Positions 1 through 64,000 of a stretch of DNA of 64,000 nucleotides are shown here, one piece after another. Each line of letters opens with the position of its first letter. The stretch's first letter is position 1. The DNA is taken from NCBI GenBank assembly GCA_002897915.1, contig BDTS01000055.1, positions 23,479 to 87,478 on the forward strand. Reading direction: 5' to 3'. Under the pieces are notes generated by a model. The model was given only the letters and a program-made list of their open reading frames with translations, had not been told where the DNA came from and did no database searches. Both the position numbers and the translations under genes were made by a program. The DNA is from a bacterium BMS3Bbin09. GTDB taxonomy: Bacteria > Nitrospirota > Thermodesulfovibrionia > UBA6902.

Positions 1-867
1 GTTTCCACCGTTCACAATGCCGGTGTGGTCAGGCATAATGGGAGATACATAATGCTCTTCCGCTCTCATCTTCTAAATGGCCGGTGCGTCATTGGTCTGG
101 CGGAAAGCGGAGATGGCTACTCATTTACTGTAAGCCCGGAGCCTTTCCTTGTTCCTGCAAAACAGGGCATCTTCGCCGAATACGAAGAGTATGGAGTAGA
201 GGACCTGCGTATCTGTGCCATGGATGACGAGTACCTGCTCACATACAGCGCATACTCCAGGCATGGTGTGAGGATTGCCCTTGCACGGACCACGGATTTT
301 ACCAGTGTCAAACGTATTGCTCTCATCTCCCAGCCGGACATGAGAAACGTCGTGATCTTCCCACAGAAGTTTGCCGGGAGATATGCCCGTCTTGATCGTC
401 CTCATTCCAAGATATCCCCCTGGTCCATTTACATCTCTTATTCTCCTGATCTGATCCATTGGGGAGACTCGAAGGTGGTTATGAAACCGGCGACTTACCA
501 CTGGGATGAAATGAAGATAGGCCCTGGAGCCACGCCATTCAGGACCAATAAAGGGTGGCTCCATATCTATCACGGGGTCTACCGGACAATGGCAGGTGCA
601 GTGTACAGGTTAGGCGCGGCGTTACACGATCTGGATAACCCGTCCAGGGTGATCGGAATCTCTGATGACTGGATACTGGAGCCCGAAGATCCCTGGGAGA
701 GGACCGGCTATGTACCCAATGTTGTCTTCACCTGCGGGGCGGTCCCGGAAGAGGACGGCACTGTAAAAATTTATTGGGGCGGAGCGGACACCGTAATGTG
801 CGCCGGGTCAGCTCAAATAAGTGATCTCATGGAGATGTGCCTGAATAATTCAAGGGAGCCTTATTAG
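1..867 (+). CDS. GH130-family glycoside phosphorylase (beta-mannoside phosphorylase-like), 5'-partial
   Basis: The frame is open from nt 1 and the ORF-track 'M' at 25 is GTG, so the gene continues upstream of the window. Motifs are typical of GH130 five-bladed propeller enzymes (YHWDEMKIGPGATP, GWLHIYHGV, GYVPNVVFTCG). Confidence 0.7.
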   Translation, partial: VSTVHNAGVVRHNGRYIMLFRSHLLNGRCVIGLAESGDGYSFTVSPEPFLVPAKQGIFAEYEEYGVEDLRICAMDDEYLLTYSAYSRHGVRIALARTTDFTSVKRIALISQPDMRNVVIFPQKFAGRYARLDRPHSKISPWSIYISYSPDLIHWGDSKVVMKPATYHWDEMKIGPGATPFRTNKGWLHIYHGVYRTMAGAVYRLGAALHDLDNPSRVIGISDDWILEPEDPWERTGYVPNVVFTCGAVPEEDGTVKIYWGGADTVMCAGSAQISDLMEMCLNNSREPY

Positions 868-872
868 CAAAT

Positions 873-2369
873 ATGATAAAAACATCCTTAAAGATACGAA
901 GAAGGAAAGAAAGGTTTTTCTCAGAGTCCTCCAGAGTCATAACCCAATTCTACATGCCGGGCAGTGTAGAGCAGATCAACCATATTATAGATCGAGTCCT
1001 TGGTCTTACAGAAGATAAGGTCAAGCAGAGCCTGGACCAGATCATCGCCGGCTTTTCCGCCCGCCACGAGAACATCCTGGAGGTATTCGACAGGAACTTT
1101 AATAAAGTCATGAACTATATTCCGTATGGCACAACGCTCTCAGAGGAGAGACGGTTTCTGATCGGGGCTTATTTTACACATGAATACGCTATACAAGCCG
1201 CTGCCTTCTTTAACCCCTCCATCGTTATGCATATGAATCAGAGCAATCTCAAACAAGGGTGCATCCGGGTTATTATGAGTTTTCGCTCCACCGGTGAAGG
1301 CCACATATCCTCCATTGAATTCAGAAGCGGCATTCTTGATGAAATGAACAACATCCACTTTGATGAAGTCAGCCGGTTTGTAGAAACCCCTGAAGTGATA
1401 AAGAACCCGACCTACGACAAATACGTATTCCAGTTGAAACTGGAAGATATGGAGTCAAAGAACGAGGTATCCGACGAAATCCTGAAGGACTTGTCCGACA
1501 GGTTTTCTTTCGTTGAACTGCAAGCCGCTATCGAGAAGAAGACCCATTCCTGGTATGAAGAGCCGTCTACTTTAGTTCATGAGACGACAGGGAATATGCT
1601 CTGGCTCGCCAGATCCAATTACGAATTAAGATTCAGCAAAGATAAAATGATATCAGAGAAAGTGATCTTCCCGGTCTCTGAAAACGAAAGCCGGGGGATT
1701 GAAGATGCCCGATTCGTACACTTCTACAATGGTGACGACGAACCCATCTACTATGCGACCTACACCGCCTACAACGGTTTCAATATCCTACCCATGCTGC
1801 TGGAAACCAGGGACTTCAATAATTTTAAGATTCGAACGCTCAACGGAGATGCCGTGCAGAACAAAGGGATGGCCCTTTTCCCCAGAAAAATTAATGGGAA
1901 ATATATGATGATCTCCCGTCAGGACGGTGAAAACATGTTTATCATGTCTTCGGACAATATTCACTTCTGGCAGGAAACCAAACTCCTGCAGAAGCCGGAG
2001 TATCCCTGGGAGTTCATACAGATCGGCAATTGCGGATCTCCACTTGAGACCAGGGAAGGATGGATCCTGTTGACTCACGGTGTCGGTCCCATGAGGGAAT
2101 ATTGTATCGGGGTCTGCCTGCTGGACCTGGAAGATCCGACAAAGGTGATCGGCCGCCTGTCTGAACCGCTTCTTTCTCCCACAGAAGAAGAGCGTGAAGG
2201 GTATGTGCCGAACGTGCTGTATACATGCGGAGCCATACTTCACAACGGGGAATTGATTATACCCTACTCCATGTCGGATACCTCGTCAGGCATTGCAGTT
2301 GTCCCTGTAAAGGATTTACTCTCCAGTATGTTGAATAACAGAACCACCAGTGGTTTGGAGGGGAATTGA
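873..2369 (+). CDS. Two-domain protein: ~185-aa N-terminal domain of unknown function fused to a GH130-like propeller
   Basis: The C-terminal ~310 aa repeat GH130 motifs (GWILLTHGVGP, EGYVPNVLYTCGA, ARFVHFYNG). The start is 6 nt after the previous stop and the 3' end overlaps the next gene. Confidence 0.6.
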   Translation: MIKTSLKIRRRKERFFSESSRVITQFYMPGSVEQINHIIDRVLGLTEDKVKQSLDQIIAGFSARHENILEVFDRNFNKVMNYIPYGTTLSEERRFLIGAYFTHEYAIQAAAFFNPSIVMHMNQSNLKQGCIRVIMSFRSTGEGHISSIEFRSGILDEMNNIHFDEVSRFVETPEVIKNPTYDKYVFQLKLEDMESKNEVSDEILKDLSDRFSFVELQAAIEKKTHSWYEEPSTLVHETTGNMLWLARSNYELRFSKDKMISEKVIFPVSENESRGIEDARFVHFYNGDDEPIYYATYTAYNGFNILPMLLETRDFNNFKIRTLNGDAVQNKGMALFPRKINGKYMMISRQDGENMFIMSSDNIHFWQETKLLQKPEYPWEFIQIGNCGSPLETREGWILLTHGVGPMREYCIGVCLLDLEDPTKVIGRLSEPLLSPTEEEREGYVPNVLYTCGAILHNGELIIPYSMSDTSSGIAVVPVKDLLSSMLNNRTTSGLEGN

Positions 2370-4621
2370 AAAAAATAGCAGTAATAGGAAACTACCTCCC
2401 CAGGCAGTGCGGGATTGCAACCTTTACCAGCGATCTGTGTGACGCCCTTGCAGGTCATATGAGAAAAAGCGATGAAAATCTCATCTCAGTGGCCATGGAT
2501 GATATAGATGAAGGTTACGTCTACCCGGAACGTGTCAAGTTTCAGATCAGGGCAAATGTCCAGCCTGATTATATCCGGGCCGCCGATTTTTTAAATGTCC
2601 ACAAGTTCGATGTTGCCATCATCCAGCACGAATTCGGCATTTTTGGGGGAAGTGACGGTGCCTACATTATTAGTCTGGTCAAGAACCTCAGAATGCCGGT
2701 GATGACCACCTTGCATACCGTCCTCCAGGACCCCTCCGACAAACAGCGTTTCATTATTCAGGAACTGGCAAAATATTCCGAATCATTGGTGGTCATGGCC
2801 CACAAGGCCCGATCGATGTTGAAGGAAGTGTACGGCATCGACAACTCAAAAATAGAATTCATTCCACACGGGATTCCTGACACTCCCTTTGAAAGATCCG
2901 ATACATTTCGAAATCACCTTGGTTTGAGTGACAATAAAATTCTTTTAACCTTTGGCCTGTTGAGCCCGGCAAAGGGACTTGACATGATGATCAAGGCCAT
3001 GCCCGGGATTATTAAACGCCATCCTGAGGCAGTCTATATTATTCTCGGGCAAATCCATCCACAAATTGTGAAGGAATCAGGGGATGCCTATCTCCAAAGC
3101 CTTTATCAACTGGTCAACCGGCTCGGCATGAACAATCATGTCCTGTTCAGGAACCGTTTTGTCAGCCTGGACGCTTTAATTCAGTATATAACGGCGGCTG
3201 ACGTCTATATCACGCCATATATCAGTGAACAGCAAATCGTATCTGGCACACTCGCTTATGCCACTGGCATAGGCACCCCCGTTGTTTCCACTCCTTACTG
3301 GTATGCGCAAGAGATGCTGGCTGATGGGAGAGGCAGGCTTGTCGCTTTCAACGACGATCAAGCCATGGCCAAAGCCGTAAACTACTTACTGGATCACGAG
3401 GAAAAACGAATGGAGATCCGCAAAAAGTGTTATCAGTTCGGCCGTTCCATGATCTGGAAGGAAGTGGGTCGAAGCTACCTGAATCTTACCAGTAAGGTGC
3501 TCAAACACACACATGACCGGGCCATACCACAATTTGCGGAAAGGCCGGATGCCAGGATAGTCAGTGAACTTCCTGACATCAACCTGAAACATTTGAGAAT
3601 CATGACCGATGACACAGGGATTCTTCAGCATGCAACATACTCCATACCCGACCGAAGCCATGGCTACTGCGTCGATGATAATGCCAGGGCGCTCATTGTT
3701 GCCTGCATGCATTACTCCCTGCTCAAGGATAAAGGCGTGGTCCCGTTGATTCAGACCTATCTTTCCTTTATAAACGATTCTTTTAATCCGAAAAACGGGC
3801 GCTTCAGAAACTTCATGTCATATGACAGGCGCTGGCTCGAAGAGATGGGAAGTGAAGACTCCCATGGTCGGTCCCTCTGGGGGCTGGGCACTGTCGTGAA
3901 GTGCGCACCCAGTGACTCGATTCGGCGAATGGCTGCAGGTCTCTTTTCAAAAGGCCTTCCGGTAGTGGAAAACTTTACGTCACCCAGAGCATGGGCCTTT
4001 GCCATTATAGGTCTGCAGGCCTATATGGAAGCATACGGCGGGGACACGACGGCCCGCAGGTTGCGCGCAGTCCTTGGGGAAAAACTGTTTGACCTCTTTA
4101 AGAAAGGGGCCTCTCACGACTGGCTGTGGTGTGAAGATAAAGTGACCTATGCCAATGCAAAATTGTCCCACGCACTGATCCTGGTCGGCCAATGGATACC
4201 GGACCCGGAAATGTTCGAGATGGGGATCAACAGCCTGAACTGGCTGCTTGCCAGGCAAAAGGCGCCTGAAGGTCACCTCTCCATCATCGGGAATACGGAT
4301 TGGCACAACAGGGAAGGCGATTCATCCACCTTTGATCAACAACCCATTGAGGCCATGTGTCTGATCGAAGCCAGTGCCGAGGCCTTTCGTGCCACTGGCG
4401 AGAGGAAGTGGATTGAAGAGGGACACCTCTGTCTCAGCTGGTTTCTGGGACGAAATGACCTCAATATGCAGATCTATGATTTTGAAACAGGGGGCTGCTG
4501 TGACGGCATCCAGCCTACCAGTGTGAATGCCAATCAGGGCGCGGAGTCAACCCTTTCATGGCTTATTTCCCTCCTGACCATGTATAAAATCCTTGAACAG
4601 GAAATTTTAGTTAAAAAGTGA
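2366..4621 (+). CDS. Fusion of a GT4 glycosyltransferase (N-terminal ~380 aa) with an (alpha/alpha)6 glycoside-hydrolase-like domain (C-terminal ~370 aa)
   Basis: The N-terminus (IAVIGNYLPRQCGIATFT, GT-B Rossmann halves) is a GT4-type retaining glycosyltransferase. The C-terminal domain has acidic/aromatic motifs (YCVDDNARAL, GGCCDG, NANQGAESTLSW) suggestive of a six-hairpin glycosidase fold such as GH63/GDE-like, but the fold assignment is inference. The TTG start overlaps the upstream stop (TTGA). Confidence 0.55.
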   Translation: MKKIAVIGNYLPRQCGIATFTSDLCDALAGHMRKSDENLISVAMDDIDEGYVYPERVKFQIRANVQPDYIRAADFLNVHKFDVAIIQHEFGIFGGSDGAYIISLVKNLRMPVMTTLHTVLQDPSDKQRFIIQELAKYSESLVVMAHKARSMLKEVYGIDNSKIEFIPHGIPDTPFERSDTFRNHLGLSDNKILLTFGLLSPAKGLDMMIKAMPGIIKRHPEAVYIILGQIHPQIVKESGDAYLQSLYQLVNRLGMNNHVLFRNRFVSLDALIQYITAADVYITPYISEQQIVSGTLAYATGIGTPVVSTPYWYAQEMLADGRGRLVAFNDDQAMAKAVNYLLDHEEKRMEIRKKCYQFGRSMIWKEVGRSYLNLTSKVLKHTHDRAIPQFAERPDARIVSELPDINLKHLRIMTDDTGILQHATYSIPDRSHGYCVDDNARALIVACMHYSLLKDKGVVPLIQTYLSFINDSFNPKNGRFRNFMSYDRRWLEEMGSEDSHGRSLWGLGTVVKCAPSDSIRRMAAGLFSKGLPVVENFTSPRAWAFAIIGLQAYMEAYGGDTTARRLRAVLGEKLFDLFKKGASHDWLWCEDKVTYANAKLSHALILVGQWIPDPEMFEMGINSLNWLLARQKAPEGHLSIIGNTDWHNREGDSSTFDQQPIEAMCLIEASAEAFRATGERKWIEEGHLCLSWFLGRNDLNMQIYDFETGGCCDGIQPTSVNANQGAESTLSWLISLLTMYKILEQEILVKK

Positions 4622-4727
4622 CACGTGAAGTTATGGTTTTGAACCCTTTAAAGACGGGGGATCTGTAATGCAGGACGCATTCGCCATTACCATATTCTTT
4701 ATTGTCTTGGCTATGGAAATATCTTAT

Positions 4728-5915
4728 TTAAGTATTTTTCTTGACGGCTAAAATAAATACCATAAACATTAGCGCGGCCAGAACCGATGTCACCGCCCCA
4801 AAATAAAAAGTGGCCGAGGGCGAGATATGGTCCCACAGCCATCCGCCGAATAGGCTGGCCGGCAACATTGCAAGGCCTACGACAGTATTATAGACACCGA
4901 AGGCTGTTGCCTTGAAATCCGGGGGTATTATAGTTGCCAGGAATGCTTTTTGTGTTCCTTCCGTAAGCCCCATGAAGAGTCCGTAAAATGCAAATAAACC
5001 CCAGATATCCTTTGTATCAGATACCACAGCAAAGCCATAGTATAGAACTGCAAATAATACAAAGCCAGACAGGATAACTCTCTTTCTTCCAAACTTGTCT
5101 GATGCAATACCGGCTGGAATCGAGGACAGTGAATAAACAAGATTAAACACTAAATAAACTATAGGAATCATAACAACAGAAACCCCTGTCTGTTGTGCCC
5201 TGAGTATCAGAAATACATCACTTGAATTTCCCAGGGCAAAGACAGCGGCAATCAAAACAAAAAATTTAAACCTCCAATCAAAATGTTTAATCGTCAGCGT
5301 TGGTTTCTCTAAACATAATGTCGTGGGTTCCTTCTTTTCTTTGATAAAGAAAACAATCAAAAGCACTGCGATTATGCCCGGAATCATTGAGAGCCAGAAG
5401 ATCGTTCTGTAGTTATTTGATAATAATCCGAGCAGGAGAAATGCGACCGCAGGTCCGACAACCGCCCCGAAAGTATCCATCGCTCTTTGAAGACCAAAGG
5501 CCCGGCCAAGATATGCCTTATCAGTTGACTCTGCAATGAGCGCGTCCCTGGGGGCAACACGAATTCCCTTGCCGAATCTGTCAATAAAACGGGAACCCAG
5601 GACATGATGCCAGCCTGAAGCGACGGCAATAAGAGGTCTGCTTAAGGTAGAAATACTGTATCCCGCTGCCATGAGCCATTTCCGGTTCCCTATTCTGTCG
5701 GAAAACCAGCCGGAAAAGACTCTGAGCAGGCTGGCTGTTGATTCAGCAATTCCCTCAATCAGTCCAATAATGGACTTGTTCACTCCAAGTATGTTTGACA
5801 AAAAAAGGGGGACCAGCGGATATATCATTTCAGAACTGAAGTCCATAAAAAAGCTTACAAATCCGGTGACAATCACATTCTTCCCAAAACCAAAAAACTT
5901 TTTGTCTTTTCTCAT
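4728..5915 (-). CDS. Major facilitator superfamily transporter
   Basis: 395 aa with roughly 12 predicted TM helices and an MFS-like loop motif (GWFSDRIGNRK). Confidence 0.65.
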   Translation of the reverse strand: MRKDKKFFGFGKNVIVTGFVSFFMDFSSEMIYPLVPLFLSNILGVNKSIIGLIEGIAESTASLLRVFSGWFSDRIGNRKWLMAAGYSISTLSRPLIAVASGWHHVLGSRFIDRFGKGIRVAPRDALIAESTDKAYLGRAFGLQRAMDTFGAVVGPAVAFLLLGLLSNNYRTIFWLSMIPGIIAVLLIVFFIKEKKEPTTLCLEKPTLTIKHFDWRFKFFVLIAAVFALGNSSDVFLILRAQQTGVSVVMIPIVYLVFNLVYSLSSIPAGIASDKFGRKRVILSGFVLFAVLYYGFAVVSDTKDIWGLFAFYGLFMGLTEGTQKAFLATIIPPDFKATAFGVYNTVVGLAMLPASLFGGWLWDHISPSATFYFGAVTSVLAALMFMVFILAVKKNT

Positions 5916-5930
5916 TAGTCTCCAGCCCGA

Positions 5931-8054
5931 TTACAAATCCGACTTTATTTTTATCAGGTACGCCTCTCCATCAGTAAAAAAAGGATCTCCAGTAAAATTG
6001 CGCCCTGATCCCGGTTTTACTAATTGCATTTTTTTGAAACTTTCAAGTTGTTGCGTTTGAACTAAATCGTTGTACAAGTAGTCCCTTTCAGTATCGATGT
6101 CCGGACTGATTCTATGGGTAATACCCCACTTGACCCCGGCATCGAAACTTGCTGATCCGACATATATGGCATTACCGCTATTGCTTACATATTTTGTCTT
6201 CCAGAATCTAACGTGATGTCTTGTATGGGCAACATTGGTATCCGACGGTTTTTCAAAGGCGAAGTCATTTGTCTGTGCATTCCAGAACAAAGGGGTAACC
6301 GGCGCGGTGGGATATGGTTTATTGAATAAAGCCTCTTTGTATATCTTTGCAAATGATCGAAAACCGGGTGTGTCGGCAAGGAACCAGCCCGCATCCTGAA
6401 TGGATTTGATAAACTGCCTGTCGTTTCCTGCAATGACAATGATATTTATCGGATTCTGTGCCCTGCCAAGGAGGGTTTCTGTATATTTCATATGATCATC
6501 CACAAAAATATCCTGTGCATGATTTACACTTTCATACCCATGCCCGGAATGCGGCATCAGAAGCCCCGGATTGTACCGGCCCGCATAACCGGCATAAAAT
6601 ACGAGCGAAGAAAGGACCAACACTGCCGGTACATATTTTAACTTCCCTTTGGACAACGAAGTTGTTGCGCAAGAGTCAGCTGGTTGCAGATATTTGGAGA
6701 GACTGATTCCGATAAGCAGCCAGAGTGTGCCGATCAGATATCCACTCCACACATCACTTAGATAATGCACCCCCAGGTATAACCGGCTGAATCCGATAAG
6801 GAATATTAGTATGGTCCCGGCAAAAAAGAGATTTATCCGCGACTTCCATTTTGTTGCGCAGCTTATAAGTATGTATATGATAAAACCGTAAAATGAAACA
6901 GCGGCAGTCGCATGCCCGCTGGGAAAAGAAAAAGAATGTTCGGCATATACCTGCCATTCCGGGCGAGGACGGTGGAAGGCGATCTTTCCGAGCATGGTAA
7001 ATATTTCACTTCCTGCAAAAGACAGAAAGAAGGGGACAATATACCATCGCTTTCCTGTTATCCATAATGTCCCGGCTATCGCAGCCGTAAAACCGACTAC
7101 GACCTGCCACTTACCCAGCAATGTAATCCAGAGAAACAACCTTATGAGTTCAGGGGTCCGGAATAGGGGCATAAGATTCGCAATACGAATATCCGCTGCA
7201 ATAATGGGGTCGCCTGTCAGATAGTCTTCAACGATCCCTCCAAAAAGGACAAGGACATAGAAAAAAGCAATGCCGAGAAGTGTCAACGGCAGTCCGGTAA
7301 ACGAGTCCCTTGCGACGCGTTTCTCCAGGAACTGGAAAAAAGAAGGGTGCTTCCGAACCATGCTTTCAACATCGGGGTTTGTAATTACCGCATGTTTGAT
7401 CGAGCGGCCGACTGATGCTGCAAAAGAAAATACCCGATGCCCATATTTCAGGACAGCCAGTTTTATGAGGTAAAGCGCCAGGAAAAAGAGGAAAAGGGCT
7501 GCCAGAAGAAACCCGATTCTGGAGAGCCACATCCGGGCCAGACTCAGGGACTGTGCAAAGACATAACCGGCAAGGATCCATTCAAATCCCCATCCAATAG
7601 CGCCAAGGATGTTCCAGAGCAAAAAAGTCCTTTGCCGCATTCTCACCGTCCCGGCGATAAAAGGCATGATCTCTTTTATTGACGGAACAAAGCGGCCCAG
7701 GAAAACGCTCTTTGCCCCATGTGCATCAAAAAAGGCCCGGGCCTTTTCAAAATGTTCCTGCTTTAAGAACCAGATACCTTTTTGCGCCCATTTGGATCCA
7801 TATTTTTTCCCAAGAAAATAATTAATATTATCTCCCAGAATGGCGCCGACGATGGCAAACCACAGCAGGTCCCCCAAGTCGAGATATCCAAAGGCGGACA
7901 TGGCCCCGAGAAGAAGAATGAGCGTTGAGCCGGGGAGAAACAGCCCCACAATGATTGTGGTTTCAAGCATGGCCGCGAAAAACGCGATCCAATATCCAAG
8001 AACCCCCAGGTGTTCGACTGCAGGTGTAATAATGTTGACAATATAATCAGTCAT
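5931..8054 (-). CDS. Triple-domain membrane protein: DedA/SNARE-associated domain + PAP2 phosphatase + LssY_C-like C-terminal domain
   Basis: The N-terminus carries DedA signatures (ETTIIVGLFLPGST, GRFVPSIKEIMPFIAG). The middle carries the PAP2 tripartite motif (KIAFHRPRPE, PSGHA, SRLYLGVHYLSDV). The C-terminal ~230 aa resemble the C-terminal domain of LssY-type PAP2 proteins; this last assignment is uncertain. Confidence 0.65.
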   Translation of the reverse strand: MTDYIVNIITPAVEHLGVLGYWIAFFAAMLETTIIVGLFLPGSTLILLLGAMSAFGYLDLGDLLWFAIVGAILGDNINYFLGKKYGSKWAQKGIWFLKQEHFEKARAFFDAHGAKSVFLGRFVPSIKEIMPFIAGTVRMRQRTFLLWNILGAIGWGFEWILAGYVFAQSLSLARMWLSRIGFLLAALFLFFLALYLIKLAVLKYGHRVFSFAASVGRSIKHAVITNPDVESMVRKHPSFFQFLEKRVARDSFTGLPLTLLGIAFFYVLVLFGGIVEDYLTGDPIIAADIRIANLMPLFRTPELIRLFLWITLLGKWQVVVGFTAAIAGTLWITGKRWYIVPFFLSFAGSEIFTMLGKIAFHRPRPEWQVYAEHSFSFPSGHATAAVSFYGFIIYILISCATKWKSRINLFFAGTILIFLIGFSRLYLGVHYLSDVWSGYLIGTLWLLIGISLSKYLQPADSCATTSLSKGKLKYVPAVLVLSSLVFYAGYAGRYNPGLLMPHSGHGYESVNHAQDIFVDDHMKYTETLLGRAQNPINIIVIAGNDRQFIKSIQDAGWFLADTPGFRSFAKIYKEALFNKPYPTAPVTPLFWNAQTNDFAFEKPSDTNVAHTRHHVRFWKTKYVSNSGNAIYVGSASFDAGVKWGITHRISPDIDTERDYLYNDLVQTQQLESFKKMQLVKPGSGRNFTGDPFFTDGEAYLIKIKSDL

Positions 8055-8200
8055 TTATTTGCCTTATTCTTTGTTAATCACATAATAAGCTGAAATAATA
8101 TTTACACGCGAATATCGGTCGATTTTTTATTGTAAGGTTTTTTTAAAAAAATCACCTCAAACGCAGTAATAGATTTTCAATCAAATCTTCAGCATATTTT

Positions 8201-8767
8201 TCATGCTGTAAGTTTTTTATAAATGCTTATTATCCATCTGTTTATATATTCAAGTAAAGACCTGCTTTTGTAAATCATAATGCAGGATAATATACTAAAA
8301 AATAATGAGCCTGCCATATCAAACGGAAAGTGTATTCCACAGTACACCCTCCCCCATGAAGTCAATACAGCAACGAATATCATGGCAACGCCTGCGGATA
8401 CCCATCTGCTGAATAAGAGCAGATAAAGAGAAGCACTGAAAAGGAGCGTTGCATGATCGCTTGGAAACGAGGTCTCGGGTGCATGGGATAAGATAGTTGT
8501 CCCTATCCCCGTCATAAATGGCCTTGGATGAAAATAAATAAGGGTTATGGCAAGGTTAAAAAGGAGTCCGAGAGCGGATGCCTCTGTAGCAAGGAGCAGT
8601 GTATTCTTTCTTCTTTCATTGGAGAGAAACCACAGAAAGATAAAAAGTGCCATTACTATATACGGCCCGCTTTCTGCAAAGAATATTGCAATATAATCCA
8701 GTGACGGGTTTTTCCCCGCAGCTGCATTTATCCATTGGAATAGATCTATATTTATGTTATTAAGCAT
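8201..8767 (-). CDS. PAP2-family lipid phosphatase (PgpB/undecaprenyl-diphosphatase-like)
   Basis: PAP2 motifs are present (PSDHATLLFSAS, GRVYCGIHFPFD). The start is taken at the internal Met (MLNNINIDLF) to avoid a 65-nt overlap with the upstream gene. Confidence 0.6.
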   Translation of the reverse strand: MLNNINIDLFQWINAAAGKNPSLDYIAIFFAESGPYIVMALFIFLWFLSNERRKNTLLLATEASALGLLFNLAITLIYFHPRPFMTGIGTTILSHAPETSFPSDHATLLFSASLYLLLFSRWVSAGVAMIFVAVLTSWGRVYCGIHFPFDMAGSLFFSILSCIMIYKSRSLLEYINRWIISIYKKLTA

Positions 8768-9062
8768 TCTTATATTTATCCTCTTCAAACCAGTAACCGC
8801 ATTGTCCTCCGAAGACAGCCACATCTTCTATATCTCTCCGGTCTATTGGGAAAAGCTTGCATACATCAGGTCTGCCTTTCATATACGTCAGGCATAAGTT
8901 GTCTCTAGTGAGCAAGGGACATCTGAATGCCAGTGAGCAGCAACGTGCACATTGACGGCACTGTCCCCTCCTCAATTTCAGTTGGCTCCGGATATAGTCC
9001 TTTTTGAAATGAACAATACATAGCCTCCTTATCTTCCCGATTATATGAATAATTTTAATCAA
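8760..9062 (-). CDS. YkgJ/UPF0153-family Zn/Fe-S cysteine-cluster protein
   Basis: It has a CxxCxxCC motif (CRQCARCCS) plus downstream Cys residues in a small ~100-aa protein. The start codon is uncertain. Confidence 0.45.
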   Translation of the reverse strand: MIKIIHIIGKIRRLCIVHFKKDYIRSQLKLRRGQCRQCARCCSLAFRCPLLTRDNLCLTYMKGRPDVCKLFPIDRRDIEDVAVFGGQCGYWFEEDKYKNA

Positions 9063-9210
9063 AAGAATTCCACGATACTTTGCATATGGGTTAATGATCT
9101 GCTCCTTTGTCTGTTATTTCTGTCTGTCATTCCCGCAGTTGTTTAAGCAGAAATCCAGTCTTTTCAATTGGTTCTGGATGCCCGTGGAAACTGCATCTCT
9201 CAATATAAAA

Positions 9211-9684
9211 TCAACCGATCACGGAATCAACTGCCTTCCTGATAATCCCGGCCGAAAAACCCCTGCGCTGAAGCATGGCCCAGAGCCTTCTCCTGGCGAC
9301 CTTTGCGGGGTAGTTATTGAGTACTCTGAATTTTCTTTCGGCGAATTCCATGGCCGCATCTTCTTCCATCTCCAAGGTATGCCCGGAAAGTGTCTCATCG
9401 ACGAGCCCTTTATCCAATCCCCGTTTGAGCATAAGCATCTTGATGCCGTTCTTGCCGAGTGGTTTTGATCTTGCGGAATAGCTTAAGAGCTCTGAAGCGA
9501 GTTCAGCGTCGTTTATAAGGCCGGATGTTTCGAGAAACTCCATTACAGCGTTTACATCTTCGGACTCAAAGCCTTTTGTCCGTAGCTTATCGAGCATTTC
9601 CTTCCTGCTCCTGGAGCGGTAGCTGAGGAGTTTGTATGCGTATGACCTGGCAGCGATCCTTGGGTCTTTAGGACTTTGGGGCAT
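9211..9684 (-). CDS. recX: RecA regulator RecX
   Basis: 157 aa lying immediately downstream of recA on the same strand, with a helical-repeat RecX-like sequence. Confidence 0.75.
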   Translation of the reverse strand: MPQSPKDPRIAARSYAYKLLSYRSRSRKEMLDKLRTKGFESEDVNAVMEFLETSGLINDAELASELLSYSARSKPLGKNGIKMLMLKRGLDKGLVDETLSGHTLEMEEDAAMEFAERKFRVLNNYPAKVARRRLWAMLQRRGFSAGIIRKAVDSVIG

Positions 9685-9691
9685 ATATACT

Positions 9692-10687
9692 CTACTTCTT
9701 GAAATTATATGCTTCGAGTATTTTAGCTTCTATCTCCTGGGCGGTCTCAGGGTTTTCCTTTAAATACTCTTTGGCTTTCTCTCGTCCCTGGCCTATGCGG
9801 GTCCCGCTGTATGAGTACCATGCACCAGCCCTGTCGACAATATCCTTCACGAGTCCAAGGTCGATAAGTTCGCCAACTTTGGAGATGCCTTCGTTAAAGT
9901 ATATGTCGAACTCTGCCTGCTTAAATGGCGGTGCTACCTTGTTTTTTACCACCTTCACCCTTACCCTGTTGCCGATCGCTTCCGTAGCGGACTTGAGCTG
10001 TTCAATCCTCCTGATATCGAGCCGGACGGACGAATAGAACTTGAGGGCATTGCCGCCTGTAGTCGTCTCGGGACTGCCGAACATAACACCTATTTTCATC
10101 CTGATCTGGTTTATAAATACGATCGTGGCCCCGCCCTTTGAGATGGCCGCGGTAAGTTTCCTCATGGCCTGGCTCATGAGCCTTGCATGAAGTCCGGGAA
10201 GGCTGTCGCCCATCTCGCCCTCGATCTCGGCCCTTGGAACGAGCGCCGCGACAGAGTCAATAACTATAATATCAAGCGCCCCGCTCCGCACCAGTGTCTC
10301 GGTGACTTCCAGCGCCTGTTCACCCGTGTCGGGCTGGCTGACCAGGAGGTCATCTACATTCACGCCGAGTTTTTGAGCGTAACTAATATCAAGCGCGTGC
10401 TCCGCATCGATAAAGGCCGCTGCCCCGCCCGCTTTCTGAGCCTGTGCAACCGCGCTAAGAGCAAGCGTTGTCTTACCTGACGATTCCGGGCCATAGATCT
10501 CGACAACCCGTCCTTTAGGAAAACCGCCTACACCAAGCGCCGCGTCAAGGCCGATCGAACCGGTTGAGATCGCGGCGATCTCAACAATTCCTTCAGAACC
10601 AAGCCGCATTATCGCACCTTTACCGAACTGTTTTTCTATCTGGGATATAGCTACCTCAAGGGCCTTTGAACGATCTTTATCTGCCAT
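9692..10687 (-). CDS. recA: Recombinase RecA
   Basis: It has the Walker A motif (GPESSGKTT) and the L1/L2 loops (canonical RecA). Confidence 0.97.
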
Positions 10688-10777
10688 ACTGTTTCCTCCC
10701 GATCAAATGAAATTATAAAATTTGCTGAAAATAGGATAACACAGCAGGTTCTAAATGTGTGGTGTCATTTCTTACAG

Positions 10778-11188
10778 TTAACCCAGTTTCGGCACGATAA
10801 TATATATCCATAACTGGATGCATATATTGGCGTAGATCCCTGCCATAACATCGTCCATCATGACCCCGGCCCCGCCCGGAACGGCCTTCTCGATCCAGCG
10901 GACAGGAGGAGGTTTGAATATGTCGAATAACCTGAACAATACAAAGGCCGCAAAGAGATACCCGATGGTCTTCGGAATAAAAATTACAGATATCAGATAA
11001 CCACAAAACTCATCGATCACGATATGGCCGCTGTCCTTGCCAAGGGACCTTTCCGCCTCGTCCGATGTCCAGGTCCCCAGTGAAAAGAGAAGTAGTATGA
11101 ATATCAGAAGTTTTATGTCACCGAGGGGCAGAAGCGTTATAAAAAAAAGCGCAAACAGGGAACCGAAGGTCCCGGGGGCCTTGGGCAA
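10778..11188 (-). CDS. pgpA: Phosphatidylglycerophosphatase A
   Basis: PgpA-family signature (APGTFGSL) with a membrane-associated C-terminus, 136 aa. Confidence 0.7.
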   Translation of the reverse strand: MPKAPGTFGSLFALFFITLLPLGDIKLLIFILLLFSLGTWTSDEAERSLGKDSGHIVIDEFCGYLISVIFIPKTIGYLFAAFVLFRLFDIFKPPPVRWIEKAVPGGAGVMMDDVMAGIYANICIQLWIYIIVPKLG

Positions 11189-11249
11189 ATAGCCGATAAA
11201 ACCGAGCGTCGCGATATGTCTGGAAAGTTTACTAATAATATATCCTCAA

Positions 11250-11666
11250 TTATTCCTGTACGATCTTATATGAAAAGGTCATATTCGTCCCCTTTGCCAG
11301 GGTCATGCCGACCAGACAGTACTTCTCCCTAGAAAGGTCTATGGCACGCTTGACTGCCTCCTCTGAAATGTCCCTGCCGGTAATAACATACTCGACATGG
11401 ATATCTGTAAAAGTACGCGGTTGGATGTCAGGGACCTCTCCTGTCACGTTCATCTCGAATCCGGTGACGTCCTGTTTCTTCTTCCTGAGTATCGAGATAA
11501 CATCCATCCCGGTACAGCCGCCAAGACCCATAAGTACCAACTCGGACGGCTTTGCAGCGGTATTCTTTCCGCCCACGGAAACGGGTGCATCCATCACGAC
11601 CGCGTGACCTGAATCAGCAGTAGCGATAAACTGCATATCTTTAATTAATTTAACATTGCTTTTCAT
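11250..11666 (-). CDS. OsmC/Ohr-family peroxiredoxin-like protein
   Basis: 138 aa with the OsmC fold pattern (VLMGLGGCTGMDV with conserved Cys; EKYCLVGMTL). Confidence 0.7.
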   Translation of the reverse strand: MKSNVKLIKDMQFIATADSGHAVVMDAPVSVGGKNTAAKPSELVLMGLGGCTGMDVISILRKKKQDVTGFEMNVTGEVPDIQPRTFTDIHVEYVITGRDISEEAVKRAIDLSREKYCLVGMTLAKGTNMTFSYKIVQE

Positions 11667-11741
11667 TATAATTAACCTCCTGAGATTTGCTCATATTATT
11701 GTTTACTAACTGCCTTAAATGCAAGAAATTATCTTTTTTTT

Positions 11742-11786
11742 GTCAATCATTGACCTCTTTCAATAACTCTTTTATCGTGGTACAAT
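11742..11786 (+). promoter_or_regulatory. Perfect 6-1-6 palindrome GTCAATCATTGAC (11742-11754) followed by an extended -10 TGgTACAAT (11778-11786) in the divergent OsmC / galU-lon intergenic region
   Basis: Read directly from the sequence. The palindrome may be an operator. The -10 element lies 54 nt upstream of the galU ATG. Confidence 0.4.
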
Positions 11787-11839
11787 ATGAAACATTTTGT
11801 TCCCTTGTATTCTTAATTTATTGCCTCAAAGGAGAATTA

Positions 11840-12721
11840 ATGATCAAGAAAGTAAGGAAGGCCGTATTTCCAGCAGCAGGACTCGGCACCAGGTTTTTGC
11901 CCGCCACAAAGGCCTCCCCAAAAGAGATGCTGCCTATTGTTGACAAGCCGATGATCCAGTATGCGGTTGAAGAGGCCGAAGCATGCAATATTAAAGAGTT
12001 CATTGTGATCACCGGTAAATCAAAACGGGCAATAGAAGACCATTTTGATCATGCATTCGAACTTGAGCATACCCTGAAAAGAAAAGGCAAGGAGGCAATA
12101 CTTAAGGAGATCCAGCGTCTATCCAAGCACCAGTTCGCGTATATTCGCCAGGGGGCCCCTCTCGGGCTCGGCCACGCGATACTATGTTCAAAAGCCTTTG
12201 TAAATGATGAGCCTTTTGCTGTAATATTGAGCGACGACATAATAGACCCTGACGATAACCTTTTAGGTGAAATGATAAAGATATCTAACAAATACCAGGC
12301 AACTGTCCTTGCGCTCCAAAGGATCCCGAAATCAGAGATACATCGTTACGGGGTAATAGCAGGCAAGGAAATAGATAAAAACATATATAAAATATCCGAT
12401 ATGGTAGAGAAACCAAAGGCATCAGACGCACCGTCCGACCTTGCAATAATTGGCAGATACATACTTACGCCGGACATATTCAACATACTCGAAAAGACCT
12501 TGCCCGGAAAAGGCGGTGAGATACAGCTGACCGATGCATTAAAGACCCAGTTAAAGCGGAAACCCGTCTACGGCTATCTTTTTGAAGGCAGACGGTACGA
12601 CGGCGGTGACAAGGTCGGTTATCTAAAGGCTACTGTAGAACTTGCCCTTAAGAACCCTTCCCTCAAGGATGAGTTCAGAGAATATCTTGAATCAGTAATG
12701 AAAAGGAGCAATAATGGCTGA
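11840..12721 (+). CDS. galU: UTP--glucose-1-phosphate uridylyltransferase
   Basis: Start taken at the internal Met ([25 protein letters not shown]...), which carries the GalU N-terminal signature; the longer ORF from 11687 is unlikely. Confidence 0.85.
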
Positions 12722-15179
12722 AATAGATACATTAGAAGATCGTGAAATAGAGATCCCTGCATCACTTCCGATCCTTCCTGTGAGGGACGTTGTCATATTT
12801 CCGTATATGATACTTCCCCTTTTTGTAGGAAGAGACATGTCGATCAAGGCGATCGAACACGCGGCCGGTGATAACAAACTGATCCTTCTCGTTTCACAAA
12901 AAGATATTAACGTAGAGAACCCGACCAACGATGACATCTATAAAGTAGGTACCGTTGGGACTATACTAAGAATGCTCAAACTCCCTGACGGGCGGCTGAA
13001 GATACTCGTACAGGGTCTTACAAAGGCAATGGTCACCAAGTTTTCACAGTCGGAACCATATTACATTGGAGAGATAGAAAAGATAGTGGACAGTGAAGAG
13101 ATAGACACGAGCATAGAGATCGAGGCCCTGATGCGGAACGTCAAGGAGCTTGTCGATAAATCTCTGGCGCTCGGGAAATCATTTCTGCCCGACATCATAG
13201 TGCTTATAGAAAATATCGAAGAACCGGGAAGACTCGCTGACCTGGTAGCATCGAATCTCGGGCTAAAAGCAGAACAGGCTCAGGAACTGCTCGAGGAGAG
13301 GGACCCATACGAAAGACTGAAGAAAATAAGCGATATACTTAGCCGGGAGGTCGAGCTGCTTCTGGTGCAGCAAAAGATACAGTCCGACGTTAAGGGCGAA
13401 ATAGACAAGACCCAGCGTGAGTACTTCCTCAGAGAACAATTGAAGGCGATCCAGAAAGAGCTCGGTGAGATAGACGAAAAGACCGAGGAGATCATGGACC
13501 TGCGTAAAAAAATAGAAAAGGTAAAGATGCCCGAAAAGGTCGAAAAAGAGGCGATCAAACAGATCAACCGCCTCGAAAAAATGCATCCTGACAGCGCTGA
13601 AGCTGGAACGATCAGGACATATGTAGACTGGCTGATAGAGTTACCGTGGTCAAAAAGCACCAAGGATAAACTGGACATAAAACGGGCCAAGAAGATACTT
13701 GACGAAGACCATTACGACCTCGAGAAGGTAAAAGAGCGTATCCTTGAATATCTCGGCGTAAGAAAGCTTAAAGACAAGATGAAGGGCCCCATCCTCTGCT
13801 TTGTGGGCCCCCCCGGCGTAGGCAAGACCTCGCTCGGGAAGTCCATTGCCAGGGCAATGGGAAGGGAGTTCTACAGAATGTCCCTCGGCGGAATGAGAGA
13901 CGAGGCCGAGATCAGAGGGCATAGAAGAACATATGTCGGCGCAATGCCCGGCAGGGTCATTCAGGGTATCAAGACATCTGGACAGAATAATCCGGTCTTT
14001 ATGCTTGACGAGGTGGACAAGATAGGTATGGACTTCAGGGGCGACCCCGCATCTGCCCTGCTCGAGGTGCTCGATCCGGAACAGAACTTTGCATTCGGGG
14101 ACCACTATCTGGGTGTTCCTTTTGACCTGAGCAATGTTATGTTCATAACAACCGCGAATCAGATGGACCCGATCCCCAGTCCCCTGAGGGACAGGATGGA
14201 AGTACTTTACCTCTCCGGTTACACAGCTGAAGAAAAGATCGGGATAGCAAAGAACTTTCTGATCCCGAAACAGCTGGATGAACACGGTATCACCGAAAAG
14301 AACATAAAGATAAACGACAACGCCCTGCTGCAGGTCATAACCAATTACACGATCGAGGCGGGCGTAAGAAACCTCGAGCGTGAGATAGCGCATCTCTGCC
14401 GCAAGGTAGCGAGAAAAACAGCCGAGGGTCATGTCAGAAAATATGTGATCGCGGAGAAAAATCTTTCGAAATATCTCGGAGTACCAAAATTCCTTCCCGA
14501 GGAAGAGATAAAGAAAGACGAGGTAGGACTCTCGACCGGTCTCGCATGGACAGAAGCAGGCGGAGACATTATTTATATCGAAGCTACAATAATGAAGGGC
14601 AAAGGCGGGCTGACCCTCACGGGACAGCTTGGAGATGTGATGCAAGAGTCCGCGCACGCGGCCAGAAGTTATATCCGCTCCAAGGCCAAGTTCCTCGGCA
14701 TAAGCAACTCCATGTTCTCAAACAATGATATACATATACACGTCCCTGCCGGAGCGATCCCAAAAGACGGTCCCTCAGCCGGCATTACCATAGCCACCGC
14801 CCTGGCCTCCGCCTTTTCAGGCAAGCCTGTTCGGAAAAGCATAGCCATGACCGGAGAGGTCACGCTGCGCGGGAACGTGCTGCCGATAGGAGGGCTGAAA
14901 GAAAAGACCCTTGCGGCAAAGAGAATGGGCATTAAGACGGTGATCATCCCGAAGAGAAATGAGAAGGATCTTGAAGACATTCCAAAATATATCAAGAAGG
15001 ATATGCAGTTCATACCGGTTGAGACCATGGACGAGGTACTTAAGTATGCCCTTAAGACCCCGTCCAAAGCTAAGACAAAGACTAAAGCCAAGGCAAAGCC
15101 AAAGACCAAAGCCAAAGCAAAACCTAAAGCTAAAACAAAGGCTAAACCAAAAGCTAAGGTCAAGAAGAAAAAGAAATAA
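12714..15179 (+). CDS. lon: ATP-dependent Lon protease (LonA) with a ~40-aa C-terminal K/A/P/T-repeat basic tail
   Basis: It has the LonA N-domain, a AAA+ module (GPPGVGKTS) and an S16 Ser-Lys protease domain (DGPSAGIT). The C-terminus ends with [37 protein letters not shown] (nt ~15060-15176). The ATG overlaps the galU stop (ATGGCTGA). Confidence 0.95.
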
Positions 15180-15189
15180 TTATATGTAA

Positions 15190-15209
15190 GGGCACGGCAT
15201 GCCGTGCCC
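15190..15209 (+). terminator. Perfect 20-bp GC-rich palindrome GGGCACGGCATGCCGTGCCC downstream of lon (a hairpin with no U-tract)
   Basis: It is self-complementary with a 9-bp stem and 2-nt loop. This is copy 1 of a repeated element (see the copy at 36332-36362). Confidence 0.4.
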
Positions 15210-15240
15210 CTACTCTCTTTGTCCCCTATCTCCAAACATT

Positions 15241-16200
15241 ATGCAACTTTCAAAAATTGGTGAGTTCGGCCTAATAAAAAATATCCGGACCAGATGCAAA
15301 AATTCTTCACCGGATATTCTCACCGGTATAGGTGATGACGCTGCCGCAGTTAAAACCATCCGTGGCAAGGGCCTTTTCACATCAGATATCCTGATCGAAG
15401 GCACGCATTTCGACCTTTCACTGACAACGTTCTATCAACTCGGATGGAAGTTCCTTGCGATAAATATCAGCGATATCTTCGCAATGGGCGGAAGGCCCGA
15501 TTATTTCATCGCGGGTCTGGGCATTCCCTCTGCATGCAGGTCCCGTGACATAGACGAACTCTATTCCGGGATACTGGATATTGCCCGGAAGTTCAACGTA
15601 AAGATCATAGGCGGGGACACCTGCTCATCCGAACGCGGACTTGTATTAAGCGGTACACTTATCGGAAGTGGAAAAAAGATAATAACACGTTCTACTGCCA
15701 GGCCTGGTGACGGTATCTTTGTAACAAAGACACTGGGCGATTCAGCCATGGGACTCGAACTATTAAAAAAGGGGGGTAAAAAAGTTCAGAGCTTCTCCAA
15801 TTTTACCCCGCGTTTAAAGCTCATAAAGCGACATCTGATGCCGGAACCTGCCTTGATCAGGAATACTTCAAGGATAACCTCCATGATCGATACAAGTGAC
15901 GGACTGTTTTTGGACCTGGGCCACATATGCGACGAGAGCCATATTGGGGCGCTGATCTACAGCGACGATGTGCCCGTGTCACCGGCGCTCGCAGCAGAGG
16001 CAAAAACAGCGGGAAAGGACCCGCTCGAATTCGCGTTAAAAGGCGGAGAAGATTATGCCCTGCTTTTCACGGCTCCGAAGAATATCAGGACAAGGGCGTT
16101 CAGAATCGGAGAAATGATCGAAAGAGGCCTTTACATAATAGATTCCGATGGTAAGAAAAAACCCTTCAAGGCGGAAGGGTACGAGCATTTCAAAAAATAA
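15241..16200 (+). CDS. thiL: Thiamine-monophosphate kinase (AIR-synthase-related / PurM-like fold)
   Basis: The N-terminus matches ThiL (GEFGLIKNI ... GIGDDAAAV) with a PurM-like C-domain. The start is set at the internal ATG (MQLSKIGEF) downstream of the palindrome. Confidence 0.6.
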   Translation: MQLSKIGEFGLIKNIRTRCKNSSPDILTGIGDDAAAVKTIRGKGLFTSDILIEGTHFDLSLTTFYQLGWKFLAINISDIFAMGGRPDYFIAGLGIPSACRSRDIDELYSGILDIARKFNVKIIGGDTCSSERGLVLSGTLIGSGKKIITRSTARPGDGIFVTKTLGDSAMGLELLKKGGKKVQSFSNFTPRLKLIKRHLMPEPALIRNTSRITSMIDTSDGLFLDLGHICDESHIGALIYSDDVPVSPALAAEAKTAGKDPLEFALKGGEDYALLFTAPKNIRTRAFRIGEMIERGLYIIDSDGKKKPFKAEGYEHFKK

Positions 16201-16206
16201 ATTTCA

Positions 16207-16312
16207 AATGTCAAAGCTCAAATATCAAATAAATACAAAACTCCAAACTTAACCATTCTAACATTTAGTCATTTGACATTCATTTGTAATTTGGATTTTG
16301 TCATTTGACATT
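16207..16312. promoter_or_regulatory. Array of three TTTGACAT(T) motifs: inverted at 16207-16215 and direct GTCATTTGACATT copies at 16268-16280 and 16300-16312
   Basis: An exact 13-bp direct repeat spaced 32 bp apart, plus an inverted copy, in the 120-bp AT-rich region upstream of the DUF2062 and M50 genes. Confidence 0.4.
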
Positions 16313-16322
16313 TTAACAAGCT

Positions 16323-16808
16323 ATGGCTTATTTCAGAGATAAATTCAGGGCGATATTCCAGGTCAATGAGCCGCCCCACCGCATTGCCCTCGCCTTTGCC
16401 ATGGGGGTATTCATGGGGATATCGCCGCTACTCGGCCTCCATTATATCGGCGCGGTCTTACTTGCAATGCTGTTCCGCCTAAATAAGATAGTTTCCATAA
16501 TCGGGGTCAGTGTCAATAATCCGTGGACCATCGTCCCCCTATCCACTTTTTGTGTATGGTTCGGTGCGAAGCTGCTCAGGATCAAACAGGTGCTCCCTGT
16601 AGTGGACTGGGAAAACATATCACTTTCAAGTATTGCAATGAAATTCACAGACTTTGAAAAACTAATGCATATGATAAGAGACTTATGGCCTTTGCTATCA
16701 GCCTTTTTTGTCGGTTCCTTTATCATCTGTACCATTTCCTCAATAGCGAGTTATTTTATTATTCTAAGGCTGGCAGGCAGGTACCGGAAGATCCATGAAG
16801 TATCATAA
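16323..16808 (+). CDS. DUF2062-family small membrane protein
   Basis: 161 aa with 3-4 TM helices and a DUF2062-like conserved core (GVFMGISPLLGLHY). Confidence 0.5.
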   Translation: MAYFRDKFRAIFQVNEPPHRIALAFAMGVFMGISPLLGLHYIGAVLLAMLFRLNKIVSIIGVSVNNPWTIVPLSTFCVWFGAKLLRIKQVLPVVDWENISLSSIAMKFTDFEKLMHMIRDLWPLLSAFFVGSFIICTISSIASYFIILRLAGRYRKIHEVS

Positions 16809-17640
16809 AATAACCCGAATTCATATTCTGCTTTTCATCCTGACATTCCTCACAACCCTGTTTGCGGGATGTATCCAGGTCGGTGTGGTCCCATGGCTGA
16901 ACCCGAAAATGATATACAAGGGACTGCCTTTCTCCCTGACGCTACTTCTTATTTTAATGACTCATGAACTTTCGCATTATTATTTTTCGCGCAGGCACAA
17001 AGTGCCCGCGACCCTTCCGTACTTTATTCCAGCCCCTTCATTAATAGGAACGTTCGGCGCTGTGATCAAGATGCAGCCCCCGATCCCGGACAGGCGGGCG
17101 CTTATTGATATTGGGGCATCCGGCCCCATAGGAGGATTTATTGTCGCGGTCATCGCGGTCATTATAGGACTCAACTATTCAAACATAATGCCGCTTCAAG
17201 GTATACCGGAACATCAAATAGGGATATCTTTCGGTGAATCCCTGCTCTTCACCTTCCTTTCCAAGCTGGTCCTGAATATTGACCCCGACAAATATGCCGT
17301 GATCCTGCACCCTGTCGCTTTTGCCGGATGGGTAGGCCTCTTTGTGACCTCTCTCAACCTGCTTCCGATAGGACAGCTCGACGGTGGGCACATTATGTAT
17401 GCATGCTTCGGCGAAAAACATACCCTTATATCAAGAATCATGATCCCGGTCATGATCCTTATGGGCTTTTATTATAAGCCCTGGATAGTGCTTGTTATTG
17501 TTATGTTTTTCATAGGTTACCGCCATCCGCCGGTAGTCTATCCCTGGATCGAACTGGACAGGAAGAGGAAAATAACAGGATGGGTTTCCCTCTGTATTTT
17601 TATTTTAACCTTCACCCCGATACCCATTAAGGGCATATAA
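16795..17640 (+). CDS. Site-2 protease (peptidase M50) family membrane metalloprotease
   Basis: It has the HExxH motif (HELSH) in a TM helix and the downstream LDGGH motif (GQLDGGHIMY), and is polytopic. It overlaps the upstream gene by 14 nt. Confidence 0.65.
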   Translation: MKYHKITRIHILLFILTFLTTLFAGCIQVGVVPWLNPKMIYKGLPFSLTLLLILMTHELSHYYFSRRHKVPATLPYFIPAPSLIGTFGAVIKMQPPIPDRRALIDIGASGPIGGFIVAVIAVIIGLNYSNIMPLQGIPEHQIGISFGESLLFTFLSKLVLNIDPDKYAVILHPVAFAGWVGLFVTSLNLLPIGQLDGGHIMYACFGEKHTLISRIMIPVMILMGFYYKPWIVLVIVMFFIGYRHPPVVYPWIELDRKRKITGWVSLCIFILTFTPIPIKGI

Positions 17641-17677
17641 CAACCTAAAAACAGGTAGTTATCCCGACACGGGTAGT

Positions 17678-17821
17678 TCACTCTTTGTCCTTCAATAAGT
17701 CCTCAATATCTGACAGTCTTTCTTCTATGCCTTTCTGTTTTTTTGCGTTTACAAATAGGTACAGGGAAACTCCCAGCCATGCGATTGTGTAGGCCCCGAC
17801 AAGGTAACTCCAGTTTTCCAT
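17678..17821 (-). CDS. ccmD: Heme exporter protein CcmD
   Basis: A 47-aa single-TM peptide (MENWSYLVGAYTIAWLGVSLYLF...) immediately after ccmC. The longer ORF upstream of this Met is unlikely. Confidence 0.6.
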   Translation of the reverse strand: MENWSYLVGAYTIAWLGVSLYLFVNAKKQKGIEERLSDIEDLLKDKE

Positions 17822-17823
17822 TA

Positions 17824-18498
17824 TTAATCCTCCATCCTTTTCTTCACTATCTCTAACCTTTCTTCTATCCTTGCCAGTCTGAATCTGAAAAGGAAAAGAA
17901 AGATTGTGAGTAAAATAAAAGTAGCCATACTGAAAAACATGATATTTTTCATCACAGGGTCGAGTCCGCCGCCTTCCTGTGTGAGAAGGGGATGTATGGA
18001 CTTCCACCATTTCGTTGCATACCTGACAACGGGGATATCTATGTAACCGATTATCCCCAGTACTGCCGAGTATTGAGCTTTTTTGAATTTATCGGCAATC
18101 CCGCCTCTTAAAAGAAAGTATCCGATATAGATAAACCAGAGAATGAGCACTGTCAAAAGCCTCGGGTCCCATGTCCACCAGGCATTCCAGATGGGTCTTG
18201 CCCATATGGACCCTGTTGTTAAAACAAGGGTGGACATCAGCACACCGATCTCGGCGCACGTATATGCGGCTGTGTCCCATATGAATTTCTTCTTCCACAA
18301 AAAAAGGATGCTCGACACAAACACTCCTGTAAGCGCCAGGAATGCCCCGACTGCCAGCGATATATGGAGATAGAAAATCCTCTGCACCTCCCCCATTACT
18401 TTTTCAGTCGGCGCCACCATGAATATCAGATAGAAATTCAGAGGTATCATTACCAGAAGAAACAGAAAAATAATTGTTATGCTGCGATCAGTTTTCAT
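17824..18498 (-). CDS. ccmC: Heme exporter protein CcmC
   Basis: It has the WWD domain (WNAWWTWDPRL) and a conserved His, and is polytopic. Confidence 0.9.
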   Translation of the reverse strand: MKTDRSITIIFLFLLVMIPLNFYLIFMVAPTEKVMGEVQRIFYLHISLAVGAFLALTGVFVSSILFLWKKKFIWDTAAYTCAEIGVLMSTLVLTTGSIWARPIWNAWWTWDPRLLTVLILWFIYIGYFLLRGGIADKFKKAQYSAVLGIIGYIDIPVVRYATKWWKSIHPLLTQEGGGLDPVMKNIMFFSMATFILLTIFLFLFRFRLARIEERLEIVKKRMED

Positions 18499-18504
18499 CT
18501 TTTA

Positions 18505-19182
18505 TCAGTCCTCCATTAAATACCTGAAAAGAAGTAAGGAAACAGCGAGATACAGGACATCAAATACAGCGAGCATCTGTATCCATTTCCAAGTTCCGCC
18601 TGCATTGCCATTAAGAACCATACCCATGGAAGTTACTCCTCCGAGAATGACCGGAACTACTACGGGAAGATAGAGAAAAGGCAGAAGGACTTCACCATAC
18701 TTTGAGGCGGTTGTAAGAAAAGAAAAAAGCGTGCCTACAAGAGAAAATCCGATGGTGCCCAGAACAAGAGGGACAAGCAGTTGAGGGAGCAATCCTATAA
18801 TCTTTTCAAAATCAAATAATATTACAAAAGACAGCATTGTGAAGCATTCCATTATCAGGAGAAAAAGAAAATTACTTAATGCCTTCCCTATATAGAAGCT
18901 CTCCGGAGAGGCAGGTGAAAAGACTATGCTCAGGTACGCTTCCTCATCCCTTTCAGCCATTGAAGTCCTGCCCATCCCCAAAATTCCCGAGAACGCAAAA
19001 ACCACCCACAGAATTCCGGATGCCAAAGATGAAACACTGTCTTTATCAAGATCGAGGGCAATATTAAATATTACAAGGAGAAGCAATGAGAGAAAAAGCA
19101 TAAGGCTGAGAGACTCCCTGCCCCTTAACTCCAGCAGGATGTCTTTTCTCAGGATTGCAGCGGCATTCCCCATAAATCTCAT
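18505..19182 (-). CDS. ccmB: Heme exporter permease CcmB
   Basis: A 225-aa six-TM ABC-2 type permease positioned between ccmA and ccmC. Confidence 0.8.
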   Translation of the reverse strand: MRFMGNAAAILRKDILLELRGRESLSLMLFLSLLLLVIFNIALDLDKDSVSSLASGILWVVFAFSGILGMGRTSMAERDEEAYLSIVFSPASPESFYIGKALSNFLFLLIMECFTMLSFVILFDFEKIIGLLPQLLVPLVLGTIGFSLVGTLFSFLTTASKYGEVLLPFLYLPVVVPVILGGVTSMGMVLNGNAGGTWKWIQMLAVFDVLYLAVSLLLFRYLMED

Positions 19183-19883
19183 TTTCCGGTCTCCCCCATG
19201 GAATCAAACAGTCCGTAAATCTCCTCTATCTTTACTTCCTCTTTCTTTTTAATAAACAGGAACCTCCCCTTGTGCAGAAAGGCCACACGCGTTGCAAGTT
19301 CAAAGCCCTCCTCCACGAGGTGAGTGGAGAGAATAACTGTCTTGCCCTGACTTCTTATGTCCTTTATCTTTGAAAGGATGGATGACCTCCACCTGAGATC
19401 AAGTCCAGTAAATGGCTCATCCAGAATAAAGACCTTTGGATCTGTCATAAATCCCTTTGCAAGCGCAAGTCGCCTTTTCATTCCCTGTGAAAGTTCATTG
19501 ACCGGGTCTCTCCGCCGTTCCCACAGCCCGTGCTCTTTTAAAATATTCTTTACGGATTCTCCACGGTGGTTAATTGAAAAGAGCCTGCATATAAAATCCA
19601 TGTTCTCCCCCACTGTGAGTGCATTATACAGAGATGTCTTATGCCCGAGATAAAAGACCTCTTTTTTCATTTCACTTTCAGAATATTTTTTATTGTTATA
19701 AAATGCGTTTCCTTCTGTGGGAGACATGATGCCCGATATTATTTTAAGAAGGGTGGTCTTCCCTGCGCCGTTTGGTCCGAAGACTGTAATAGAATCTCGT
19801 TCGCCGATATCTATATCGATTCCGTTCAGGGCGGTTTTTGCATGATACTGTTTCTTTAAGCCCCTTATTTCTATGAGATTCAA
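19179..19883 (-). CDS. ccmA: Heme exporter ATP-binding protein CcmA
   Basis: It has an ABC ATPase Walker A (GPNGAGKTT), signature motif and Walker B, and sits at the canonical ccm position. Confidence 0.85.
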   Translation of the reverse strand: MNLIEIRGLKKQYHAKTALNGIDIDIGERDSITVFGPNGAGKTTLLKIISGIMSPTEGNAFYNNKKYSESEMKKEVFYLGHKTSLYNALTVGENMDFICRLFSINHRGESVKNILKEHGLWERRRDPVNELSQGMKRRLALAKGFMTDPKVFILDEPFTGLDLRWRSSILSKIKDIRSQGKTVILSTHLVEEGFELATRVAFLHKGRFLFIKKKEEVKIEEIYGLFDSMGETGK

Positions 19884-21007
19884 GACTTGAGCCTCTCTTC
19901 TATCTCTCTGCTTCTGCTTTCAAGGACATCCAGAAATGACTTGTAATAACCTCTTAAATCTTCCTCATCGGATTCGCCATCGAGTTTTTTTAGTAACTTG
20001 GCCAGGCGTCTCTTTTCCTTTACCAGTTTCCATCTATAAATTTTTTTCTTCATTACAACCAGACCTGTCCCGATCATAACAAAAGCCGCCGCGATGGAGG
20101 CCTGCCACAGACTGAAGAAACCTTTATGGAAAGGCGAGAGTATTTTAAATTTAACTCCTCTTAAATCATTGCCATCCCATGCATGGTAGTCCCCGTACAA
20201 ACCCTGCTGATCATTACTCTCTCCTCTATGCTGAAGGTTGGTAGATTCGACTTTCCAGTCACCCTTTTTCGTAAAAAAGAATGATATGTTTCTTGCAATA
20301 GAGCTGTAATCTTGATTATGAAGAGACATGTCAAACACGCCTGTATCGCTTTTAACGATATATTTGAATAAGATGGAGTTCTCTCCCGGCACGACCTTTT
20401 CGTGTAATGCTATCCCGCCTCCAAGGGTATACAGATCCTCGCGGTCTATGCCGTTGGCATTCATCAGAACATATCCGGCAGGCATGGGTATATACAGTGA
20501 TTTATTGATCTTAAGCTTATTATCATACTTTCCTACATATGTAAATTTGCTGTCATTTACAAAAGTAACTGAGTCATTTACTTTGAGCGATTTATCGTCA
20601 TATGGGGTTATTGTCAGGGACCTGCCGGTGATCTCTACACTATCGGCCTTATCGGTTATTTCATATACGTTAATATCGAGATTATATTTATCCTGCTTGT
20701 TTTTTATCTGAATTAACGGGGAATAATATGATACTCCCCTGTAATTCACCTCACTCATGATTGCTTTTGCGGCAGCGACTTCCACTTTACCGTCATAAAA
20801 TCCTGAAGTCCCTGTCCGGAACTCATGCTCCTTTAAAACTTTGACTCTCCCGTATGAATCCTGATCAACAGCGAGTATCTTAAATGGATAATCAGACAAC
20901 TTTTCGCCCTTTGTTGCATTGGTCAGGCTTACTCTTACAGATAACGCAAAGACGTTGGTTGCAGTTAATATGACTAAAAATGCTATGACAATAATTTTTT
21001 TCCGCAA
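19880..21007 (-). CDS. Hypothetical bitopic protein embedded in the ccm operon (signal peptide, ~290-aa periplasmic domain, one TM, charged coiled-coil cytoplasmic tail)
   Basis: No recognisable family. Start and stop overlap the flanking genes (translational coupling with orf121 and ccmA). Confidence 0.5.
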   Translation of the reverse strand: MRKKIIVIAFLVILTATNVFALSVRVSLTNATKGEKLSDYPFKILAVDQDSYGRVKVLKEHEFRTGTSGFYDGKVEVAAAKAIMSEVNYRGVSYYSPLIQIKNKQDKYNLDINVYEITDKADSVEITGRSLTITPYDDKSLKVNDSVTFVNDSKFTYVGKYDNKLKINKSLYIPMPAGYVLMNANGIDREDLYTLGGGIALHEKVVPGENSILFKYIVKSDTGVFDMSLHNQDYSSIARNISFFFTKKGDWKVESTNLQHRGESNDQQGLYGDYHAWDGNDLRGVKFKILSPFHKGFFSLWQASIAAAFVMIGTGLVVMKKKIYRWKLVKEKRRLAKLLKKLDGESDEEDLRGYYKSFLDVLESRSREIEERLKS

Positions 21008-21348
21008 ATTCTTAACACCTCTTTAGTGATACTCTTTTTCAGGCTTTTTGAAATCTCTTTTCCGGGCTTTAATGTAATCCCTTTCGAGAAATCTCTTTCT
21101 TTTTCCAGAGCAGGACGGGCCTGTCTTTTCAAAAATTCTCTTGTGACCATATAATCTTCTTTGGTCAGCTTGCCCATTTCATATTCAAAATCTACATCGG
21201 ATATTGCCCGGATACACTCCTTTTTCTCTTCCTGTATCACGGCAAAAGTTCCTCTGCTTACAAACGGCCAGTAACTCTCATTTATAAGAGGGACAAGGAT
21301 ATAGACGAGAAAGATCAGCATTAAAATAAAAAAAATAATAACCATCAC
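20983..21348 (-). CDS. Hypothetical small protein embedded in the ccm operon (N-terminal TM + ~95-aa cytoplasmic domain)
   Basis: It overlaps the ccmF stop (4 nt) and the orf375 start (25 nt). No family recognised. Confidence 0.45.
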   Translation of the reverse strand: MMVIIFFILMLIFLVYILVPLINESYWPFVSRGTFAVIQEEKKECIRAISDVDFEYEMGKLTKEDYMVTREFLKRQARPALEKERDFSKGITLKPGKEISKSLKKSITKEVLRICGKKLLS

Positions 21349-23357
21349 TCGATTTCCATTCCTTTCAGACGTAAAATAATTTCTTTTTCAAGAAGACCGA
21401 CATCTTCCTGTCTCCTTCTTTTAGGCAGTACAGCCCAGAAAGTACCGAACATGACCACTCCGGTACCTATCCATATCCATGAAATCAGCGGGTTTATCAC
21501 GACCGTTAACGTAATTGAACCACTCCTTCTGTCCCAGTCGCCGAGAATTAAATAAAGGTCTTCTGCTATACCGTCCATGATGGCGACTTCTGTCGTAGGC
21601 TGATTTTCTCTCTTCTTGTAAAACCTCTTCTCAGGCCTTAGATAACCCTTAAACGCTCCCGAATCATAAACTTCTATCCGGGCGCCGACTCCTTCAAAGT
21701 TCCACTTTGTCCTTGACGTCAGGTCCAGATACTTCAGACGATAATTTTTTATGGTGACTTCCTGTCCTATGTTTAATACAGCATCTTCTTTATATTGGAA
21801 ATATCCATAACCGGCAAGCCCCAGTACGATAAAAACCATACCGATATGGATGATGAATCCCCCGTATTTTCTTCTGTTTCTGGTAACAAGAGTCCAGAAT
21901 GATAAGAGCCACCCTTTTTCACTGTTCTTTACGCCGGCCTTCGTGCCGAGATAAAATTCTCTCAGCATTGTTGTAATGACAAATACTGAGAAGGAATAGA
22001 AGAAGGCGGGCATAAAGCTCCTGATACCTGAAATATACAGAACCGGCAGTGACAGGGCTGTTAATGAAAAGGGGAGTAGACAATTTATTAATATCCCCTT
22101 TGAAGATGTCTTTCTCCATCCAAGAAGCGGACATACACCCATCAGCAATATGAGCAAGAGAAATAAAGGCGCGTTAATCGTATTGAAGAAAGGCGGCCCG
22201 ACTGATATTTTTACGCCCTTTACAGCCTCTGAGATCAGAGGAAAGATTGTGCCCCAGAATGTGGCGAAACATATCCCTACAAGTATTATATTATTGTACA
22301 GGAAAGAGCTTTCTCTCGAAAGAAAGGCTTCGATCCTCGGGTTTTGTTCTTTCAGTTTTTCATATCTGGTCCATATGAGATATATCCCTGCAGCCAGGAC
22401 CAGGATTAAAAACCCCAGAAAGACAAAACCAACAGGCGACTGTCCAAAGGCATGGACCGAGGAGATAATGCCGCTTCTTGTAATAAAGGTGCCGAAAATA
22501 CATAATGAGAATGTCAGCAAAATCAGTGAGACATTCCATATCTTGAGCATTCGCCTCTTCTCCTGGATTATTACTGAGTGAAGAAAGGCCGTTGCAGTCA
22601 GCCAGGGCATAAAGGAAGAGTTTTCAACAGGGTCCCATCCCCAGACACCTCCCCACCCAAGCTCTTTATAAGCCCACCAGCCCCCGAAGATTATCCCTAG
22701 GGTCAGGCATACCCATGAAAACAGGATCCAGGTCCTTGTCTTTTTTATCCACCATTCTCCTAAATCTTCCATCACAAGGGCGGCCATGGCGAAGGCAAAA
22801 GGAACGGTAAATCCGACATAGCCCAGATAAAGCGTGGGGGGATGAAAGACCATGCCGGGGTTTTGCAGTAAAGGATTAAGACCATTGCCGTCAGCAGGGA
22901 ACACGGCCATCAATTCAAAAGGAGGGGTCACAAAGTTGACAAGCACAAGAAAGAACATCGATGTCAGGTTTAGAAAAAAAAGCGTATATGGAAGATATAG
23001 TGAATTGACTCTGTGTTCGTCCCGTTGCACCGTAATAAACGTAAAGAGAGAAAGAAGCCATCCCCAGAACAGGAGGGAGCCTTTCTGCCCTGCCCACAAT
23101 CCTGTGATCTTGTAAAAGATCGGGAGGGCCTTTTCGGAATAGGATGCAACGTATTCAATTCTGAAGTCATCCATGATAAAAGCGTATACAAGAAAGGAAC
23201 AGGCAAATGTCATGAAGGCAAAAATACCTTTTGTCCCCCTGTATGACATCTCAATAAACCTTCCATCCTTTTTTCTGATACCGATTATCAGCCCTATGAG
23301 AACAAGAATTGAGAGAATTAATGAAAACAGCAATGAATATTTTCCAAAATCAATCAT
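21345..23357 (-). CDS. ccmF: Cytochrome c-type biogenesis protein CcmF (heme lyase)
   Basis: 670 aa, polytopic, with a WWD-like tryptophan-rich motif (WGGVWGWDPVENSSFMPWL) and conserved His residues. Confidence 0.9.
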   Translation of the reverse strand: MIDFGKYSLLFSLILSILVLIGLIIGIRKKDGRFIEMSYRGTKGIFAFMTFACSFLVYAFIMDDFRIEYVASYSEKALPIFYKITGLWAGQKGSLLFWGWLLSLFTFITVQRDEHRVNSLYLPYTLFFLNLTSMFFLVLVNFVTPPFELMAVFPADGNGLNPLLQNPGMVFHPPTLYLGYVGFTVPFAFAMAALVMEDLGEWWIKKTRTWILFSWVCLTLGIIFGGWWAYKELGWGGVWGWDPVENSSFMPWLTATAFLHSVIIQEKRRMLKIWNVSLILLTFSLCIFGTFITRSGIISSVHAFGQSPVGFVFLGFLILVLAAGIYLIWTRYEKLKEQNPRIEAFLSRESSFLYNNIILVGICFATFWGTIFPLISEAVKGVKISVGPPFFNTINAPLFLLLILLMGVCPLLGWRKTSSKGILINCLLPFSLTALSLPVLYISGIRSFMPAFFYSFSVFVITTMLREFYLGTKAGVKNSEKGWLLSFWTLVTRNRRKYGGFIIHIGMVFIVLGLAGYGYFQYKEDAVLNIGQEVTIKNYRLKYLDLTSRTKWNFEGVGARIEVYDSGAFKGYLRPEKRFYKKRENQPTTEVAIMDGIAEDLYLILGDWDRRSGSITLTVVINPLISWIWIGTGVVMFGTFWAVLPKRRRQEDVGLLEKEIILRLKGMEIE

Positions 23358-23773
23358 GCTTCGTCCTCTTTCTTTTCATACTTTGAAGGACATTTTACAA
23401 GAAGCTTATTTGCCTTAAATATTCTTTTTTCCATATTATAGAAGCCTTCGGCAACAAGGGTAACGCCTTCCTGTTCGAGCATGTCCGGCGGGGGGCCTTT
23501 ATATATAACATTAAGCCTGGGAGAATCCTCAATATCTTTATCTTTTAATGTGAAGTTAAGCGTCAGGGCTGCAAGGTCATAATTTACACTGCCGGGTACA
23601 ATCTCACCGTTGACCCTGACTTTCCCGTTTCCCATTTCATCAAGCTTTTCAAAAAGCTCCGATACCTCAAGATAATACATACTGCCTTCCTTCATACCGA
23701 GAAATACGAGATAACTAAAAGCCGCCATGATTAACAGCACTGAGAAAACAATAGTGATCTGCCTGCCCTTCAT
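23354..23773 (-). CDS. ccmE: Heme chaperone CcmE, cysteine-variant (CxxxY instead of HxxxY)
   Basis: It has an N-terminal TM and an OB-fold region (VRVNGEIVPGSV). The C-terminal LVKCPSKYEK aligns to the canonical LAKHDENYTP heme-binding motif with Cys in place of His. Confidence 0.8.
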   Translation of the reverse strand: MKGRQITIVFSVLLIMAAFSYLVFLGMKEGSMYYLEVSELFEKLDEMGNGKVRVNGEIVPGSVNYDLAALTLNFTLKDKDIEDSPRLNVIYKGPPPDMLEQEGVTLVAEGFYNMEKRIFKANKLLVKCPSKYEKKEDEA

Positions 23774-24336
23774 TTTTCAACCTCCGTATCCGGCTCTTCC
23801 GTCAGCCCTCTTATCAGGTCCTGTCTCTCTTGGTCGGTCCAGTCACCCGGGCCTATTTCAACAAAGGCTACTTTGCCTTTTTTGTCAATTATGAAAGACT
23901 CCGGCACTCCCGTGGTACCGTAAAGCAGTTGAATAGAGCCGGATGTATCAATCAGCGCGGGGAATGTGTAACGATGCATCTTCATATACGGCGCTACCGC
24001 CTTTTCGCCTGCGGCGTCTATGCTTACAGCAAGGATTTCAAAGTCGTCTCCTCTGAACTTTTCATATAATCTCTGCATGGTTGGCAGTTCTGCTTTGCAT
24101 GATGGACACCAGGTAGCCCAAACGTTTACAAATACAACCTTCTTTCCATAGAAATCGGACAATGAAACTTTTTTCCCTGAAAGATCAGCAAAAGTAAAAT
24201 CCCTTGCCTGCTCCCCGATTGAAGGACGGGGCTTTTTCTTTCCGCTGTCTTCCTGCTCTCCTATTAATACAATCACAGCCGCTGCGATTATAATAATGAT
24301 TGGCAGCCAGATTAAGAGCTTCAGCAGGCGCTTCAT
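23770..24336 (-). CDS. ccmG: Thiol:disulfide oxidoreductase CcmG/DsbE (TlpA-like thioredoxin)
   Basis: Signal-anchor plus the active site WATWCPSCK. Confidence 0.85.
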   Translation of the reverse strand: MKRLLKLLIWLPIIIIIAAAVIVLIGEQEDSGKKKPRPSIGEQARDFTFADLSGKKVSLSDFYGKKVVFVNVWATWCPSCKAELPTMQRLYEKFRGDDFEILAVSIDAAGEKAVAPYMKMHRYTFPALIDTSGSIQLLYGTTGVPESFIIDKKGKVAFVEIGPGDWTDQERQDLIRGLTEEPDTEVEK

Positions 24337-24354
24337 AATAAATTTCCGTTCATT

Positions 24355-24885
24355 TTATTCATCTTCTCTGAACCTGCGCACCTCATCTTCCAGAAGAGCG
24401 TCCATTTCAGGATCAACATCATCAGGCACGGTCTCTTTTATACTGATCTTCTTACGCCACAGAATGAGAAAAATTCCAACCACCAGAAACAGGTCTAACA
24501 CCAGAAAATAAGGGAACCACCATGCAATGAAATAAAAACCTTTTTTCGACGGCTGCGTCAGAATTTTCGGGCCGTAAACGTCTTCAAAATAAGCAAGAAT
24601 CGATTCTTTACTTTCTCCCTTTGCAAGCCTGTCCTTAATAAGCTCCTTCATCTGGTCTGCCTGCGCGGAAGGGCAGTTGGTCAGCGTATAAACGTAATCG
24701 CATCCGGGACTCATGATCTCATCTGCAACTTCTTCAAGTTCCATACGGGATACTTCTCTCCCATAGGATGTATTTGGGCTTATAAAAATAAGCAAAAGCA
24801 AAAAACAAATTACTTTGTGCTGTATAATTCTTTTATGAATTTTCAGATCCTGTTTACACATAAAGTTCTCAACCCTTCCTGACAC
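24355..24885 (-). CDS. ccmH: Cytochrome c-type biogenesis protein CcmH/NrfF family
   Basis: It has the conserved GESKESILAYFEDVYGPKIL block and a C-terminal TM. The Cys pair is spaced CDYVYTLTNC (C-x8-C) rather than the canonical LRCxxC. Confidence 0.65.
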   Translation of the reverse strand: MSGRVENFMCKQDLKIHKRIIQHKVICFLLLLIFISPNTSYGREVSRMELEEVADEIMSPGCDYVYTLTNCPSAQADQMKELIKDRLAKGESKESILAYFEDVYGPKILTQPSKKGFYFIAWWFPYFLVLDLFLVVGIFLILWRKKISIKETVPDDVDPEMDALLEDEVRRFREDE

Positions 24886-25613
24886 TAAATAATAACAAAG
24901 TTAGGGAACAGCGCAACGAACCGTGTTATCATATTTGTCATAAGCATAATACCGAATACTATAAGGAGCAGCCCGCTTACAACCATGATCACTCTCATAT
25001 GCTTCATAAGTTTCTTTGAGTGAGTCAGGAACGTATTCATTGCGAGCGATGACAAAAGAAAGGGTATTCCAAGACCAATGGAATAGACCGAAAGGAGTTT
25101 AATCCCGTAAGTCACCGAACCCGACGAACCTGCATACATGAGTATGGAACCGAGTATCGGACCTATGCAGGGCGTCCATCCCGCCCCGAATGTCACTCCT
25201 ACTGCAAATGTCCCGACGTATCCCGCCGGTTTGAACTGCATATGGACTTTCTTTTCTTTCATTAGAAAGTCCAGCTTTAGAAAGCCCGCAACAAAGAGAC
25301 CAAAGATAATTATCAATGCCCCTCCAATGATCCTGATATGCTCCTGGTACATAAAGAAAAACTTTCCGACAACAGAGGATGACGCTCCAAGCAGAATAAA
25401 GATAAAAGAAAATCCAAGAATAAAAACAAGAGAGTTAGTCAGGGTCAGAAACCTTACCCTTGGCCTGTCAGCATTGCCGGTAAGGTCCTCGAAAGAAACA
25501 CCTGTTATGTATGAGACATAAGAGGGAAGCAATGGCAACACACAGGGAGAAAGAAAAGACAGTACCCCTGCGAAAAAAGCTAATGAATAGGATACTTCAG
25601 CATTAAAAGACAT
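24885..25613 (-). CDS. ccdA: Cytochrome c biogenesis thiol-disulfide transporter CcdA (DsbD core)
   Basis: Six TM helices with paired Cys (SPCVLPLLP, TPCIGPILG). Confidence 0.85.
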   Translation of the reverse strand: MSFNAEVSYSLAFFAGVLSFLSPCVLPLLPSYVSYITGVSFEDLTGNADRPRVRFLTLTNSLVFILGFSFIFILLGASSSVVGKFFFMYQEHIRIIGGALIIIFGLFVAGFLKLDFLMKEKKVHMQFKPAGYVGTFAVGVTFGAGWTPCIGPILGSILMYAGSSGSVTYGIKLLSVYSIGLGIPFLLSSLAMNTFLTHSKKLMKHMRVIMVVSGLLLIVFGIMLMTNMITRFVALFPNFVII

Positions 25614-25633
25614 AACTATAAACTCCTCGCCTT
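25591..25633. repeat. Direct repeat copy 1: a 43-bp exact match (imperfectly extended to ~60-75 bp) spanning the ccdA start codon and RBS
   Basis: It is identical to 26390-26432. The imperfect flank aatgaatag vs aatggataa extends the similarity. Confidence 0.9.
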
Positions 25634-25795
25634 AACTTTCCTCAAAGCAGTCAGGATAATAATTATCTCAAAAGTTAGATAATATTTATTACTCATTAAA
25701 ATTTCTCCTACGGCTACCTCAACTAGAGGTGTGTAATTAAATTTTGAAAAGGATGGTCAATGCCAAACACTGACCGGGGATAGGGGTTGCAAATA

Positions 25796-26218
25796 TCAAA
25801 TAATGAGGATAATTTTTTTGAGAGGCAAAAAAACTGAACTTAATAAAGTGCTTGGTTGCAGCGGACTATTCATCTTTTGAATTAGTGGTAAAGTTGCTTC
25901 TGGCAAAGCATGATATGATACCTCCTCTAAATGGGAATTTATTCGTTGGAGTGAAATGTCATTCTCTATGCCGGAACTGGTCAGGATTGGAATATCCAGA
26001 CAATCATTATGAATATTATTTTCCTGATTAAAGCTTAATACTCTATTATCTTCAGAAGGAAGGTCAGAAAATACTGAAGTATTATGATTGTTTTCAATAG
26101 CAATATGACCTTCATTTTCAACACACAATACAAATCCGTATAACGAACTTTGACTTAATGCTGTGTAGATTATGAGTAAAAATACAAGCGTTGATTTTAT
26201 CTTGAAATTACTAATCAT
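25796..26218 (-). CDS. Hypothetical small secreted protein (inside the 799-bp repeat-flanked insert)
   Basis: 140 aa with an N-terminal hydrophobic signal-like segment. The context is AT-rich and no family was recognised. Confidence 0.35.
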   Translation of the reverse strand: MISNFKIKSTLVFLLIIYTALSQSSLYGFVLCVENEGHIAIENNHNTSVFSDLPSEDNRVLSFNQENNIHNDCLDIPILTSSGIENDISLQRINSHLEEVSYHALPEATLPLIQKMNSPLQPSTLLSSVFLPLKKIILII

Positions 26219-26389
26219 ATATCAGTTTAAAAAATATCAGCGATCTGCCAGCAGGCAAATACAATGATTACTTTCATAATATAAAATTCCTGGTCTAATG
26301 TTGTCAATCTTTCTTCAGCAGTCGATCCGGCTTCATTATACCTTTAGTGTTTTGACGATCTAAAAGGGAAAAGTAAAGCCAATGGATAA

Positions 26390-26432
26390 GATACTTCAGC
26401 ATTAAAAGACATAACTATAAACTCCTCGCCTT
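26390..26432. repeat. Direct repeat copy 2: encodes the last 6 codons and stop of the cadA-like ATPase and, on the other strand, a truncated ccdA-like start (MSFNAEVSYPLALLFPF*)
   Basis: It is identical to 25591-25633, 799 bp away. Confidence 0.9.
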
Positions 26433-28379
26433 TACTCTCGTTAGCCTCATGGAATTTAAAATAACCGCAAGGCTTAATCCCATATCTCCCACAGCCACCG
26501 CAACCCATAGATTTATCAGTCCCAGCAAAGCCAGGATTGTAAGACTCCCTTTGATAAGTATCGAAAGAGATACATTCTGCTTTACAACGCGCATTGTCTT
26601 TCTGCTGAGATACATCAGGTAGTCGATCTTGCTCAGGTCATCATGCATCAGGGCTATGTCTGCTGTTTCTATTGCCACGTCTGTGCCGATGGCGCCCATG
26701 GCTATTCCTACATTGGCTACAGCAAGAGCTGGAGCATCGTTTACACCATCGCCCACCATTGCCACGCTGCCGAACTTTTTAACGAGTTTTTCAACGACCT
26801 TTACCTTGTCCTCAGGCAAAAGTTCCGCATGATATTCATCTATTCCGACTTTGCCGGCCAGAGAACCAGCAACTTTTTTGTTGTCGCCTGTAATCATTGC
26901 AGTCTTAATATGAAGCTTCTTAAGATCTGATATAACTTTAGGGGCCTTTTCTCTCAGGACATCTCCGAGGGCGATTGCTCCAATTGCCATATTTTCATTG
27001 GCTACAAATACAACAGTCTTTCCTTCACTTTCAAGCTGCGATATTTCTCCGGGAATCTCCATAGATAAGCCATTAAATAGGCTCCTTGCTCCTGCGTAAT
27101 ACTTTTGACCTCCGATAAGGGCTTCCAGCCCCCTGCCTTTGACTGCTCTGAACCTGCTGATTTCTTTAAGATGAATATTTTCCGCCCCGGCTTTCTTCAG
27201 GATTGCCTTTGCAATAGGATGTTCTGAACGTGACTCCAGGGTAGCAGTCATAGAGAGCACTTCTTCACTGGAATGACCGTTAAAGCCGATAATGTCCGTA
27301 ACTTCCAGCTTTCCTTTCGTTAAAGTACCGGTTTTGTCAAAGGCAATGACTTTGACCTTACTAAGCTCTTCAAGGTAAGAGGCCCCTTTAATTAACACAC
27401 CATGTCTTGCCGAGCTGGTCAGTGCCGATACCATGGCAACCGGCGTTGATATGGCCAGTGCACAGGGACATGAAATGACTAAAAGCACCAGGGAGCGGTA
27501 AAACCATATTTCCCATGAATATCCCAAAATAAATGTCGGAACAAGAAATGCTCCAAATGCAAGAATGATCACTACAGGAGTATAGTAGCGGGCAAATTTA
27601 TCGATGAACTTTTCGGTCTCTGATTTTTTTCTCTCAGCCTCTTCAACGAGTTTGACAATCCTCGAAAGTACAGTATCTTCGGACTTTCTGGTAACACTCA
27701 CCTCCAAATAGCCCTCTTCATTCATGGTGCCTGCATACACTTCATCCCCCACTTCCTTTTCAACCGGAAGCGATTCTCCTGTAATAGGCGACTCATTGAT
27801 GGATGAATGGCCGGTTAAAACCTTTCCGTCCAGCGGTATTTTTTCTCCGGGACGGATTACTGTAATATCTCCGATTATTATTTCATGTACGTGGAGCTCG
27901 ATTTCCTTCCCGCCCCTCTTCACTTTTGCTGTTTCGGGAGCCAACTTCAGCAGCTGGCTTATTGATTTCTTTGCTTTATCGGCCGCATACTCTTCCAGGG
28001 TTTCAGCGACAAAAAACAGGAAGACAACTGCAGCTCCTTCCTCACCGTGTCCGATGAAAAATGAGCCGAAAGCCGCAATACCTATAAGACAATTAATGTC
28101 CAGCCGCCGTTTTAGAATTGAACGCCCGGCCTTCTTCAGGATGTCTCTTCCTGAAACGGCAATGACGGACATGAATACAATCTGTGCAGGAATATTCAGG
28201 GCCGTGAAAAATTCAAGCATTAACCCGGATATCAAAAGCGCTGCCGCTATCCCGCCGGCAGTCAATTGCTGGCGCATCCAGAGCGGCGACTTTTCTTCCG
28301 CATTGCCACCGCCGCAGGAACAGGCAGATTCCTCCCGGCAGGAGTCGTTGTTCATTATTTCGAGCTTTGTGTTTTGCAT
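26415..28379 (-). CDS. Heavy-metal-translocating P1B-type ATPase (Cd/Zn/Pb CadA/ZntA-like)
   Basis: It has DKTGTLT, TGDN, GDGVNDAPAL and a transmembrane SCPCALAIS (CPC) motif. The N-terminus is Cys-rich (CREESACSCGGG) and there is no canonical GMTCxxC HMA domain. It lies downstream of a CadC-like repressor gene. Confidence 0.9.
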   Translation of the reverse strand: MQNTKLEIMNNDSCREESACSCGGGNAEEKSPLWMRQQLTAGGIAAALLISGLMLEFFTALNIPAQIVFMSVIAVSGRDILKKAGRSILKRRLDINCLIGIAAFGSFFIGHGEEGAAVVFLFFVAETLEEYAADKAKKSISQLLKLAPETAKVKRGGKEIELHVHEIIIGDITVIRPGEKIPLDGKVLTGHSSINESPITGESLPVEKEVGDEVYAGTMNEEGYLEVSVTRKSEDTVLSRIVKLVEEAERKKSETEKFIDKFARYYTPVVIILAFGAFLVPTFILGYSWEIWFYRSLVLLVISCPCALAISTPVAMVSALTSSARHGVLIKGASYLEELSKVKVIAFDKTGTLTKGKLEVTDIIGFNGHSSEEVLSMTATLESRSEHPIAKAILKKAGAENIHLKEISRFRAVKGRGLEALIGGQKYYAGARSLFNGLSMEIPGEISQLESEGKTVVFVANENMAIGAIALGDVLREKAPKVISDLKKLHIKTAMITGDNKKVAGSLAGKVGIDEYHAELLPEDKVKVVEKLVKKFGSVAMVGDGVNDAPALAVANVGIAMGAIGTDVAIETADIALMHDDLSKIDYLMYLSRKTMRVVKQNVSLSILIKGSLTILALLGLINLWVAVAVGDMGLSLAVILNSMRLTRVKARSL

Positions 28380-28480
28380 TATTCAGGCATCTCTCTTAAA
28401 TTTATAAGACAGGACATTAGGGATAAAAAGTATTTCTAAGTATTTAAATGATTCTAAACTCCAATCTCCCAACCTCAGTC

Positions 28481-28843
28481 CTATTCCCTTACGTGCTTTA
28501 GCCCCTGGTCAAAAAGCCTTTTTATGTGCTTGTCATCCAGTGAGTAATAGACCCTCTTAGACTCTTTTCTGAATTTAACGAGCCTCAGGTTCCGCAGGAT
28601 TCTCAACTGGTGGGAAATAGCGGAAATACTGCCTCCGAGGATGCTTGCTATGTCGCATACGCAAAGTTCTTCTTTAGAAAGGGCATAGATTATCTTTAGC
28701 CTTGAAGAGTCGGCCAGCACACCAAATATCTCCGATAAGCTATAAACGTCTTTATCAGAGAGCATTACTTTTTTTACTGCTTTGACCTTTGCTTTATCTA
28801 CAGTCTTGACTTCACATACATCCTGCTGCTTTTTTGCGGCCAT
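28481..28843 (-). CDS. ArsR/SmtB-family metalloregulator, CadC-like
   Basis: It has the ELCVCDIASILG..SHQLRILR wHTH with the alpha3 CVC metal site, and is close to S. aureus CadC over the DNA-binding core. The start is set at ATG (MAAKKQQ) preceded by the AAGGAGG RBS; the TTG-extended ORF would overlap the operator. Confidence 0.8.
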   Translation of the reverse strand: MAAKKQQDVCEVKTVDKAKVKAVKKVMLSDKDVYSLSEIFGVLADSSRLKIIYALSKEELCVCDIASILGGSISAISHQLRILRNLRLVKFRKESKRVYYSLDDKHIKRLFDQGLKHVRE

Positions 28844-28858
28844 CAGAAGACCTCCTTG

Positions 28859-28882
28859 ATATTTGAACAATTGTTCAAGTAT
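28859..28882. promoter_or_regulatory. 12-12 inverted repeat ATATTTGAACAA|TTGTTCAAGTAT, a candidate ArsR/SmtB (CadC-type) operator
   Basis: 23 of 24 positions are palindromic, with a TGAACA-TGTTCA core typical of ArsR/SmtB operators. It lies 16 bp upstream of the cadC-like ATG. Confidence 0.6.
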
Positions 28883-29023
28883 ACTATTTTCAATGTCGAG
28901 ATGTCAAACAAACATATTCATTATTATCAGGTCTTCATATTTTATTCATAATAATAGATTATTCTAACATGAACCTGACTATATAGATTATCCGGAGAAG
29001 ATTAAACATTAAACTATTGGAGG

Positions 29024-29677
29024 ATGAAAATGAATTTCAAAACAATTTCTATAACATTAATGTCGTTAACGCTGTTGTTAATGTCCGTGTCCGTACAGGC
29101 AGAGAAAGTACCCGGCATTGTGGGTGTATACGACACTCTGCCCGGAGAAAAGTTCAAGTTTGACGGAAAGACGGTTGAAATCGTAGAGTTTATGAGCTTC
29201 TACTGCCACACCTGTTATAACTTTGAGAAATCAATCCCTGTCATCAAAGGAAACTTCCCAAAAAAGATCAAATGGAAGATCATTCCAATTTACTGGGGGG
29301 ATCACGGTTCTCCAAAGCCAGGAGAGGCATATCTTATAGCCGAAGAAATGGGCAAAGGCGAGGCAATGAAAAAAGCTCTCTTTGATGCCCAAATGGTTCA
29401 AAAAATAAATATTGGTGACATCAATGTCCTGGAATCCATAGGCAAGGAAGTCGGTCTCGGATCTGATTTTGGCAAAAAACTCAGGGCCGGAGATAAAACT
29501 GGAGAAACACAACAGGCCCTGGATATGGCTAAAAAGATCGGGATCAGTGAGACCCCCACAATAGTCATTGCCGGCAATATTAAAACAGATCCACATGCAA
29601 TGGATCATGATCTTGATATGTATAGAGACAATATTCTCATGATAATAAAGAGCATAGTTAAATCAGAACACCGGTAA
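29024..29677 (+). CDS. DsbA-like periplasmic thiol:disulfide oxidoreductase (CxxC = CHTC)
   Basis: It has a signal peptide, a thioredoxin-fold active site (FYCHTCYNFE) and a DsbA-like helical insertion. Confidence 0.6.
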   Translation: MKMNFKTISITLMSLTLLLMSVSVQAEKVPGIVGVYDTLPGEKFKFDGKTVEIVEFMSFYCHTCYNFEKSIPVIKGNFPKKIKWKIIPIYWGDHGSPKPGEAYLIAEEMGKGEAMKKALFDAQMVQKINIGDINVLESIGKEVGLGSDFGKKLRAGDKTGETQQALDMAKKIGISETPTIVIAGNIKTDPHAMDHDLDMYRDNILMIIKSIVKSEHR

Positions 29678-29785
29678 TGCTATTAATAGTTATGTTCAAA
29701 TAGGGACAGGCAAACAAGTTGTTGTAAAATCTAATCTTATTATGGTATAAAATAACGCTAACTCAAACTTATTAAGGAGATAAAC

Positions 29786-30688
29786 ATGAAAAAACTTTTC
29801 TATTCTGTAATTTTATTATCCTTCACAGCAGCTTTACTTACAGGTTGCCTTGGGGGCAAAGATTCAGACAGTCCCGTTATAGCAAAAGTCAATAACGATG
29901 TGGTTACACAGGAGGATTTTCTCAAGGAGATCAGCCGTGTGCCTGAATGGGCAAGAGGACAGTTCGAGGGGCAGGAAGGCAAAGATAAGTTCCTTGATGA
30001 GATCATCAAAAGAGAACTGATCTACCAGAATGCACTGGATATGAAACTGGATAACGACGAAGAATATATTGCAAAGGTTGAAGAATTCAAAAAAATGACC
30101 CTGATCTCGCTTCTCCTGCAGAAAGAAGTCGAAGAAAAGGCAACTGTATCCGAGGCTGAAATAAAAGACTTTTTTGATAAAAATGAGGAGAAGTTCAGGA
30201 TCGGTACAGAGATCAAGGCAAGCCATATATTGGTAGAAACAGAAAAAAAGGCAAAAGACATCATCAACAAGATCAACAACGGAGAAAAGTTCGCCAAGCT
30301 GGCCAAAAAATATTCAAAAGACAAGGGCTCTGCAGAAAAAGGCGGGGATCTGGGCTACTTCGGCAGGGGCAAGATGGTCCCTGAATTCGAACGCGCGGCA
30401 CTGAGCCTTAAAAAAGGAGAATTAAGCGCTCCTGTAAAAACTCGTTTCGGATTTCATATTATAAAGCTCATTGATATAAAGGAAGGGGAACCGGCCAATT
30501 TTGAGCAGTCAAAGGGATCTATCCAGAAACAGCTCATCTCCTTAAAACGGAAGCAGCTCTTCGATACATACATTGAAAGCCTCAAAAGCACGGGCAAAAT
30601 AGAAAAGAACGAGGAATTACTTAAGTCCATAGTGCTTCCCTGGGAAAAAGCGGTAGCACCGGCACCTGAGCCGGCGCCAGCTAAATAA
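29786..30688 (+). CDS. Parvulin-type peptidyl-prolyl cis-trans isomerase lipoprotein (PrsA/SurA-like)
   Basis: It has a lipobox (LLTGCLGG) and a PpiC domain (SHILV...GGDLGYFGRGKMVPEFE...FGFHIIKL). Confidence 0.8.
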   Translation: MKKLFYSVILLSFTAALLTGCLGGKDSDSPVIAKVNNDVVTQEDFLKEISRVPEWARGQFEGQEGKDKFLDEIIKRELIYQNALDMKLDNDEEYIAKVEEFKKMTLISLLLQKEVEEKATVSEAEIKDFFDKNEEKFRIGTEIKASHILVETEKKAKDIINKINNGEKFAKLAKKYSKDKGSAEKGGDLGYFGRGKMVPEFERAALSLKKGELSAPVKTRFGFHIIKLIDIKEGEPANFEQSKGSIQKQLISLKRKQLFDTYIESLKSTGKIEKNEELLKSIVLPWEKAVAPAPEPAPAK

Positions 30689-30710
30689 GCATCAGTTATA
30701 ACAAATTAAA

Positions 30711-30740
30711 AGGGCCCCGCAATGCGGGGCCCTTTTTTAA
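30711..30740 (+). terminator. Rho-independent terminator downstream of the PpiC gene
   Basis: The stem GGGCCCCGC / GCGGGGCCC with loop AAT is followed by TTTTTT. Confidence 0.75.
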
Positions 30741-30763
30741 TATAAGTCTCATTGAAGCGGATG

Positions 30764-31030
30764 CTATGCACCGCTTAATTCGGCTTTATAAATGTCGCAA
30801 GCATTCGTTTGATTTCTATGACAACGCTTATAAGGTTGCCATAATCTGTTTGACTCAGCATTTCGAGATCCTTTATAAGCAATATTAGTAGGGATTGAAG
30901 CAGCGGCACGCCGAATCTGACTTGTCAGACCATGTAATTCGTTTTTCGGAAAAGAGGTTGTTACATGATATACTTCCCTAGTTAATTTGTGTGCTTTTAC
31001 CCACACTTTGAGTTGTTTGAAATCTTTCAA
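30764..31030 (-). pseudogene. Four-helix-bundle protein (23S rRNA IVS / Avd-like family) disrupted by an internal deletion plus frameshift
   Basis: The N-terminal 52 aa (MKDFKQLKVWVKAHKLTREVYHVTTSFPKNELHGLTSQIRRAAASIPTNIA) match the family. The family C-terminus (DLEMLSQTDYGNLISVVIEIKRMLATFIKPN) is readable only in the +1 frame after a ~17-codon gap. The start is TTG. Confidence 0.65.
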
Positions 31031-31616
31031 TATTCGCCCGGTTTATTCTTTTGCTGAACGCTGACAGCTGAAAACTGATAGCTTTTAGAAATGCCTGGTT
31101 CTGCGTAGAGGCAGATACCCTTTTCTTCAATGCCAGATATGTGAGATAGTCTTTCACATCAGCGGAATCCATACTAATAGCATCCGCCTGTTTCACCTTC
31201 ACATCCTTTATGTAATCAAAAAAACATTTCAACCAATATGTATATGTTTGTTCAGTCCTGTACGAATAATGCCTTATACGAATCGCCTCTCGCACCTTAT
31301 CAATCAGGCTTTTGATATCATGCCGAGAACATACCGCTTTAACGTTCCTATTGTTGTTAATTGCAGGATCAACATGATTGAAATACAAACGAACAGCATC
31401 ATGCGCCTGTCTTATTTGCCAATCAGCTATTTTGTTTTGAGTCGCAAGATAATTGATGAACTTTTCCACTTGCAAAGCTTGATTTAACTCCTTGTTATTA
31501 TTAGAAAAAGCCAAGAATTTACTTGCCCAATTAGCGTAATATGTGATATATTTCTCTTGGACAAGGCACTTGGTACGCAAATACTTCTGATAATCAGGTA
31601 ACAAGTCGTTATTCAT
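30978..31616 (-). pseudogene. Tyrosine recombinase fragment: two tandem N-terminal SAM-like/core-binding domains, with the catalytic domain missing
   Basis: The second domain (IRHYSYRTEQTYTYWLKCFFDYI...KRVSASTQNQAFLKAISF) aligns well to the IntI/XerD N-domain (HYSxRTEQxYxxW...KVSxSTxxQA). No R..HxxR..Y catalytic domain follows; the ORF runs into the four-helix-bundle pseudogene. Confidence 0.6.
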
Positions 31617-31668
31617 GATTCATTTTCTGAAAATAACAATAATACCTTAAAATGTCGATTCTACCTAT

Positions 31669-31721
31669 CGTATAGCGTTTTATCCATAATGACTCCGTCA
31701 CTACGGATAAAACGCTATACG
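31669..31721. repeat. Perfect 17-bp inverted repeat CGTATAGCGTTTTATCC / GGATAAAACGCTATACG with a 19-nt spacer
   Basis: Read directly from the sequence. It lies between the recombinase fragment and the antitoxin gene, and has no canonical attC R'/R'' boxes. Confidence 0.85.
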
Positions 31722-31807
31722 TTCTGTCTATGAAATATAAATATCTTGCATAAATGTACTGTAAATAGCATATTATAAATAAAGCTATTAATAGCGAGGA
31801 GTTATTT

Positions 31808-32035
31808 ATGATAAAAACAGATGAGCTAATTTCGGAAGCAGTATCATTACCTGTTGAGACTAGGATAATGTTAGTGAATAAACTTCTTGAAAGCCTGAAT
31901 CCATCAAAGAAAGACATTGATGATTTATGGGCTAAGGAAGCAGAGGAAAGAATTGCAGACTTTAGAAGTGGAAGGGAAAAAGCAATTCCAGGGGAAGCAG
32001 TTTTTAAAGAGATTCGAGAAAAATACAATAAATGA
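31808..32035 (+). CDS. Type II antitoxin, putative addiction-module component (TIGR02574-like)
   Basis: 75 aa (MIKTDELISEAVSLPVETRIMLVNKLLESLNP...DDLWAKEAEERIADFRSG) match the family signature. The stop overlaps the toxin start (ATGA). Confidence 0.7.
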   Translation: MIKTDELISEAVSLPVETRIMLVNKLLESLNPSKKDIDDLWAKEAEERIADFRSGREKAIPGEAVFKEIREKYNK

Positions 32036-32167
32036 AATATTCTTTTCATCCTCTGGCCAGACAAGAGTTGATTGATGCAATTGATTACTACAATGAGTGC
32101 CAAGATGAATTAGGTCTGAAATTCGCAGAAGAAGTTTATAAAGCTATCCAACTTATTCTACAGTTTC
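32032..32167 (+). pseudogene. ParE/RelE-family toxin gene, 5' part, interrupted by the IS256-family insertion
   Basis: MKYSFHPLARQELIDAIDYYNECQDELGLKFAEEVYKAIQLILQF is then broken at the insertion site. It continues in frame at 33591 once the IS and one TSD copy are removed. Confidence 0.75.
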
Positions 32168-33590
32168 GAGAATGTCAAGTTTTTAGTTGAAACTGTCTGA
32201 GTGGCTCTCATCTTCATCTCGTATTTTTATGCAGCCTTCCTGTCAATTAATTCTTTGTTCTGCTGAGTTTCGATATTTTTTATAACCTCAGGAATTGAAG
32301 CGTAGCCTTTGATCCGCCTGAACCTTTTTTCACTGTATACAAGAACCGATGCCAGCCAGCGCTGCATCATCCTGCTGTTACGGTACCGCTTGATATTACC
32401 CTCAGCATCTCTCACTATGGAAAACATACTCTCTATAGGATTGGTAGAATGCAGAGTCTTTCTCAGCAAGCCTGGTACTTTAAGCTTGTGAACGGTGAGA
32501 ATCTCTTCTATAGCTTCCATAAGAGAATCAGCTGCCGACTCATTGATGCTGCGCAGCCACTTCTCCATATCCAATAACATCTGACGGGCATCTTCATAAC
32601 TGTTTTGCTCCAAGGCCGTCCTGAATAGACGATGCGCTTTTTTTCGGTACTTTTTTGCCAGATGCCTCTGAATGTTTTTATCTTTATGAATAGTACACCG
32701 CTGGTGAATCAGCTTCTTGCCAAATCGCTTACGCAATGCCTTGATAATTCCCTTGCCTCCATCCGTGATACAGATGATATGCCGGCTCACTTTCAATCCG
32801 CGCCTCTCCATATCCCCAAATAGCTCTTCACATATCTCATGATTCTCCGTCGCTCCCTGCCAGAATCCCAATACCTTCTTTATTCCTTCTGTATCAATCC
32901 CCAGTCCGATTATGAATGCCTCCCCTCCACGATGGATCGTATCAAGAAATATCGCAAAAGGTTTATATTCCGATAATGACCGCTCCTTAAATTCCCGCAG
33001 CTGCTTTGCCGTTGCCTCAACTATATGCCTGGATACTGATCCGGCTGACACTCCAAATGCCCCTGCCGCATCCACCACCGTCTCTGCATACTTCCGGCAT
33101 GATATTCCTCTCAATACCTTATTCAGAAGCTCCTGTGAAAACTGCTCCCGTTCCTTCAGCTTTCTGTAACTCCTTAACTCTATCTCCCCCTCTGGCCCTC
33201 GAAGGCGCGGGTGCTGCACCCTTATCTTCTGATCTCCTATATAGACTGATCCGGGCTGGCTTGCCCACTTATATACATCAGGACTCAATGGCTGATATTC
33301 AGGTCCTGCAATCTCCTCCCGCTCTATATACATGATCGTCTCTGCCATCATCCTTCCAATTCCCTTCATGTATACATCAAATCCGGCTTTGCCCTTTGCA
33401 TATATTTCATACATCTGCTCCAGTATCTCCTGTTTACCCAATGCTTCTTCCATCCCTCTTGTTGCTTTTTTTCTCTTCTTTGTGCTTTTCTTCATTAGTG
33501 GCTCCTCCTTTTTAAGGATATTGGTTACCCGTGGATTATATCCACGGGGGAGCCACTCTTTCAACTTTCAACTAAGAATAGTATATCCTC
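32168..33590 (-). mobile_element. IS256 (Mutator) family insertion sequence, 1423 bp, with ~40-bp imperfect terminal inverted repeats and an 8-bp target-site duplication ACAGTTTC
   Basis: The TSD copies are at 32160-32167 and 33591-33598. The ends read GAGAATGTCAAGTTTTTAGTTGAAACTGTCTGAGTGGCTC and, reverse-complemented, GAGGATATACTATTCTTAGTTGAAAGTTGAAAGAGTGGCTC. It carries a single transposase ORF. Confidence 0.8.
32227..33495 (-). CDS. IS256-family (mutator-type) DDE transposase
   Basis: Family motifs are present (LDTIH, ITDGGKGI, HQRCTIHKDKN, HSTNPIESMFSIVR). The start is taken at MKKSTKKRKK; the longer ORF would read through the right inverted repeat. Confidence 0.8.
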   Translation of the reverse strand: MKKSTKKRKKATRGMEEALGKQEILEQMYEIYAKGKAGFDVYMKGIGRMMAETIMYIEREEIAGPEYQPLSPDVYKWASQPGSVYIGDQKIRVQHPRLRGPEGEIELRSYRKLKEREQFSQELLNKVLRGISCRKYAETVVDAAGAFGVSAGSVSRHIVEATAKQLREFKERSLSEYKPFAIFLDTIHRGGEAFIIGLGIDTEGIKKVLGFWQGATENHEICEELFGDMERRGLKVSRHIICITDGGKGIIKALRKRFGKKLIHQRCTIHKDKNIQRHLAKKYRKKAHRLFRTALEQNSYEDARQMLLDMEKWLRSINESAADSLMEAIEEILTVHKLKVPGLLRKTLHSTNPIESMFSIVRDAEGNIKRYRNSRMMQRWLASVLVYSEKRFRRIKGYASIPEVIKNIETQQNKELIDRKAA

Positions 33591-33756
33591 ACAGTTTCCT
33601 CAAGCTTGGTCCCCCTTTTCAAAAAACACCCGACGATGCATAATGAATAGATTCCCGTACGGAATTATTTATCAAGAAATAAAAGATAATATTTTAATAA
33701 TTGCAGTCATGCAATTAAATAAAGAACCCATTTATTGGCATAAGAGAGTGAAATAG
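33591..33756 (+). pseudogene. ParE/RelE-family toxin gene, 3' part, downstream of the IS
   Basis: It reads PQAWSPFSKNTRRCIMNRFPYGIIYQEIKDNILIIAVMQLNKEPIYWHKRVK*. Joined to the 5' part it gives a ~97-aa RelE/ParE-like protein. Confidence 0.75.
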
Positions 33757-33775
33757 AGCAGCACAGAACAATTCA

Positions 33776-34429
33776 TTGGTCTCGAATGCAAGCCAGCGGA
33801 AGCTTTTTTTGCTTCCATTATTTTTTTATGTTCAAATCAGTTTTCAGCATGTTATTATTCTCAAGGGCTTGCATCGGACAATTCATCGTTGGTTAAGCCA
33901 GAACGGCTGGGCATCGGGCTTAAATACAGGAGGAACATTGACATATAATCTGAATGCCGGATTAAGCATGGATTGGGGCACAAATTTATGGAGACTGCCA
34001 ACAGTAACGGACACAGGGAATGATGGATGTAACTTTGGCTACAGTGGAACAGATTGTGGCTATAATATAGACACAAGCACGGGAGAGATGGCACATCTGT
34101 GGTTTGATGAGCTGGGTAATCTGGCATATTACGACACATTAGGCAACGAAAATCAAGACGGCTGGGGTCTGACAAACACCGGAAATTTTCAGAATCTGCA
34201 GGCCGGCTACTATTGGTCTGATACTGAGTATTCTCCCGATCCTACGCTCGCGTGGGACTTCAGTACGAGCTACGGCCACAAGGGCGTCCCCAGCAAGTAC
34301 TTTCAAGAGCAAGGTATAGCCGTTCGATCCGGACAACTCGCCGTTGCCCCGGAGCCGGTATCGACAGTATTATTCCTGATCGGCGGAGTATTGCTTGCAG
34401 GACGAATGAGATACAGACAGCGTAATTAG
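33776..34429 (+). CDS. PEP-CTERM sorting-domain protein (possible DUF1566/Lcl-like region); the 5' end is probably frameshifted
   Basis: The C-terminus is APEPVSTVLFLIGGVLLAGRMRYRQRN (PEP motif, TM, basic tail). The ORF starts with TTG and has no signal peptide. A signal-like peptide (MFKSVFSMLLFSRACIGQFIVG) is encoded from ATG 33828 in another frame and stops at 33896. Confidence 0.55.
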   Translation: MVSNASQRKLFLLPLFFYVQISFQHVIILKGLHRTIHRWLSQNGWASGLNTGGTLTYNLNAGLSMDWGTNLWRLPTVTDTGNDGCNFGYSGTDCGYNIDTSTGEMAHLWFDELGNLAYYDTLGNENQDGWGLTNTGNFQNLQAGYYWSDTEYSPDPTLAWDFSTSYGHKGVPSKYFQEQGIAVRSGQLAVAPEPVSTVLFLIGGVLLAGRMRYRQRN

Positions 34430-34814
34430 CCCTTTGGTGACTTGAATAATTTGGTACTTTGTCTTTCGGGGTTTGCAGGGAGTATCCCCCTGCTTCCCGA
34501 GATTAAGGAAGAAAAAATCCCATTGAAAGCTATTGAAAAACCTCGTAGTAGTAGCTCCTGAAATATCACATCATATTTATTGCCAGCAAATATAAAAAAG
34601 ACAAAAGATAAAGAATAGTTTATTCTTTAAAGTGCCTCTGAATTTGTTAACAGTTTGGTGCTAATCTGCATATAACAATTTGATGCACAAGAATGCAGAA
34701 CCTCAATCATCAAATTGACCTTTAATATTTTATGATGTGTAAATTGTTTTCTGAGCAAGAAAGTACGCTTCTGGTTCTGCATCTATGATCAAGACGTTAA
34801 AACTCCAAATAGAT

Positions 34815-34842
34815 ATTGACAATAGGTATAATTAAGGTATAA
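34815..34842 (+). promoter_or_regulatory. Consensus sigma70-like promoter TTGACA-16-TATAAT upstream of brnT
   Basis: TTGACA at 34815-34820 and TATAAT at 34837-34842, with the brnT ATG at 34855. Confidence 0.5.
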
Positions 34843-34854
34843 TAATTATATATT

Positions 34855-35115
34855 ATGAATTTTGAATTTGATGATAATAAAAGCAACACCAATAAAAAGA
34901 AACATAAGATTAATTTCAATGAAGCCCAGGAATTATGGGATGATCCTGATTTAATTGAAATTCCTATTATATCAAGTGATGAGTCACGATATTTAGTAAT
35001 TGGAAAAATATCAGGGAAACATTGGTCAGGCATTATTACTTATAGAGAAGAAATAATAAGGATTATATCTGTTAGGCGTTCCAGGAAAGAGGAGGTTGAT
35101 ATATATGAAAGCTAA
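34855..35115 (+). CDS. brnT: BrnT-family toxin (DUF497 ribonuclease)
   Basis: 86 aa with family motifs (FEFDDNKSNTNKKKHKINFNEAQELWDDP...RIISVRRSRKEE). Confidence 0.75.
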   Translation: MNFEFDDNKSNTNKKKHKINFNEAQELWDDPDLIEIPIISSDESRYLVIGKISGKHWSGIITYREEIIRIISVRRSRKEEVDIYES

Positions 35116-35329
35116 AGACATTGACAAGAAATTTGATGAAGGCAAGGATATTTCGAAACATCTTGACCTTTCAAAAGCCAGAAGACCTGAGCAGGAACAA
35201 AAAAGGGTTAATGTAGACTTCCCCTTATGGATGATCCAACAATTGGACAGAGAAGCAAAACGTTTGGGTGTGCCTCGTCAATCTATCATTAAGGTTTGGG
35301 TAGCAGAGCGTCTTGAAAGAGCATCTTAA
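35096..35329 (+). CDS. brnA: BrnA-family antitoxin (ribbon-helix-helix / CopG-like C-terminus)
   Basis: The start overlaps brnT. The C-terminal segment VNVDFPLWMIQQLDREAKRLGVPRQSIIKVWVAERL is typical. Confidence 0.7.
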   Translation: MIYMKAKDIDKKFDEGKDISKHLDLSKARRPEQEQKRVNVDFPLWMIQQLDREAKRLGVPRQSIIKVWVAERLERAS

Positions 35330-35399
35330 ATAATGTTCTAACAAGTCACTTAAGAGGAGGCTCTAAAGCTGGCGCTTTTGCGCACCCCTCATTTCGGCG

Positions 35400-37091
35400 T
35401 TAGACACTTTTTAAATATTCCAGCACCTTTGAAGGGGCGAGCCTGTCCGTCTCTTTTGTCTTTCTTGATTTAACCTCGACCACTCCTTCTTTGAGACCCT
35501 TTTTGCCGATAACCACCTGCCACGGTATCCCGAGCAGGTCGGCATCCTTGAATTTAACGCCGGGCCTCTCGTCCCGATCATCCATGAGCACATCGATACC
35601 CGCATTGATCAGGTCATTATATAGTGTATCGGCTATGCTCAGGACATCATCTTCGGAGCCAAGCGGAATGATCTCTACATCAAATGGTGAGATACTCGAT
35701 GGCCATATTATTCCATCCTTGTCATTGTTCTGCTCGATAGCAGCCGCAGCTATACGAGCAGGACCGATGCCGTAGCTCCCCATTATGATAGTCTCTTCTT
35801 TTCCATTCTCGTCCAGGTACACAGCCTTAAGCGGTTTGGAATATTTTGTGCCGAGCTTAAAAATATTGCCGATCTCTATTACATTTTCAGCTGTTAACGG
35901 ACCGCCGCACTTTGAACAGGTGTCCCCCTGCCCCGCAATATGGATGTCATGCCATTCGGCCGTAAAATGCTCGCCCGGTTTGATGCCCCTTGTATGAAAA
36001 CCTGCTTTGTTCGCGCCTGCAATATAGACACCTTCTTTCAATGATACGTCTGCAATGATCTTAATGTCCCTGTTATTGGGACCGATAAAACCAGCCTCGA
36101 CACAAAGTATCTCTTTGACCTCGTCTTTTTGCGCGGGTCTGAATTCACCCGTTATCCTTTGCAGCTTCTTTTCATGGAGCTCCTGGTCACCCCTCACCAA
36201 GGCGAGAAATGGCCCGTCATCGCCAATCAATAAAAGACTCTTTATAAAACATGACGGGGCCTCTTTCAAAAAGTTCGAGACCTCGGCGACCGTCCTTTTT
36301 TCGGGTGTTTCAACATCTTCCATTTCATTTTGTACGGGCACGGCATGTCGTGCCCCTACTATTTGTTGGGACGGGACTGATAGCGCCAACTCAACGTTTG
36401 CTGAATAGCCGCACTTATCACAAAGCACAACAGTATCTTCACCAGCGGGGCTTGGCGCCATAAACTCATGCGCAGTTGCACCACCCATCATTCCGGGGTC
36501 GCTTTCAACCTGAAGAAATTTCAGACCGCATCTTTCGAATATTTTATGGTAGGCCCCTGCATGTTTCTGATAATTTATTTCGAGACCGGCCTCGTCCCTG
36601 TCAAAGCTGTAACTGTCTTTCATCGTGAACTCACGCGTCCTCAATATCCCGCTCTTTGGTCTGGCCTCGTCTCTGAACTTTGTCTGTATCTGATACCAGG
36701 TCTGCGGCAGGTCCCTGTAGGAACTTATCTCCATCGATGCAAGCCAGGTAATGATCTCTTCATGGGTCATTCCAAGACACATATCTCTTCCGCCCCTATC
36801 CTTCAGCCTGAACATCTCATCCCCGATCTCGTCCCACCTTCCGGTTTTTTCCCATATCTCGGACGGATGAAGGCAGGGCATCGATATTTCCTGCGCGCCG
36901 ATCGCATTCATTTCTTCCCTGATAATATTGTTTATCTTTTCCATGATCCTTAATGCCAGCGGAAGATAAATATAGAGACCGGCCGCGAGCTGCCTCACAT
37001 AACCGGCACGAACCATCAGTATATGGCTTATGGCCTCGGCATCGGCAGGCGCCTCACGTAATGTTGGAATAAAGATATTCGAAAACCGCAT
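35400..37091 (-). CDS. proS: Proline--tRNA ligase (bacterial type)
   Basis: It has class II aaRS motifs, a ProRS catalytic core and a C-terminal anticodon-binding domain. A palindromic repeat lies in frame at 36332-36362. Confidence 0.95.
   Translation of the reverse strand: MRFSNIFIPTLREAPADAEAISHILMVRAGYVRQLAAGLYIYLPLALRIMEKINNIIREEMNAIGAQEISMPCLHPSEIWEKTGRWDEIGDEMFRLKDRGGRDMCLGMTHEEIITWLASMEISSYRDLPQTWYQIQTKFRDEARPKSGILRTREFTMKDSYSFDRDEAGLEINYQKHAGAYHKIFERCGLKFLQVESDPGMMGGATAHEFMAPSPAGEDTVVLCDKCGYSANVELALSVPSQQIVGARHAVPVQNEMEDVETPEKRTVAEVSNFLKEAPSCFIKSLLLIGDDGPFLALVRGDQELHEKKLQRITGEFRPAQKDEVKEILCVEAGFIGPNNRDIKIIADVSLKEGVYIAGANKAGFHTRGIKPGEHFTAEWHDIHIAGQGDTCSKCGGPLTAENVIEIGNIFKLGTKYSKPLKAVYLDENGKEETIIMGSYGIGPARIAAAAIEQNNDKDGIIWPSSISPFDVEIIPLGSEDDVLSIADTLYNDLINAGIDVLMDDRDERPGVKFKDADLLGIPWQVVIGKKGLKEGVVEVKSRKTKETDRLAPSKVLEYLKSV
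36332..36362. repeat. Copy 2 of the GGGCACGGCATG(C/T)CGTGCCC palindromic element, in frame inside proS (encodes GARHAVP)
   Basis: 28 of 31 nt are identical to 15186-15216 including flanks (GTA.GGGCACGGCATG.CGTGCCCCTACT.T). Confidence 0.85.
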
Positions 37092-37143
37092 AATTACCTC
37101 TTTTTAGAGTTTCAATATATTAACGCAACAACCATCATAAACC

Positions 37144-38304
37144 CTAATTTGCCTTTGCTTTGAGTTTTACCACAAACTCTTTCTTCTCTTCACTAAAATC
37201 ATCCTTCCTCATGAAGGTCGGGATATCAAGATAATCCTCGCTGCCCTTCGTATCCTTTGAGAGCACCCGTGCCGAGCCTTTCAGTGTATTCACATCCCTT
37301 GACGGCCTCCATTTATCGTATGAAGGCATGACCGCGCACGGTTTTTCCTCGAAGCCAGTAGCAATTACGGTTATTATTATCTTATCGTCAAGGTCGGTGT
37401 CGATCGCCGAACCGAAGATTATCTCGGCGTCTTCATGCGCGGCATCGCGGATAAGGCTGGCCGCCTCGTGTACCTCATGAAAGGATAGGGAGGAACCCCC
37501 ATTGATGTTTATCAATACTCCTTTTGCTCCATCAATGGAGGTTTCCTCCAGCAGGGGGCTTCTTATAGCCATCTTGGCCGCATTCTTTGCGCGATTCTCT
37601 CCCTCCGCGCTGCCTATACCCATCAGCGCTTTTCCGCTGTCAGTGAGTATTGTCTTTATATCCGCGAAATCCTGATTGATAAGACCAGGAACGAGTATCA
37701 GGTCGGATATGCCTTTTACCGCCTGCCTCAGAACATCGTTCGCAAGGTTCAGCGCCTGCAGCCATGGGGTATTCTTTTCCGTTATATCCAGCAGCCTGTT
37801 GTTGTGAATAATTATTATCGAGTCAACATGCTTTTTAAGTTCTTTTATTCCCTGCTCGGCGTTTCTGCCCCTCTTGTTCCCTTCGAACAGAAAAGGTCTG
37901 GTAACGACTGCTGTTGTAAGGATCCCGAGGGCCCTGGCTGTTTCCGCAACGACCGGGGCCGCCCCTGTACCTGTTCCTCCGCCCATGCCGGCTGTAACAA
38001 ATACCATATCCGCGCCTTTAATGGCCTCTTCGATTATGTCCCTGTCATCTATCGCGGCCTGCCGTCCTGTCTCGGGGTTCGCTCCGGCACCGAGTCCTTT
38101 TGTCAGTGAACTGCCTATCTGGATACGCTGGTGCGCAAGTGAGGATTCAAGCGCCTGGGCGTCAGTATTAACGGCAATGAACTCAACACCCTGCAGACTG
38201 GACGCTATCATGCTGTTTACAGCATTGCTTCCGCCTCCGCCGACCCCCACTATCTTGATCTTTGCGGCCGTGTTCTGCATCTCTTCCATCTCAAATATCT
38301 TCAT
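37144..38304 (-). CDS. ftsZ: Cell division GTPase FtsZ
   Basis: Tubulin signature GGGTGTG, FtsZ N-core and C-terminal tail. Confidence 0.97.
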
Positions 38305-38369
38305 ACTCCCCCCTTTTCAAAATTTACTATTATCTGTGATCTATTTTTGTTGTATTTATATTTCATCTC

Positions 38370-39629
38370 TTATCCGAACATCTGCCCGAACCATCTCCTT
38401 ACCCTTGTCCCCGCGCCAATAACAGCTTTTTCCTTGTACTCCTGTTCGAGCAGAACTTCTTTCACCCCGTGGAGCATAAGCCCGACAGCCGTTGCATAGG
38501 CCGGGCTCTTGATATTGTCAGTAACGCTTTCTACCCCTTCGGGGATCATCCCTATCCTGATTGGAAGCTCCAGGATGCTCTCGGCCATCACGTCCATTCC
38601 TTGCATCAGGACAGCTCCGCCTGTCAGTACCACACCCGAGTTCATGTTCTCATGAAATCCGCTGTTCATGAGATCTTCCCTGATAAGGGTAAAGAGCTCT
38701 TCTGCCCGCGGCTGCAGTATCTCGACAAGATACCTCCTCGGTATCTTCTTGTTAACACTGGTGTCGGAACAGCTGACCTCTATCTCCTCCTCTTCCTTGA
38801 CGAGCGAGATCATTGAACACCCGAACTTCTTTTTTATATTCTCAGCTTCCTGTGTAGGGAGCCTCAATCCTATAGCGATATCATTTGTAAAGTTGTTCCC
38901 GCCTATTGGGAGCACAGACGAATGGCAGAGGGTCCCGTTCCTGAAAAGCGCGATATCGGTCGTGCCGCCGCCTATATCAATAAGAACGACTCCGAGGTCC
39001 TTTTCGTCCTGCGTAAGTACCGCGTTGGCCGAGGCAAGCGGCTGGAACACAACATCGAGTAATTCAAGTCCGGCCTTTCGGCAGCTACTGGTAAGGTTAT
39101 GTACAGAGGTAGCTGCGGCGGTAATTATCTGGACGTTCGTCTCAAGCCTGATTCCTTCCATTCCGCAGGGATCGGTGATGCCGTTCTCCCCGTTCACACT
39201 GAAACCGAGCGGGATAACATGAAGTATTTCTCTGTCAAACGGGATCGCGACCGCCTTTGCCGCCTCTATAACACTATCGACATCCCGGCGCCCTATTTCC
39301 TTTTCTTGCACGGCTATTACACCATTGCTCGAGAGACACCTGATATGCGCTCCTGTTATACCTATCTGGGCGGCCCTTATATCAACACCGGCCATTCTCT
39401 CCGCCTCACTGACAGCCTTCCTGATAGATTTAACCGTCTTCTCTATATTGGTCACCACACCCTTTTTGATCCCCCTGGAAGGAACCGTACCCACACCAAT
39501 AACATTAAAAGTGCTGCCTTGTCCAGAAACCTCTCCAACAACAGCACATATCTTTGTCGTGCCGATATCGACCCCCACCAAGAGCCTTCCGTTCTTCATT
39601 GATGTATCCTTCAATAAACCCAGTTGCAT
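38370..39629 (-). CDS. ftsA: Cell division protein FtsA
   Basis: Actin-like ATPase (VGVDIGTTKI). The real start may be the internal Met at 39599. Confidence 0.9.
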   Translation of the reverse strand: MQLGLLKDTSMKNGRLLVGVDIGTTKICAVVGEVSGQGSTFNVIGVGTVPSRGIKKGVVTNIEKTVKSIRKAVSEAERMAGVDIRAAQIGITGAHIRCLSSNGVIAVQEKEIGRRDVDSVIEAAKAVAIPFDREILHVIPLGFSVNGENGITDPCGMEGIRLETNVQIITAAATSVHNLTSSCRKAGLELLDVVFQPLASANAVLTQDEKDLGVVLIDIGGGTTDIALFRNGTLCHSSVLPIGGNNFTNDIAIGLRLPTQEAENIKKKFGCSMISLVKEEEEIEVSCSDTSVNKKIPRRYLVEILQPRAEELFTLIREDLMNSGFHENMNSGVVLTGGAVLMQGMDVMAESILELPIRIGMIPEGVESVTDNIKSPAYATAVGLMLHGVKEVLLEQEYKEKAVIGAGTRVRRWFGQMFG

Positions 39630-39631
39630 TA

Positions 39632-40417
39632 TTAAGATAATTTCCCTTTTTTGATCTTTTCCATCGGTTTCACGATAACTGAATCCTTGAACCTTAAGTC
39701 TATGTACTTGATCAGCACACCTCTTTTCCGTATTTCAGGTTCGAGCTCGATCCATCTCTCAAACTTTTCCGAATAATCTCCATAACCAACTTTTATCAAC
39801 TCGCCGTCCATATTTATAAAAAGCCCGTAAGATTCTGTCCCTATTTCTACAGACTCCATACTGCTTAAAATGTTCTTTTCAGACAGCAAAGATATAAGCT
39901 TCAATGCCTCCGTTATGTCCTTTTTGTTCTTCGGGCTGATCCCCTTTAGAACTGGCAGGAACAGTGTGCTTTCACCTTTTATCCTCTCGAGAATATTGCC
40001 GTTCTCATCAATGATATATAATTTCTTTTTTATACTCAAAAGGGCCTTGGGCACTGCCTCTTCGACCTTTATCAGAAGTGTTCCGGGAAACTGTTTTTTA
40101 AGCGCGACACTCTTTATCCAGGGGTTCTCCCTGAGCCTCTCGTTAATGTCCTCGGAACGGATATCCAGAAGAGGCTGTCCTTTTGTTATCTTCATGCTCT
40201 TGACAATATCTTCTTTATCCAGATGATAGTTACCCGAAACGATTATCTCATTCACACTGAAATGGCGCGTCAGCAGTTTTGTCCCAAGCACAAGTGCCGC
40301 GACAACTATACACGCCAGAAGAACCAAGGTGCCCCTTTTCAGATATATCGCGAGCTTCTCACCACGCCTGTAGGCGGGTTTACGCACTTTCCTGGTTATT
40401 TTCTTCTTAGAGCGCAA
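39632..40417 (-). CDS. ftsQ: Cell division protein FtsQ/DivIB
   Basis: Bitopic with a POTRA domain, in the dcw position between ddl and ftsA. Confidence 0.8.
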
Positions 40418-41378
40418 GTTTTATCATCTCCTCTATCAGGTCGTTAAAGCTCATACCGCCCGATCTCGCGATCTTGGGAAGCAAACTCGTTGTGGTCATA
40501 CCCGGCAGTGTATTTACCTCAAGCACATAAGGGGAGTTATTTCCGTCCAGTATAAAGTCCACCCTGCTCGCGCCCGAACAGCCGAGAACAAGATGGGCCT
40601 TGAGTGCCATCTCTTTTACATTCTCATAAACCTCTTCTTCGATCTCCGGCGGTAATATGTAATCGGTAAGTCCTGACGTATATTTTGCCTCATAGTTATA
40701 GAACTCAAGCGACGGCCTCACCTCAACACCGCCAAGCACCCTGTTACCCAGAACTGCTATATGGAGTTCTCTGCCTTTTATGAATTGTTCGATTATGACC
40801 CTGTTGTCAAATGAAAAGGCCTTTCCGAGACACGGTTCCAGCCCGCTCTCCTCCTTGATTATCTCGACACCGATGCTCGAACCCTCGGATGAAGGCTTAA
40901 CAACCCAGGGCGGCCCGAACGGAGGCACGGGAAATCCGGGAAACATGTAAGCCCCGGTGGCATCAGGGAGATTCTCCGCACTCTTGCTTTTCTTACCCTT
41001 CTTTTTTACTACTATTATGGAAGGCGCCATCGGTAATCCATGATATGAGAATATTTTCTTCGAGGCCTCTTTGTCCATGGCAAGGGCAGAGGCAAGCACA
41101 CCCGAACCTGTATACGGGATCCCCATCACCTCGAGCAGTCCCTGAACAGCACCGTTCTCTCCAGTCCCACCGTGAAGCGCCATGAAGGCTATTTTTACTT
41201 TATCCTTTTTAAGTACATTGGCAATGTCCTTGCCGACATCCACGGCAACAGCGTCATAACCGAGTTCCATCAGGTTCTGATATATAGCAAGACCGCTCCG
41301 CATGGAGATCTCTCTCTCCGATGATATGCCCCCCATTAATACTCCTATTCTCTTTTTAGTGACCGGGCCTTTGCTCAT
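40407..41378 (-). CDS. ddl: D-alanine--D-alanine ligase
   Basis: ATP-grasp fold with Ddl motifs ([17 protein letters not shown]). Confidence 0.92.
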
Positions 41379-42298
41379 TAGTTTGCGCCCCCGATGATCT
41401 TGATCTCAGTTTCGAGTTCTATCCCGCTGCGTTGCATGATCTTTTTCTTTACGATCTCCATGAGCTGTAAAAATTCCGCGCAGGTCCCGCCGTTCTTATT
41501 AATAAAATAATTGGCGTGCATCTGGCTCACTTCTATACCGCCCACCCTCATCCCTTTACACCCTGCAGCATCTATTAATTTACCCGCGGCGTCCGCTTCG
41601 GGGTTCTTAAAGACGCAGCCGGCCGAGTGTACGCCAAGGGGCTGAGTGGCCTTCTTTATGTTCATGAATTCCCTGGTCCGTGCCGACACATCCGAGGGCA
41701 CATCCTTCTTGAGTACAATATTGGCGCTTAAGATCAGCATCCCCTCTGGCAGTTCCAGATTCCTGTATGAAAAATTGAGTTCGTCCCTGCCAAGGACAAA
41801 TATCTCTCCCTGAGCATTCATGACCGCGATAGAAGTTATCACGTCCTTGATCTCTGTAGCGAATGACCCCGCGTTCATAAAAACCGCACCGCCAACATAT
41901 CCGGGTATACCGACAAGCCCCTCTATTCCGGAATATCCGCCCTCACACGCAAAATTTATCAGCGTTACGAGCGGAGTACCAGCGCCGACGCATAAGACGA
42001 CTTTTTCTTCATCCGTTTCTTTTGTATATTCAATGCTCCTGAATGCCTTAAGGGATACTGCGATCCCCTCGATCCGGCTGTCGCTGGCGAGCAGGTTCGT
42101 CCCTGCCCCAAAGACAAATAATGGGATATTCTCTTTTTCAGCCGCAACCAGTGTATTTTTTAGTGATACCGGGTCCTCCGGGAAGACCAAAATATCGACA
42201 GGCCCGCCTATTTTCAGGGAAGTATGCGCTGACATAGGTTCGTCAAACCTTATCTCTCCCTGGATAGCCTCACATATATTGGAGTTCAGGTCTTTCAT
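41378..42298 (-). CDS. murB: UDP-N-acetylenolpyruvoylglucosamine reductase
   Basis: FAD-binding PCMH domain followed by the MurB C-domain. Confidence 0.9.
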
Positions 42299-43698
42299 TT
42301 TTCCTCCGTACTCTCTTTTTTCATTTTCAGGAACTCTTCCCCGATCTTCCAGACATCACCCGCGCCAAGGGTCAGAAGGATATCACCCGCCCTAAGCTCC
42401 GTATCGAAATAACCCGGAATATGATCTCTCTCTTTTATATATTCAATGTCTTTGCCCATCTCACTTATCCCTCTGAAAATCAGTTCCGAATTCACTCCCG
42501 GCAACGGCTTTTCCCCGGCCGGATATATATCCATCAGGACAACCTTGTCGGCATCCCTGAAAGAATCAATAAATTCACCGAGCAGGTCCCTCGTCCTCGT
42601 GTACCTGTGTGGCTGGAAGAGAACAAAAAGTCTGCCGTCTTCCCCCGCGTCTCCGGTCTTCAACACATCTTTGACCGCCTTCAGTGTCGCCATGATCTCC
42701 GAGGGATGATGTCCATAATCATCAATCACCTTGATCCCGGCCGCTGTCCCTTTCAGCTCGAACCTTCTTTGAACACCGCTGAAGTTCCTGAGTGCCTCCC
42801 TTATACTCTCGATATCCAACTTAAGTTCATTCGCGACCGCTATCGCGGCAAGGGCATTGGATACATTGTGTTCGCCGACAAGGGGCATATCGAACCGGCC
42901 AAGCGATCTCCCGTTGAGCACGGCCTCGAACTCAGAATTCATCCCCTCGGTCCTGACATCCTTCGCCACAAGATCAAGGCCCTCGCTCAGCCCGTACGTA
43001 ATAAACCTTCTCCTGATATCAGGCAGAAGCTCCCTTATATATTCATTGTCCCCGCAGAGTATTGCGAGCCCGTAAAACGGCACCTTGTTTATAAATGAAA
43101 GAAATGCCTCCTGTATTGTCTCAATGTCCTTAAAAAAGTCCATGTGCTCCCTGTCAATGTTCGTGACTACCGCGATCGTAGGCGAAAGCATAAGGAAGGA
43201 ACCGTCGCTCTCGTCTGCTTCCGCGATCAGAAACTCGCCCTCTCCAAGTTTTGCGTTACTGCCGATACCCTTCAGTTTGCCGCCGATCACAACAGTCGGA
43301 TCAAGGTTGCAGTCACCAAGCAGGCTCGCTATCAGTGAGGTCGTCGTCGTCTTCCCATGCGCCCCCGCAACGAGCACGCCGTATTTGAGCCTTGCGAGCT
43401 CCGCAAGCATCTCGGCCCTCGGTATGACCGGGATAGACATTTTCCTGGCGGCCATGACCTCGGGGTTATCCAGAGCCACAGCGGAAGATATAACGACTAC
43501 GTCCGCATTCTTTATATTCTCCTCGCTATGTCCGATGTTTATGTTAATGCCCAGTTCCCCAAGCCTCTTTGTGATCTCAGACTCCCTGAGGTCGGAACCA
43601 TCAACCTCATAACCAAGATTTCTGAGCACCTCGGCAATACCGCTCATACCGACACCTCCGATACCCACAAAATGAACTCTTTCGAATCTTTTATACAT
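42295..43698 (-). CDS. murC: UDP-N-acetylmuramate--L-alanine ligase
   Basis: Mur ligase with an N-terminal Rossmann motif (VHFVGIGGVGMSG) and GTHGKTTTT. Confidence 0.95.
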   Translation of the reverse strand: MYKRFERVHFVGIGGVGMSGIAEVLRNLGYEVDGSDLRESEITKRLGELGININIGHSEENIKNADVVVISSAVALDNPEVMAARKMSIPVIPRAEMLAELARLKYGVLVAGAHGKTTTTSLIASLLGDCNLDPTVVIGGKLKGIGSNAKLGEGEFLIAEADESDGSFLMLSPTIAVVTNIDREHMDFFKDIETIQEAFLSFINKVPFYGLAILCGDNEYIRELLPDIRRRFITYGLSEGLDLVAKDVRTEGMNSEFEAVLNGRSLGRFDMPLVGEHNVSNALAAIAVANELKLDIESIREALRNFSGVQRRFELKGTAAGIKVIDDYGHHPSEIMATLKAVKDVLKTGDAGEDGRLFVLFQPHRYTRTRDLLGEFIDSFRDADKVVLMDIYPAGEKPLPGVNSELIFRGISEMGKDIEYIKERDHIPGYFDTELRAGDILLTLGAGDVWKIGEEFLKMKKESTEEK

Positions 43699-43742
43699 GT
43701 TTAAATCCGTTCTCCGTTAATACCCGACGGCCAATAATCCTT

Positions 43743-44843
43743 TCATCGCTTTTTTTTTAAAAGGGCCGTTATAAGTTCAATGACCTTGTCGGTCGCCCCC
43801 CTGTTACCCAGAGACCTGCTTATACGTTCCATCTCCGACAGCGCATCGGAGTCCTCTATCAGGAATTTGATCATATCAAAAAGTTTTTTACCATCAAGGT
43901 CCCGGTCAAGTATCAGCTGGGCCGCGCCCATGTCCCATAATTTCCTCGCGTTCATTTCCTGATGATTGCCCGCGGAATACGGAAACGGAACAAGTATAGC
44001 GGCTTTCCCGCACGCAGTCAATTCAGCGAGGGTCGTGGCGCCGGCCCTTGATATAATAAGCTCCGCAACAGAATACGCATCGGCCATCTGATAGGCAAAC
44101 GGGATGACTGTTCCCTTAAATCCCTTTGAACTGTAGATCTCCTTCATCACATCAAAATCTTTTTCTCCGGTCTGGTGCAGGAACTGGATATTCTCCTTTA
44201 AAGGCTCCAGATATGTCAGCGCCTCAGCAATAGCATTATTGATATGGCTCGCACCCCGGCTGCCGCCGAATATGAATATAGTAAAAAGTTTTCTGTCAAG
44301 ACTGAAAACCTCGCAGCCATTGTCCCGGTCACCGTTAAGTATCTCCTCACGAACAGGATTGCCTGTTAAGAACACCTTCTCACGGGGAAAATACTTTATG
44401 CTTTCATGGTACGTTACCGCCACTGTATCAACAAGCTTTCCAAGCAGCTTGTTAGCGAGACCAGGGACAGTATTCTGTTCATGGATCAAGGTCGGTATCC
44501 CCATCAGTTTCGCGCACAAAAGTACGGGGCCGGAACTGTAACCGCCGACTCCCATTACCAGCTCCGGTCTTATGTCCTTCAATATCCTGAACGAGTCCAT
44601 TATCGAAAGAGGTACTTTTAAGGCCGCCCTGACCGTATCGATAATATCCCTGCCCACAAGCCCCTCGGAACGTATGAACCTCAGGTCATATCCTTCCCTC
44701 GGAATTATTTTTGCTTCGATCCCGCGTACAGTACCGACGAATGTGACCTTCGCTCCCGGTAGAGTTTTTTTCAGCCCCCTCGCAACCGCCAGCGCCGGGA
44801 AGACATGCCCGCCTGTACCGCCGCCCGCAATTATAATATTCAT
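43743..44843 (-). CDS. murG: UDP-GlcNAc:undecaprenyl-PP-MurNAc-pentapeptide GlcNAc transferase
   Basis: GT28 family (IAGGGTGGHVFPALAVA). Confidence 0.95.
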   Translation of the reverse strand: MNIIIAGGGTGGHVFPALAVARGLKKTLPGAKVTFVGTVRGIEAKIIPREGYDLRFIRSEGLVGRDIIDTVRAALKVPLSIMDSFRILKDIRPELVMGVGGYSSGPVLLCAKLMGIPTLIHEQNTVPGLANKLLGKLVDTVAVTYHESIKYFPREKVFLTGNPVREEILNGDRDNGCEVFSLDRKLFTIFIFGGSRGASHINNAIAEALTYLEPLKENIQFLHQTGEKDFDVMKEIYSSKGFKGTVIPFAYQMADAYSVAELIISRAGATTLAELTACGKAAILVPFPYSAGNHQEMNARKLWDMGAAQLILDRDLDGKKLFDMIKFLIEDSDALSEMERISRSLGNRGATDKVIELITALLKKKR

Positions 44844-45982
44844 CTGCGACTTCTCCTATGAGTGTTATACACAGGGTTGCTATTGTATGCGTTGTTTTCA
44901 TTCTGACGCGATATGCTTATCAATATAGCGGCCGCGCACATGTTTATAAGAAGCGCCGAACCTCCGTAACTTATGAAAGGCAGGGGCAGTCCCTTTGTCG
45001 GCATAAGTCCCATGGATACCGCAAAATTAATAACGGCCTGCACACCTATCATCATGGTCAATCCCATTGTCAGAAAATAACTGAAGGGGTCGCTTGTCCG
45101 TAAAGATACCTGGACCCCTCTTATAAAAAACCAGACAAAGATGCCGACCACAGTCAGGGCTCCTATCAACCCAAGCTCTTCACTTATGAGGGAAAAAATG
45201 AAATCCGTATGGACCTCCGGCAAAAAATAAAGCTTCTGTTTACTGCCCCCGAGTCCGACACCAAAAAAACCGCCGCTGCCAAATGCAATGAATGACTGCA
45301 CGAGCTGGAACCCGTCTCCGAACGAATCCTTCCACGGATTGGTAAAACTCATTATCCTTTTCATCCTGTACGAGGACGAGGAGACAACTATGTATATCAC
45401 GGGTAATGAAGAGAGTACGAGCGCGCCTATGTGACTTAACCTCGCCCCTCCAAGTATCAGGAGGCCCACGGTAAGTATCCCGAGACTCATCACCGCCCCG
45501 AAATCCGGCTGGGCAATAATAATGCCCTGAAAGATGAGCATTATAACGACCGGGATCAGAATACCGTACTTGAATTCTCTCATCCTATGAATGTTTTTGT
45601 CCATATAGTCCGCAAGAAATATCACCATCACAAGCTTCACAAGCTCTGACGGCTGGAATGTCGTCGGCCAGAGCCGCAGCCACCTCCTCGCACCATTGGC
45701 TGATATCCCGATCCACGGAACAAAAACAAGCAGTATCAGAAACAGTGAGAATCCCATCATGATATAAACAAAAGACCTGAACTTCTTATAGTCTGTCCTG
45801 GATAGAATAAGCATCGCCGCTATCCCGACACATAAAGTAAATATATGGTTCCAGAGATAATGGGAACCGCTCCCGTATTTCCTCATGGACATGAGTGCCG
45901 TTGAGCTATAGACCATCACGGTCCCTATGCACACGAGCAGCATCACTGAAATAACTATGTCACGTGTATATCTGGAGTTCAT
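44840..45982 (-). CDS. ftsW: Lipid II flippase / peptidoglycan glycosyltransferase FtsW (SEDS)
   Basis: SEDS family polytopic protein at the dcw position between murD and murG. Confidence 0.9.
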   Translation of the reverse strand: MNSRYTRDIVISVMLLVCIGTVMVYSSTALMSMRKYGSGSHYLWNHIFTLCVGIAAMLILSRTDYKKFRSFVYIMMGFSLFLILLVFVPWIGISANGARRWLRLWPTTFQPSELVKLVMVIFLADYMDKNIHRMREFKYGILIPVVIMLIFQGIIIAQPDFGAVMSLGILTVGLLILGGARLSHIGALVLSSLPVIYIVVSSSSYRMKRIMSFTNPWKDSFGDGFQLVQSFIAFGSGGFFGVGLGGSKQKLYFLPEVHTDFIFSLISEELGLIGALTVVGIFVWFFIRGVQVSLRTSDPFSYFLTMGLTMMIGVQAVINFAVSMGLMPTKGLPLPFISYGGSALLINMCAAAILISISRQNENNAYNSNPVYNTHRRSRR

Positions 45983-47421
45983 TTTATGAGTTCCCTTACC
46001 ACCTCTTTGAACTTACGGCCCCTCTCCTCAAAATCAGCAAACATATCAAAACTCGCACAGCCTGGTGAAAGCAGCACCACATCACCTTTGGATGCGTTTG
46101 CCATAGAGACCTTGACCGCCTCACTGAGACCATTGACCTTTATGGTCCGGACCGTGCCTCCCAGGGCCTGAGCTATCTTCTCCGCTGCCTCCCCGATCAA
46201 TACCAGGAGCTTCACCTTTTCTTCTATCAGATCACGCAAAACCGGAAAGTCACCGCCTTTGTCCAGGCCTCCCATGATCAGCACTACTCTTTCAAGACCT
46301 TCAAGGGACTTTGCAACAGCCCCGACATTCGTACCCTTTGAGTCATTTATAAAATTGACCCCGTTTATCTCCTCAACGAACTCTAGTCTGTGCTCGAGTC
46401 CTGCAAAATTCTTCAGCACATCTTTGACGGCCTTATCCGGACACCCTGAAAGCAATGCTATCAGTGAGGCCGCCATCGCGTTCTCAATGTTATGAACTCC
46501 TTTTATTTTTATCTCATCAGTCGAAATGATCGGGGAATCAATAACCCCGCGCAAAGGGAGAGGTATATTGCAATAGATATCTTCCCCCTTCATGTATATT
46601 CCCTCGACCTCTTTTTTGCGGCTGAAAAATAATACATTCGGCATTTCCGCCTTCTTTGCGTCATACAACTCCATTATCAACGGATCGTCCGCGTTAAGCA
46701 CCAGATAATCATCCTCTGTCTGATTCTCAAAGATCCTCACCTTTGCGTCAATGTAATACTGCATGCCCTCATACCTGTCAAGATGGTCAGGGGTTATATT
46801 AAGGATAGCAGCAACTTCAGGTCTGAACTCCTTTATGGTCTCGAGCTGGAAACTCGATATTTCGGCCACGATGTATTCAGGCATTGAATCCATTTTCTGT
46901 ATTTCTTCTGTAAGGGCATTGCCGATATTTCCGCCAAGCAGTGTCCTGCGCCCCGCCTCTTTGAGCATAAGGTCTATAAGTGTGATCACGGTCGACTTGC
47001 CATTAGTGCCAGTGACCCCGATAAAGGCAGGTAAGGAGTAATGAGTACCGGTTAATGAGCCTTCAAGGCCCACCTTACTGCTCATGATTCGGAACTCATT
47101 ACTCCTCACGCTTTGGTAGGCAAGTTCTAGTTCGCCGATCACCGGGATACCCTTTGCCCTTGCATTTGCAAGCAGGGGGATACTAAGAGGAACACCGGGG
47201 CTTACCAGTATCAGATCGGCTTCGTTAAAGACCTCTTCCGGGTTTTCACCAGTAACGATCTTTACATCAGGCGGCAATTTACTTATATGTTCTTCAAGTA
47301 AACTCCTGGGCCTCTTGTCCGTAATCGTTACATGCGCACCGGCCGAGGAGAGAAGATTGGCGGCGCCTCTCCCGCTTCTTGCGAGACCAACCACCAGAAT
47401 TTTTTTATCTCTAAATTTCAT
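45979..47421 (-). CDS. murD: UDP-N-acetylmuramoylalanine--D-glutamate ligase
   Basis: Mur ligase motifs (GTNGKST). The start was chosen at MKFRDKKILVVGLARSG; the ORF extends to 47445. Confidence 0.93.
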   Translation of the reverse strand: MKFRDKKILVVGLARSGRGAANLLSSAGAHVTITDKRPRSLLEEHISKLPPDVKIVTGENPEEVFNEADLILVSPGVPLSIPLLANARAKGIPVIGELELAYQSVRSNEFRIMSSKVGLEGSLTGTHYSLPAFIGVTGTNGKSTVITLIDLMLKEAGRRTLLGGNIGNALTEEIQKMDSMPEYIVAEISSFQLETIKEFRPEVAAILNITPDHLDRYEGMQYYIDAKVRIFENQTEDDYLVLNADDPLIMELYDAKKAEMPNVLFFSRKKEVEGIYMKGEDIYCNIPLPLRGVIDSPIISTDEIKIKGVHNIENAMAASLIALLSGCPDKAVKDVLKNFAGLEHRLEFVEEINGVNFINDSKGTNVGAVAKSLEGLERVVLIMGGLDKGGDFPVLRDLIEEKVKLLVLIGEAAEKIAQALGGTVRTIKVNGLSEAVKVSMANASKGDVVLLSPGCASFDMFADFEERGRKFKEVVRELIK

Positions 47422-47463
47422 TATTTTCTCTGCCACCTGTATCATTTATTTAACTTAATACTT

Positions 47464-48546
47464 TTACCTGATCTTAAATGTCGTCAGGCTCAAAAGCGCC
47501 AGTATAATGCCCACTATCCAAAACCTTACTATTACCTTTGATTCATGCCATCCTTTTTCTTCAAAATGATGGTGGATAGGCGCCATCTTAAATACCCTTT
47601 TGCCGGTAAGCTTAAACGACAGTACCTGGATCATTACGGAGATGGTCTCCATTACGAATATACCGCCTACTACTGCCAGCAAGATCTCGTGTTTGGTTAT
47701 TACCGCGAGTGTGCCGAGCGCTCCCCCGATACCGAGTGAACCAACATCACCCATGAAGACCTCGGCAGGGTAACTGTTAAACCAGAGAAATCCGAGTGCA
47801 GCGCCGAACATGGCCCCGCAAAATACCGTCAGCTCACCAGTACCCGGCAGGAAAAGAACATGCAGATACTTTGAAAAACCGACATGGCCCGATATATATA
47901 CGAGAGCCCCGTTAGCAAGACATGCAATGCCCACCAGCCCGATGGCAAGGCCGTCTATTCCGTCAGTCAGGTTGACCGCGTTCGAGGCCCCAACTATCAC
48001 AAGTATCGAAAAGGGGATGTAGAACCATCCCAGATCGATCATCCACTTCTTGAAAAACGGGATACTTAACATTGAAAAATTCGGGTCGCTCTGATCAGAA
48101 TAGAACAAAACCCCTATCGCAAGGGCCAGCATGATCTGTGCACCGAATTTATACCATCCCCGCAGTCCCTTTGAGTCTCTCCTTATTGCCTTAAGATAAT
48201 CATCCGCCAGCCCTATAAAACCGAACCCGACTATCGCGGCCATCATTATAAGGATATATTTATTGTTCATGTCGCCCCACATCGCGACACTCATTACCAC
48301 CGAAAAGATAATAAGCAGCCCGCCCATAGTGGGGGTGCCTGTCTTTTTAAGATGGGTTTTCGGACCGTCGTCCCTGACATGCTGGATGAAGTCCGCCTTC
48401 TTCAGCATGGCGATGAGCCAGGGGGCCAATATGAACGTGATCACCAGAGCCGTGATCGTCGCAAGTACCGCCCTGAAAGTAATATACCTGAATACATTAA
48501 ATGGTGAATAGACCTCGTGAAGTGAATAAAAAAGCTTATATAACAT
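47464..48546 (-). CDS. mraY: Phospho-N-acetylmuramoyl-pentapeptide transferase
   Basis: Polytopic with DD/DxxD motifs (NAVNLTDGIDGLA). Confidence 0.96.
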   Translation of the reverse strand: MLYKLFYSLHEVYSPFNVFRYITFRAVLATITALVITFILAPWLIAMLKKADFIQHVRDDGPKTHLKKTGTPTMGGLLIIFSVVMSVAMWGDMNNKYILIMMAAIVGFGFIGLADDYLKAIRRDSKGLRGWYKFGAQIMLALAIGVLFYSDQSDPNFSMLSIPFFKKWMIDLGWFYIPFSILVIVGASNAVNLTDGIDGLAIGLVGIACLANGALVYISGHVGFSKYLHVLFLPGTGELTVFCGAMFGAALGFLWFNSYPAEVFMGDVGSLGIGGALGTLAVITKHEILLAVVGGIFVMETISVMIQVLSFKLTGKRVFKMAPIHHHFEEKGWHESKVIVRFWIVGIILALLSLTTFKIR

Positions 48547-49912
48547 TTCTTATGCTCCTGATTATTTTTTCCATCAGCATTGATCGTGAACCTTTAATTA
48601 AAAGTGTATCGCCCTGTTTCAGAATATTCATGATCTCTTTCCCGGCCTCGTCAGCATCCCTGAAGGAAAAGACCTCTGGTGTCATTCCTGTTTTCATACT
48701 CTCCTCCACTGCCAGGCCCATCATTTCTCCTACAGCCACAAAAACATCCACATCTGCCTCCGAGAGCAGTCTGCCGATCTCCCTGTGAGCTTCTTCAGAA
48801 AAGTCCCGGAGTTCTTTCATATCACCGAGCGCGGCAACCACCCTGCCACCGGTCCCGGAGCCCATACGGACGAGCTCTTTTATCGACTCGGCCATTGATG
48901 TCGGATTCGCGTTGTAAGAGTCATTTATCATTGTAATACCGTTCTCCTTTATAACCTCGAACCTCATCGGGAACGCGCTGTAACCGTCAAGCGCGGCCTT
49001 TATCTCATCAATGGTCACACCGAGCGAAAAAGATACGGTAGCAGCAGCAAGCGCGTTGTATACATTAAAGAGTCCATGCACATTCAGGTTTATCGGGATA
49101 CTTCCCGCGTTTCCGAGCTCCAGCGTAAAGTCGGTACCGTTCTCAGTTGCCCTGATCTCACTGGCCCTGACATGGGACTCGTTCTCTATCCCGAAGGTTA
49201 TTATCTGCCCCTTAAAGGAGACCTCACGTATACCCTGCATTAACCTGTCGTCATCGGTATTAACAACCGCGACACCAAGTTCCCCGAGTATCTCGAGCTT
49301 CGCGGCCCTCAGCGTCTTATAACTGCCGAGTTCTCCGATATGAGCAGTGCCCACATTAGTGATCACGCCATGGCTCGGCACCGCAATTTCACAGAGCCTC
49401 TTTATCTCTCCTGAATGGTTCATCCCCATTTCAAGGACGATCATCTCATCCTCAGGTTCCAGCTTCATAAGGCTCAAAGGCAGACCGATATGGTTATTGA
49501 GGTTCCCTTGATTCTTCAGGGTCCTGAATCTTTTTGAGAGGACGGCATGGATCATCTCCTTGACCGTGGTCTTCCCGTTACTGCCCGTGATCGCTATTAC
49601 AGGAATACTGCGTCTCATCCTGATAAAATGCGCCAGGTCCTGCAGAGACTTAAGTGTATCTTCAACACAGACTATCGCCTTGCCTTCCGGCAGTTTTTCC
49701 GGCCTTATATCCACAACCGCGCCGCTTCCCTGCAAAAGCGCGTTATTGAGAAATTCATGCCCGTCAAACTTCTCGCCCCTTATGGCAAAGAAAATCTCAT
49801 TGTCCGAGATGCTGCGGGAATCGATCGAAACACCGCTGAAATCAACGGAACTATCAGAGAGAAGTTCTCCTCCAGTTGCCTCGATGATCTCTTCTATTGT
49901 CAGATTTGCCAT
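48536..49912 (-). CDS. murF: UDP-MurNAc-tripeptide--D-alanyl-D-alanine ligase
   Basis: Mur ligase (GSNGKTT) at the dcw position. Confidence 0.93.
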   Translation of the reverse strand: MANLTIEEIIEATGGELLSDSSVDFSGVSIDSRSISDNEIFFAIRGEKFDGHEFLNNALLQGSGAVVDIRPEKLPEGKAIVCVEDTLKSLQDLAHFIRMRRSIPVIAITGSNGKTTVKEMIHAVLSKRFRTLKNQGNLNNHIGLPLSLMKLEPEDEMIVLEMGMNHSGEIKRLCEIAVPSHGVITNVGTAHIGELGSYKTLRAAKLEILGELGVAVVNTDDDRLMQGIREVSFKGQIITFGIENESHVRASEIRATENGTDFTLELGNAGSIPINLNVHGLFNVYNALAAATVSFSLGVTIDEIKAALDGYSAFPMRFEVIKENGITMINDSYNANPTSMAESIKELVRMGSGTGGRVVAALGDMKELRDFSEEAHREIGRLLSEADVDVFVAVGEMMGLAVEESMKTGMTPEVFSFRDADEAGKEIMNILKQGDTLLIKGSRSMLMEKIIRSIRNVI

Positions 49913-49915
49913 GAT

Positions 49916-51415
49916 CTATTCTCCGTCTCCTGCGAGATGCTCCCTTATCACCTTCCTCAGTACTTCCTTGTCGCTGAAGTAGTATCTTTCGCCGTTAATC
50001 TCCTGGTAATCTTCATGCCCCTTGCCTGCCACAATAACGGTATCACCTTCATGCGCGATCGAGACAGCTTCCCTTATCGCGGTTTCCCTGTCAGGCTGTA
50101 CTGTATAATTTTCCTTTTTTATTCCCTTTAGCATATTTTTAATTATCTCCATCGGGTCCTCAGTACGCGGGTTGTCCGAAGTGATGAATACCAGATCACT
50201 CAGCTCAGAAGCAGCAAACCCCATCAAGGGCCTCTTGCTGCTGTCCCGGTCCCCGCCGCACCCGACCACTGTGATGACCCTGCCCTTTGTCATGAACCTC
50301 GCCTCATCTATAAGTTTCCTGAGTGCGTCCTCGGTATGGGCGTAATCGACTATGCAGAAAAAATCCTGACCCTCGTCCAGATTTTCGAAACGACCCTCCA
50401 CCGGTTCCGCGGCCCGGACACCCTTTTTGATCGTATCTTCATTGATCCCAAGCGCGTAAGCTATCCCGATGGATGCAAGGATGTTGTAGACATTAAATCG
50501 TCCCATTAGTTTTGAATCAACCCTGAAACCGCCATCAGGCGTCCTTACATCAAAAGAGAGACCTCCCGACAAAACAACGCTGTTGTCTGATATATTCTCC
50601 GCCCTTATCATCGCGTTACTCTTAATGCCGAATGTCACAACATCCCTTTTAATTTCCTGAGCGATCGGCCTTATCATAGGGTCGTCCATGTTCAGCACGA
50701 CCTTCCCGTCTTCTGCCAGGGAATCGAATATCCGTGTCTTGACTCTGAAGTACTCAGTCATCGTATTGTGAAAATCAAGATGGTCCTGGGTGAAATTGGT
50801 AAAAGCCGCCGCCTTGTATGTGCACCCCTTGACCCTGTCGAGTGAAAGGGCATGGGATGATACCTCAAGCACCGCGTATTCCATTTTATTCGTCACCATT
50901 TCGCTTAAATATCTCTGCAGATCAAGAGATTCAGGAGTGGTATTGACCGAAACCTCTGTCCTCTCTCCAGTCATACATGAGATCGTACCTATAAGGCCCG
51001 CCTTACTACCCCCGGCCTCAATAATACTTTTTGTAATAAAGCTCGTTGTCGTTTTTCCGTTCGTGCCGGTAATTCCGATAAGGGAGAGACTCTTTGAAGG
51101 ATGTCCGTAAAAAGCGGACGAAATGAGGGCCAGGGTTTTCCTGCTTTCAGGAACCTCAACGAATGAGGTACTGTTCAGATCAGCGTGTTGTTTCGCATCT
51201 GCTACTATCGCATTTTCCATAATTATTGCAGCAGCCCCCCGGCTTAATGCATCCTTTATATAATCATGGCCGTCCACCCTGAATCCCTTAACAGCCACAA
51301 AGATAAAATCCTTTTCAACTAATCTCGAATCATACGCAAGACCTTTAATTTCAATATTTAGAGGTCCGTCCGTTCTTCTTATATTGAGACCTTCTAAAAG
51401 TTCTAACGTGGTCAT
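49916..51415 (-). CDS. murE: UDP-MurNAc-L-Ala-D-Glu--2,6-diaminopimelate ligase
   Basis: Mur ligase (GTNGKTTT) with a DNPR motif (meso-DAP specificity) near the C-terminus. Confidence 0.93.
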   Translation of the reverse strand: MTTLELLEGLNIRRTDGPLNIEIKGLAYDSRLVEKDFIFVAVKGFRVDGHDYIKDALSRGAAAIIMENAIVADAKQHADLNSTSFVEVPESRKTLALISSAFYGHPSKSLSLIGITGTNGKTTTSFITKSIIEAGGSKAGLIGTISCMTGERTEVSVNTTPESLDLQRYLSEMVTNKMEYAVLEVSSHALSLDRVKGCTYKAAAFTNFTQDHLDFHNTMTEYFRVKTRIFDSLAEDGKVVLNMDDPMIRPIAQEIKRDVVTFGIKSNAMIRAENISDNSVVLSGGLSFDVRTPDGGFRVDSKLMGRFNVYNILASIGIAYALGINEDTIKKGVRAAEPVEGRFENLDEGQDFFCIVDYAHTEDALRKLIDEARFMTKGRVITVVGCGGDRDSSKRPLMGFAASELSDLVFITSDNPRTEDPMEIIKNMLKGIKKENYTVQPDRETAIREAVSIAHEGDTVIVAGKGHEDYQEINGERYYFSDKEVLRKVIREHLAGDGE

Positions 51416-51438
51416 TTAACCCGTTAAGGCGGTCCTCC

Positions 51439-53268
51439 CTATCTCGATCTGGTGACAAGATAAATTTTATTCGCATCTCTTTCCATAGGGACACCCAGAT
51501 ACGTAAAAGTATTTTCAACTATTTTCTTGAATACCGGGGCGGCAACCACCCCTCCGTATATTTGCTTCTGCGGCTCATAAATAACAACAATAAGCGCGAC
51601 CTTCGGGTCGTCCGCAGGCACGAAGCCCACAAAGGAACTCACATATTTAGTTCTGGAATAACGTCCTTTTTTGGGATCGAATATCTGGGCCGTGCCGGTC
51701 TTTCCGGCAACCAGGTTCCCTTTGATATAAGCCTTAGTCGCTGTACCCCCTTCTTCCACAACCATCTTCAGGATATTTTTGACAGTTTCAGCCGTTTCCC
51801 TCGAAACAACACGCCTCTCGACCTCGGGCGTGGTCCTCTTTATTACAGCCCCCGAAGGCGATATAATATCCGAGACAACATAAGGCTTCATCAATAACCC
51901 GCCGTTGGCGATCGCTGCGAATGCCCTTATGATCTGCATCGGAGTTGCTCCGATTTCCTGGCCTATCGACAACTCGGCCAGAGAAATGCCGGACCATTCA
52001 TCTGTCTCCCTCAGAATTCCGCTCGCTTCACCCGGGAAGTCTATTCCGGTCTTATCTCCGAAGCCGAACCTTTTCAGATAGTCATAATATTTCTCCTCAC
52101 CCAGTCTGAACCCGATCTTTACGGAACCGACATTCGACGACCTCTGGATCACTTCCGAAAAGTTAAGGATACCCATCTTATGAGCGTCATTGATCCTTTT
52201 ACCGCCTACCACGATATAACCCTTTGATACATCAAACATATCATCAAGCTTTACGACTTTCTCTTCGATCGCGGCTGCGGCAAGAACCAATTTCAATGTT
52301 GAACCGGGTTCGAAGATATCAGTGATAGCCCTGTTCCTCCTATCTCCCCAGAACTTCTCAAACTTTGCCCTGTTTCTTCTATTCGGCCCTTTAACGGAAA
52401 GGTTCGGGTCATAGGTAGGCCTGTTCGACATTGCCAGTATCTCACCTGTTGAAGGATCCATCATTATCGCAACAGCCGCCTTTGCCTTCCATTTCTCGAC
52501 CGCGTTTGCAAGTTCCCTCTCAACAATATGCTGAATACCTTCGTCTATGGTAAGCAAAAGATTATTACCCGAAACATTGTCATCAATCTCCCCCGAAAGG
52601 CTGTTACCCCGGGCATCGGTCGATACGGAAACGTTTATCCCCTTTCCTTTGAGGAACTCATCATAGTAAAGCTCAAGGCCGGAGATACCAATATTATCTA
52701 TATCGGTAAAGCCGAGTATATGCGACGCGGTATTCCCTTTTGGGTAAAAGCGTTTTGCTTCGGTCATCATGCCAAGCGCCTCAAACCCCGGTCCATCCAT
52801 CAGCTTGCGGACTTTACGGACTGCCTCAGGTTCCATTTTCCTGTCGACCCAGACAAATTTCTTCTTCCTTTTTTTGAGAAGTGTCCTGCTCAGATCCTTG
52901 TATGAGACCTTCACAAGCGGGGATACTTCGCGTGAGAAGCTTCTTGTATCTTTAATCAGCTTTGGCACCGCATATAGAGAATATGTATCAATATTGGTGG
53001 CCATCTCTTTCATGTTCCTGTCCCAGATCACACCCCTCTCGGGGTTTAATGTCTTCTTGAACTGGTACTGCTGTGCGGCCCTTCTGGAGAGTTTATCGTG
53101 GTCAAAGATCATCAGGTCCACCAACCGCCACGATATCACTACGAAGCAGAAAAGGATAACGGTAATGATGACCAATGCGCGCTTCCGACTTTTTTTGAGA
53201 TGCTCCTGGTGAGGGTTGTGATCAAAAAGCTTCAGGTTCTCGTCGTTCTGATTTCTTCTCTTCGTCAT
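51439..53268 (-). CDS. ftsI: Peptidoglycan D,D-transpeptidase FtsI (class B PBP)
   Basis: N-terminal TM, PBP dimerisation domain, and transpeptidase motifs (STLK, SSN, KTGT). Confidence 0.93.
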   Translation of the reverse strand: MTKRRNQNDENLKLFDHNPHQEHLKKSRKRALVIITVILFCFVVISWRLVDLMIFDHDKLSRRAAQQYQFKKTLNPERGVIWDRNMKEMATNIDTYSLYAVPKLIKDTRSFSREVSPLVKVSYKDLSRTLLKKRKKKFVWVDRKMEPEAVRKVRKLMDGPGFEALGMMTEAKRFYPKGNTASHILGFTDIDNIGISGLELYYDEFLKGKGINVSVSTDARGNSLSGEIDDNVSGNNLLLTIDEGIQHIVERELANAVEKWKAKAAVAIMMDPSTGEILAMSNRPTYDPNLSVKGPNRRNRAKFEKFWGDRRNRAITDIFEPGSTLKLVLAAAAIEEKVVKLDDMFDVSKGYIVVGGKRINDAHKMGILNFSEVIQRSSNVGSVKIGFRLGEEKYYDYLKRFGFGDKTGIDFPGEASGILRETDEWSGISLAELSIGQEIGATPMQIIRAFAAIANGGLLMKPYVVSDIISPSGAVIKRTTPEVERRVVSRETAETVKNILKMVVEEGGTATKAYIKGNLVAGKTGTAQIFDPKKGRYSRTKYVSSFVGFVPADDPKVALIVVIYEPQKQIYGGVVAAPVFKKIVENTFTYLGVPMERDANKIYLVTRSR

Positions 53269-53414
53269 AGAATCCTTATCAGGTCCTGACGCCCCCCGCC
53301 AAGTTGCCTGCTGGAAAGATTATGTCAATCTTAAGCCAACATAAAGCTTTACCTCTTTTTATTCCTCATCCCAGAATCTTATTAATTTCATTTAAGTCCA
53401 GTTGCAGCCGCTGA

Positions 53415-53771
53415 TCATCTTAAGCGATTGCCCGAAGAGTTATTGTTAGATACTTTGTAAGCCACTGCCGCGGCTGTCCTTTTGACAAAAAAGACATTTT
53501 CCCTTTCAGGCAGTGACATCCCGAGGCGTTTTATAGCGACATTTTCGATCTTCTCTGACGAATAATAACTCGCCCTCTGCGCAACCACTATTTTGCGGTT
53601 ATGGTAAAGATCTGCCCTCTGCGACTCCAGGTCTCCGAGCTCGTACTCAATATTGACAACAGAAGCCCGCAGCCAGACAATGGCAAACAAACAGAAAGCG
53701 AAATATATTACAAAGCTGACCTTTATGAGAGCCCCTCTTTTTTTGCGATTTTTCACCCTGATGTTACTCAT
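53415..53771 (-). CDS. ftsL: Cell division protein FtsL
   Basis: 118 aa, bitopic, with a coiled-coil after the TM, positioned between rsmH and ftsI. Confidence 0.7.
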   Translation of the reverse strand: MSNIRVKNRKKRGALIKVSFVIYFAFCLFAIVWLRASVVNIEYELGDLESQRADLYHNRKIVVAQRASYYSSEKIENVAIKRLGMSLPERENVFFVKRTAAAVAYKVSNNNSSGNRLR

Positions 53772-54643
53772 ATCTTCTCCGCCACCCTTAGTTTTGCACT
53801 TCTCGATGATGGGTTAAGCTTCTGCTCCTCCCTTTCAGGCACTATAGGTTTTTTTGTAATGATCCTGAACAACCCCTCTTTGGCAAGTTTTCTGAAAGCA
53901 TTCTTAACGATTCTGTCCTCAAGTGAATGATATGAGAGAACACAAAATCTCCCTTTTTCTTCAAGCAATTCCGCCCCTGAATCAACAGCTTTCGAGAGCT
54001 CGTCCAATTCGGAGTTCACCTTGATCCGAAGGGCCTGGAAGCTCCTGGTAGCCGGGTGGATCCTGCCCCTTCTGCCGACAGCCTTCTCGATTATAGTTGC
54101 GAGTTCCTTACAGGAGGTGATACGGTTCTTGCGGCGCGCAAAGACTATTGACTTGGCGATCCTCCGGCTGTACCTCTCCTCACCATATTGATAGATAATA
54201 TCCGCAAGGTCTTTTTCTTTATAACTGTTCACCACTTTTTCCGCGGTAAGATCGCTGCTCTGGTCCATTCTCATATCGAGCGGTTCATCCCTCATAAAGC
54301 TGAATCCCCTGCCTTCGGCCTTCAGGTGAAGCGTCGAAACCCCTGCGTCGAGTATGATACCGTTCACCTTTTCATAACCCAGGCTGTTCACAACGTCTTT
54401 CATATTGGAAAATCTATTCTTTATAAGGTGAACCTTCTCAAATCCCTTTAAACGCTCCCTGGCTATCTCGATGGCATTTTCATCCCTGTCTATACCAATT
54501 AATGTGCACCCTTGCGCACACTGGAGAATCCCTTCCGCGTGTCCCCCGAGGCCTAAAGTTGCATCAATATATATTCCTGAACTCTTCAATTCCAAAGCCG
54601 CCAAAACCTCCTCCAGCATTACCGGGACATGAATTACATCCAT
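53768..54643 (-). CDS. rsmH: 16S rRNA (cytosine1402-N4)-methyltransferase RsmH (MraW)
   Basis: SAM-binding motif (DATLGLGGH) of the MraW family. Confidence 0.95.
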   Translation of the reverse strand: MDVIHVPVMLEEVLAALELKSSGIYIDATLGLGGHAEGILQCAQGCTLIGIDRDENAIEIARERLKGFEKVHLIKNRFSNMKDVVNSLGYEKVNGIILDAGVSTLHLKAEGRGFSFMRDEPLDMRMDQSSDLTAEKVVNSYKEKDLADIIYQYGEERYSRRIAKSIVFARRKNRITSCKELATIIEKAVGRRGRIHPATRSFQALRIKVNSELDELSKAVDSGAELLEEKGRFCVLSYHSLEDRIVKNAFRKLAKEGLFRIITKKPIVPEREEQKLNPSSRSAKLRVAEKI

Positions 54644-55099
54644 TTACATGTCAAGTTTTGAAAACTCCTCCATCATTGCCTTTTTATTTATCTTCTGCGG
54701 GTCTACTATGTTGTCGCACTCGTTCCTGTCCCAGAGCTCTATCCTGTTGCCGAGCCCTATAACGACGATCTCGCTGTTCAGTCCGGCGCTTGACCTGAGC
54801 ACAGACGAAACTAATATCCTGCCCTGTTTGTCGATCTCACACTCCTGGGCAGACCCGATGACCCTGCGCATATAGTACTTCACCGCGTCAGACGTCTGCG
54901 GCTTGTCTTTCATTTTTTCGACCAGCCTGTTCCATTCATCGACAGGATAAGCGGACAAACACTTATCGAATACGTCGTTCGCCAGTATCAATTTTGAATT
55001 ATTGTGAGTGGACGAGAGAATTTCACGGAATGGGGCCGGGATGATCACTCTACCCTTTGGATCTAATGTGTTATAATATGTTCCGGAGAAACCTGGCAC
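54644..55099 (-). CDS. mraZ: Transcriptional regulator MraZ
   Basis: A 151-aa tandem DXXXR-type MraZ/SpoVT-AbrB fold (GTYYNTLDPKGRVIIP), first gene of the dcw cluster. Confidence 0.92.
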   Translation of the reverse strand: MPGFSGTYYNTLDPKGRVIIPAPFREILSSTHNNSKLILANDVFDKCLSAYPVDEWNRLVEKMKDKPQTSDAVKYYMRRVIGSAQECEIDKQGRILVSSVLRSSAGLNSEIVVIGLGNRIELWDRNECDNIVDPQKINKKAMMEEFSKLDM

Positions 55100-55127
55100 C
55101 TTACCTCCACTTTATGACATTATTTAA

Positions 55128-55151
55128 CCACTTTGCCCCACTTTTACCCAC
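55128..55151 (-). promoter_or_regulatory. MraZ-box-like operator: three GTGG(G)N direct repeats with 10-bp periodicity (minus strand aGTGGGtaaaaGTGGGGcaaaGTGGtt)
   Basis: It lies 29-52 bp upstream of the mraZ start and matches the known MraZ TGGGN repeat arrangement. Confidence 0.6.
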
Positions 55152-55305
55152 TGAGTATATTAATATTGTGAAATGCTTGTCAAGGGAAAAAAGCATTGTT
55201 TTTCTTAATTCCATATTTTGTGGCCTTATATGGCTATTGATACTACTTATAGTGGGTTATCAATACTGGTTGCATGAATAAATTCAATAATGTATCCTGA
55301 GAATA

Positions 55306-56181
55306 ATGATAGACCCTGTAGAAAGATTCCTGAATTACCTGACCGTGGAGAAAGGTCTCTCTCCAAATACACTGGATGCCTACAGGCGAGATATCCTCAA
55401 ATTCCGCGAATACCTTAAGGAAAATGGGAGAAAAATAACGAATTTCAAGAAAGATGACCTTGTATCCTTTATAGATAAGCTCCGCAACTCAGGGAACCAG
55501 GCATCGACCCTGGCACGCCATATCGCCTCTCTCAGGGGATTCTGCAAGTTCCTGCTCATAGAGGGGATCATCAAGGAAGACCCTATTGAGAACCTCTCTA
55601 CACCCAAAGGCTGGAAACGCATACCAAAGATCATAGGCATCGAAGAGGTCTCAATCCTGCTGAGCACACCCGGGGGCCAGAAACTTTCCCTGCGGGACAG
55701 GGCAATGCTTGCGACCATCTATTCTTCGGGCCTCAGGGCGAGCGAGGTCGTAAATATAAAAATGGGGGATATAAATTTTGAAGGCGGCTTCCTGAGAGTA
55801 AAGGGTAAGGGCTCGAAAGAACGGGTCGTGCCGATAAACGACGCAGCGATAGGAACTATCGTGAATTATATCGAAGAGTCAAGACCCCAAATATTGAAGA
55901 AAAGAACAAGCGAGTACCTCTTTCTTGCAAAAGGCGGTAAACCGATGACAAGACAGCGGCTCTGGCAGCTGATCAAAAAGTACTCGGCCGGGTTATCAAT
56001 AGAGATATCACCTCACACTCTCAGACACTGCTTTGCGAGCCATCTTCTGGACGGCGGTGCGGACCTGAGGGCCCTTCAAAAAATGCTCGGTCATACCGAT
56101 ATATCAACGACCCAGATATATACCAAGGTCACGCCTGAGAGACTCAGAAAGATCCACAAAGAGCATCACCCGCGGGGATAG
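55306..56181 (+). CDS. xerD: Tyrosine recombinase XerD
   Basis: The N-terminus has LSPNTLDAYRRD and the C-terminus has the R...HTLRH...LGHTDISTTQIYTKV catalytic motifs. It is divergent from mraZ. Confidence 0.75.
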   Translation: MIDPVERFLNYLTVEKGLSPNTLDAYRRDILKFREYLKENGRKITNFKKDDLVSFIDKLRNSGNQASTLARHIASLRGFCKFLLIEGIIKEDPIENLSTPKGWKRIPKIIGIEEVSILLSTPGGQKLSLRDRAMLATIYSSGLRASEVVNIKMGDINFEGGFLRVKGKGSKERVVPINDAAIGTIVNYIEESRPQILKKRTSEYLFLAKGGKPMTRQRLWQLIKKYSAGLSIEISPHTLRHCFASHLLDGGADLRALQKMLGHTDISTTQIYTKVTPERLRKIHKEHHPRG

Positions 56182-56289
56182 CGACAGACCGTCCCGCAGA
56201 CAATATCCCGCCACAAAAAACTTGTAAACAAAGCATTCCAAAGCTATAATGACAACATCTATACTTAGTTGCATACATAACGTGGGGGG

Positions 56290-58758
56290 TTGCATTTGCT
56301 AAGAGAACTCAAGGAAACAGAACTTAAGAACAGCTGTAAACATTCCGAATTACCGTTCAATACTACAGATGATATTTCCGCTTTAAAAGAGACCATCGGG
56401 CAGAAAAGGGCCTTAAGCGCCCTGGAGTTCGGACTGGACATAGACAGCCACGGGTTCAACATATATATTCTCGGTGAGAGTGGTACGGGCAAGATGACCA
56501 CCATCAAGAATATCCTGGAAGAAAAATCCAAAGAAGAACCGGTACCCAAGGACTGGTGCTACGTTTACAATTTTAAGGACAACGACAATCCCCACGCATT
56601 AAGCCTGCCGCCCGGAAAGGGCCTCTCATTCCAGAAGGACATGGATGAAATGATATCAGTCCTGCAGCAGGAGATACCCAAGATATTCGATTCCAAAGAA
56701 TATGAGAATCAGAAGACAAATATCCTCACGGACTTCCAGACAAAGCAGAAGGGACATTTCGCCTCACTTGAACATGAGGCAAAAGAAAAAGAATTCACGC
56801 TCAGGAAAACCGTCAGCGGACTTGTACTGGTCCCGCTAAAGAAAACTGGTGAGGCATTGAGCGAAGAAGAGTACGAAGCCCTTGAACCGAAAGTCAAGAA
56901 CAAGATAGAGATTATAGGGAAAGAGCTGCAGGAAAAGCTCGATGACGCGATAAGAATTGTTCGGGATGAAGAGAAAAAGATCAAGGAGATAATAAAGGAC
57001 CTCGAGCGTGAGGCTACATCTTCTTCTGTCAAACACAGGATCGAGGATATCAGGAAGACGTTCAAGGATGAGATCGATGTCTCCGCGTATCTTGATGAAG
57101 TAGAAGAAGACATCCTTAACAATCTGGACGACTTCAAGCTACAGGAAGAACAGGCATCCGCCCTGCAGTTTATGAAGCCGGCCAAGTCCGAACCCTCATT
57201 CAACAAGTATGCCGTAAATGTCTTTGTAAACAACCTGGACCGGAAAGGCGCGCCTGTCGTGATCGAGAGCAACCCGACCTATTACAATCTTTTCGGGAGG
57301 GTTGATCATAAATTGCAGTACGGCATGGCAATGACCGATTTCACCATGATAAAAGCCGGCGCTCTCCAGAGGGCGAACAACGGCTACCTGGTCATAGACG
57401 CTCTTGAACTCCTCAAAAATATTTTCGCCTATGACTCGCTCAAACGGACAATAAAGGACAAAGAAATAAAGATCGAGGATGTATGGGAACAGTACCGTCA
57501 GGTCTCGACCATTACGCTGAGACCGGAACCGATCCCGTTCAACGTAAAGATAATACTGGTCGGGAACCCGCAGCTATATTACCTGCTTTATAATATTGAC
57601 GAAGAATACAGGGAGCTCTTCAAGGTAAAGGCAGACTATGAGAACCGCATGAACAGGAACGAAGAGAACACCCTTAAGTACGCCAATTTTGTGCAGACCA
57701 AGTGCTCAGAGAAGGGTCTAAAGCCCTTTAATAAGGACGCGGTCGCGAAGGTAATCGAGTATGGCTCAAGACTCGCCGAACACCAGAACAAGCTCTCGGC
57801 CAAGTTCAGCGATATAGCGGACCTGTTGAGAGAGGCGGACTACTGGGCAAAAAAGAACGGTAACGGCATCATAACCGCCGAAGACATCGATAGGGCCCGG
57901 CAGGAAAGACTATACCGCGTAAACAAGGTGGAAAATAAGATACTCGAAGCAACGAAGGAAGGAACACTGCTCATCCGGACCGAAGGTGCCGTAACTGGAC
58001 AGATCAACGGGCTTGCAGTAATAGACCTCGGTGACCACAGATTCGGCACACCTTCAAGAATAACTGCGAGGACATACGCCGGCAAAGCTGGCATTGTAAA
58101 TATCGAGCGTGAGACCAAGATGAGCGGGAAGATCCACGAAAAGGCGATCATGACGCTCACCGCGTATCTCGGTGGAACGTATGCGAGGAAACAGTCCCTC
58201 AGCCTGACCGCTTCCATAACCTTTGAACAGCTTTACGGCATGATAGAAGGCGACAGCGCCACATGCGCGGAACTCTACGCGATCCTGAGCAGTATATCCG
58301 GCATCCCGATAAAGCAGTCCTTTGCAATAACAGGTTCAATGAACCAACATGGCGAGGTCCAGCCCATAGGCGGGGTCAATGAAAAGATAGAGGGTTTCTA
58401 TGAACTCTGCAAACAGAACGGGCTCAACGGGGACCACGGAGTTATAATACCGGAGCGCAACCTTATTAATCTGATGCTGAACAGCGAAGTGATAGAGGCC
58501 GTTGCTAAGAAAAAATTCAGGATATACTCTATTGATAATATAGAGGATGGGATAAAAATACTAACCGGCATGGCCCCCGGAAAATTGAAGGCTGATGGAA
58601 CGTATCCCAAAGGAACATTCAACTCAGCAGTGATGGAAGCATTAAAAGAGCTTTCTGACGCTCTGGGACCAGATAAAAATATTAACGACAATGGAAATGG
58701 GAAAAAGAGAGCCGATGACACTTCTTCTCAATGCGGTAAGAACAAGTGCAGTGAATAA
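56290..58758 (+). CDS. Lon-like ATP-dependent protease (COG1067-type: AAA+ domain + S16 Lon_C protease domain, no LonA N-domain)
   Basis: It has Walker A (ILGESGTGKMTT) and a C-terminal Ser-Lys dyad region (GDSATCAEL ... ITGSMNQHGEVQPIGGVNEKIEGF). It is 822 aa with a GTG/TTG-type start. Confidence 0.7.
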   Translation: MHLLRELKETELKNSCKHSELPFNTTDDISALKETIGQKRALSALEFGLDIDSHGFNIYILGESGTGKMTTIKNILEEKSKEEPVPKDWCYVYNFKDNDNPHALSLPPGKGLSFQKDMDEMISVLQQEIPKIFDSKEYENQKTNILTDFQTKQKGHFASLEHEAKEKEFTLRKTVSGLVLVPLKKTGEALSEEEYEALEPKVKNKIEIIGKELQEKLDDAIRIVRDEEKKIKEIIKDLEREATSSSVKHRIEDIRKTFKDEIDVSAYLDEVEEDILNNLDDFKLQEEQASALQFMKPAKSEPSFNKYAVNVFVNNLDRKGAPVVIESNPTYYNLFGRVDHKLQYGMAMTDFTMIKAGALQRANNGYLVIDALELLKNIFAYDSLKRTIKDKEIKIEDVWEQYRQVSTITLRPEPIPFNVKIILVGNPQLYYLLYNIDEEYRELFKVKADYENRMNRNEENTLKYANFVQTKCSEKGLKPFNKDAVAKVIEYGSRLAEHQNKLSAKFSDIADLLREADYWAKKNGNGIITAEDIDRARQERLYRVNKVENKILEATKEGTLLIRTEGAVTGQINGLAVIDLGDHRFGTPSRITARTYAGKAGIVNIERETKMSGKIHEKAIMTLTAYLGGTYARKQSLSLTASITFEQLYGMIEGDSATCAELYAILSSISGIPIKQSFAITGSMNQHGEVQPIGGVNEKIEGFYELCKQNGLNGDHGVIIPERNLINLMLNSEVIEAVAKKKFRIYSIDNIEDGIKILTGMAPGKLKADGTYPKGTFNSAVMEALKELSDALGPDKNINDNGNGKKRADDTSSQCGKNKCSE

Positions 58759-60334
58759 ACAGAAAATATTGATACGCAGTGTGAACTGGATCGGCGACGC
58801 AGTCCTGACAATTCCCGCTATAAAGGCCATACGCAATGCATTCCCTGAAGCCCATATAAGCCTGCTCACAAAGCCATGGACCGCAGAGATTTTCAGCGGG
58901 AATCCCGACATTGACGAGATCATTTTATATGACAAAACGTTCAAAGGCATCACCGGAAAGTTCAGGCTCGCCAAAATATTAAGAAGCTCCTGTTTCGACA
59001 CTGCTATACTCCTTCAGAACGCCTTTGACGCCGCGTTTCTCACATGGCTCGCGAGGATACCCGAAAGGATCGGCTACAAAAGAGACTGCAGGGGCTTCCT
59101 GCTGACAAAGGGGATTCCAGTTCCAGTAGAGATCCCCGGACAGCACCAGGTCAACTATTATCTGAACATCGTAAGGGCCATTCAAGAAAATATAGAGGAA
59201 ACACCCCCCTATATCCATTTGACCGACAATGAAAGACAGTGGGCGAGAGAATTGATCGCGTCCAAACTACATGACCCTCACCTTCCGCTTATAGGTATTA
59301 ACCCGGGGGCTGCATACGGATCGGCCAAGAGATGGCCGCCCGGGAATTTCGCCGAATTGATAATGAAGATCATCAACGACCTTAACGGCAGGGTCATTAT
59401 ATTCGGAAGCCAGGCCGAGGTCGAGATCGCAAATGAGATCATTAATGAGATCAACGTCCTGAAAATAAAAAAACGAATAGAATTCGGCTCGCGCATCATG
59501 GTAATGTCCGGCAAGACAAGCCTCAGGGAACTTGCCGCACTGATATCGGAATGCGACGCGTTCATAACCAATGATTCAGGCCCCATGCATATAGCGTCTG
59601 CCCTGCATGTGCCAACAGCGGCCATATTCGGCTCGACCGATCCCGCGGCAACCGGACCATTCGGAAAGAGCCATAAGGTCATCACAACAAACCTGCCCTG
59701 CTCCCCCTGCCTCAAAAGGAAGTGCCCTGAAAAGCACCTCGCCTGCATGACAGAGATAACTCCGGACATGGTCTTCGGCTCGCTTAATGAAATTCTTCCA
59801 ATGCAGAGAGCGGTATTTCTCGATAAGGACGGTACCATCATCGAGGACAAGAACTACCTGAATAGTTTTGATAACCTTGTCATACTTCCGCTCGCAAAAA
59901 AGAACCTGCAGCAGCTTAAAACAGCCGGTTTCAAGCTGATCGGGATAACCAACCAGTCCGGTATCGGAAGGGGTATCGTGGACGAGCAGTTCGTCATTGA
60001 ATCAAACGAGCTCCTGCAGAAAAAACTCGGGATAGATGATTTTTATTACTGTCCTCACCACCCAGATGATAAATGCTCCTGCAGAAAACCCGAGCACCTG
60101 ATGATGCTTGAAGCTCGGCTCGATCACGGGATAGACCTGAAAAGGTCGTATGTGATCGGTGACAAAGAGTCCGACGTTCTTCTCGGGAAGAACACAGGCG
60201 CCACCGGCGTCCTCCTCTCGGCAACACCGCTCTTTGATAAATCAAGTGCGGCCTTTATCGCAAAGGATCTGAGTGAGGCGGTTGAGTGGATACTCAAGAG
60301 AGAGATACGGTTAGGGCGGAGCTTTCAGCTGTAA
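58691..60334 (+). CDS. Bifunctional ADP-heptose:LPS heptosyltransferase II (WaaF/RfaF-like GT9) fused to D,D-heptose-1,7-bisphosphate phosphatase (GmhB)
   Basis: The N-terminal ~350 aa are GT9 (ILIRSVNWIGDAVLTIPA, TNDSGPMHIA). The C-terminal ~180 aa are HAD-IIIA GmhB (VFLDKDGTI, CPHHPDDKCSCRKP, VIGDKESD). The exact start is uncertain because the ORF overlaps the upstream gene by up to 67 nt. Confidence 0.75.
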   Translation: MEMGKREPMTLLLNAVRTSAVNKQKILIRSVNWIGDAVLTIPAIKAIRNAFPEAHISLLTKPWTAEIFSGNPDIDEIILYDKTFKGITGKFRLAKILRSSCFDTAILLQNAFDAAFLTWLARIPERIGYKRDCRGFLLTKGIPVPVEIPGQHQVNYYLNIVRAIQENIEETPPYIHLTDNERQWARELIASKLHDPHLPLIGINPGAAYGSAKRWPPGNFAELIMKIINDLNGRVIIFGSQAEVEIANEIINEINVLKIKKRIEFGSRIMVMSGKTSLRELAALISECDAFITNDSGPMHIASALHVPTAAIFGSTDPAATGPFGKSHKVITTNLPCSPCLKRKCPEKHLACMTEITPDMVFGSLNEILPMQRAVFLDKDGTIIEDKNYLNSFDNLVILPLAKKNLQQLKTAGFKLIGITNQSGIGRGIVDEQFVIESNELLQKKLGIDDFYYCPHHPDDKCSCRKPEHLMMLEARLDHGIDLKRSYVIGDKESDVLLGKNTGATGVLLSATPLFDKSSAAFIAKDLSEAVEWILKREIRLGRSFQL

Positions 60335-60455
60335 CTCAAGAGTGCGGGGTCAGGCTTGAAAATTGACATTTAAAATCACAAGTTCGCAAGCCTGCAGCCG
60401 CATCTTAGATTTGACCCGAAGAGCGAATCTGCGGGGGTTGTGATAGAATATCTCA

Positions 60456-61487
60456 ATGAAAATCCTGGTGATCAAACCCAGCTCTTTAGGGGACGTGATA
60501 CACGCCCTGCCCTTTCTGAATTCTGTAAAGGAGTCATTCCCGACAGCCGAGATAGACTGGGTAATAAGCAAGAGCCTCAAGGGCCTGCTGGAAGACAATC
60601 CTCTCATCAACGATCTCATAGTCCTGAACAAAGACTCCTGGAAGAACATCAGGAGACTGCCGAAGACACTGGCCGAGATCGCGCGCCTCAAAAAACAGCT
60701 GAAAAAGAAAGAATATAATTTTGTAGTTGACCTTCAGGGTCTCTTGCGGAGCGGACTGATCGCATTCTCTACCCATGCCACTCAAAAGGTCGGTTTCGCG
60801 GACTCACGCGAAGGGAGCACTATCTTTTATGACAAAAAGCTCACGGTAGACAGATCCCTTCACGCAGTGGACAAGTGTCTGGAAGCAGCAAAGGCGATTG
60901 GAGCCAATCTGAAAAAGGCGAAGTTCCCGCTTAATGTTAGCAAGGACGCCAAAGAAAGGATGAGGGAACTATTGGGCGATACAGACGAATATATTGTTAT
61001 CGTGCCCTCGGCAAGATGGGCCTCAAAGAGATGGCCCGCGGAGAAGTTTGCCGCACTTATAAAAAAAACCTCCTTCCCCTGCGTTATCGCCGGCACCAAA
61101 GGAGACAGGAAGATATCCAAAAAGATAATCGATTCGATTAATAAAGGCGGCCATAAAAAGAATTGGAAGAACACGATAATCGACCTATGCGGAAAGACTG
61201 ACTTGAAGGAACTAACCGCGTTGCTGGCAGGCGCAGAGGCAGTTGTAAGTAATGATTCCGGCCCTATGCACATTGCAGCGGCCCTCAACAAACCGGTCGT
61301 TGCGATCTTCGGTCCGACTGACCCGGTCAAGACCGGCCCTTACGGCTGGCAGACAAACAAAAAACTGACCGTGATCAAGACACTGGTTTCATGCGGGCCA
61401 TGCAGGAATAAAAATTGTGCCGACCTTATATGTATGGAGAAGATAAGCTCGAACAAGGTTATGAAGGCCCTGAAGGAATATCTATGA
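60456..61487 (+). CDS. ADP-heptose:LPS heptosyltransferase (GT9; WaaC/WaaQ-like)
   Basis: GT9 motifs (MKILVIKPSSLGDVIHALP, SNDSGPMHIAAAL). Confidence 0.8.
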   Translation: MKILVIKPSSLGDVIHALPFLNSVKESFPTAEIDWVISKSLKGLLEDNPLINDLIVLNKDSWKNIRRLPKTLAEIARLKKQLKKKEYNFVVDLQGLLRSGLIAFSTHATQKVGFADSREGSTIFYDKKLTVDRSLHAVDKCLEAAKAIGANLKKAKFPLNVSKDAKERMRELLGDTDEYIVIVPSARWASKRWPAEKFAALIKKTSFPCVIAGTKGDRKISKKIIDSINKGGHKKNWKNTIIDLCGKTDLKELTALLAGAEAVVSNDSGPMHIAAALNKPVVAIFGPTDPVKTGPYGWQTNKKLTVIKTLVSCGPCRNKNCADLICMEKISSNKVMKALKEYL

Positions 61488-62212
61488 AAATATCCAGATC
61501 CATTTCGTTCACTACTATCTTTTTCATAATACTTTTCTTTCTTTCCAATTTTGCGGAAGCAGGATCAAAAACATATCATTACAATCTCTACTGGTCCGGT
61601 ATAAAGGCCGGTGAGGCAACCCTGGAATATCTGGATACCCCCGAGGGTTTCACGATCAAGACACATGCCGTATCCTCAAAGTTCATTTCGATATTTTATA
61701 AAGTGGATGACCGGGCGGAGACAGTTCTTTACCCTGACGGATACCCCAAAATTACCACCCTGAACATCAGTGAGGGCCGCCACACTAAACATAAGGTCAC
61801 AAGCTTCATCCAGAAAACCGAAGAGACGCCTCAAAAAATATTTTTCCATGACATTCTCAAAGATGAAAAAGCGGAGTATAAACTGGACAAGCCGGCTTAC
61901 GATCCTTTATCAGGGTTTTACGTGATGACCCAAATACCTATGGAAATTGGAAAGACAGAATATATCAGTATGTTTGACAGCAAAAAGATATTCGACGCGG
62001 AGATCAATGTACTGAAGAAAGAGAATATCAGCGTGCCGGCGGGCAAGTTCGATACGATAGTGATAAACCCGGTCCTGCAAACAGAGGGCCTCTTTGTCCG
62101 GAATGGAAAGATGTTCATATGGCTCACCGATGATGAGAGGAAGATCCCCGTGATGTTCAGGAGCAAGGTCAAGATAGGAAGTTTTGTGGCAAAACTGGCG
62201 GAGGAGAACTGA
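61484..62212 (+). CDS. DUF3108-like secreted protein
   Basis: Signal peptide (MKISRSISFTTIFFIILFFLSNFAEA) with a beta-rich body (VPAGKFDTIVI motif). The ATG overlaps the heptosyltransferase stop (ATGA). Confidence 0.5.
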   Translation: MKISRSISFTTIFFIILFFLSNFAEAGSKTYHYNLYWSGIKAGEATLEYLDTPEGFTIKTHAVSSKFISIFYKVDDRAETVLYPDGYPKITTLNISEGRHTKHKVTSFIQKTEETPQKIFFHDILKDEKAEYKLDKPAYDPLSGFYVMTQIPMEIGKTEYISMFDSKKIFDAEINVLKKENISVPAGKFDTIVINPVLQTEGLFVRNGKMFIWLTDDERKIPVMFRSKVKIGSFVAKLAEEN

Positions 62213-62356
62213 AACAGCGCATTCCAGGCAATCATCCCTTTACCAAACTATCTGTATTATTGAAATATAGGCAGGAAAAATTATAAAATAAGAGTTGAGT
62301 TTTAATCCTTTTAAATTTCTACAAATCACCATTAAATATGGTTTCAAGGAGGTTGA

Positions 62357-63664
62357 ATGAACATCGCTGTTATCGGAAGTGGCTACGTTGGATTGATCAC
62401 CGGTGCATGCTTTGCGGAATTCGGGCTGAACGTTACCTGTGTGGACAACGATGAAAAGAAGATACAAACATTGAAAAAGGGAGAGGTGCCTTTCTATGAG
62501 CCCGGACTCGAAAATCTGCTCAAGAAAAACATCAAGGCAAAACGCATGCACTTCACAAGTAATCTGGCCGAGGCCGTGGAATCTTCTCTCGTTATCTTTA
62601 TAGCGGTCGGCACTCCTCCTAAAGCCGATGGTTCGGCAGAGATGAAATTTGTCGAAGGTGTCGCAAAAGAGATCGCGCAAAATATAAAAAACTATAAGGT
62701 CATTGTAACAAAGAGCACTGTTCCTGTCGGAACAGGAGAAAAGATCAGCAAGATCATTAAAAAGAACATCAAGGGAAAAGTCGATTTTGATGTTGTATCA
62801 AATCCCGAATTCCTGAGAGAAGGCGCCGGGATCGAAGACTTCATGAGGCCGAACAGGGTCGTTATCGGCACATCGAGCACACAGGCCACAGCGATAATGA
62901 AGGACCTTTACAGTCCGCTTTACCTTATCGAGGCCCCGATAGTCATTACCGACATAAAGACCGCGGAACTCATAAAGTACGCCTCGAACGCGTTCCTTGC
63001 CACAAAAATATCCTTTATAAACGAGATAGCGAACCTCTGCGAGAGTGTCGGAGCGGATGTGCAGACAGTATCTAAGGGCATGGGCCTTGACAGGAGGATA
63101 GGTTCGAAGTTCCTGCACGCCGGCCCTGGTTACGGCGGTTCATGTTTTCCGAAAGATACTCAGGCACTCTCGAAGATAGGAAAAAAGAATAAAGTAACCC
63201 TCGGGGTCATAGACGCGACGATCCGGGCCAATGAATTCCAGAAAGAGAGGACCGCCGACAATATTCTGAAAACAATGGGGAAGATAAAGGGGAAAACTGT
63301 TGCTATACTCGGTCTCTCTTTCAAACCCAATACCGATGATATGAGGGATGCGCCGTCCCTGCTCATTATCAAAAAACTTTTAAAAGCAGGCGCCAGGGTG
63401 AAGGCTATTGATCCTGTGGCAATGAAGGAGGCAAAGAAGATCCTCCCCAAGGTCACATTTACCAACGACGTTTATGCCGCGATAAAAGGCGCGGAGGCCG
63501 TCATAATAGTCACCGAGTGGAACGAATTCAGAAACCTGGATCTCGTGAAGATAAAAAAGATCCTGAAAGGCAAATTATTTTTTGATCTCAGGAACATATA
63601 TGAACCTGCCAAATTATTTAAGATGGGTTTTGATTATCACTGTATCGGGAGGGGCAACCTTTAG
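62357..63664 (+). CDS. ugd: UDP-glucose 6-dehydrogenase
   Basis: N-terminal NAD-binding motif (IAVIGSGYVGL), catalytic Cys region (GGSCFPKD), 435 aa. Confidence 0.93.
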   Translation: MNIAVIGSGYVGLITGACFAEFGLNVTCVDNDEKKIQTLKKGEVPFYEPGLENLLKKNIKAKRMHFTSNLAEAVESSLVIFIAVGTPPKADGSAEMKFVEGVAKEIAQNIKNYKVIVTKSTVPVGTGEKISKIIKKNIKGKVDFDVVSNPEFLREGAGIEDFMRPNRVVIGTSSTQATAIMKDLYSPLYLIEAPIVITDIKTAELIKYASNAFLATKISFINEIANLCESVGADVQTVSKGMGLDRRIGSKFLHAGPGYGGSCFPKDTQALSKIGKKNKVTLGVIDATIRANEFQKERTADNILKTMGKIKGKTVAILGLSFKPNTDDMRDAPSLLIIKKLLKAGARVKAIDPVAMKEAKKILPKVTFTNDVYAAIKGAEAVIIVTEWNEFRNLDLVKIKKILKGKLFFDLRNIYEPAKLFKMGFDYHCIGRGNL

Positions 63665-63718
63665 AAGATTACCCCATACTCTTGACATTAAGAAGGGAAT
63701 TCAATAAAATTACTCTTT

Positions 63719-64000
63719 ATGCGAAAACCATTTATAGCAGCAAATTGGAAGATGAACAAGACCGCTGAGGAGACCGAAGCTTTCATCAACTCTTTTCTCC
63801 CTATGGTCAAAGATGTAACAGATGTCGATATCCTGCTGGCACCGCCTTTTACTTCATTAAGCGCAGCGGCAAAACTTCTGAAAGGGTCCAATGTGATCCT
63901 CGCTGCCCAGAACATGCATTTTGAAGAGAATGGAGCCTATACCGGCGAGATATCGTGTGAAATGCTCCGCTCCGCGGGCTGTACATGCGTGATCATCGGG
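63719..64000 (+). CDS. tpiA: Triosephosphate isomerase, 3'-partial
   Basis: It begins MRKPFIAANWKMNKT (TIM N-terminal signature) and runs off the window end. Confidence 0.85.
   Translation, partial: MRKPFIAANWKMNKTAEETEAFINSFLPMVKDVTDVDILLAPPFTSLSAAAKLLKGSNVILAAQNMHFEENGAYTGEISCEMLRSAGCTCVIIG

Follow-up and report, generated by a model that had tools for sequence, protein, structure and literature searches.

The window analyzed here, a 64-kb stretch of a deep-sea Nitrospirota MAG, harbors two copies of a short GC-rich palindromic hairpin. One lies in the spacer between lon and a thiL-like gene, and the other lies within proS. The positions of both copies and of the genes that surround them are given in Table 1, along with one hairpin of a different class that is encoded in the proS of a relative.

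Table 1. Coordinates of the two hairpin copies, their host genes and a related locus.
Feature	Position	Strand	Description
lon	12714..15179	plus	ORF; 821 aa, Lys/Ala/Pro-rich C-terminal tail; stop codon 7 nt before copy 1
Copy 1 (probable REP)	15186..15213	minus	28-nt unit in the lon-thiL spacer; perfect 20-nt palindrome at 15190-15209
thiL-like gene (AIRS-domain protein)	15241..16200	plus	ATG 27 nt past copy 1; PF00586 AIRS in the orthologous locus
proS	35400..37091	minus	bacterial-type prolyl-tRNA synthetase with INS domain, 563 aa; PF00587, PF04073, PF03129; E = 1.5e-152 to structure 2J3L
proS linker, residues 237-261 (LSVPSQQIVGARHAVPVQNEMEDVE)	36309..36383	minus	joins the catalytic core (..CGYSANVELA) to the INS editing domain (TPEKRTV..)
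Copy 2 (probable REP)	36332..36359	minus (= coding strand)	in frame in proS as V-G-A-R-H-A-V-P-V
Second hairpin class in proS of P0049	L167 10800-10880		also in P0021, P0098, P0099, P0105

The core of copy 1 is the 20-nt sequence GGGCACGGCATGCCGTGCCC, which is a perfect palindrome, as an initial reading of the sequence without database searches (the sequence-only reading) had stated. It occurs a second time at 36336-36355 as GGCATGTC, with one mismatch. Matches to the 20-mer were absent from all 100 dinucleotide-preserving shuffles of the window. Direct reading of the 31-nt stretches GTAAGGGCACGGCATGCCGTGCCCCTACTCT and GTACGGGCACGGCATGTCGTGCCCCTACTAT also bore out the claim that the recurrence includes the flanks, with 28 of 31 positions identical. 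On the minus strand, copy 1 reads GTAG-GGGCACGGCATGCCGTGCCC-TTAC, and copy 2, for which this is the coding strand, reads GTAG-GGGCACGACATGCCGTGCCC-GTAC, with a single A.C mismatch beside the loop. GTAG directly abuts the stem in both copies, giving GTAGGGGCAC. A GTAG adjoining a stem is the signature of REPs and was overlooked by the sequence-only reading. Inverted-repeat detection extended the pairing to 28 nt (GTA-x-stem-loop-stem-x-TAC), and the conserved unit is likewise 28 nt, comprising a foot, the 20-mer and a second foot. Beyond the feet the copies have only a T after CTAC in common, indicating that the similarity essentially stops at the feet. RNA folds of the 28-mers are predicted at -17.8 kcal/mol for copy 1 and -17.7 kcal/mol for copy 2 (z = -4.3 and -3.8), consistent with the stable hairpin proposed earlier for the lon-thiL spacer. 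The base of the stem is GGGCAC...GTGCCC in both copies and provides three consecutive G-C pairs. Only one foot is perfect in each copy; the other is degenerate and reads GTAA in copy 1 and GTAC in copy 2. The intact GTAG is on the minus strand in both cases, and the plus-strand GC skew is negative over most of the window. By analogy, this orientation would be compatible with lagging-strand-template activity as in IS200/IS605, although two copies prove nothing in this respect.

Other inverted repeats are present in the window. The longest, in an AT-rich stretch at 31669-31721, is a 25-nt repeat with 92% complementarity and a 3-nt spacer (CGTATAGCGTTTTATCCATAATGAC / GTCACTACGGATAAAACGCTATACG). 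A perfect 14-nt inverted repeat at 30708-30736 (AAAAGGGCCCCGCA / TGCGGGGCCCTTTT) resembles a bidirectional terminator.

The hairpin is not confined to this organism. The 20-mer was sought in one genome per prokaryotic species, allowing R/Y at both positions that close the loop, and at least 119 loci were found, versus a chance expectation, by arithmetic, of a few matches in 596 Gb. The hosts among the matches listed belong to more than 20 phyla, including Acidobacteriota, Chloroflexota, Planctomycetota, Omnitrophota, Cyanobacteriota, Pseudomonadota, Bacillota, Deinococcota and Nitrospirota, along with one Methanosarcinales bin, with some of the taxonomy taken from MAG bins that may include mis-binned contigs. 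Among the 132 copies listed, GTAG is found on the 5' side in 64 and CTAC on the 3' side in 76; both are found in 27 and neither in 19. At least one of the feet is thus directly at the stem in 113 of the 132 copies (86%), and no conservation was seen beyond the feet. A compensated loop-closure variant, GACATGTC, keeps the pairing. The same loci, among the matches listed, contain 70 further hairpins of the form GTAG-GGGC...GCCC-CTAC with other stems and loops, often clustered. Feet and a GGGC base combined with different stems correspond to the architecture of GTAG-tagged REPs (PMC3733652). No searchable paper contains the sequence of the 20-mer.

It could be argued that the two palindromes in the window are independent, convergent hairpins, or duplex sites of a dimeric protein, rather than one repeat. 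A perfect 20-bp palindrome, with GCATGC in its core, would also suit a dimeric DNA-binding protein or a restriction-modification system, and the window contains just two copies. However, the agreement between the copies includes the feet, the 20-mer occurs with GTAG/CTAC feet in distant phyla, the compensated variants retain pairing, and the feet and the GGGC base are all that members with different stems have in common. The same element also sits inside genes for RAYT transposases (see below). These observations make convergence or a duplex binding site highly improbable, in agreement with the sequence-only reading, which had argued against convergent hairpins on the basis of shared flanking bases.

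Several copies in other phyla also reside in genes. Of the 132 copies listed, 23 lie in frames without a stop for 60 codons or more in either direction, several of which are spurious. Pfam confirms an in-frame copy in a TrmD gene, where ..ERARHAVPLQ.. interrupts the domain. It likewise confirms host genes for a YgiQ-like radical-SAM protein, an AAA ATPase (with RGTACRAPT) and a PMT-family glycosyltransferase. The YgiQ-like gene, from a candidate division FCPU426 MAG (L031, ~6500-8000), has three hairpin inserts in the N-terminal domain (IVGARCLS..AVPLL, IVGAQQAAPLP and IRARHAVPLQ) and a full-length Pfam match. The 20-mer is also present in 21 IMG/VR viral contigs as 29 copies, mostly with feet, and one predicted viral contig (L157, 1606-7008) contains five exact 20-mers within 7.8 kb. 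No RAYT gene was found in the hairpin-bearing viral loci. The viral contigs could serve as transfer vehicles or could merely be invaded prophages.

In four loci (L034, L080, L106 and L119), copies are paired at a distance of 0.8-1.2 kb. The possibility that such pairs flank a RAYT was ruled out, as ordinary genes lie between them (pheS / rplT / infC, Rpn-like nuclease). In an Acidiferrales MAG (L034, 5484-6577), the hairpin occupies two intergenic gaps of apparent infC, rplT and pheS, as judged from translations. In an Oscillospiraceae MAG (L106, 859-2100), two double-foot copies flank an ORF for an apparent PD-(D/E)XK Rpn/YhgA-type nuclease or putative transposase, and the C-terminus of this ORF is also present as a truncated duplicate between the copies.

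A link to a transposase was found in other genomes. Clustering of the ORFs from the loci listed produced a small recurrent family (L021, L071, L062 and L116) that corresponds to RAYT, and tblastn with two of its members added L033; a Y1 transposase is therefore encoded in 5 of at least 119 loci. The largest ORF clusters (ABC ATPases, response regulators and SDRs) were dismissed as chance recurrences. The L021 protein matches PF01797 Y1_Tnp with 29 bits (cut-off 23) and NF047646 'REP-associated tyrosine transposase' with E = 8.5e-16 and 58 bits, the latter under the 80-bit equivalog cut-off. The L021 gene contains the full 28-mer, GTAGGGGCACGGCATGCCGTGCCCCTAC, in frame directly after the HUH motif (PNHVHGII). 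At this spot, most of the best 120 RAYT homologues have RGTACRAPT, nine have VGARHAVPL and others have VGAKNFSPL, in a set of candidates chosen by shared 5-mers, which favors matches with RGTACRAPT. Frame 3 of the 28-mer gives RGTACRAPT and frame 1 gives VGARHAVPL, with the DNA read for L021 only. The use of two frames of one 28-mer suggests that the nucleic acid, and not the peptide, is conserved. In a Planctomycetales MAG (L033, 4700-5230), the RAYT-like gene apparently ends exactly at an internal hairpin, GGGCACAGCATGCTGTGCCC, and a second GGGCACAGCATGCTGTGCCC hairpin lies ~170 bp downstream, as if an insertion or rearrangement had occurred between two REP copies.

The TnpA_REP proteins of subclass 2.4 (RAYT group 4 of Bertels) have NH[IFV]H, WQ and YIxNNP motifs and are scattered over many phyla (Quentin, Siguier, Chandler and Fichant 2018, PMC6006769). 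The REPs associated with this subclass have three basal G-C pairs and include long ones and double-foot ones, with 5' GT[AG]G and 3' C[TC]AC, and REPs are also found in frame inside tnpA_REP between HuH and Y (PMC6006769). The RAYTs that bear the hairpin have PNHVHGI, VWQRNYYEH and YIMDNP or YIAYNP, and may be placed in subclass 2.4 by these motifs and the in-gene REP rather than by phylogeny. The hairpins described here are like subclass 2.4 REPs in the three G-C pairs at the base of the stem and in having in-gene copies in RAYTs with NH[IV]H, WQ and YIxxNP. Unlike subclass 2.4 REPtrons, the window contains no tnpA_REP, and one foot is degenerate in each of its copies (PMC6006769).

Based on these results, both copies are very probably GTAG-tagged REPs of the three-G-C-base, double-foot type tied to subclass 2.4 RAYTs, which would have spread them, with copy 2 likely a neutral passenger. 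Several observations count against this reading. The copy number is low, with two copies in 64 kb and none in ~19 kb of extra flank, and 2 in ~83 kb is far under classic REP densities (>100 per genome). Each window copy has a single perfect foot, and tblastn detected no RAYT homologue in the 64-kb window. The expectation is that this genome would nevertheless encode a RAYT. The sequence-only reading had proposed a "REP- or MITE-like" mobile repeat, of which the REP part holds, given the GTAG feet and the 28-nt length, and the MITE part does not. MITEs are 70-300 bp, with IS terminal inverted repeats and a target-site duplication, whereas the unit here is 28 nt without terminal inverted repeats beyond the hairpin, and no target-site duplication is visible in the flanks of either window copy. 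Mobility would be conferred by a RAYT. To our knowledge, in vivo transposition of REPs by RAYTs has been demonstrated for no system.

Comparison to characterized systems helps to place the element. In the superfamily of GTAG REPs, some intragenic copies are in frame, and flexible linkers or loops are presumed to accommodate them (Di Nocera, De Gregorio and Rocco 2013, PMC3733652). The window element resembles these REPs in its short GC-rich stem-loop, terminal GTAG, compensated stem variants and families common to distant species, and also in the location of the copies, mostly after ORFs with some wholly inside ORFs in frame; the very low density is unlike them (PMC3733652). Intragenic in-frame residence is thus a documented, though uncommon, place for GTAG REPs. 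The REPtrons of E. coli, Stenotrophomonas and Marinomonas also combine GTAG with a hairpin, which in these systems is recognized on single-stranded DNA, and they offer a model for binding and cleavage (PMC3479197, PMC8266576). Recognition and cleavage that involve GTAG and the stem have been observed in vitro (PMC8266576). The stems and loops of those REPs differ from the ones described here, and E. coli REPs are bulged and strictly GTAG-dependent (PMC3479197, PMC8266576).

The window element is also similar to the Rickettsia palindromic elements (RPEs), in that a selfish palindrome resides in frame in essential genes. RPEs are roughly 100-150 bp and, unlike the window REP, are without a GTAG foot and without a known RAYT link. 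The likeness is one of behavior and not of membership.

The two copies appear to differ in age. The nearest relative has GTAGGGGCACGGCATGCCGTGCCCCTAC at the same lon-thiL site, identical to copy 1 at 27 of 28 positions and with both feet perfect, whereas the remaining spacer is identical at only 18 of 44 positions and includes an 11-nt indel. The Lon proteins of the two are 94% identical, and the relative is from the ENA sample that also gave a ProS sister without the proS copy. Since the lon copy is common to the nearest relative and the proS copy is not, copy 1 is, judged from these alignments, the older of the two. The contrast between 27 of 28 in the element and 18 of 44 in the spacer indicates that copy 1 is likely either constrained or homogenised. 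Such near-perfect conservation is not predicted by a purely neutral-passenger view and counts against it. No hairpin was found in 13 more distant lon-thiL loci from related metagenomes in which synteny is kept.

It is possible, if somewhat doubtful, that copy 1 has a function as RNA within the lon-thiL transcript, such as that of a 3'-end stabiliser or partial terminator, and is under selection regardless of how it arrived. In addition to the conservation of copy 1, a stable hairpin so close to the lon stop codon would fit this role, and REPs, most of which are located 3' of ORFs, have been connected with the stabilisation of mRNA and with termination (PMC3733652). However, copy 1 is not a canonical Rho-independent terminator; the tail, CTACTCTCTTTGTCCCC, lacks a T-run, and a terminator scan called no intrinsic terminator in 14900-15500. 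The 13 other lon-thiL loci do without the hairpin, and RAYT-dependent homogenisation or a recent shared origin would explain the conservation of copy 1 equally well. Copy 1 could plausibly act as a 3'-end protecting or attenuating hairpin.

The tail of Lon upstream of copy 1 is unusual. It comprises 60 residues (14985-15176), is rich in Lys, Ala, Pro and Thr, and recalls histone H1-like AKP repeats. No such tail is present in most Nitrospirota Lon homologues, which have lengths of 787-797 aa. About a dozen of the closest relatives are longer (803-831 aa), and of these only the nearest was seen to have the Lys-rich segment.

Copy 2 is read through in proS. As noted from the letters alone, it is in frame and encodes GARHAVP; the translation contains QQIVGARHAVPVQNE (IVGARHAVPVQ). 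The ProS sequence is a 100% match to that of 'bacterium BMS3Bbin09'. The identical protein has entries from NCBI, ENA and Logan assemblies, and other ENA assemblies include contigs with identical neighboring proteins, indicating that the in-frame copy is not a one-off assembly error. The best relatives of this ProS are annotated as Nitrospirae or Thermodesulfovibrionia-like MAGs. In the closest (P0002-P0005; 560 aa, 86-90% identity), PPAQTLSGGEEDWKMEDVETPEK stands in place of the VPSQQIVGARHAVPVQNEMEDVETPEK of the window ProS, in which ~11 codons replace ~8 with a net gain of 3 aa. The linker is 25 aa in the window ProS and 22 aa in most relatives. In a neighbor-joining tree built with the linker left out, the window ProS is the only tip of its own clade with the insert. 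The residues around GARHAVP are therefore an insertion relative to the closest orthologues, which supports the earlier suggestion that an in-frame insertion was tolerated. The location in a linker or insertion-domain region was also correctly anticipated. Alignment to the solved ProRS structures 2J3L and 5ZNJ revealed 5 extra residues exactly at VGARH, and alignment to the INS-less ProRS 2I4L breaks at approximately residue 222; together, these place the element at the junction of the catalytic core and the INS domain. An AlphaFold model of ProS based on a 24-sequence alignment was unusable (mean pLDDT 53), and the solved structures were used instead.

The peptide VGARHAVPV could in principle be selected at the protein level in ProRS, with the palindrome as a by-product, and related ProS proteins do have similar peptides, such as VGARRAVPLQ and VGARCAMPLQ. 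However, the closest ProS relatives lack the peptide, and the same DNA is read in different ways in different genes: RAYT and AAA-ATPase genes yield RGTACRAPT, TrmD and radical-SAM genes yield ARHAVP, and two open frames, possibly not genuine genes, yield GHGMPCPY. Moreover, the ProS inserts VGAIHELPLQ, VGANGRSPLQ and GQAQGPAPT are unrelated as peptides and have only the foot codons in common. Selection for the peptide is thus extremely improbable.

Hairpins recur in the ProS linker of Nitrospirota. The linker is a plain 22 aa in 64 of 113 related ProS sequences, and approximately 20 of the 113 have hairpin-coded inserts, which fall in at least three separate clades and represent more than 10 different stems. 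The insert peptides include VGARRAVPLQ, GALLAVPLQ, VGANGRSPLQ, VGAIHELPLQ, VGAIHEWPLQ, VGTRPAVPLQ, VGRAVPLQ, VGARCAMPLQ and VGATPCGCTGQAQGPAPT. Four inserts were confirmed at the DNA level: GTAGGGGCAATTCATGAATTGCCCCTAC in P0044, GTAGGGGCAAACGGCCGTTCGCCCCTAC in P0015, GCAGGGGCACGGCGCGCCGTGCCCCTGC in P0017 and a head-to-head dimer in P0059. The insertion points vary within the linker, and the GTAG foot is read as GTA-GGG-GC wherever the DNA was read; the neighboring reading frame of the foot would put a TAG stop in frame. A second, unrelated class of hairpin occupies the same linker in several relatives (Table 1). It consists of CCCCCCTTTGTCAAAGGGGGG and TCCCCCTTTGGAAAAGGGGGA units that encode NPPSPPFVKGGDL..SPPLEKGD.. 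and add up to 33 aa. All rare internal ProS insertions are confined to this linker. In contrast, for Lon, the single protein that served as the control, 120 homologues from the same phylum revealed neither motifs of this kind nor any rare internal insertion of at least 4 aa. In four loci with a hairpin-bearing proS (L121, L122, L124 and L125; 4.7-9.7 kb around the gene), no clear GTAG-foot hairpin was seen apart from the proS copy. No published description of this recurrence in the ProS linker was found.

Recurring hairpins in the linker are not predicted by a purely neutral-passenger view and count against it. The proS hairpin may instead be kept for a function, such as an mRNA pause at the boundary of the catalytic core and the INS domain or regulation of proS, or the linker may be a preferred landing site. 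In favor are the number of clades and stems that share one linker, the inserts confirmed in DNA, the arrival of an unrelated hairpin class at the same place, the lack of other clear GTAG-foot hairpins around the four proS genes, and the difference from Lon. Nonetheless, the hairpin is not required, as the plain linkers and the hairpin-free sisters of the window ProS reveal, and the differing insertion points argue against a fixed target site. A linker that tolerates all insertions, combined with purifying selection elsewhere, would also give recurrence, and hairpins within a clade may stem from one insertion followed by replacement in place. A retained function or a preferred landing site therefore seems unlikely. 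The recurrence may reflect a very permissive linker with purifying selection outside it, the replacement of an older hairpin in place, a preference for the site or the usefulness of an mRNA hairpin.

A broader possibility, which we likewise consider rather improbable, is that the junction of the ProRS core with the INS domain constitutes a true hotspot for hairpins in Nitrospirota, into which at least two unrelated hairpin families were repeatedly inserted, replaced and retained. In such a hotspot, the machinery of single-strand transposition would prefer the site, or the mRNA hairpin would be useful, for example as an inter-domain translational pause. The REP copy internal to RAYTs may also seed the same 28-mer in more than 20 phyla and viral contigs.

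For the preferred reading, in which the copies are REPs spread by a RAYT, the following scheme may be proposed from published work on TnpA_REP and IS200/IS605. The hairpin would form on single-stranded DNA, and the transposase would recognize GTAG and the stem, and cut and rejoin beside the hairpin, leading to copies at new sites. Copies would persist where harm is small. Copy 1 probably entered the lon-thiL spacer in a common ancestor with the nearest relative and would have remained almost unchanged since. In the lon transcript, copy 1 is predicted to form a hairpin of -18 kcal/mol without a U-run, which would fit 3'-end protection or attenuation better than a classical terminator. Copy 2 appears to be younger and may have entered, or partly replaced, the variable ProRS linker in the one open frame (GTA-GGG-GCA..), giving VGARHAVPV and, on balance, 3 additional residues. 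In ProRS, this copy most likely rides along as a neutral passenger.

Finally, the results have implications for the distribution and annotation of REPs. The survey of GTAG REPs covered ~80 species from 8 phyla, mostly Proteobacteria, and its text contains no match to 'Nitrospir' (PMC3733652). The range of a REP family known chiefly from Proteobacteria and Cyanobacteria extends to a deep-sea Nitrospirota MAG, and one 28-mer is common to very distant phyla and viral contigs and rides in frame in essential genes (proS and trmD). The presence of REPs in frame in genes, even inside the transposase gene, is already published, and the current understanding of REPs or RAYTs is unchanged. For annotation, VGARHAVPL, RGTACRAPT and GHGMPCPY in predicted proteins are footprints of a hairpin and not protein motifs. 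The recurrence in the ProS linker, with more than 10 hairpins versus none in the Lon control, is mildly new and is the part worth follow-up. The recurrent use of the ProRS linker provides a natural experiment that could reveal where in proteins selfish hairpins are tolerated or attracted.

Follow-up and report, generated by a model that had tools for sequence, protein, structure and literature searches.

The minus strand of the window, the 64-kb stretch of DNA analysed here, carries eleven tightly packed open reading frames between positions 17678 and 25613, all of which were present in an ORF check of the window. Families assigned via Pfam and NCBIfam give the order ccdA-ccmH-ccmG-ccmE-ccmF-orf121-orf375-ccmA-ccmB-ccmC-ccmD; by themselves, orf121 and orf375 match nothing in Pfam or NCBIfam. 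The features are the following.

24885..25613, minus strand: ccdA, thiol-reductant transporter of 242 aa (PF02683 DsbD_TM, E 1.2e-18)
24355..24885, minus strand: ccmH variant with S-P-G-C62-x8-C71 (PF03918, E 2.2e-12, 46.9 bits, cutoff 25)
23770..24336, minus strand: ccmG, ResA/DsbE-type thioredoxin-like protein with WCPSC (AhpC-TSA/Redoxin, E 8e-28; NF002854 ResA, E 1e-34; TIGR00385 dsbE, E 2e-20)
23354..23773, minus strand: ccmE, Cys-type heme chaperone with VKCPSKY (PF03100, E 6.9e-21)
21345..23357, minus strand: ccmF, heme lyase of 670 aa (CcmF_C, E 9e-64; Cytochrom_C_asm, E 2e-38; TIGR00353, E 2e-141)
20983..21348, minus strand: orf121, resembling the N-terminal module of CcmI (family profile, AF2 model, fusions)
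19880..21007, minus strand: orf375, predicted beta-sandwich protein with a TTG start 25 nt inside orf121
20983..21007, minus strand: 25-nt overlap of orf121 and orf375 (read from the sequence)
19179..19883, minus strand: ccmA, ABC ATPase (TIGR01189 ccmA, 134.8 bits, cutoff 131.6; NF010061, E 4e-42)
18505..19182, minus strand: ccmB (PF03379, E 6e-27)
17824..18498, minus strand: ccmC (TIGR01191, E 5e-38; PF01578, E 5e-27)
17678..17821, minus strand: putative ccmD of 47 aa, starting MENWSY, with one TM and a charged tail (size, topology and position after ccmC)

From ccdA to ccmD, the gaps at the ten junctions are -1, +18, -4, -4, -4, -25, -4, -4, +6 and +2 nt. The eleven-gene order given in an earlier, sequence-only reading of this DNA stood, but its statement that almost every pair overlaps by 4-25 nt was mildly overstated, as six of the ten junctions are overlaps of 4 or 25 nt. 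The 1-nt overlap of ccdA and ccmH rests on an upstream GTG start of ccmH; since gene calls in its relatives run to 143-168 aa, the true start is probably located downstream, at the ATG at 24861 or later. As far as each contig reaches, and ccdA placement aside, the eleven-gene order was found again in 16 of 16 distinct related loci, and because of this recurrence the arrangement is not a matter of chance. In the 12 related loci of the Nitrospirota type with a contig long enough to show it, ccdA opens the cluster. Its placement differs in L015, being upstream and on the other strand, and in L001, L016 and L017, where it is set apart from ccmH by other genes. The putative ccmD gave no HMM match; its position after ccmC is conserved in all loci.

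In an alignment with the E. coli protein, C128 of CcmE falls on H130 and Y132 on Y134, and CPSKY, replacing H-x3-Y, is the known System I* motif. A CcmE of the CPSKY type is encoded in every ccm cluster that has orf121/orf375 homologues and a visible ccmE gene. The motif region of CcmH is IMSPGCDYVYTLTNCPS. The protein resembles other members of PF03918 in having a signal peptide, a periplasmic helical domain, a TM and a charged tail, and scores above the Pfam cutoff. Unlike LRCxxC-type CcmH, it has Ser at the position of E. coli C43, the first Cys of the CxxC motif, while C46 is retained and an additional Cys follows nine positions on. The motif IMSPGC[DN]YxYTL..CPS is kept in every related locus carrying ccmH, and the distal Cys is common to every non-proteobacterial CcmH sampled, including those that keep CxxC. 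Natural variants that have lost either CxxC Cys and kept the distal one also occur. Family assignments, CPSKY and C-x8-C uphold the sequence-only reading: the locus is a System I ccm operon, its CcmE is of the Cys type and its CcmH is non-canonical.

The AF2 model of orf121 (pLDDT 78) shows a TM helix at residues 2-32, with TM1 itself put at about residues 2-24, followed by further helices. These form a predicted cytoplasmic hairpin with the motif AISDvDFEYEMGKLTkEDY, and the C-terminal helix ends in EVLRICGK. On its own, orf121 did not match TIGR03142, the model of the CcmI N-terminal domain, even at E<=10. A profile of its family, used in an exhaustive search, recovered 578 cluster representatives at E<=1e-3, and 94 of the best 150 of these matched TIGR03142 cytochro_ccmI weakly (best E 2.4e-7) and in the same register. 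The matches inspected individually were below the curated cutoff (for instance, 24.3 versus 29.3 bits for P0174). Proteins made up of a TM and charged helices are prone to weak spurious matches. The link of orf121 to TIGR03142 is transitive, running through family members; at the level of the family, the earlier view that neither inserted gene matches a known Ccm component is not supported. Database entries for both genes are all named "hypothetical protein", and no paper on the pair was found.

According to its AlphaFold model, orf375 consists of an N-terminal hydrophobic helix, an all-beta region from 21 to 290, a TM and long helix from 298 to 345, and helices up to 374. The beta region is predicted to fold into a pair of periplasmic beta sandwiches, spanning about 21-115 and about 120-290, and the predicted C-terminal TM (about 298-320) is followed by a charged, cytoplasmic helical tail. 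The N-terminal helix may be a signal peptide or a second TM; it resembles a Sec signal peptide and contains the cleavage motif V-F-A/A-F-A. These models agree with the topologies proposed for both proteins from the sequence. Neither orf121 nor orf375 matched a TPR in Pfam, and orf375 is, as had been stated, not a TPR-type CcmI. No similarity was detectable between its cytoplasmic tail and the orf121 hairpin. Family conservation revealed no invariant Cys, His or Met in the periplasmic domain, and the fold matches are generic binding-type beta sandwiches; a chaperone or adaptor function therefore fits better than a redox or heme-liganding role. A stray lipoprotein was considered as a candidate and rejected, as the lipobox Cys is absent and synteny persists to 31 % identity.

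Each of the 16 distinct related loci of the Nitrospirota type keeps ccmF, then one orf of roughly 120 aa and another of roughly 375 aa, then ccmA. orf375 evolves much faster in these loci than the core Ccm proteins, its identity dropping to 31 % where that of ccmF is still at least 62 %. All six distant members of the orf121 family for which the context was looked up adjoin ccm genes. P0170 lies between ccmF and ccmA, P0174, P0172 and P0296 are immediately downstream of ccmH, and P0179 occurs in the context ccmH-ccmG-x-P0179. P0175 follows ccmE (CPSKY), ccmF and ccmH and is itself followed by an orf375 homologue (E 2.8e-10), which is the same split pair. In the contexts examined, homologues were thus encountered only within ccm clusters; the inserted genes are genuine ccm-associated factors and may have the maturation role suggested for them earlier. 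In P0170 (502 aa), P0174 (479 aa) and P0179 (686 aa), an orf121-like N-terminal part is naturally fused to an orf375-like body, which matches the orf375 family with hhalign E values of 8e-38, 5e-13 and 2e-7, respectively. These fusions show that orf121 and orf375 each correspond to one half of a single CcmI-like design, in the order TM, cytoplasmic hairpin, TM and periplasmic domain. Sequence comparison places such a CcmI-like module, split or fused, in ccm clusters of several other lineages. Periplasmic domains on the conserved N-terminal module differ between lineages, that of P0296 being a BNR/Sortilin-type propeller. Relatives often carry cytoplasmic zinc ribbons.

Taken together, these data make it probable, albeit far from certain, that orf121 and orf375 constitute a two-piece, non-TPR CcmI, which would be an accessory subunit of the heme-ligation complex CcmF/CcmH and belong to the System I* (Cys-CcmE) apparatus of a Thermodesulfovibrionia-like bacterium of the Nitrospirota. 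CcmI has two TM helices with a cytoplasmic region between them and a large periplasmic domain after the second (PMC3884852), and serves as the apocytochrome-binding partner of CcmFH (PMC12285233). orf121 would provide the CcmI-type N-terminal module, with TM1 having its N-terminus outside and being followed by the cytoplasmic helical hairpin. The start of orf375 would correspond to the second TM of the fused relatives, here signal-peptide-like, and its pair of beta sandwiches would replace the TPR domain, followed by the TM and cytoplasmic tail. Translation of the two genes would be coupled through the TTG placed 25 nt inside orf121, behind GAGGTG. We infer that the pair forms a complex with CcmF/CcmH, onto which it would dock by its membrane and cytoplasmic parts, and that it affects cytochrome maturation. 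The periplasmic beta domain may bind unfolded apocytochrome c and offer its CXXCH sites first to CcmH/CcmG, which would reduce them, and to CcmF, which would attach heme taken from holo-CcmE. Genomic context is consistent with this placement: the pair adjoins ccmF here and in 16 of 16 related loci, and distant members adjoin ccmH. The lack of a TPR speaks against the CcmI reading, as it means that a defining feature of CcmI is missing, and so do the extra TM and cytoplasmic tail of orf375. In System I*, CcmI boosts maturation and is not essential (PMC3601427).

Instead of being a general CcmI, the pair might be a substrate-specific adaptor, needed by these anaerobes only for certain (multi)heme cytochromes, with a general TPR-type CcmI encoded elsewhere. 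We consider this unlikely, although it is in line with the lineage-dependent periplasmic domains (beta sandwiches versus the propeller of P0296) and with the rapid divergence of orf375. Substrate-specific behaviour of CcmI/NrfG proteins has been documented (PMC12285233). The adaptor would be comparable to NrfG in its action on NrfA, or to Shewanella CcmI, which is reported to have a role at the NrfA site that is non-canonical. In L019, a locus with the fused form, there is in addition a gene for a small TPR protein that is anchored in the membrane and matches TPR_CcmH_CycH weakly, so that the beta-domain protein may work beside a TPR factor and not in its place. A TPR-type CcmI could also be present elsewhere in the genome, outside the 64-kb window. 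Within the window, however, the pair is part of the only ccm operon, no cytochrome structural gene lies alongside, and neither a second ccmF/H set nor a TPR gene is visible.

The position between ccmF and ccmA by itself fits a ligation module or a CcmABCD heme-delivery module alike. An accessory of heme delivery (CcmABCD-CcmE) could, for example, load or release Cys-linked holo-CcmE, a step chemically unlike the His-linked one. The genes of the window clade are located directly upstream of ccmA, with a 4-nt overlap, and wherever ccmE is visible it is of the CPSKY type, both of which speak for such a role. We nonetheless regard it as improbable: distant homologues come straight after ccmH or belong to ccmH-ccmG clusters, and the gene calls put no ccmABC gene next to them, the N-terminal module matches the CcmI model at the family level, and conserved residues of the heme-ligand type are absent.

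A different question is raised by the orf121/orf375 junction, where an A_AAA_AAA run lies within the overlap, in phase with orf121. A -1 ribosomal frameshift or transcriptional slippage at this heptamer would lead into the orf375 frame, so that the two ORFs would be expressed, in part or entirely, as one fused polypeptide. At its junction, the predicted product is like the naturally fused P0170 (EVLRICGKK-IIVIAFLV versus EVLRLKKEMALLVLFLL). This is very improbable. The A7 run is present in just 8 of 17 clade loci and is accounted for by the Lys-Lys codons that both reading frames have here, in a genome rich in AT, and orf375 has a conserved start codon of its own, with the SD-like GAGGTG 8 nt upstream. 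GAGGTG also forms the codons of the invariant E110 and V111 of orf121, and both it and the overlap are conserved among the clade loci. Finally, the view of orf375 as an envelope protein without relation to Ccm (adhesin, pilin-like protein or lipoprotein), present in the operon by accident, is strongly disfavoured: sandwiches of the pilin/CnaB and transthyretin-like types, often met in surface proteins, are among its fold matches, and it fits no known family, but its position is strictly kept in all 16 related loci, a CcmI-like module is fused to an orf375-like body in three lineages, six of six distant members are ccm-linked, and the protein has a C-terminal TM with a cytoplasmic tail and no lipobox.

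Recognition of apocytochromes and their handover to CcmF/H are the least understood steps of System I. To our knowledge, handover has been studied only with the TPR-type CcmI/NrfG proteins of proteobacteria. If a two-piece, non-TPR CcmI is indeed encoded here, and one module carries differing periplasmic domains in Nitrospirota, Thermodesulfobacteriota-like and other lineages, the TM and cytoplasmic hairpin probably couple to CcmF/H, the periplasmic part would be an exchangeable substrate-binding device, and many genomes now scored as lacking CcmI may carry one. With low confidence, the pair could be assigned to a widespread, unrecognised class of CcmI-type proteins. Its members would share a conserved N-terminal module of membrane part and cytoplasmic hairpin, in many cases bearing zinc ribbons, and would differ in exchangeable, non-TPR periplasmic domains, with beta sandwiches here and a beta-propeller elsewhere. 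In the boldest form of this proposal, the protein with beta sandwiches, TM and cytoplasmic helices would act like ribophorin I does in oligosaccharyltransferase, capturing apocytochromes on their exit from the Sec translocon and feeding them to CcmF/H, the hairpins coupling the lyase to cytoplasmic partners. The operon is a compact, fully linked System I* set including CcmH and CcmG, which makes heterologous testing possible, as with Desulfovibrio. The natural CcmH variants, with one CxxC Cys lost and the distal Cys retained, are a by-product resource of the finding.

With the System I* of Desulfovibrio and archaea (Allen 2006 and Goddard 2010, summarised in PMC3601427), the operon shares the replacement of the heme-binding His of CcmE by Cys, in CPSKY, and an origin in an anaerobe outside the alpha- and gamma-proteobacterial models. 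It retains CcmH, CcmG, CcdA and a putative CcmD; CcmH and CcmG are missing from the Desulfovibrio system that was tested. About a third of the bacteria with a Cys-type CcmE have CcmH, the absence of which is not characteristic of the variant (PMC3601427), so its presence here is not unusual.

With CcmI/CycH, which corresponds to the C-terminal part of E. coli CcmH, the pair has in common a place in a ccm cluster near ccmF or ccmH, an N-terminal TM and cytoplasmic helical region with a family-level relation to TIGR03142, the order TM, cytoplasmic loop, TM and large periplasmic domain, and a presumed role as partner of CcmF/H in apocytochrome handling. It differs in having two beta sandwiches and no TPR, in being split over two overlapping genes in the window clade, and in the extra C-terminal TM and cytoplasmic helical tail of orf375, which canonical CcmI lacks; moreover, the window protein alone reaches no curated CcmI model. 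The best Foldseek matches of orf375 were to OST subunit 1/ribophorin I (E 2e-8 to 2e-7), a structural analogue only, with which it shares tandem luminal or periplasmic beta sandwiches, one C-terminal TM and a cytosolic helical part. Ribophorin I is an accessory subunit of a membrane enzyme whose substrates are polypeptides modified just after translocation, while still unfolded, and by analogy orf375 may be such a subunit as well.

The eleven ORFs at 17678-25613 on the minus strand are close-packed, with orf121 and orf375 inserted between ccmF and ccmA. The remaining members were identified as follows.

CcdA, minus strand: DsbD_TM, E 1e-18 in a profile search
CcmH, 24355-24885, minus strand: PF03918, 46.9 bits against a cutoff of 25
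CcmG, minus strand: ResA/DsbE-type thioredoxin-like protein with WCPSC
CcmE, minus strand: PF03100, E 7e-21
CcmF, minus strand: CcmF_C, E 9e-64, and TIGR00353, E 2e-141
CcmA, minus strand: TIGR01189, above cutoff
CcmB, minus strand: PF03379
CcmC, minus strand: TIGR01191, E 5e-38
Putative CcmD, 17678-17821, minus strand: 47 aa, single TM, starting MENWSY

The CcmD candidate gave no HMM match; its size, its topology and the conservation of its position are the only grounds for the name. The ten junctions, in operon order, measure -1, +18, -4, -4, -4, -25, -4, -4, +6 and +2 nt, so the operon is tightly coupled, as the sequence-only reading had it; its wording that almost every pair overlaps was slightly generous. 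The GTG upstream, on which the ccdA/ccmH overlap rests, is probably not the real ccmH start. Promoter and terminator scans gave only background levels. Upstream of ccdA lie a 140-aa ORF of unknown kind (25796-26218), a heavy-metal P-type ATPase (26415-28379) and an ArsR regulator (28481-28870), followed farther out in the region 25796-30688 by a DsbA-like protein (29024-29677) and a SurA-like PPIase (29786-30688). The ccm cluster also adjoins a P-type ATPase in two of the loci from other genomes, L005 and L025. Elsewhere in the window, a Lon protease on the plus strand (12714-15179) carries a Lys-, Ala-, Pro- and Thr-rich tail of ~40 residues, akin to histone H1-like DNA-binding tails, and the minus strand of the region 36000-54000, with a strongly negative GC skew, holds a long co-directional ORF run (35400-53268) that is probably a large conserved operon.

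Word-index searches yielded 23 homologues of orf375, all unnamed, and 14 of orf121. A database entry identical to orf375 is attributed to a Nitrospirae MAG, and the related genomes are nearly all Nitrospirota or Thermodesulfovibrio-like MAGs. The order ccmF, ~120-aa orf, ~375-aa orf, ccmA-B-C-D was present in 16 of 16 distinct related loci, gathered via orf375, via a genome scan or via CcmE, and including the complete 2.25-Mb Nitrospiraceae genome CP070737.1. The linkage of both inserts to ccm is thus far beyond chance, and their homologues were not found to have parted from ccm genes elsewhere. They also co-occur with CxxxY-type ccmE: CPSKY was found in every one of the 16 loci where ccmE is present. 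Identities to the window proteins were 31-72% for orf375, 41-79% for orf121 and 62-91% for CcmF; orf375 diverges quickly relative to CcmF in the same loci. A PCYCGC-domain protein is encoded near the ccm cluster in loci L016-L019, and in L016 and L017 a large Fer4_5 protein lies beside it. A small membrane-anchored TPR protein is encoded upstream of ccdA in L019 and L012; the window encodes none of these proteins.

The orf121 alignment, used as an HMM in an exhaustive search, retrieved 578 cluster representatives at E<=1e-3. The typical member has 90-200 aa, with an N-terminal TM, a helical hairpin and the motif L.DLDFDY..GKLS.EDY..LR. Many carry a C-terminal zinc ribbon, and many of the small members (such as P0172, P0175 and P0178) have one or two cytoplasmic zinc ribbons; C115, invariant in orf121 and lying within EVLRICGK, may be what is left of one. 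In individual NCBIfam scans, 94 of the best 150 of the 578 matched TIGR03142, the N-terminal domain model of CcmI, with a best E of 2.4e-7, mostly below the curated cutoff. It was by far the commonest family among these 150 members, and the individually checked matches share the same register. The earlier statement that neither insert matches a known Ccm component is therefore not supported for orf121. Since orf121 of the window does not itself reach TIGR03142 in such a scan, the link is transitive, and on these mostly sub-cutoff matches orf121 is best described as a putative CcmI N-terminal-type module. Direct Pfam/NCBIfam and PDB sequence searches with orf121 and orf375 had returned only a weak Lamin-tail match and one to a phage decorator, taken as noise; structure comparison of the orf121 model by Foldseek, and a family-alignment profile run against PDB, gave generic helical or zinc-ribbon matches only. 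Independent support for the relation to CcmI comes from the genomic context of distant members retrieved by the profile, 6 of 6 of those looked up being ccm-linked.

P0172, P0174 and P0296: directly after ccmH
P0179: in ccmH-ccmG-x-P0179
P0170: between ccmF and ccmA
P0175: in ccmE(CPSKY)-ccmF-ccmH-P0175

P0296 (L027, 599-2080) joins the CcmI-like N-terminal module to a beta-propeller of BNR/Sortilin type.

Three of the distant members, P0170 (502 aa), P0174 (479 aa) and P0179 (686 aa), combine an orf121-like N-terminus with a body homologous to orf375 (hhalign to the orf375 family: E 8e-38, 5e-13 and 2e-7, respectively). Motifs common to the orf375 family and these bodies include YRG/YQG, VYExTD, TYVG/TYIG and LPxG. 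In locus L025 a small module protein precedes a separately encoded orf375 homologue of 373 aa (E 2.8e-10), so split and fused forms both occur outside the clade of the window. By these fusions, orf121 and orf375 are the two halves of one protein type. The P0170 fusion junction (EVLRLKKEMALLVLFLL...) aligns with the end of the window orf121 and the start of orf375 (EVLRICGKK / MRKKIIVIAFLV), where a frame change of one base separates the split from the fused state. A C-terminal TM plus hairpin repeats the N-terminal module in P0174 (domain E 1.8e-11) and P0179 (2.8e-9). Unlike in these proteins, such similarity is undetectable in the tail of the orf375 clade, for which positional equivalence alone is therefore claimed.

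With homology, fusion and linkage shown, the most probable role of the pair is that of a CcmI-type subunit, in split form, of the ligation complex CcmF/H; the periplasmic beta domain of orf375 would stand in there for the TPR domain that binds apocytochrome. By analogy with CcmI, it would form a complex with CcmF/H, bind apocytochrome and affect maturation (PMC12285233; PMC3601427). The alternative rated first, itself doubtful, is that of a substrate-specific adaptor working beside a TPR factor: locus L019 does have a small TPR gene in the same ccm cluster, but a search with that gene found no TPR CcmI in the window. More doubtful still is a role as an accessory of the CcmABCD/CcmE heme-delivery module. 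Rated third, and unlikely, is a frameshift-fused product. The overlap of the two genes (20983-21007) contains an in-phase A_AAA_AAA heptamer on which a -1 slip would join orf121 to orf375, matching P0170. The A7 run is present in only 8 of 17 loci of the clade and results from Lys-Lys codons in both frames; it is probably incidental. An unrelated envelope protein, rated last, is essentially excluded by the homology, fusions and ccm linkage of the pair.

CcmE ends in VKCPSKYEKK, and pairwise alignment places its Cys on H130 and its Tyr on Y134 of E. coli CcmE, which confirms it as the known Cys-type of "System I*". According to a review, CPSKY occurs in 25 of 36 bacterial genomes with Cys-type CcmE, and about one third of bacteria with this type also possess CcmH (PMC3601427), so the combination seen here is not new. 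The non-canonical C-x8-C of CcmH was likewise upheld: in the motif region IMSPGCDYVYTLTNCPS, aligned with LRC43PKC46 of E. coli, C43 is replaced by Ser, C46 is kept as C62 and an extra C71 follows after eight residues. All related loci keep this motif. In every non-proteobacterial CcmH sampled (the window, L021, L022, L023 and L025), a distal Cys lies about nine residues past the CxxC position, together with an intact CxxC in L022 (CPLCQGVTLSDCP) and with the second Cys of CxxC lost in L023 (C...C); Nitrospirota CcmH has SxxC...C. Its presence with or without CxxC suggests that the distal Cys takes a functional part in the redox site of this CcmH subfamily, and the differing losses hint at an alternative redox pair.

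The operon, Cys-CcmE and the presence of CcmH are of known kinds. What appears to be new is a CcmI-like module combined with periplasmic domains that can be exchanged, together with its occurrence in split form. All database names of orf121 and orf375 homologues are "hypothetical protein", orf375 has no Pfam or NCBIfam model, and no account of this gene pair, or of a non-TPR or split CcmI, was found in the literature, many subscription papers being outside the scope. On this computational basis, "CcmI-less" System I genomes would be read differently, and apocytochrome delivery would gain a testable handle.

The topologies first read from the sequence reappear in AF2 models of both proteins. 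That of orf375 (pLDDT 79.9) has an N-terminal hydrophobic helix, an all-beta region (21-290), a TM running into a long helix (298-345) and helices to residue 374. The hydrophobic helix at the N-terminus closes with V-F-A/A-F-A ahead of L-S; as it has no lipobox Cys, it is read as a signal anchor or Sec signal peptide. The family has no invariant Cys, His or Met, which speaks against orf375 acting in redox chemistry or as a heme ligand. The orf121 model (pLDDT 78) shows a TM helix leading into a helical hairpin, with a short helix at the C-terminus; the basic residues that come after the TM make a cytoplasmic position of the hairpin probable. In the published layout of CcmI, a cytoplasmic region links two TM helices, after which comes a large periplasmic domain (PMC3884852); the TM-plus-hairpin arrangement of orf121 agrees with it.

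Follow-up and report, generated by a model that had tools for sequence, protein, structure and literature searches.

Integrative and cis-mobilisable elements lie between att repeats, through which the end of the targeted gene is restored. Among units that lie between two genes, phage morons are independent promoter-gene-terminator units (PMC3594210), and the minimal mobile elements of Neisseria are defined in PMC3787668 as variable cassettes between conserved genes, with homologous recombination as the route of exchange (Saunders and Snyder 2002, cited via that source). CzcI of Cupriavidus metallidurans is a small periplasmic protein that is encoded upstream of czcCBA and quenches the pump (PMC10127602). 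The locus described here resembles each of these in part. It lies in a 64-kb window (the whole stretch of DNA that was analysed, 64,000 nt) from an uncultured Nitrospirota bacterium, and consists of a one-gene insert between a heavy-metal ATPase gene and ccdA, with the gene junction repeated on either side of the insert (Table 1).

Table 1. Features of the insert and its flanks, with positions counted from the first letter of the window.
Feature	Position	Strand	Remarks
ccdA, downstream flank	24885..25613	-	DsbD_TM, PF02683 at 67.7 bits
Repeat copy 1	25576..25640	-	ATPase-tail-like remnant, then functional ccdA Shine-Dalgarno (SD), ATG and first 13 codons
Mini-ORF, 26 codons	25616..25696	-	MSNKYYLTFEIIIILTALRKVKARSL*; GGAG SD
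Insert trailer	25641..25795	-
Terminator-like hairpin	25755..25775	-	GGTCAGTGTTTGGCATTGACC, then T-rich tract
orf140, 140-aa protein	25796..26218	-	Signal-peptide-like N-terminus
Insert leader	26219..26374	-	90% identity to L019, 75% to L018; absent in L017
Sigma-70-like promoter of orf140	26278..26307	-	TTGACA-18 nt-TATATT, 11/12 matches
Pseudo-ccdA start, 22-codon ORF	26344..26412	-	MSFNAEVSYPLALLFPFRSSKH*
Repeat copy 2	26375..26439	-	Last 8 ATPase codons and TAG, then TT, then ccdA-like SD, ATG and 13 codons
P1B heavy-metal ATPase, Zn/Cd/Pb-type, upstream flank	26415..28379	-	CPC motif, without HMA domain; Pfam E1-E2_ATPase, Hydrolase
ArsR/SmtB metalloregulator, upstream of ATPase	28481..28870	-

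The ATPase scores 628 bits against TIGR01525 (cut-off 346) and 530 bits against TIGR01512 (cut-off 313). It stays below the CadA/ZntA equivalog cut-offs, so that its metal specificity is best taken as putative. A palindrome, TTGAACAATTGTTCAA, is located after the promoter of the adjacent arsR gene (28863-28878). On the other side, ccdA is the first gene of a ccdA-ccmH-resA-ccmE-ccmF cytochrome c maturation cluster. An IS256-family transposase and an integron-integrase-like ORF (30978-31616) are found 4.6-7 kb upstream of the insert, the latter being an N-terminal fragment without catalytic domain at a distance of 4.6 kb. A tRNA-targeted island was rejected, as the 64-kb window contains no tRNA; a tRNA ahead of ccdA is seen only in L010/L011, which are more distant.

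A repeat search revealed that the insert is bounded by a pair of 65-nt direct repeats, which are identical at 60 of 65 positions (92%) and lie 799 nt apart from start to start. The sequence-only reading of this DNA had described imperfect direct repeats of about 60 bp around a 799-bp insert, together with a 43-bp exact repeat, and both descriptions were confirmed; the 43-nt exact core (25591-25633 and 26390-26432) has two matches in the 64-kb window, compared to none in 100 shuffles. Read on the minus strand, the ATPase end in copy 2 is ...RLTRVKARSL*, and the frame upstream of the ccdA start in copy 1 is ...LRKVKARSL*, in agreement with the decayed ATPase-like C-terminal reading noticed there earlier. 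The ATPase tail and stop assigned to copy 2 also held, whereas its truncated ccdA-like ORF comprises 22 codons, not 17. This ORF varies in length between lineages (22 codons here, ~35 in L019) and is probably a non-functional remnant.

Comparison with related genomes found six lineages (L012, L015, L027, L028/L029, L031 and L032) that we regard as empty sites, because ATPase and ccdA are directly adjacent there. The former adjacency of the two genes, as proposed from the window, is hence borne out by these lineages; the proposed overlap is not, as the ATPase stop and the ccdA start are separated by 5-9 nt in the empty-site relatives and by 2 nt here. Three further lineages, L017, L018 and L019, have the insert at this position, with homologous orf140, trailer and hairpin. 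The four filled lineages, including the window, are 6-19% apart in ccdA. The copy-2 region of L018 is missing owing to the contig end. L017 has the insert with a single repeat copy, in which copy 2 and the promoter are deleted (~210 bp) and orf140 is coupled to the ATPase, its start overlapping the ATPase stop. A relative with the insert and without the repeats had been named beforehand as counter-evidence; L017 is such a case, with one copy, but both copies are present in L019, its close sister, and the single copy is therefore explained as a derived deletion.

Superposition of the repeat copies from different lineages bears on the age of the duplication. In L019, the two copies are identical at only 51 of 66 positions (77%), with an indel in the SD region, compared to 60/65 in the window. 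Copy 2 of L019 resembles the empty junctions (86% to L015), copy 2 of the window resembles copy-1 sequences (91% to copy 1 of L018), and codon 2 of ccdA is a derived TCT in both window copies, compared to TCG in all relatives. The duplication is evidently old, having arisen before at least four lineages separated, and the near-perfect repeat of the window is evidently not a fresh insertion scar. Given the 77% identity in L019, the 43-nt exact core looks like the product of a later gene conversion, with the ccdA-side copy as donor and the ATPase-side copy as recipient. The identity of the copies in the window lineage may stem from such a conversion or from a recent excision and re-integration, which are indistinguishable.

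The distribution of filled and empty sites does not follow the ccdA tree. In a neighbour-joining tree with split-counting bootstrap, calculated from 456 sites of this recombining gene, a clade of the window, L017, L015+L013 and L027 that excludes the filled L018 was recovered in 98% of replicates, compared to 0.9% for monophyly of the filled lineages. Two empty lineages are nested among filled ones, suggesting that precise losses of the cassette, or its exchange by recombination, have occurred as well, and the deeper-branching lineages L012/L028, L031 and L032 are all empty. Lineages that differ by 8-11% in ccdA include both filled and empty alleles, and both kinds are also present within the same metagenomes. 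The divergence along ccdA is mosaic, which indicates recombination; between the window and L018, differences rise from 5/60 to 15/60 just past the first 60 nt of ccdA. For some pairs, synonymous divergence is 0.18-0.32 in orf140 versus 0.40-0.89 in ccdA. The pair L017-L019 is reversed, with an insert more diverged than ccdA, so that the signal of a younger insert is inconsistent.

The insert is a 734-bp unit in the window and ranges from 640 to 734 bp across the filled lineages. It is AT-rich, as noted before, with a GC content of 0.33 versus 0.43-0.46 in the flanking genes and a GC3 of 0.26 in orf140 versus 0.46. Both promoter hexamers are kept in L019 and L018, with a variable spacer. The hairpin is conserved at 21/21 positions in all four insert-bearing lineages and has no second copy in the window or at other loci; the repeat core likewise has no further copy within the 64 kb. 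With a promoter-like site, orf140 and a terminator-like hairpin that are conserved across lineages, the insert has the signals of what is evidently an autonomous unit. The hairpin stands directly upstream of ccdA, which raises the question of how ccdA-ccm is transcribed, and a scan of the trailer for a sigma-70-like promoter found none. A known RNA element was rejected, as the insert has no Rfam match at E <= 1, and no ArsR operator common to the arsR promoter and the orf140 leader was seen.

The trailer may hold a degenerate second copy of the final ~115 nt of the ATPase gene (p about 0.02), in which case the original duplication would have been longer (~155 bp, reaching ~115 nt into the ATPase); the signal is weak (z = 2.5, 23 of 1000 shuffles). 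The trailer also contains most of the mini-ORF, which terminates at the duplicate of the ATPase stop codon, with 2 nt left to the ccdA ATG. This frame is open in 4/4 filled lineages, its lack of in-frame stops being weakly non-random (P = 0.03-0.13 per lineage), and the peptide sequence is not conserved. Selection on the peptide was rejected, since the variable sites among the four sequences number 6, 12 and 6 at codon positions 1, 2 and 3.

The protein encoded by orf140, the only ORF inside the repeats, belongs to a family characterised by a signal peptide, the motifs VLC..GH..E and C.DIP, and ILLI at the C-terminus. The invariant residues are VLC32, H38, E42, C73, D75 and P77, in addition to the C-terminus ...ILLI. 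The dN/dS ratio is 0.14-0.32 among lineages, and orf140 is evidently a real gene under purifying selection. A profile search for the ORF elsewhere, as the sequence-only reading had suggested, retrieved 12 small proteins of the same length and with the same motifs; another match, the 954-aa P0009, is a DUF5666 repeat protein and looks spurious. Neither orf140 nor its 12 relatives matched a Pfam-A or NCBIfam family at E < 0.01, or any PDB sequence, and AlphaFold models of orf140 were poor, with a pLDDT of 32 (3 sequences) or 52 (13 sequences), values too low to support a fold search. The neighbours of the family are czcCBA-type RND genes or an HMA ATPase in 3/3 contexts looked up, and distant members are located directly upstream of czcCBA-type (OEP-CzcB-CzcA) efflux operons. 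Aligned against CzcI (L026:25176-25520), the family profile A3 gave an hhalign probability of 0.3% and an E-value of 0.23, indicating no homology. The family is rare and unannotated, with an apparent link to metal efflux. From the invariant Cys, His, Glu and Asp residues and the gene neighbourhood, we infer that orf140 encodes a putative periplasmic Cys/His metal-binding accessory protein of metal efflux.

The explanation that we favour, with moderate confidence as a whole, comprises ancestral adjacency, a duplication-insertion, an old age of the duplication, and later conversion and loss. In the common ancestor of this clade of Nitrospirota, the stop codon of the ATPase evidently preceded the ccdA start by a few nucleotides, and the ATPase tail contained the Shine-Dalgarno sequence of ccdA. 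Foreign AT-rich DNA, 640-734 bp long, entered at this junction, of which about 65 bp, from ATPase codon -8 to ccdA codon +13, was evidently duplicated, leaving both flanking genes intact. This supports the core of the earlier proposal, in which the insertion of a segment with an ORF for a small secreted protein left the junction in two copies. The founding event was presumably a one-off duplication-insertion, in which foreign DNA was captured at a staggered break or by replicative template switching, rather than a transposition or a site-specific integration. In the window lineage, gene conversion would have homogenised the copies, giving the 43-nt core and rewriting the ATPase C-terminus to ...RVKARSL*, and the nested empty alleles would derive from precise deletion between the repeats or from allele exchange by homologous recombination in the flanking genes. 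No donor sequence of the insert was found. A phage or plasmid origin was rejected, as neither viral contigs nor plasmids contained relatives of it.

Campbell-type integration is a possible, if on balance unlikely, alternative. A small circle with orf140 and one junction copy would have recombined with the chromosomal junction, either by RecA over at least 65 bp of homology or by a tyrosine recombinase acting in trans, and then excised and re-integrated into the empty junctions of relatives, like a recombinase-less cis-mobilisable element. Such integration would also produce a flanking duplication of at least 65 bp; the direct repeats, exact in the core and imperfect on either side, resemble attL and attR, and the two neighbouring genes are restored, as is the case for elements that insert at the end of a gene. 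The patchy distribution at odds with the ccdA tree, the filled and empty lineages together in the same metagenomes, the lower dS of orf140, the jump in divergence between the window and L018, and the truncated integron-type integrase ORF are all consistent with a circle. However, no recombinase lies inside the repeats, the catalytic domain is missing from the nearby integrase fragment, the core differs between lineages (as in the L019 copies with their indel), unlike a recombinase core site, and the insert of L017-L019 is the more diverged part. Moreover, a circle with the junction beside orf140 presupposes that this arrangement already existed, and the model therefore explains the spread of the cassette and not its origin. 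A more doubtful extension treats the duplicated junction as a recombinase-free attachment site, from which RecA would excise an orf140 circle with one junction copy, and a single crossover would re-integrate it in co-occurring relatives. If so, the cassette would hop among Nitrospirota populations of metal-sulfide habitats without a mobility gene, carrying an undescribed periplasmic metal-binding protein that modulates efflux.

A transposable element or an integron cassette, that is, a MITE or IS remnant or a cassette placed by the neighbouring integron-type integrase, is highly improbable. The integrase fragment and the IS256-family transposase nearby, and the single small ORF as cargo, would fit such an origin. 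However, terminal inverted repeats are absent, no inverted-repeat pair having arms at both insert ends, and a 65-bp duplication far exceeds the target-site duplications of IS elements (2-15 bp). There is no attC-like imperfect palindrome (trailer fold z = -1.76), the boundaries lack GTTRRRY, the promoter-like site is unlike typical integron cassettes, and the integrase fragment is truncated and without attI context.

It is likewise highly improbable that the insert is ancestral, with all empty sites being deletions and the repeat being the same translation-initiation sequence recruited twice. Precise loss evidently happens or is mimicked, as the nested empty lineages indicate; the empty sites of all deeper-branching lineages, the foreign base composition of the insert, and the footprints of duplication, namely the ATPase tail and stop in copy 1 and 13 useless ccdA codons in copy 2, argue against an ancestral insert. 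Finally, an assembly artefact, in which a chimeric join or repeat-induced misassembly made the insert and the duplicated junction, could be suspected of a window from a metagenome-assembled genome but is virtually ruled out, like the assembly collapse considered earlier, by a 1401-bp region that is 100% identical in nine contigs of SPAdes-type, MEGAHIT-type and two GenBank assemblies, by final k-mers in the contig ids (k127) longer than the 43-65 nt repeat, and by the same architecture in the three diverged lineages L017, L018 and L019 from other metagenomes, with substitutions spread over the insert and orf140 under purifying selection.

On the favoured reading, duplication-insertion followed by conversion and loss, the locus would be a clean natural record of how an accessory gene was added to a packed operon with both neighbours undamaged, the junction having been duplicated, homogenised by gene conversion, precisely lost in some lineages and rewired in L017. 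As an example of genes being gained and lost, it is tidy but fairly ordinary, and it does not overturn current understanding. The orf140 family is the more useful product of the locus: in bacteria of metal-rich habitats, it is a candidate for a new accessory or regulatory part of the metal-resistance machinery.

Compared to the known systems, the insert resembles a moron in part: both place one accessory gene with a promoter-like site and a terminator-like hairpin between adjacent co-oriented genes, differ from their neighbours in base composition, and are absent from close relatives. However, the locus is not in a phage, its neighbours being arsR, the ATPase and ccm genes without any phage genes, and a duplicated junction of ~65 bp is not a defining feature of morons. 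Similar to minimal mobile elements, it has variable content at a fixed site between conserved genes, no recombinase, and a mosaic flank divergence compatible with exchange by homologous recombination; flanking direct repeats are not part of the definition as worded in PMC3787668, in contrast to the duplicated junction here. With att-flanked elements it shares the direct repeats and the derivation of the intact end of each flanking gene from one copy, whereas its size (<1 kb), the lack of an integrase inside and the varying core set it apart. As for CzcI, the distant relatives of orf140 share the position upstream of OEP-CzcB-CzcA, and both are small exported Cys/His proteins; they have no detectable homology, and orf140 here sits beside a P-type ATPase rather than an RND pump.

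On the minus strand, which carries every gene of the region, the order runs from arsR through a P1B heavy-metal ATPase, orf140 (the gene of a 140-aa protein) and ccdA to ccmH, resA, ccmE and ccmF. The start of ccmH varies by gene caller (129, 148, 168 or 176 aa in identical or near-identical contigs), and its true start is uncertain. A repeat search recovered a single family of direct repeats with two 65-nt copies, copy 1 on the ccdA side and copy 2 on the ATPase side, which are 60/65 identical and lie 799 nt apart. Their 43-nt exact core, reported in the sequence-only reading as flanking an insert, is confirmed by this search; the window contains two exact matches to it, and 100 shuffles gave none. 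Read along the minus strand, copy 2 comprises the final eight ATPase codons and the stop (...RLTRVKARSL*), followed by TT and a ccdA-like ATG; the latter opens a truncated pseudo-ccdA of 22 codons (MSFNAEVSYPLALLFPFRSSKH*), rather than the 17 first counted. Copy 1 provides the functional Shine-Dalgarno (SD) sequence and start of ccdA, with the frame ...LRKVKARSL* upstream. The insert is AT-rich, as had been noticed, with a GC content of 0.33 between the copies vs 0.43-0.46 in the flanking genes, and a GC3 of 0.26 for orf140 vs 0.46.

Features of the ATPase-ccdA region and its upstream neighbourhood (window coordinates)
Feature	Position	Strand
IS256-family transposase	32227-33564	-
Integrase ORF	30978-31616	-
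arsR promoter, TTGACA	28907-28902	-
arsR promoter, TATACT	28883-28878	-
Palindrome after arsR promoter	28878-28863	-
arsR	28481-28870	-
P1B heavy-metal ATPase	26415-28379	-
Repeat copy 2	26375-26439	-
Sigma-70-like promoter	26307-26278	-
orf140	25796-26218	-
Hairpin and T-rich tract	25775-25755	-
Mini-ORF	25696-25616	-
Repeat copy 1	25576-25640	-
ccdA	24885-25613	-
ccmH	24355-24885	-

Three diverged relatives, found in other metagenomes, share this architecture. L019 (VAPC010479687) retains the two copies along with the leader (the part of the insert before orf140), orf140, the trailer (the part after it) and ccdA; L018, whose contig begins within the leader, continues through orf140, the trailer and copy 1 to ccdA; and in L017 the ATPase end is followed by orf140, the trailer, copy 1 and ccdA. 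Comparison with related genomes also revealed six lineages without the insert, in which ccdA directly follows the ATPase: L012 (bacterium BMS3Bbin08), L015 (a Nitrospiraceae MAG), L028/L029 (BMS3Abin10), L027, L031 and L032. Their junction reads ...GTAAAGGAGGTyrGTTAATAATT-ATG, with a strong AAGGAGG SD within the ATPase tail. The two genes had been thought to be ancestrally adjacent and overlapping; the six empty sites uphold the adjacency but not the overlap, since the ATPase stop lies 5-9 nt ahead of the ccdA ATG. Copy 1 retains a useless ATPase tail and stop, and copy 2 retains 13 useless ccdA codons. These remnants are duplication footprints, not convergent signals, and together with the six empty sites they support the proposed insertion with duplication of the junction. 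We regard the locus as a real, well-supported insertion polymorphism. In the more distant relatives L010 (480-700) and L011 (5090-6000), the order is IHF-MerR-tRNA-ccdA, with a MerR-like gene and no ATPase; thus, the arsR-ATPase module is itself a clade-specific addition immediately upstream of ccdA.

The insert has no terminal inverted repeats, no recombinase gene between the repeats and no attC-like structure or Rfam element; neither phage or plasmid relatives of it nor other copies of the element within the 64-kb window were found. As these usual mobile-element signatures are absent, we tentatively favor a one-off duplication-insertion as the founding step, in which a staggered break or replicative template switching would have led to the capture of foreign DNA and the duplication of at least 65 bp. 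The main rival, Campbell-type integration of a junction-bearing circle, accounts well for the spread and loss of the insert but leaves its origin unexplained. The class of mechanism is already known, and the overall significance is modest. At 4.6-7 kb upstream of the insert lie a 212-aa ORF that corresponds to an integron-type tyrosine recombinase (TIGR02249, 71 bits against a cut-off of 265) in its N-terminal SAM-like domain alone, hence called truncated, and an adjoining IS256-family transposase (NF033543, 217 bits); nothing ties either of them to the insert.

The history of the insert was traced by neighbor-joining of ccdA (nt 40-495), for which L015 and L013 were joined into a composite gene. 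These two contigs of one MAG (CAZVHL01) are broken inside ccdA, at the 3' end of L015 and the 5' end of L013, with an exact 55-nt overlap; strain variation at the locus is possibly the cause of this break in an empty-site lineage. A clade of the window, L017, L015+L013 and L027, without the filled L018, received 98% bootstrap support, compared to 0.9% for monophyly of the filled lineages. Given this tree and the deeper lineages L012/L028, L031 and L032, which are all empty, the cassette was either gained once and then precisely lost in one or two lineages, or moved between lineages. The repeats on either side offer an obvious substrate for precise deletion. Homologous exchange also appears plausible from three observations: the divergence between the window and L018 is mosaic along ccdA (5/60, then 15/60, later 4/90); in pairs that include the window or L018, synonymous divergence is lower in orf140 (0.18-0.32) than in ccdA (0.40-0.89), with the opposite pattern in the L017-L019 pair; and the same metagenomes contain both filled and empty lineages.

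In L019, copies 1 and 2 are only 51/66 identical, with one indel. Orthologous copies differ between lineages at ~6-8 of the 43 core positions (counted from alignments), so that the identity of the two window cores is unexpected for equally old paralogues. Copy 2 of L019 resembles the empty junctions: it is 86% identical to L015, has their AAGGAGG SD and ends the ATPase in ...SRVKGG*. Copy 2 of the window resembles copy-1 sequences, with 91% identity to L018 copy 1, and carries AAGGCGAGGAGTTTATAGTT; moreover, codon 2 of ccdA is TCT in both window copies and TCG in every relative. The simplest reading is that copy 2 was converted by copy 1 in the lineage of the window, a gene conversion that would also have altered the ATPase C-terminus; a recent excision followed by re-integration would leave the same pattern. 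Comparison of L019 (100-165) with L015 (3200-3260) showed that the ATPase of the filled L019 terminates in ...LSRVKGG*, as is typical of the empty L015 lineage, and is otherwise window-like at its 3' end, a local mosaic that indicates recombination between filled and empty lineages exactly at the junction. An assembly collapse, offered earlier as an alternative to a cassette insertion, is effectively ruled out by the three diverged relatives together with nine matching contigs from exact-protein look-ups (ENA ERZ1742236, ERZ1742237, ERZ1742238, ERZ909564 and ERZ909565; GenBank BDTB01000197 and DREV01000194), which are all 100% identical to the window across 1401 bp covering both repeats, have SPAdes-style and MEGAHIT k127 names among them, and represent independent assemblies, not independent samples, possibly from one sampling project.

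Within the insert, orf140 is preceded by a sigma-70-like promoter (TTGACA, 18 nt, TATATT; 11/12 matches), which is identical in L019 and keeps both hexamers with an altered spacer in L018. Downstream of orf140, the hairpin GGTCAGTGTTTGGCATTGACC with its T-rich tract is conserved at 21/21 positions in all four filled lineages, in a trailer of 77-87% identity between the more distant lineages and 93% for the close pair L017-L019; the hairpin recurs neither elsewhere in the window nor in the other loci. The dN/dS of orf140 (0.14-0.32) indicates purifying selection. In L017 (230-260), a deletion of ~210 bp, equivalent to 26429-26220 of the window, has taken out the core of copy 2 together with the pseudo-ccdA and the promoter of orf140, and the ATPase ends in ...RVKYD* with its stop overlapping the orf140 ATG (GTAAAGTATGATTAG). 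This state is derived, because the close sister L019 has the full leader; orf140 was kept and placed immediately behind the ATPase. In the trailer, which yielded no sigma-70-like promoter for ccdA, a 26-codon mini-ORF terminates at the duplicated stop, 2 nt ahead of ccdA. All four filled lineages keep this frame open, behind a GGAG SD and with ATG or GTG as its start, but its peptide is not conserved; its lack of in-frame stops is only weakly non-random, and we speculate that the mini-ORF could maintain a terminate-and-restart geometry for ccdA. At the head of the gene cluster, a perfect palindrome, TTGAACAATTGTTCAA, follows the arsR promoter and is likely an ArsR/SmtB operator by prediction; the orf140 leader has nothing comparable.

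Searches for the 140-aa ORF elsewhere found close homologues only at this locus, and distant family members by profile. Against 1.84 billion representative proteins, the profile gave 12 matches at E <= 0.001: the representative of the query family itself (P0001), ten other small proteins of 138-164 aa, and P0009 (954 aa), a DUF5666 repeat protein that looks spurious. The ten small relatives share a signal-peptide-like N-terminus, the invariant residues V-L-C32, H38, E42, C73, D75 and P77, and a common C-terminus ...T-x-I-L-L-I. Pfam, NCBIfam and PDB searches gave no family match, and the AlphaFold models of orf140 are of low confidence (pLDDT 32 and 52); the latter would place C32, H38 and E42 on a β-hairpin beside a strand with C73 and D75. 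Metal-efflux genes adjoin the distant relatives in 3/3 genomic contexts looked up: the family gene lies directly upstream of OEP-CzcB-ACR_tran in L020, has a YHS-domain gene on one side and an OEP gene on the other in L025, and neighbours an RND fragment and a P-type ATPase with an HMA domain in L023. A 91-102-aa ORF with CBM_48/AMPK1_CBM-like matches, absent from the window, recurs just upstream of distant family genes in czcCBA-type neighbourhoods (L020:5097-5372, L021:1265-1540, L023:713-1021 and L024:45-353), and could be a further partner conserved with the family. We infer that orf140 is a putative periplasmic metal-binding accessory of efflux systems, and its unannotated family is the most useful lead from this locus. 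Although hhalign of the family profile gives no homology (probability 0.3%) to CzcI of C. metallidurans, which quenches CzcCBA (PMC10127602), the distant orf140 relatives occupy the position that CzcI holds in that organism.

Follow-up and report, generated by a model that had tools for sequence, protein, structure and literature searches.

A probable small sedentary chromosomal integron in decay between ppiC and proS of an uncultured Nitrospirota, with an integrase gene that ends at an S23p element

Within the 64,000-nt stretch of DNA analysed here (the window), an interval of ~4.7 kb separates ppiC from proS, two convergent housekeeping genes of an uncultured Nitrospirota (bacterium BMS3Bbin09). 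The island it holds is bounded at about 30745-35399 and has a lower G+C content than its flanks. The minus strand carries an intI remnant, next to which come an attI region and then three cassettes on the plus strand, each closed by an attC. Nearly all of the features in the original prediction are present; they and the others are as follows.

30708-30736, no strand: bidirectional intrinsic terminator (perfect 14-nt arms and a terminator-scan match)
30740-30791, plus: hairpin at the island's left edge, perhaps an attC-like relic (degenerate R boxes AAG and TTT; uncertain)
30764-31030, minus: pseudogene of S23p, the '23S rRNA intervening-sequence protein', a four-helix bundle (PF05635, 61.5 bits; TIGR02436, 51.7 bits)
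31031-31089, minus: S23p leader, with four heptad repeats (CTATCAG TTTTCAG CTGTCAG CGTTCAG) at 31081-31054
31090-31616, minus: pseudogene of intI, an integron integrase, of which 176 N-terminal codons remain (PF13495 twice, TIGR02249)
31617-31721, no strand: putative attI region, including a 53-nt hairpin (31669-31721), with the inferred G|TT crossover between 31721 and 31722
31722-33888, plus: cassette 1, antitoxin and ParE, then attC1 (Pfam and NCBIfam matches)
32168-33590, minus: IS256-family insertion sequence within parE (transposase 32227-33564)
33763-33894, plus: attC1 (first of 1222 palindrome candidates, score 24, extrahelical G at position 16)
33889-34796, plus: cassette 2, fragment of a 5'-truncated DUF1566 (Lcl_C)/PEP-CTERM gene (homologous part 33890-34429), then attC2
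34670-34802, plus: attC2 (second of 1222 palindrome candidates, score 23)
34797-35399, plus: cassette 3, promoter, brnT (34855-35115) and brnA (35096-35329), then attC3
35336-35405, plus: attC3 (top match in the window to covariance model R1, 23.9 bits, E = 0.001)

The open reading frame at 30978-31616 (minus strand) encodes 212 aa and, as originally predicted, displays two core-binding stretches (Phage_int_SAM_4, PF13495) and no catalytic domain by Pfam. It consists of an N-terminal extension and a SAM-like core-binding domain, after which the frame continues into the S23p leader to 30978. Profile comparison, which had been proposed as a check on this fragment, matches it to recombinase N-terminal domains and returns the integron integrase TIGR02249 as its best NCBIfam family (residues 104-185 against profile positions 1-76). 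Intact relatives of 424 aa reach 409 bits on the same model (cutoff 265), and full-length homologues harbour the IntI patch ALERKYP..W.WQYVFPS..DPRSGK.RRHH. Among 80 loci retained from a GTDB scan, most have the two-SAM N-terminus contiguous with the middle and C-terminal parts of IntI, and this clade normally possesses an extra N-terminal SAM-like domain of ~100 aa; the tandem domains, previously read as a sign of decay, are its normal architecture. No homology to the middle or C-terminal parts was found downstream of the 176 codons by tblastn, and neither a catalytic domain, an IntI-specific patch nor an intact intI survives in the 64-kb window, so that the locus lacks the integrase of a complete integron. 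The probable membership of the window copy in IntI rests on its N-terminal homology. The sole other tyrosine recombinase in the window is a XerD-like gene at 55306-56181.

Directly after the intI codons STQNQA, at 31090|31089, the sequence passes into the S23p leader. The gene behind it had been described as an Avd-like four-helix-bundle pseudogene; a truncated PF05635/TIGR02436 pseudogene it is, but the Avd label falls away, with only 16.4 bits on the Avd equivalog NF033474 (cutoff 80). Compared with the intact paralogous copy in locus L092, the window gene lacks 92 nt through an internal deletion, and its trailer is gone. A leader of this type marks the identical junction in L092, L005 and L095; in L102 it sits 12 nt beyond that point. 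In the intact copies of L102 and L005 the leader pairs with a complementary trailer that closes the element; of this stem the leader alone survives in the window. A PF05635 frame within complementary closing termini, as seen in the intact copies, is the architecture of an intervening sequence (IVS), although the element lies inside intI rather than in 23S rRNA helices 9, 25 or 45, and no rRNA was found in the window. As 'selfish' inserts in 23S rRNA, elements of this kind date back in the literature to the 1990s, and we know of no mobility mechanism or function for them.

The S23p::intI junction, the same or 12 nt off, occurs in five polyphyletic intI lineages belonging to integrons of Nitrospirota/Thermodesulfobacteriota type, and some 13 of ~100 close protein clusters carry the junction type; the 3' junctions differ among lineages. 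By sequence comparison, an IVS-like S23p element was inserted, or substituted, right after the STQNQA codons, with loss of the integrase catalytic domain, and the S23p gene later underwent its 92-nt deletion and lost the 3' stem. It is tentatively proposed, at slightly less than even odds, that such elements are mobile and prefer the intI codons STQNQA|FNAL at the end of the core-binding domain, having produced at least four or five independent knock-outs in which the catalytic core was replaced each time. In a stronger version of this proposal, which is also a rival in its own right, the IntI N-terminal protein and S23p may be a retained functional module, e.g. a DNA-binding regulator or competitor at attI/attC. 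The truncated frame is open in all five lineages and intact in the clade of P0002/3/5/7/9 despite divergence, and the share of protein clusters with the junction type is also in keeping with retention. The S23p gene of the window is, however, a pseudogene, other intI relatives are inactivated through frameshifts and deletions, which together with the differing 3' junctions look like general intI decay, and the open frame may simply reflect too little divergence after insertion for stop codons to arise. On balance a retained module appears unlikely.

Between intI and the first cassette lies a region that we infer to be attI, as we do a role for the hairpin it contains. In related loci the attI crossover reads AATTG|TTAGA at a comparable distance from the intI start, and the window region is ~80 nt shorter than in these relatives. 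The hairpin is unique to this locus and displays 25-nt arms with 92 % complementarity around a 3-nt loop (DNA fold -19.5 kcal/mol, z = -7.9); the 17-bp perfect inverted repeat noted beforehand is present, with arms longer than the 17 nt first given. The first six bases of cassette 1 after the G|TT crossover, TTCTGT, complement the attC1 R'' box ACAGAA base for base.

Canonical attC sites had been reported as absent; three are present, one closing each cassette. Two means of detection were used, R1, an attC covariance model trained only on 50 sites from other organisms' arrays, and a scan for AAC..GTT palindromes, which yielded 1222 candidates in the 64-kb window (after dinucleotide shuffling, 0.125 matches per window reach the score of attC1 and attC2). 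The model has covariation support and found 102 sites in related loci. After attC3, its next-best match in the window is the left-edge hairpin at 30740-30791 (17.6 bits, E = 0.049). It leaves attC1 and attC2 unscored and finds zero sites in the paralogous array L091; the two window sites are long and AT-rich, and the training sites GC-richer. Behind the calls of attC1 and attC2 stand our palindrome score, a family resemblance and the cassette 2 junction. Both are 132-133 nt long and have in common the extrahelical G at position 16 and the arm motif AACAAkTTsATG, features that recur in a 131-nt site within an intergenic gap of L091. Folding energies of the attC regions are singly not significant (z = -0.9 to -1.5). 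At the far end of the array, the R' box of attC3 is GTTAGAC, of which TTAGAC overlaps the proS stop codon, and this end, G|TTAGAC, matches the attI right half TTAGA of related integrons.

Cassettes 1 and 3 each harbour a toxin-antitoxin pair, and here the original prediction holds for both. In cassette 1 an Unstab_antitox gene (31808-32035) precedes parE, whose two parts (32032-32167 and 33599-33756) rejoin to a protein of 97 aa with 37.9 bits on PF05016. The insertion sequence between them belongs to the IS256 family, possessing a DDE Mutator-type transposase (NF033543, 216.6 bits, cutoff 150), terminal inverted repeats and a target duplication within the 8-9 bp of this family, namely the 8-bp ACAGTTTC at 32160-32167 and 33591-33598. 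It is missing from L001 and L002, contigs that are otherwise 99.3-99.9 % identical and retain the empty site, and parE is split in this strain only. Cassette 3 contains intact brnT (PF04365, 85.8 bits) and brnA (PF12441, 28.4 bits) behind a promoter at 34816-34843 (TTGACA-16-TATAAT) that matches the consensus at 12/12 positions. Cassette 2 differs from its earlier description as a PEP-CTERM gene with a 5' frameshift. Its homologues are 220-250 aa in length, the alignment to P0242 starts at residue 60 of that protein (window position 33890), and the missing ~59 N-terminal codons are absent from every frame. Because homology begins 1 nt past the predicted G|TT crossover, the gene is 5'-truncated at a recombination junction, most likely by IntI-mediated recombination between an attC and a secondary site. 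A PEP-CTERM protein in the full sense is not encoded, as the signal peptide is missing and the sorting motif reaches 14.1 bits on PF07589 (cutoff 20.7).

These observations bear on the possibility that toxin-antitoxin modules, an IS and gene fragments gathered here independently, with the palindromes acting as terminators or toxin-antitoxin operators. Such modules and IS elements do often cluster, and the failure of the covariance model on attC1 and attC2 and the unremarkable fold energies speak for chance accretion. It would leave unexplained, however, why the two best AAC..GTT palindromes of 64 kb lie exactly after two cassette frames, and why the homology of cassette 2 sets in 1 nt past the G|TT belonging to one of these. 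Nor would it account for the intI fragment divergent from the array, or for the same layout in L005, with 7 clear attC sites. Chance accretion is accordingly judged quite improbable.

With regard to the flanks, ppiC and proS are adjacent and convergent, and the island is absent, in three related lineages (PpiC identity 75, 66 and 64 %), the synteny that had been suggested for comparison; neither this comparison nor the profile search of the recombinase fragment refutes the integron-like reading. In the empty site of L098 the ppiC-proS gap is 54 nt and holds an identical terminator stem. The strong terminator, correctly noted at the outset, belongs to the convergent ppiC/proS pair and lies outside the island, whose left flank it marks, and the island itself appears, from these comparisons, to have been acquired between the two genes. 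The original prediction had left the choice between an integron-like and an integrative-element remnant, of which the former stands, in the specific form of a sedentary integron where an intI pseudogene is followed by an attI region and by three cassettes bounded by attC sites. A prophage, ICE or genomic island brought in by a phage-type tyrosine integrase, with most genes since lost, would account for a tyrosine-recombinase fragment at one edge of a block between housekeeping genes, and for the G+C content. Such an element is nevertheless very improbable. The fragment fits integron-integrase models best, its intact relatives exceed the TIGR02249 cutoff and the cassettes are bounded by attC sites; no catalytic integrase accompanies them, no tRNA gene or tmRNA target was found at the locus (in agreement with the original prediction; the Rfam search gave no matches), a repeat search found no flanking direct repeats at the island ends, and phage or conjugation genes are absent among window frames and Pfam matches. 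A remnant diversity-generating retroelement, of Avd and a target gene, has next to no probability despite the distant Avd likeness of the four-helix-bundle gene (faint or weak bAvd matches in relatives and a DivGenRetAVD match at E = 0.008), since on the Avd equivalog the gene stays at 16 bits, far below the cutoff of 80, neither a reverse transcriptase frame nor a TR/VR repeat pair occurs among the frames and repeats of the window, and the gene has the leader/trailer stem architecture of an IVS-type S23p.

The island is therefore best read as a small sedentary chromosomal integron, acquired and now decaying, with a probability of roughly 0.85. Its cassettes are co-oriented, each a coding region followed by an attC, and diverge from intI; at least two attC sites lie on one strand within 4 kb, two of the three being unscored by R1. 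By the vocabulary of IntegronFinder this is a CALIN that has an intI pseudogene beside it. L005 displays a matching organisation, in which the 7 attC sites are accompanied by toxin-antitoxin cassettes and IS elements. By analogy with established integrons, IntI would have acted on folded attC bottom strands and joined them to attI at G|TT, so that cassettes were stacked beside intI, and the toxin-antitoxin cassettes would stabilise the array. The decay steps, namely S23p in intI, the 92-nt deletion with loss of the 3' stem, IS256 in parE and the loss of the first ~59 codons of cassette 2 exactly at the attC1 crossover, are shown at the level of sequence comparison. The array would now be movable only with an integrase supplied in trans. 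Because L091 and L092, from two samples, possess an identical disrupted intI allele and different first cassettes at the same attI, there are hints that frozen arrays may still be serviced in this way.

In itself the island is ordinary, another small dying chromosomal integron from a poorly studied phylum, and it demonstrates that a tool-free reading can miss long AT-rich attC sites. Its novel part is the recurrent knock-out of intI by S23p. If true, it would give an IVS-type element its first described target in a protein-coding gene, and would mean that elements of this kind repeatedly freeze sedentary integrons. S23p::intI suggests a specific and repeatable integrase inactivation that fixes arrays, with a bearing on the abundance of CALIN elements and intI pseudogenes. 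Filled and empty pairs (L005 against L101) and several independent junctions render the S23p insertion mechanism testable.

Amongst known systems, the island resembles sedentary chromosomal integrons and CALIN elements (Cury et al. 2016, PMC4889954) in its divergent intI, attI and co-oriented attC-ended cassettes, its R''/R' boxes and extrahelical bases, its toxin-antitoxin cassettes with their own promoter and the IS inside the array; in that study 23 % of complete integrons contain IS elements, and 15/279 CALIN elements have an intI pseudogene nearby. It differs in the very small array of three cassettes, in two attC sites of unusual length and AT-richness, in an IntI clade with an additional SAM-like domain, and in an integrase inactivated by an S23p element rather than by a frameshift or IS. 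The cassette 2 truncation at the crossover looks like a product of IntI-mediated recombination between attC and secondary (non-att) genomic sites (Loot et al. preprint, 10.1101/2022.09.11.507474), as does the array end G|TTAGAC at the native proS stop. The ParE/TIGR02574-antitoxin and BrnT/BrnA pairs are alike to type II toxin-antitoxin modules, with curated cutoffs passed or reached and overlapping two-gene layouts, but are here cassette cargo, with parE interrupted in this strain only. The S23p element, finally, shares with the 23S rRNA IVS of Coxiella and Leptospira (Warrier et al. 2016, PMC4990558) a size of ~0.4-0.5 kb with a PF05635 four-helix-bundle frame, complementary termini that close a long stem, replacement of native sequence at a conserved position of a conserved gene, and a sporadic, polyphyletic distribution. 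Its host gene is instead a protein-coding integrase and its termini are heptad repeats (TCAGCNN/TNAGCNN), and the insertion destroys the function of the host gene, whereas rRNA tolerates the break.

The interval of about 4.7 kb between ppiC and proS is very likely a decaying sedentary chromosomal integron, the integrase gene of which (intI) appears to have been knocked out by an S23p element, that is, one carrying a four-helix-bundle gene of the 23S rRNA intervening sequence (IVS) type. ORF listing and Pfam/NCBIfam scans recovered nearly all of the items named in the original prediction of a decayed integrative or toxin-antitoxin island, in the following layout.

29786-30688, plus strand: ppiC, with its 3′ end at the terminator 30708-30736
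30708-30736: terminator with perfect 14-nt arms
30764-31030, minus strand: truncated PF05635/TIGR02436 four-helix-bundle gene (S23p)
30978-31616, minus strand: 212-aa ORF with two Phage_int_SAM_4 stretches and no catalytic domain
31669-31721: 53-nt hairpin, its 25-nt arms 92% complementary with a perfect 17-nt core; DNA fold z = -7.9
31808-32035, plus strand: Unstab_antitox/TIGR02574 antitoxin
32168-33590: IS256-family element, interrupting a plus-strand ParE gene found in the Pfam/NCBIfam scans
ending at 34429, plus strand: DUF1566 (Lcl_C)/PEP-CTERM-like ORF
34816-34843, plus strand: consensus promoter (12/12)
3′ of this promoter, plus strand: brnT, then brnA
35400-37091, minus strand: proS, the right border of the interval

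No tRNA genes or Rfam families were detected within the 64-kb window. PpiC relatives of BMS3Bbin09 carry Nitrospirota/Thermodesulfovibrionia annotation, and a comparison of synteny, as had been proposed, found ppiC and proS to be convergent neighbours without the island in three related lineages (PpiC identity to the window copy of 75, 66 and 64%). In comparison locus L099, the ftsZ-ftsA-ftsQ-ddl cluster lies past proS, as in the window, and in L098 the ppiC-proS gap of 54 nt comprises the terminator stem AAAAGGGCCCCGCAATGCGGGGCCCTTTT, as in the window, plus 10 nt. Because ppiC and proS are adjacent in these relatives and L098 keeps the terminator, the island can be placed at approximately 30745-35399, between the terminator T-tract and the proS stop codon; on this comparison it was acquired, and the terminator lies outside it.

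The Pfam scan upheld the description of a tyrosine recombinase fragment with two N-terminal core-binding domains and no catalytic domain, and the suggested profile search returned TIGR02249 ('integron integrase') as its top NCBIfam match, with residues 104-185 corresponding to profile positions 1-76. Full-length homologues contain the IntI-specific patch ALERKYPNA..W.WQYVFPS..LS.DPRSGK.RRHH, and a 424-aa protein from L013 scores 409 bits against TIGR02249 (cutoff 265). These matches indicate that the fragment is probably an integron integrase, of which only codons 1-176 of the window ORF are intI-derived. Since in most of the 80 loci kept from a GTDB scan the two-SAM N-terminus continues directly into the rest of IntI (middle and C-terminal parts), tandem core-binding domains are the normal architecture of this clade, an N-terminal extension of around 100 aa followed by the usual SAM-like domain. 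Clade members occur in Nitrospirota, Thermodesulfobacteriota, Syntrophales and Acidobacteriota. Within the same broad IntI group, five loci (L064, L068, L070, L087 and L088) have attC arrays 3′ of intI on the same strand rather than divergent, a layout of the 'inverted-integrase' type. The sole other tyrosine recombinase in the window, an ordinary XerD-like protein of 291 aa (55306-56181, plus strand) encoded between mraZ and a Lon-like protease gene, is not IntI.

With regard to attC sites, a related locus, L005, harbours a divergent toxin-antitoxin cassette array with seven clear examples, which follow a plan of R″ (positions 1-7), spacer, stem, extrahelical base at 16, stem, second extrahelical base and stem. 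A covariance model, R1, was trained on 50 sites from arrays beside related intI genes of other organisms, using aligned, trimmed arms of 30+30 nt, as MAFFT alignment of full-length sites misplaced the 3′ arms. In the training alignment 73% of cells were paired (57% in shuffles), with a covariation score of 0.40 versus 0.17, and R1 detects 102 sites across related loci. Its top match in the window is attC3 (35336-35405, plus strand; 23.9 bits, E = 0.001), directly 3′ of brnA, with R″ TTCTAAC and R′ GTTAGAC. A separate palindrome scan, which matched AAC cores to GTT cores and aligned both arms, put 33763-33894 (attC1, score 24) in first place and 34670-34802 (attC2, score 23) in second among 1222 plus-strand candidates in the window; scores of at least 23 arose 0.125 times per window in 40 dinucleotide shuffles. 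Both are 132-133 nt long and lie directly 3′ of cassette ORFs; in each, the G at position 16 is extrahelical and the arms contain the motif AACAAkTTsATG. A site of 131 nt that resembles them in these respects occupies an intergenic gap in the same organism's paralogous array (L091). These three long, AT-rich sites gave no R1 match, which does not reflect a length limit, as R1 gives 42.6 bits to a site of 129 nt in L090; they simply diverge from the training sites, which are richer in GC. Folded singly as DNA, the attC regions showed no significance, a scan for R-box complementarity (AAC/GTT, at least 6 of 7 matches) was non-specific at 89 matches per strand, and ViennaRNA constrained-fold energies did not separate true L005 sites from false positives. 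On the strength of the R1 and palindrome matches the island contains attC sites, contrary to the earlier statement that no canonical ones were present. A weakly attC-like hairpin with degenerate R boxes, possibly a relic, was also seen at the left edge of the island (30740-30791, plus strand; R1 17.6 bits, E = 0.049), with the ppiC terminator on one side and the end of the S23p pseudogene on the other.

Cassette boundaries coincide with predicted crossover points, written here with a slash. The opening bases of cassette 1, TTCTGT (31722), exactly complement the R″ box of its own attC (ACAGAA), as would be expected of an excised circular cassette. Homologues of cassette 2 are DUF1566/PEP-CTERM proteins of 220-250 aa, and the alignment of one of these, P0242, opens at its residue 60, corresponding to window position 33890, 1 nt past the predicted attC1 G/TT (between 33888 and 33889). 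The missing 59 residues, signal peptide included, have no match in any frame of the window. Given this start and this absence, the gene is 5′-truncated at a recombination junction, and not frameshifted at its 5′ end as originally proposed. The array ends in G/TTAGAC, with TTAGAC also forming the last codon and stop codon of proS, and the attI crossover of related integrons reads ..AATTG/TTAGA; one possibility is that the platform arrived when IntI recombined at the proS stop codon as a secondary site. The hairpin at 31669-31721 was rejected as an attC site, having neither extrahelical bases nor an R″ box; we infer that it is part of attI, and that the array has a Pc promoter. At a paralogous attI, contigs from two samples carry an identical disrupted intI-N::S23p allele (protein cluster P0002) and different first cassettes, L091:3833-4034 and L092:240-482 parting ways exactly past ..AATAATTG/TT (also given as ..GGCAGCCGTCTAATAATTG/TT). 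As the disrupted alleles are identical, this exchange postdates disruption of the integrase, and presumably proceeded through an integrase acting in trans.

The split of the ParE-type gene by the IS256-family element was corroborated: the element is flanked by an 8-bp duplication (ACAGTTTC), and its excision in silico restores a ParE of 97 aa (PF05016, 37.9 bits). It has no counterpart in L001 and L002, two assemblies of the same population that are 99.3-99.9% identical. Separately, the attC1 copies at L001:13198-13328 and window 33763-33894 are mismatched at 7 of 132 positions, a local excess of variation in assemblies that are otherwise 99.3-99.5% identical.

The S23p gene had been labelled 'Avd-like', which does not hold, as it matches PF05635/TIGR02436 and scores 16 bits against the Avd equivalog of diversity-generating retroelements (DGRs; cutoff 80); with neither a reverse transcriptase nor a repeat pair at the window locus, a DGR remnant was dismissed. 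Intact copies open with a four-heptad leader (TCAGCNN or TNAGCNN), which together with a complementary trailer closes the element into a long stem. Relative to the intact paralogous copy (L092), that of the window is missing 92 nt internally, as well as the 3′ trailer. In the window, L092 (P0002 clade), L005 (P0030/40) and L095 (P0048), intI homology ends and the S23p leader begins directly past ..CAG AAY CAG GCN TT, and in L102 (P0010) the junction lies 12 nt beyond. The 3′ junctions vary: intI picks up at EWGWQ.. in L005 and at ..VQELLGH in L102, a deletion runs from within S23p to ..HLL in L095, and in the window nothing of intI follows the element.

An S23p-type tail occurs in roughly 13 of around 100 informative close protein clusters, and when the N-terminal domains were arranged by neighbour-joining, alleles with S23p took up five separate positions amid alleles free of it. 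The leader and S23p gene are also closer between loci than the host intI parts (for example, 82% for the leader against 68% for intI-N, window versus L092). Spread by homologous recombination with flanking intI DNA was dropped, since L005 and the S23p-free allele L101 are 89% identical in DNA, rising to 98% over the last 50 nt, and their homology breaks off exactly at the S23p junction. An ordinary cassette at a secondary G/TT was likewise rejected, as the junctions have no consistent G/TT and intact copies finish in the trailer stem, not in an attC site. The junction pattern would instead suggest that an IVS-like element has repeatedly inserted, or replaced sequence, at a preferred site. The window junction itself (31053-31104, minus strand) weakly matches the attC model (14.4 bits, E = 0.36), where R″ (GCAGAAC) would fall within the T-Q-N codons and R′ (GTTCAGC) in the final heptad of the leader; this could be coincidence, or could point to IntI-like site recognition in targeting. 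Beside the S23p target, the homologues P0014, P0028 and L101:1139-1440 have frameshifts inside the T-rich codons for NALLFLFR, with out-of-frame tails that read natively as DVL..ELGDL, which could be a slippery homopolymer hotspot or assembly error.

Scanning metagenomes for the generic heptad pattern TNAGCNN x4 yielded, for the most part, unrelated repeats resembling microsatellites; intI was absent from all 120 loci, and only one (L121:1928-2442) showed a leader-S23p-trailer element. As this copy, whose leader and trailer are built of the same heptads, sits 3′ of a nuoM-like gene on a GC-rich contig, the element type is not confined to intI. Seven loci (L113, L125, L127, L157, L180, L191 and L203) have opposed leader/trailer motifs 60-120 nt apart and no ORF, and may be MITE-like S23p derivatives or unrelated hairpins.

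The intI fragment, attC sites and crossover junctions together bear out the original suggestion of a sedentary integron-like remnant. In IntegronFinder terms (PMC4889954), the locus would be a CALIN with an adjacent intI pseudogene, and so a former complete sedentary integron. It shares with integrons already on record both an IS element inside the array and an intI pseudogene near a CALIN (PMC4889954). Full-text literature searches found no paper linking integrons with the S23p family; the integron itself is a further example of a known sort, and it is the recurrent-site knock-out of intI by an S23p/IVS-like element that is, as far as we know, new. The nearest likeness for that element lies in the 23S rRNA intervening sequences bearing an S23p ORF, which are described with the same closed-stem form (PMC4990558) as the leader/trailer stem of the intact intI-linked copies.
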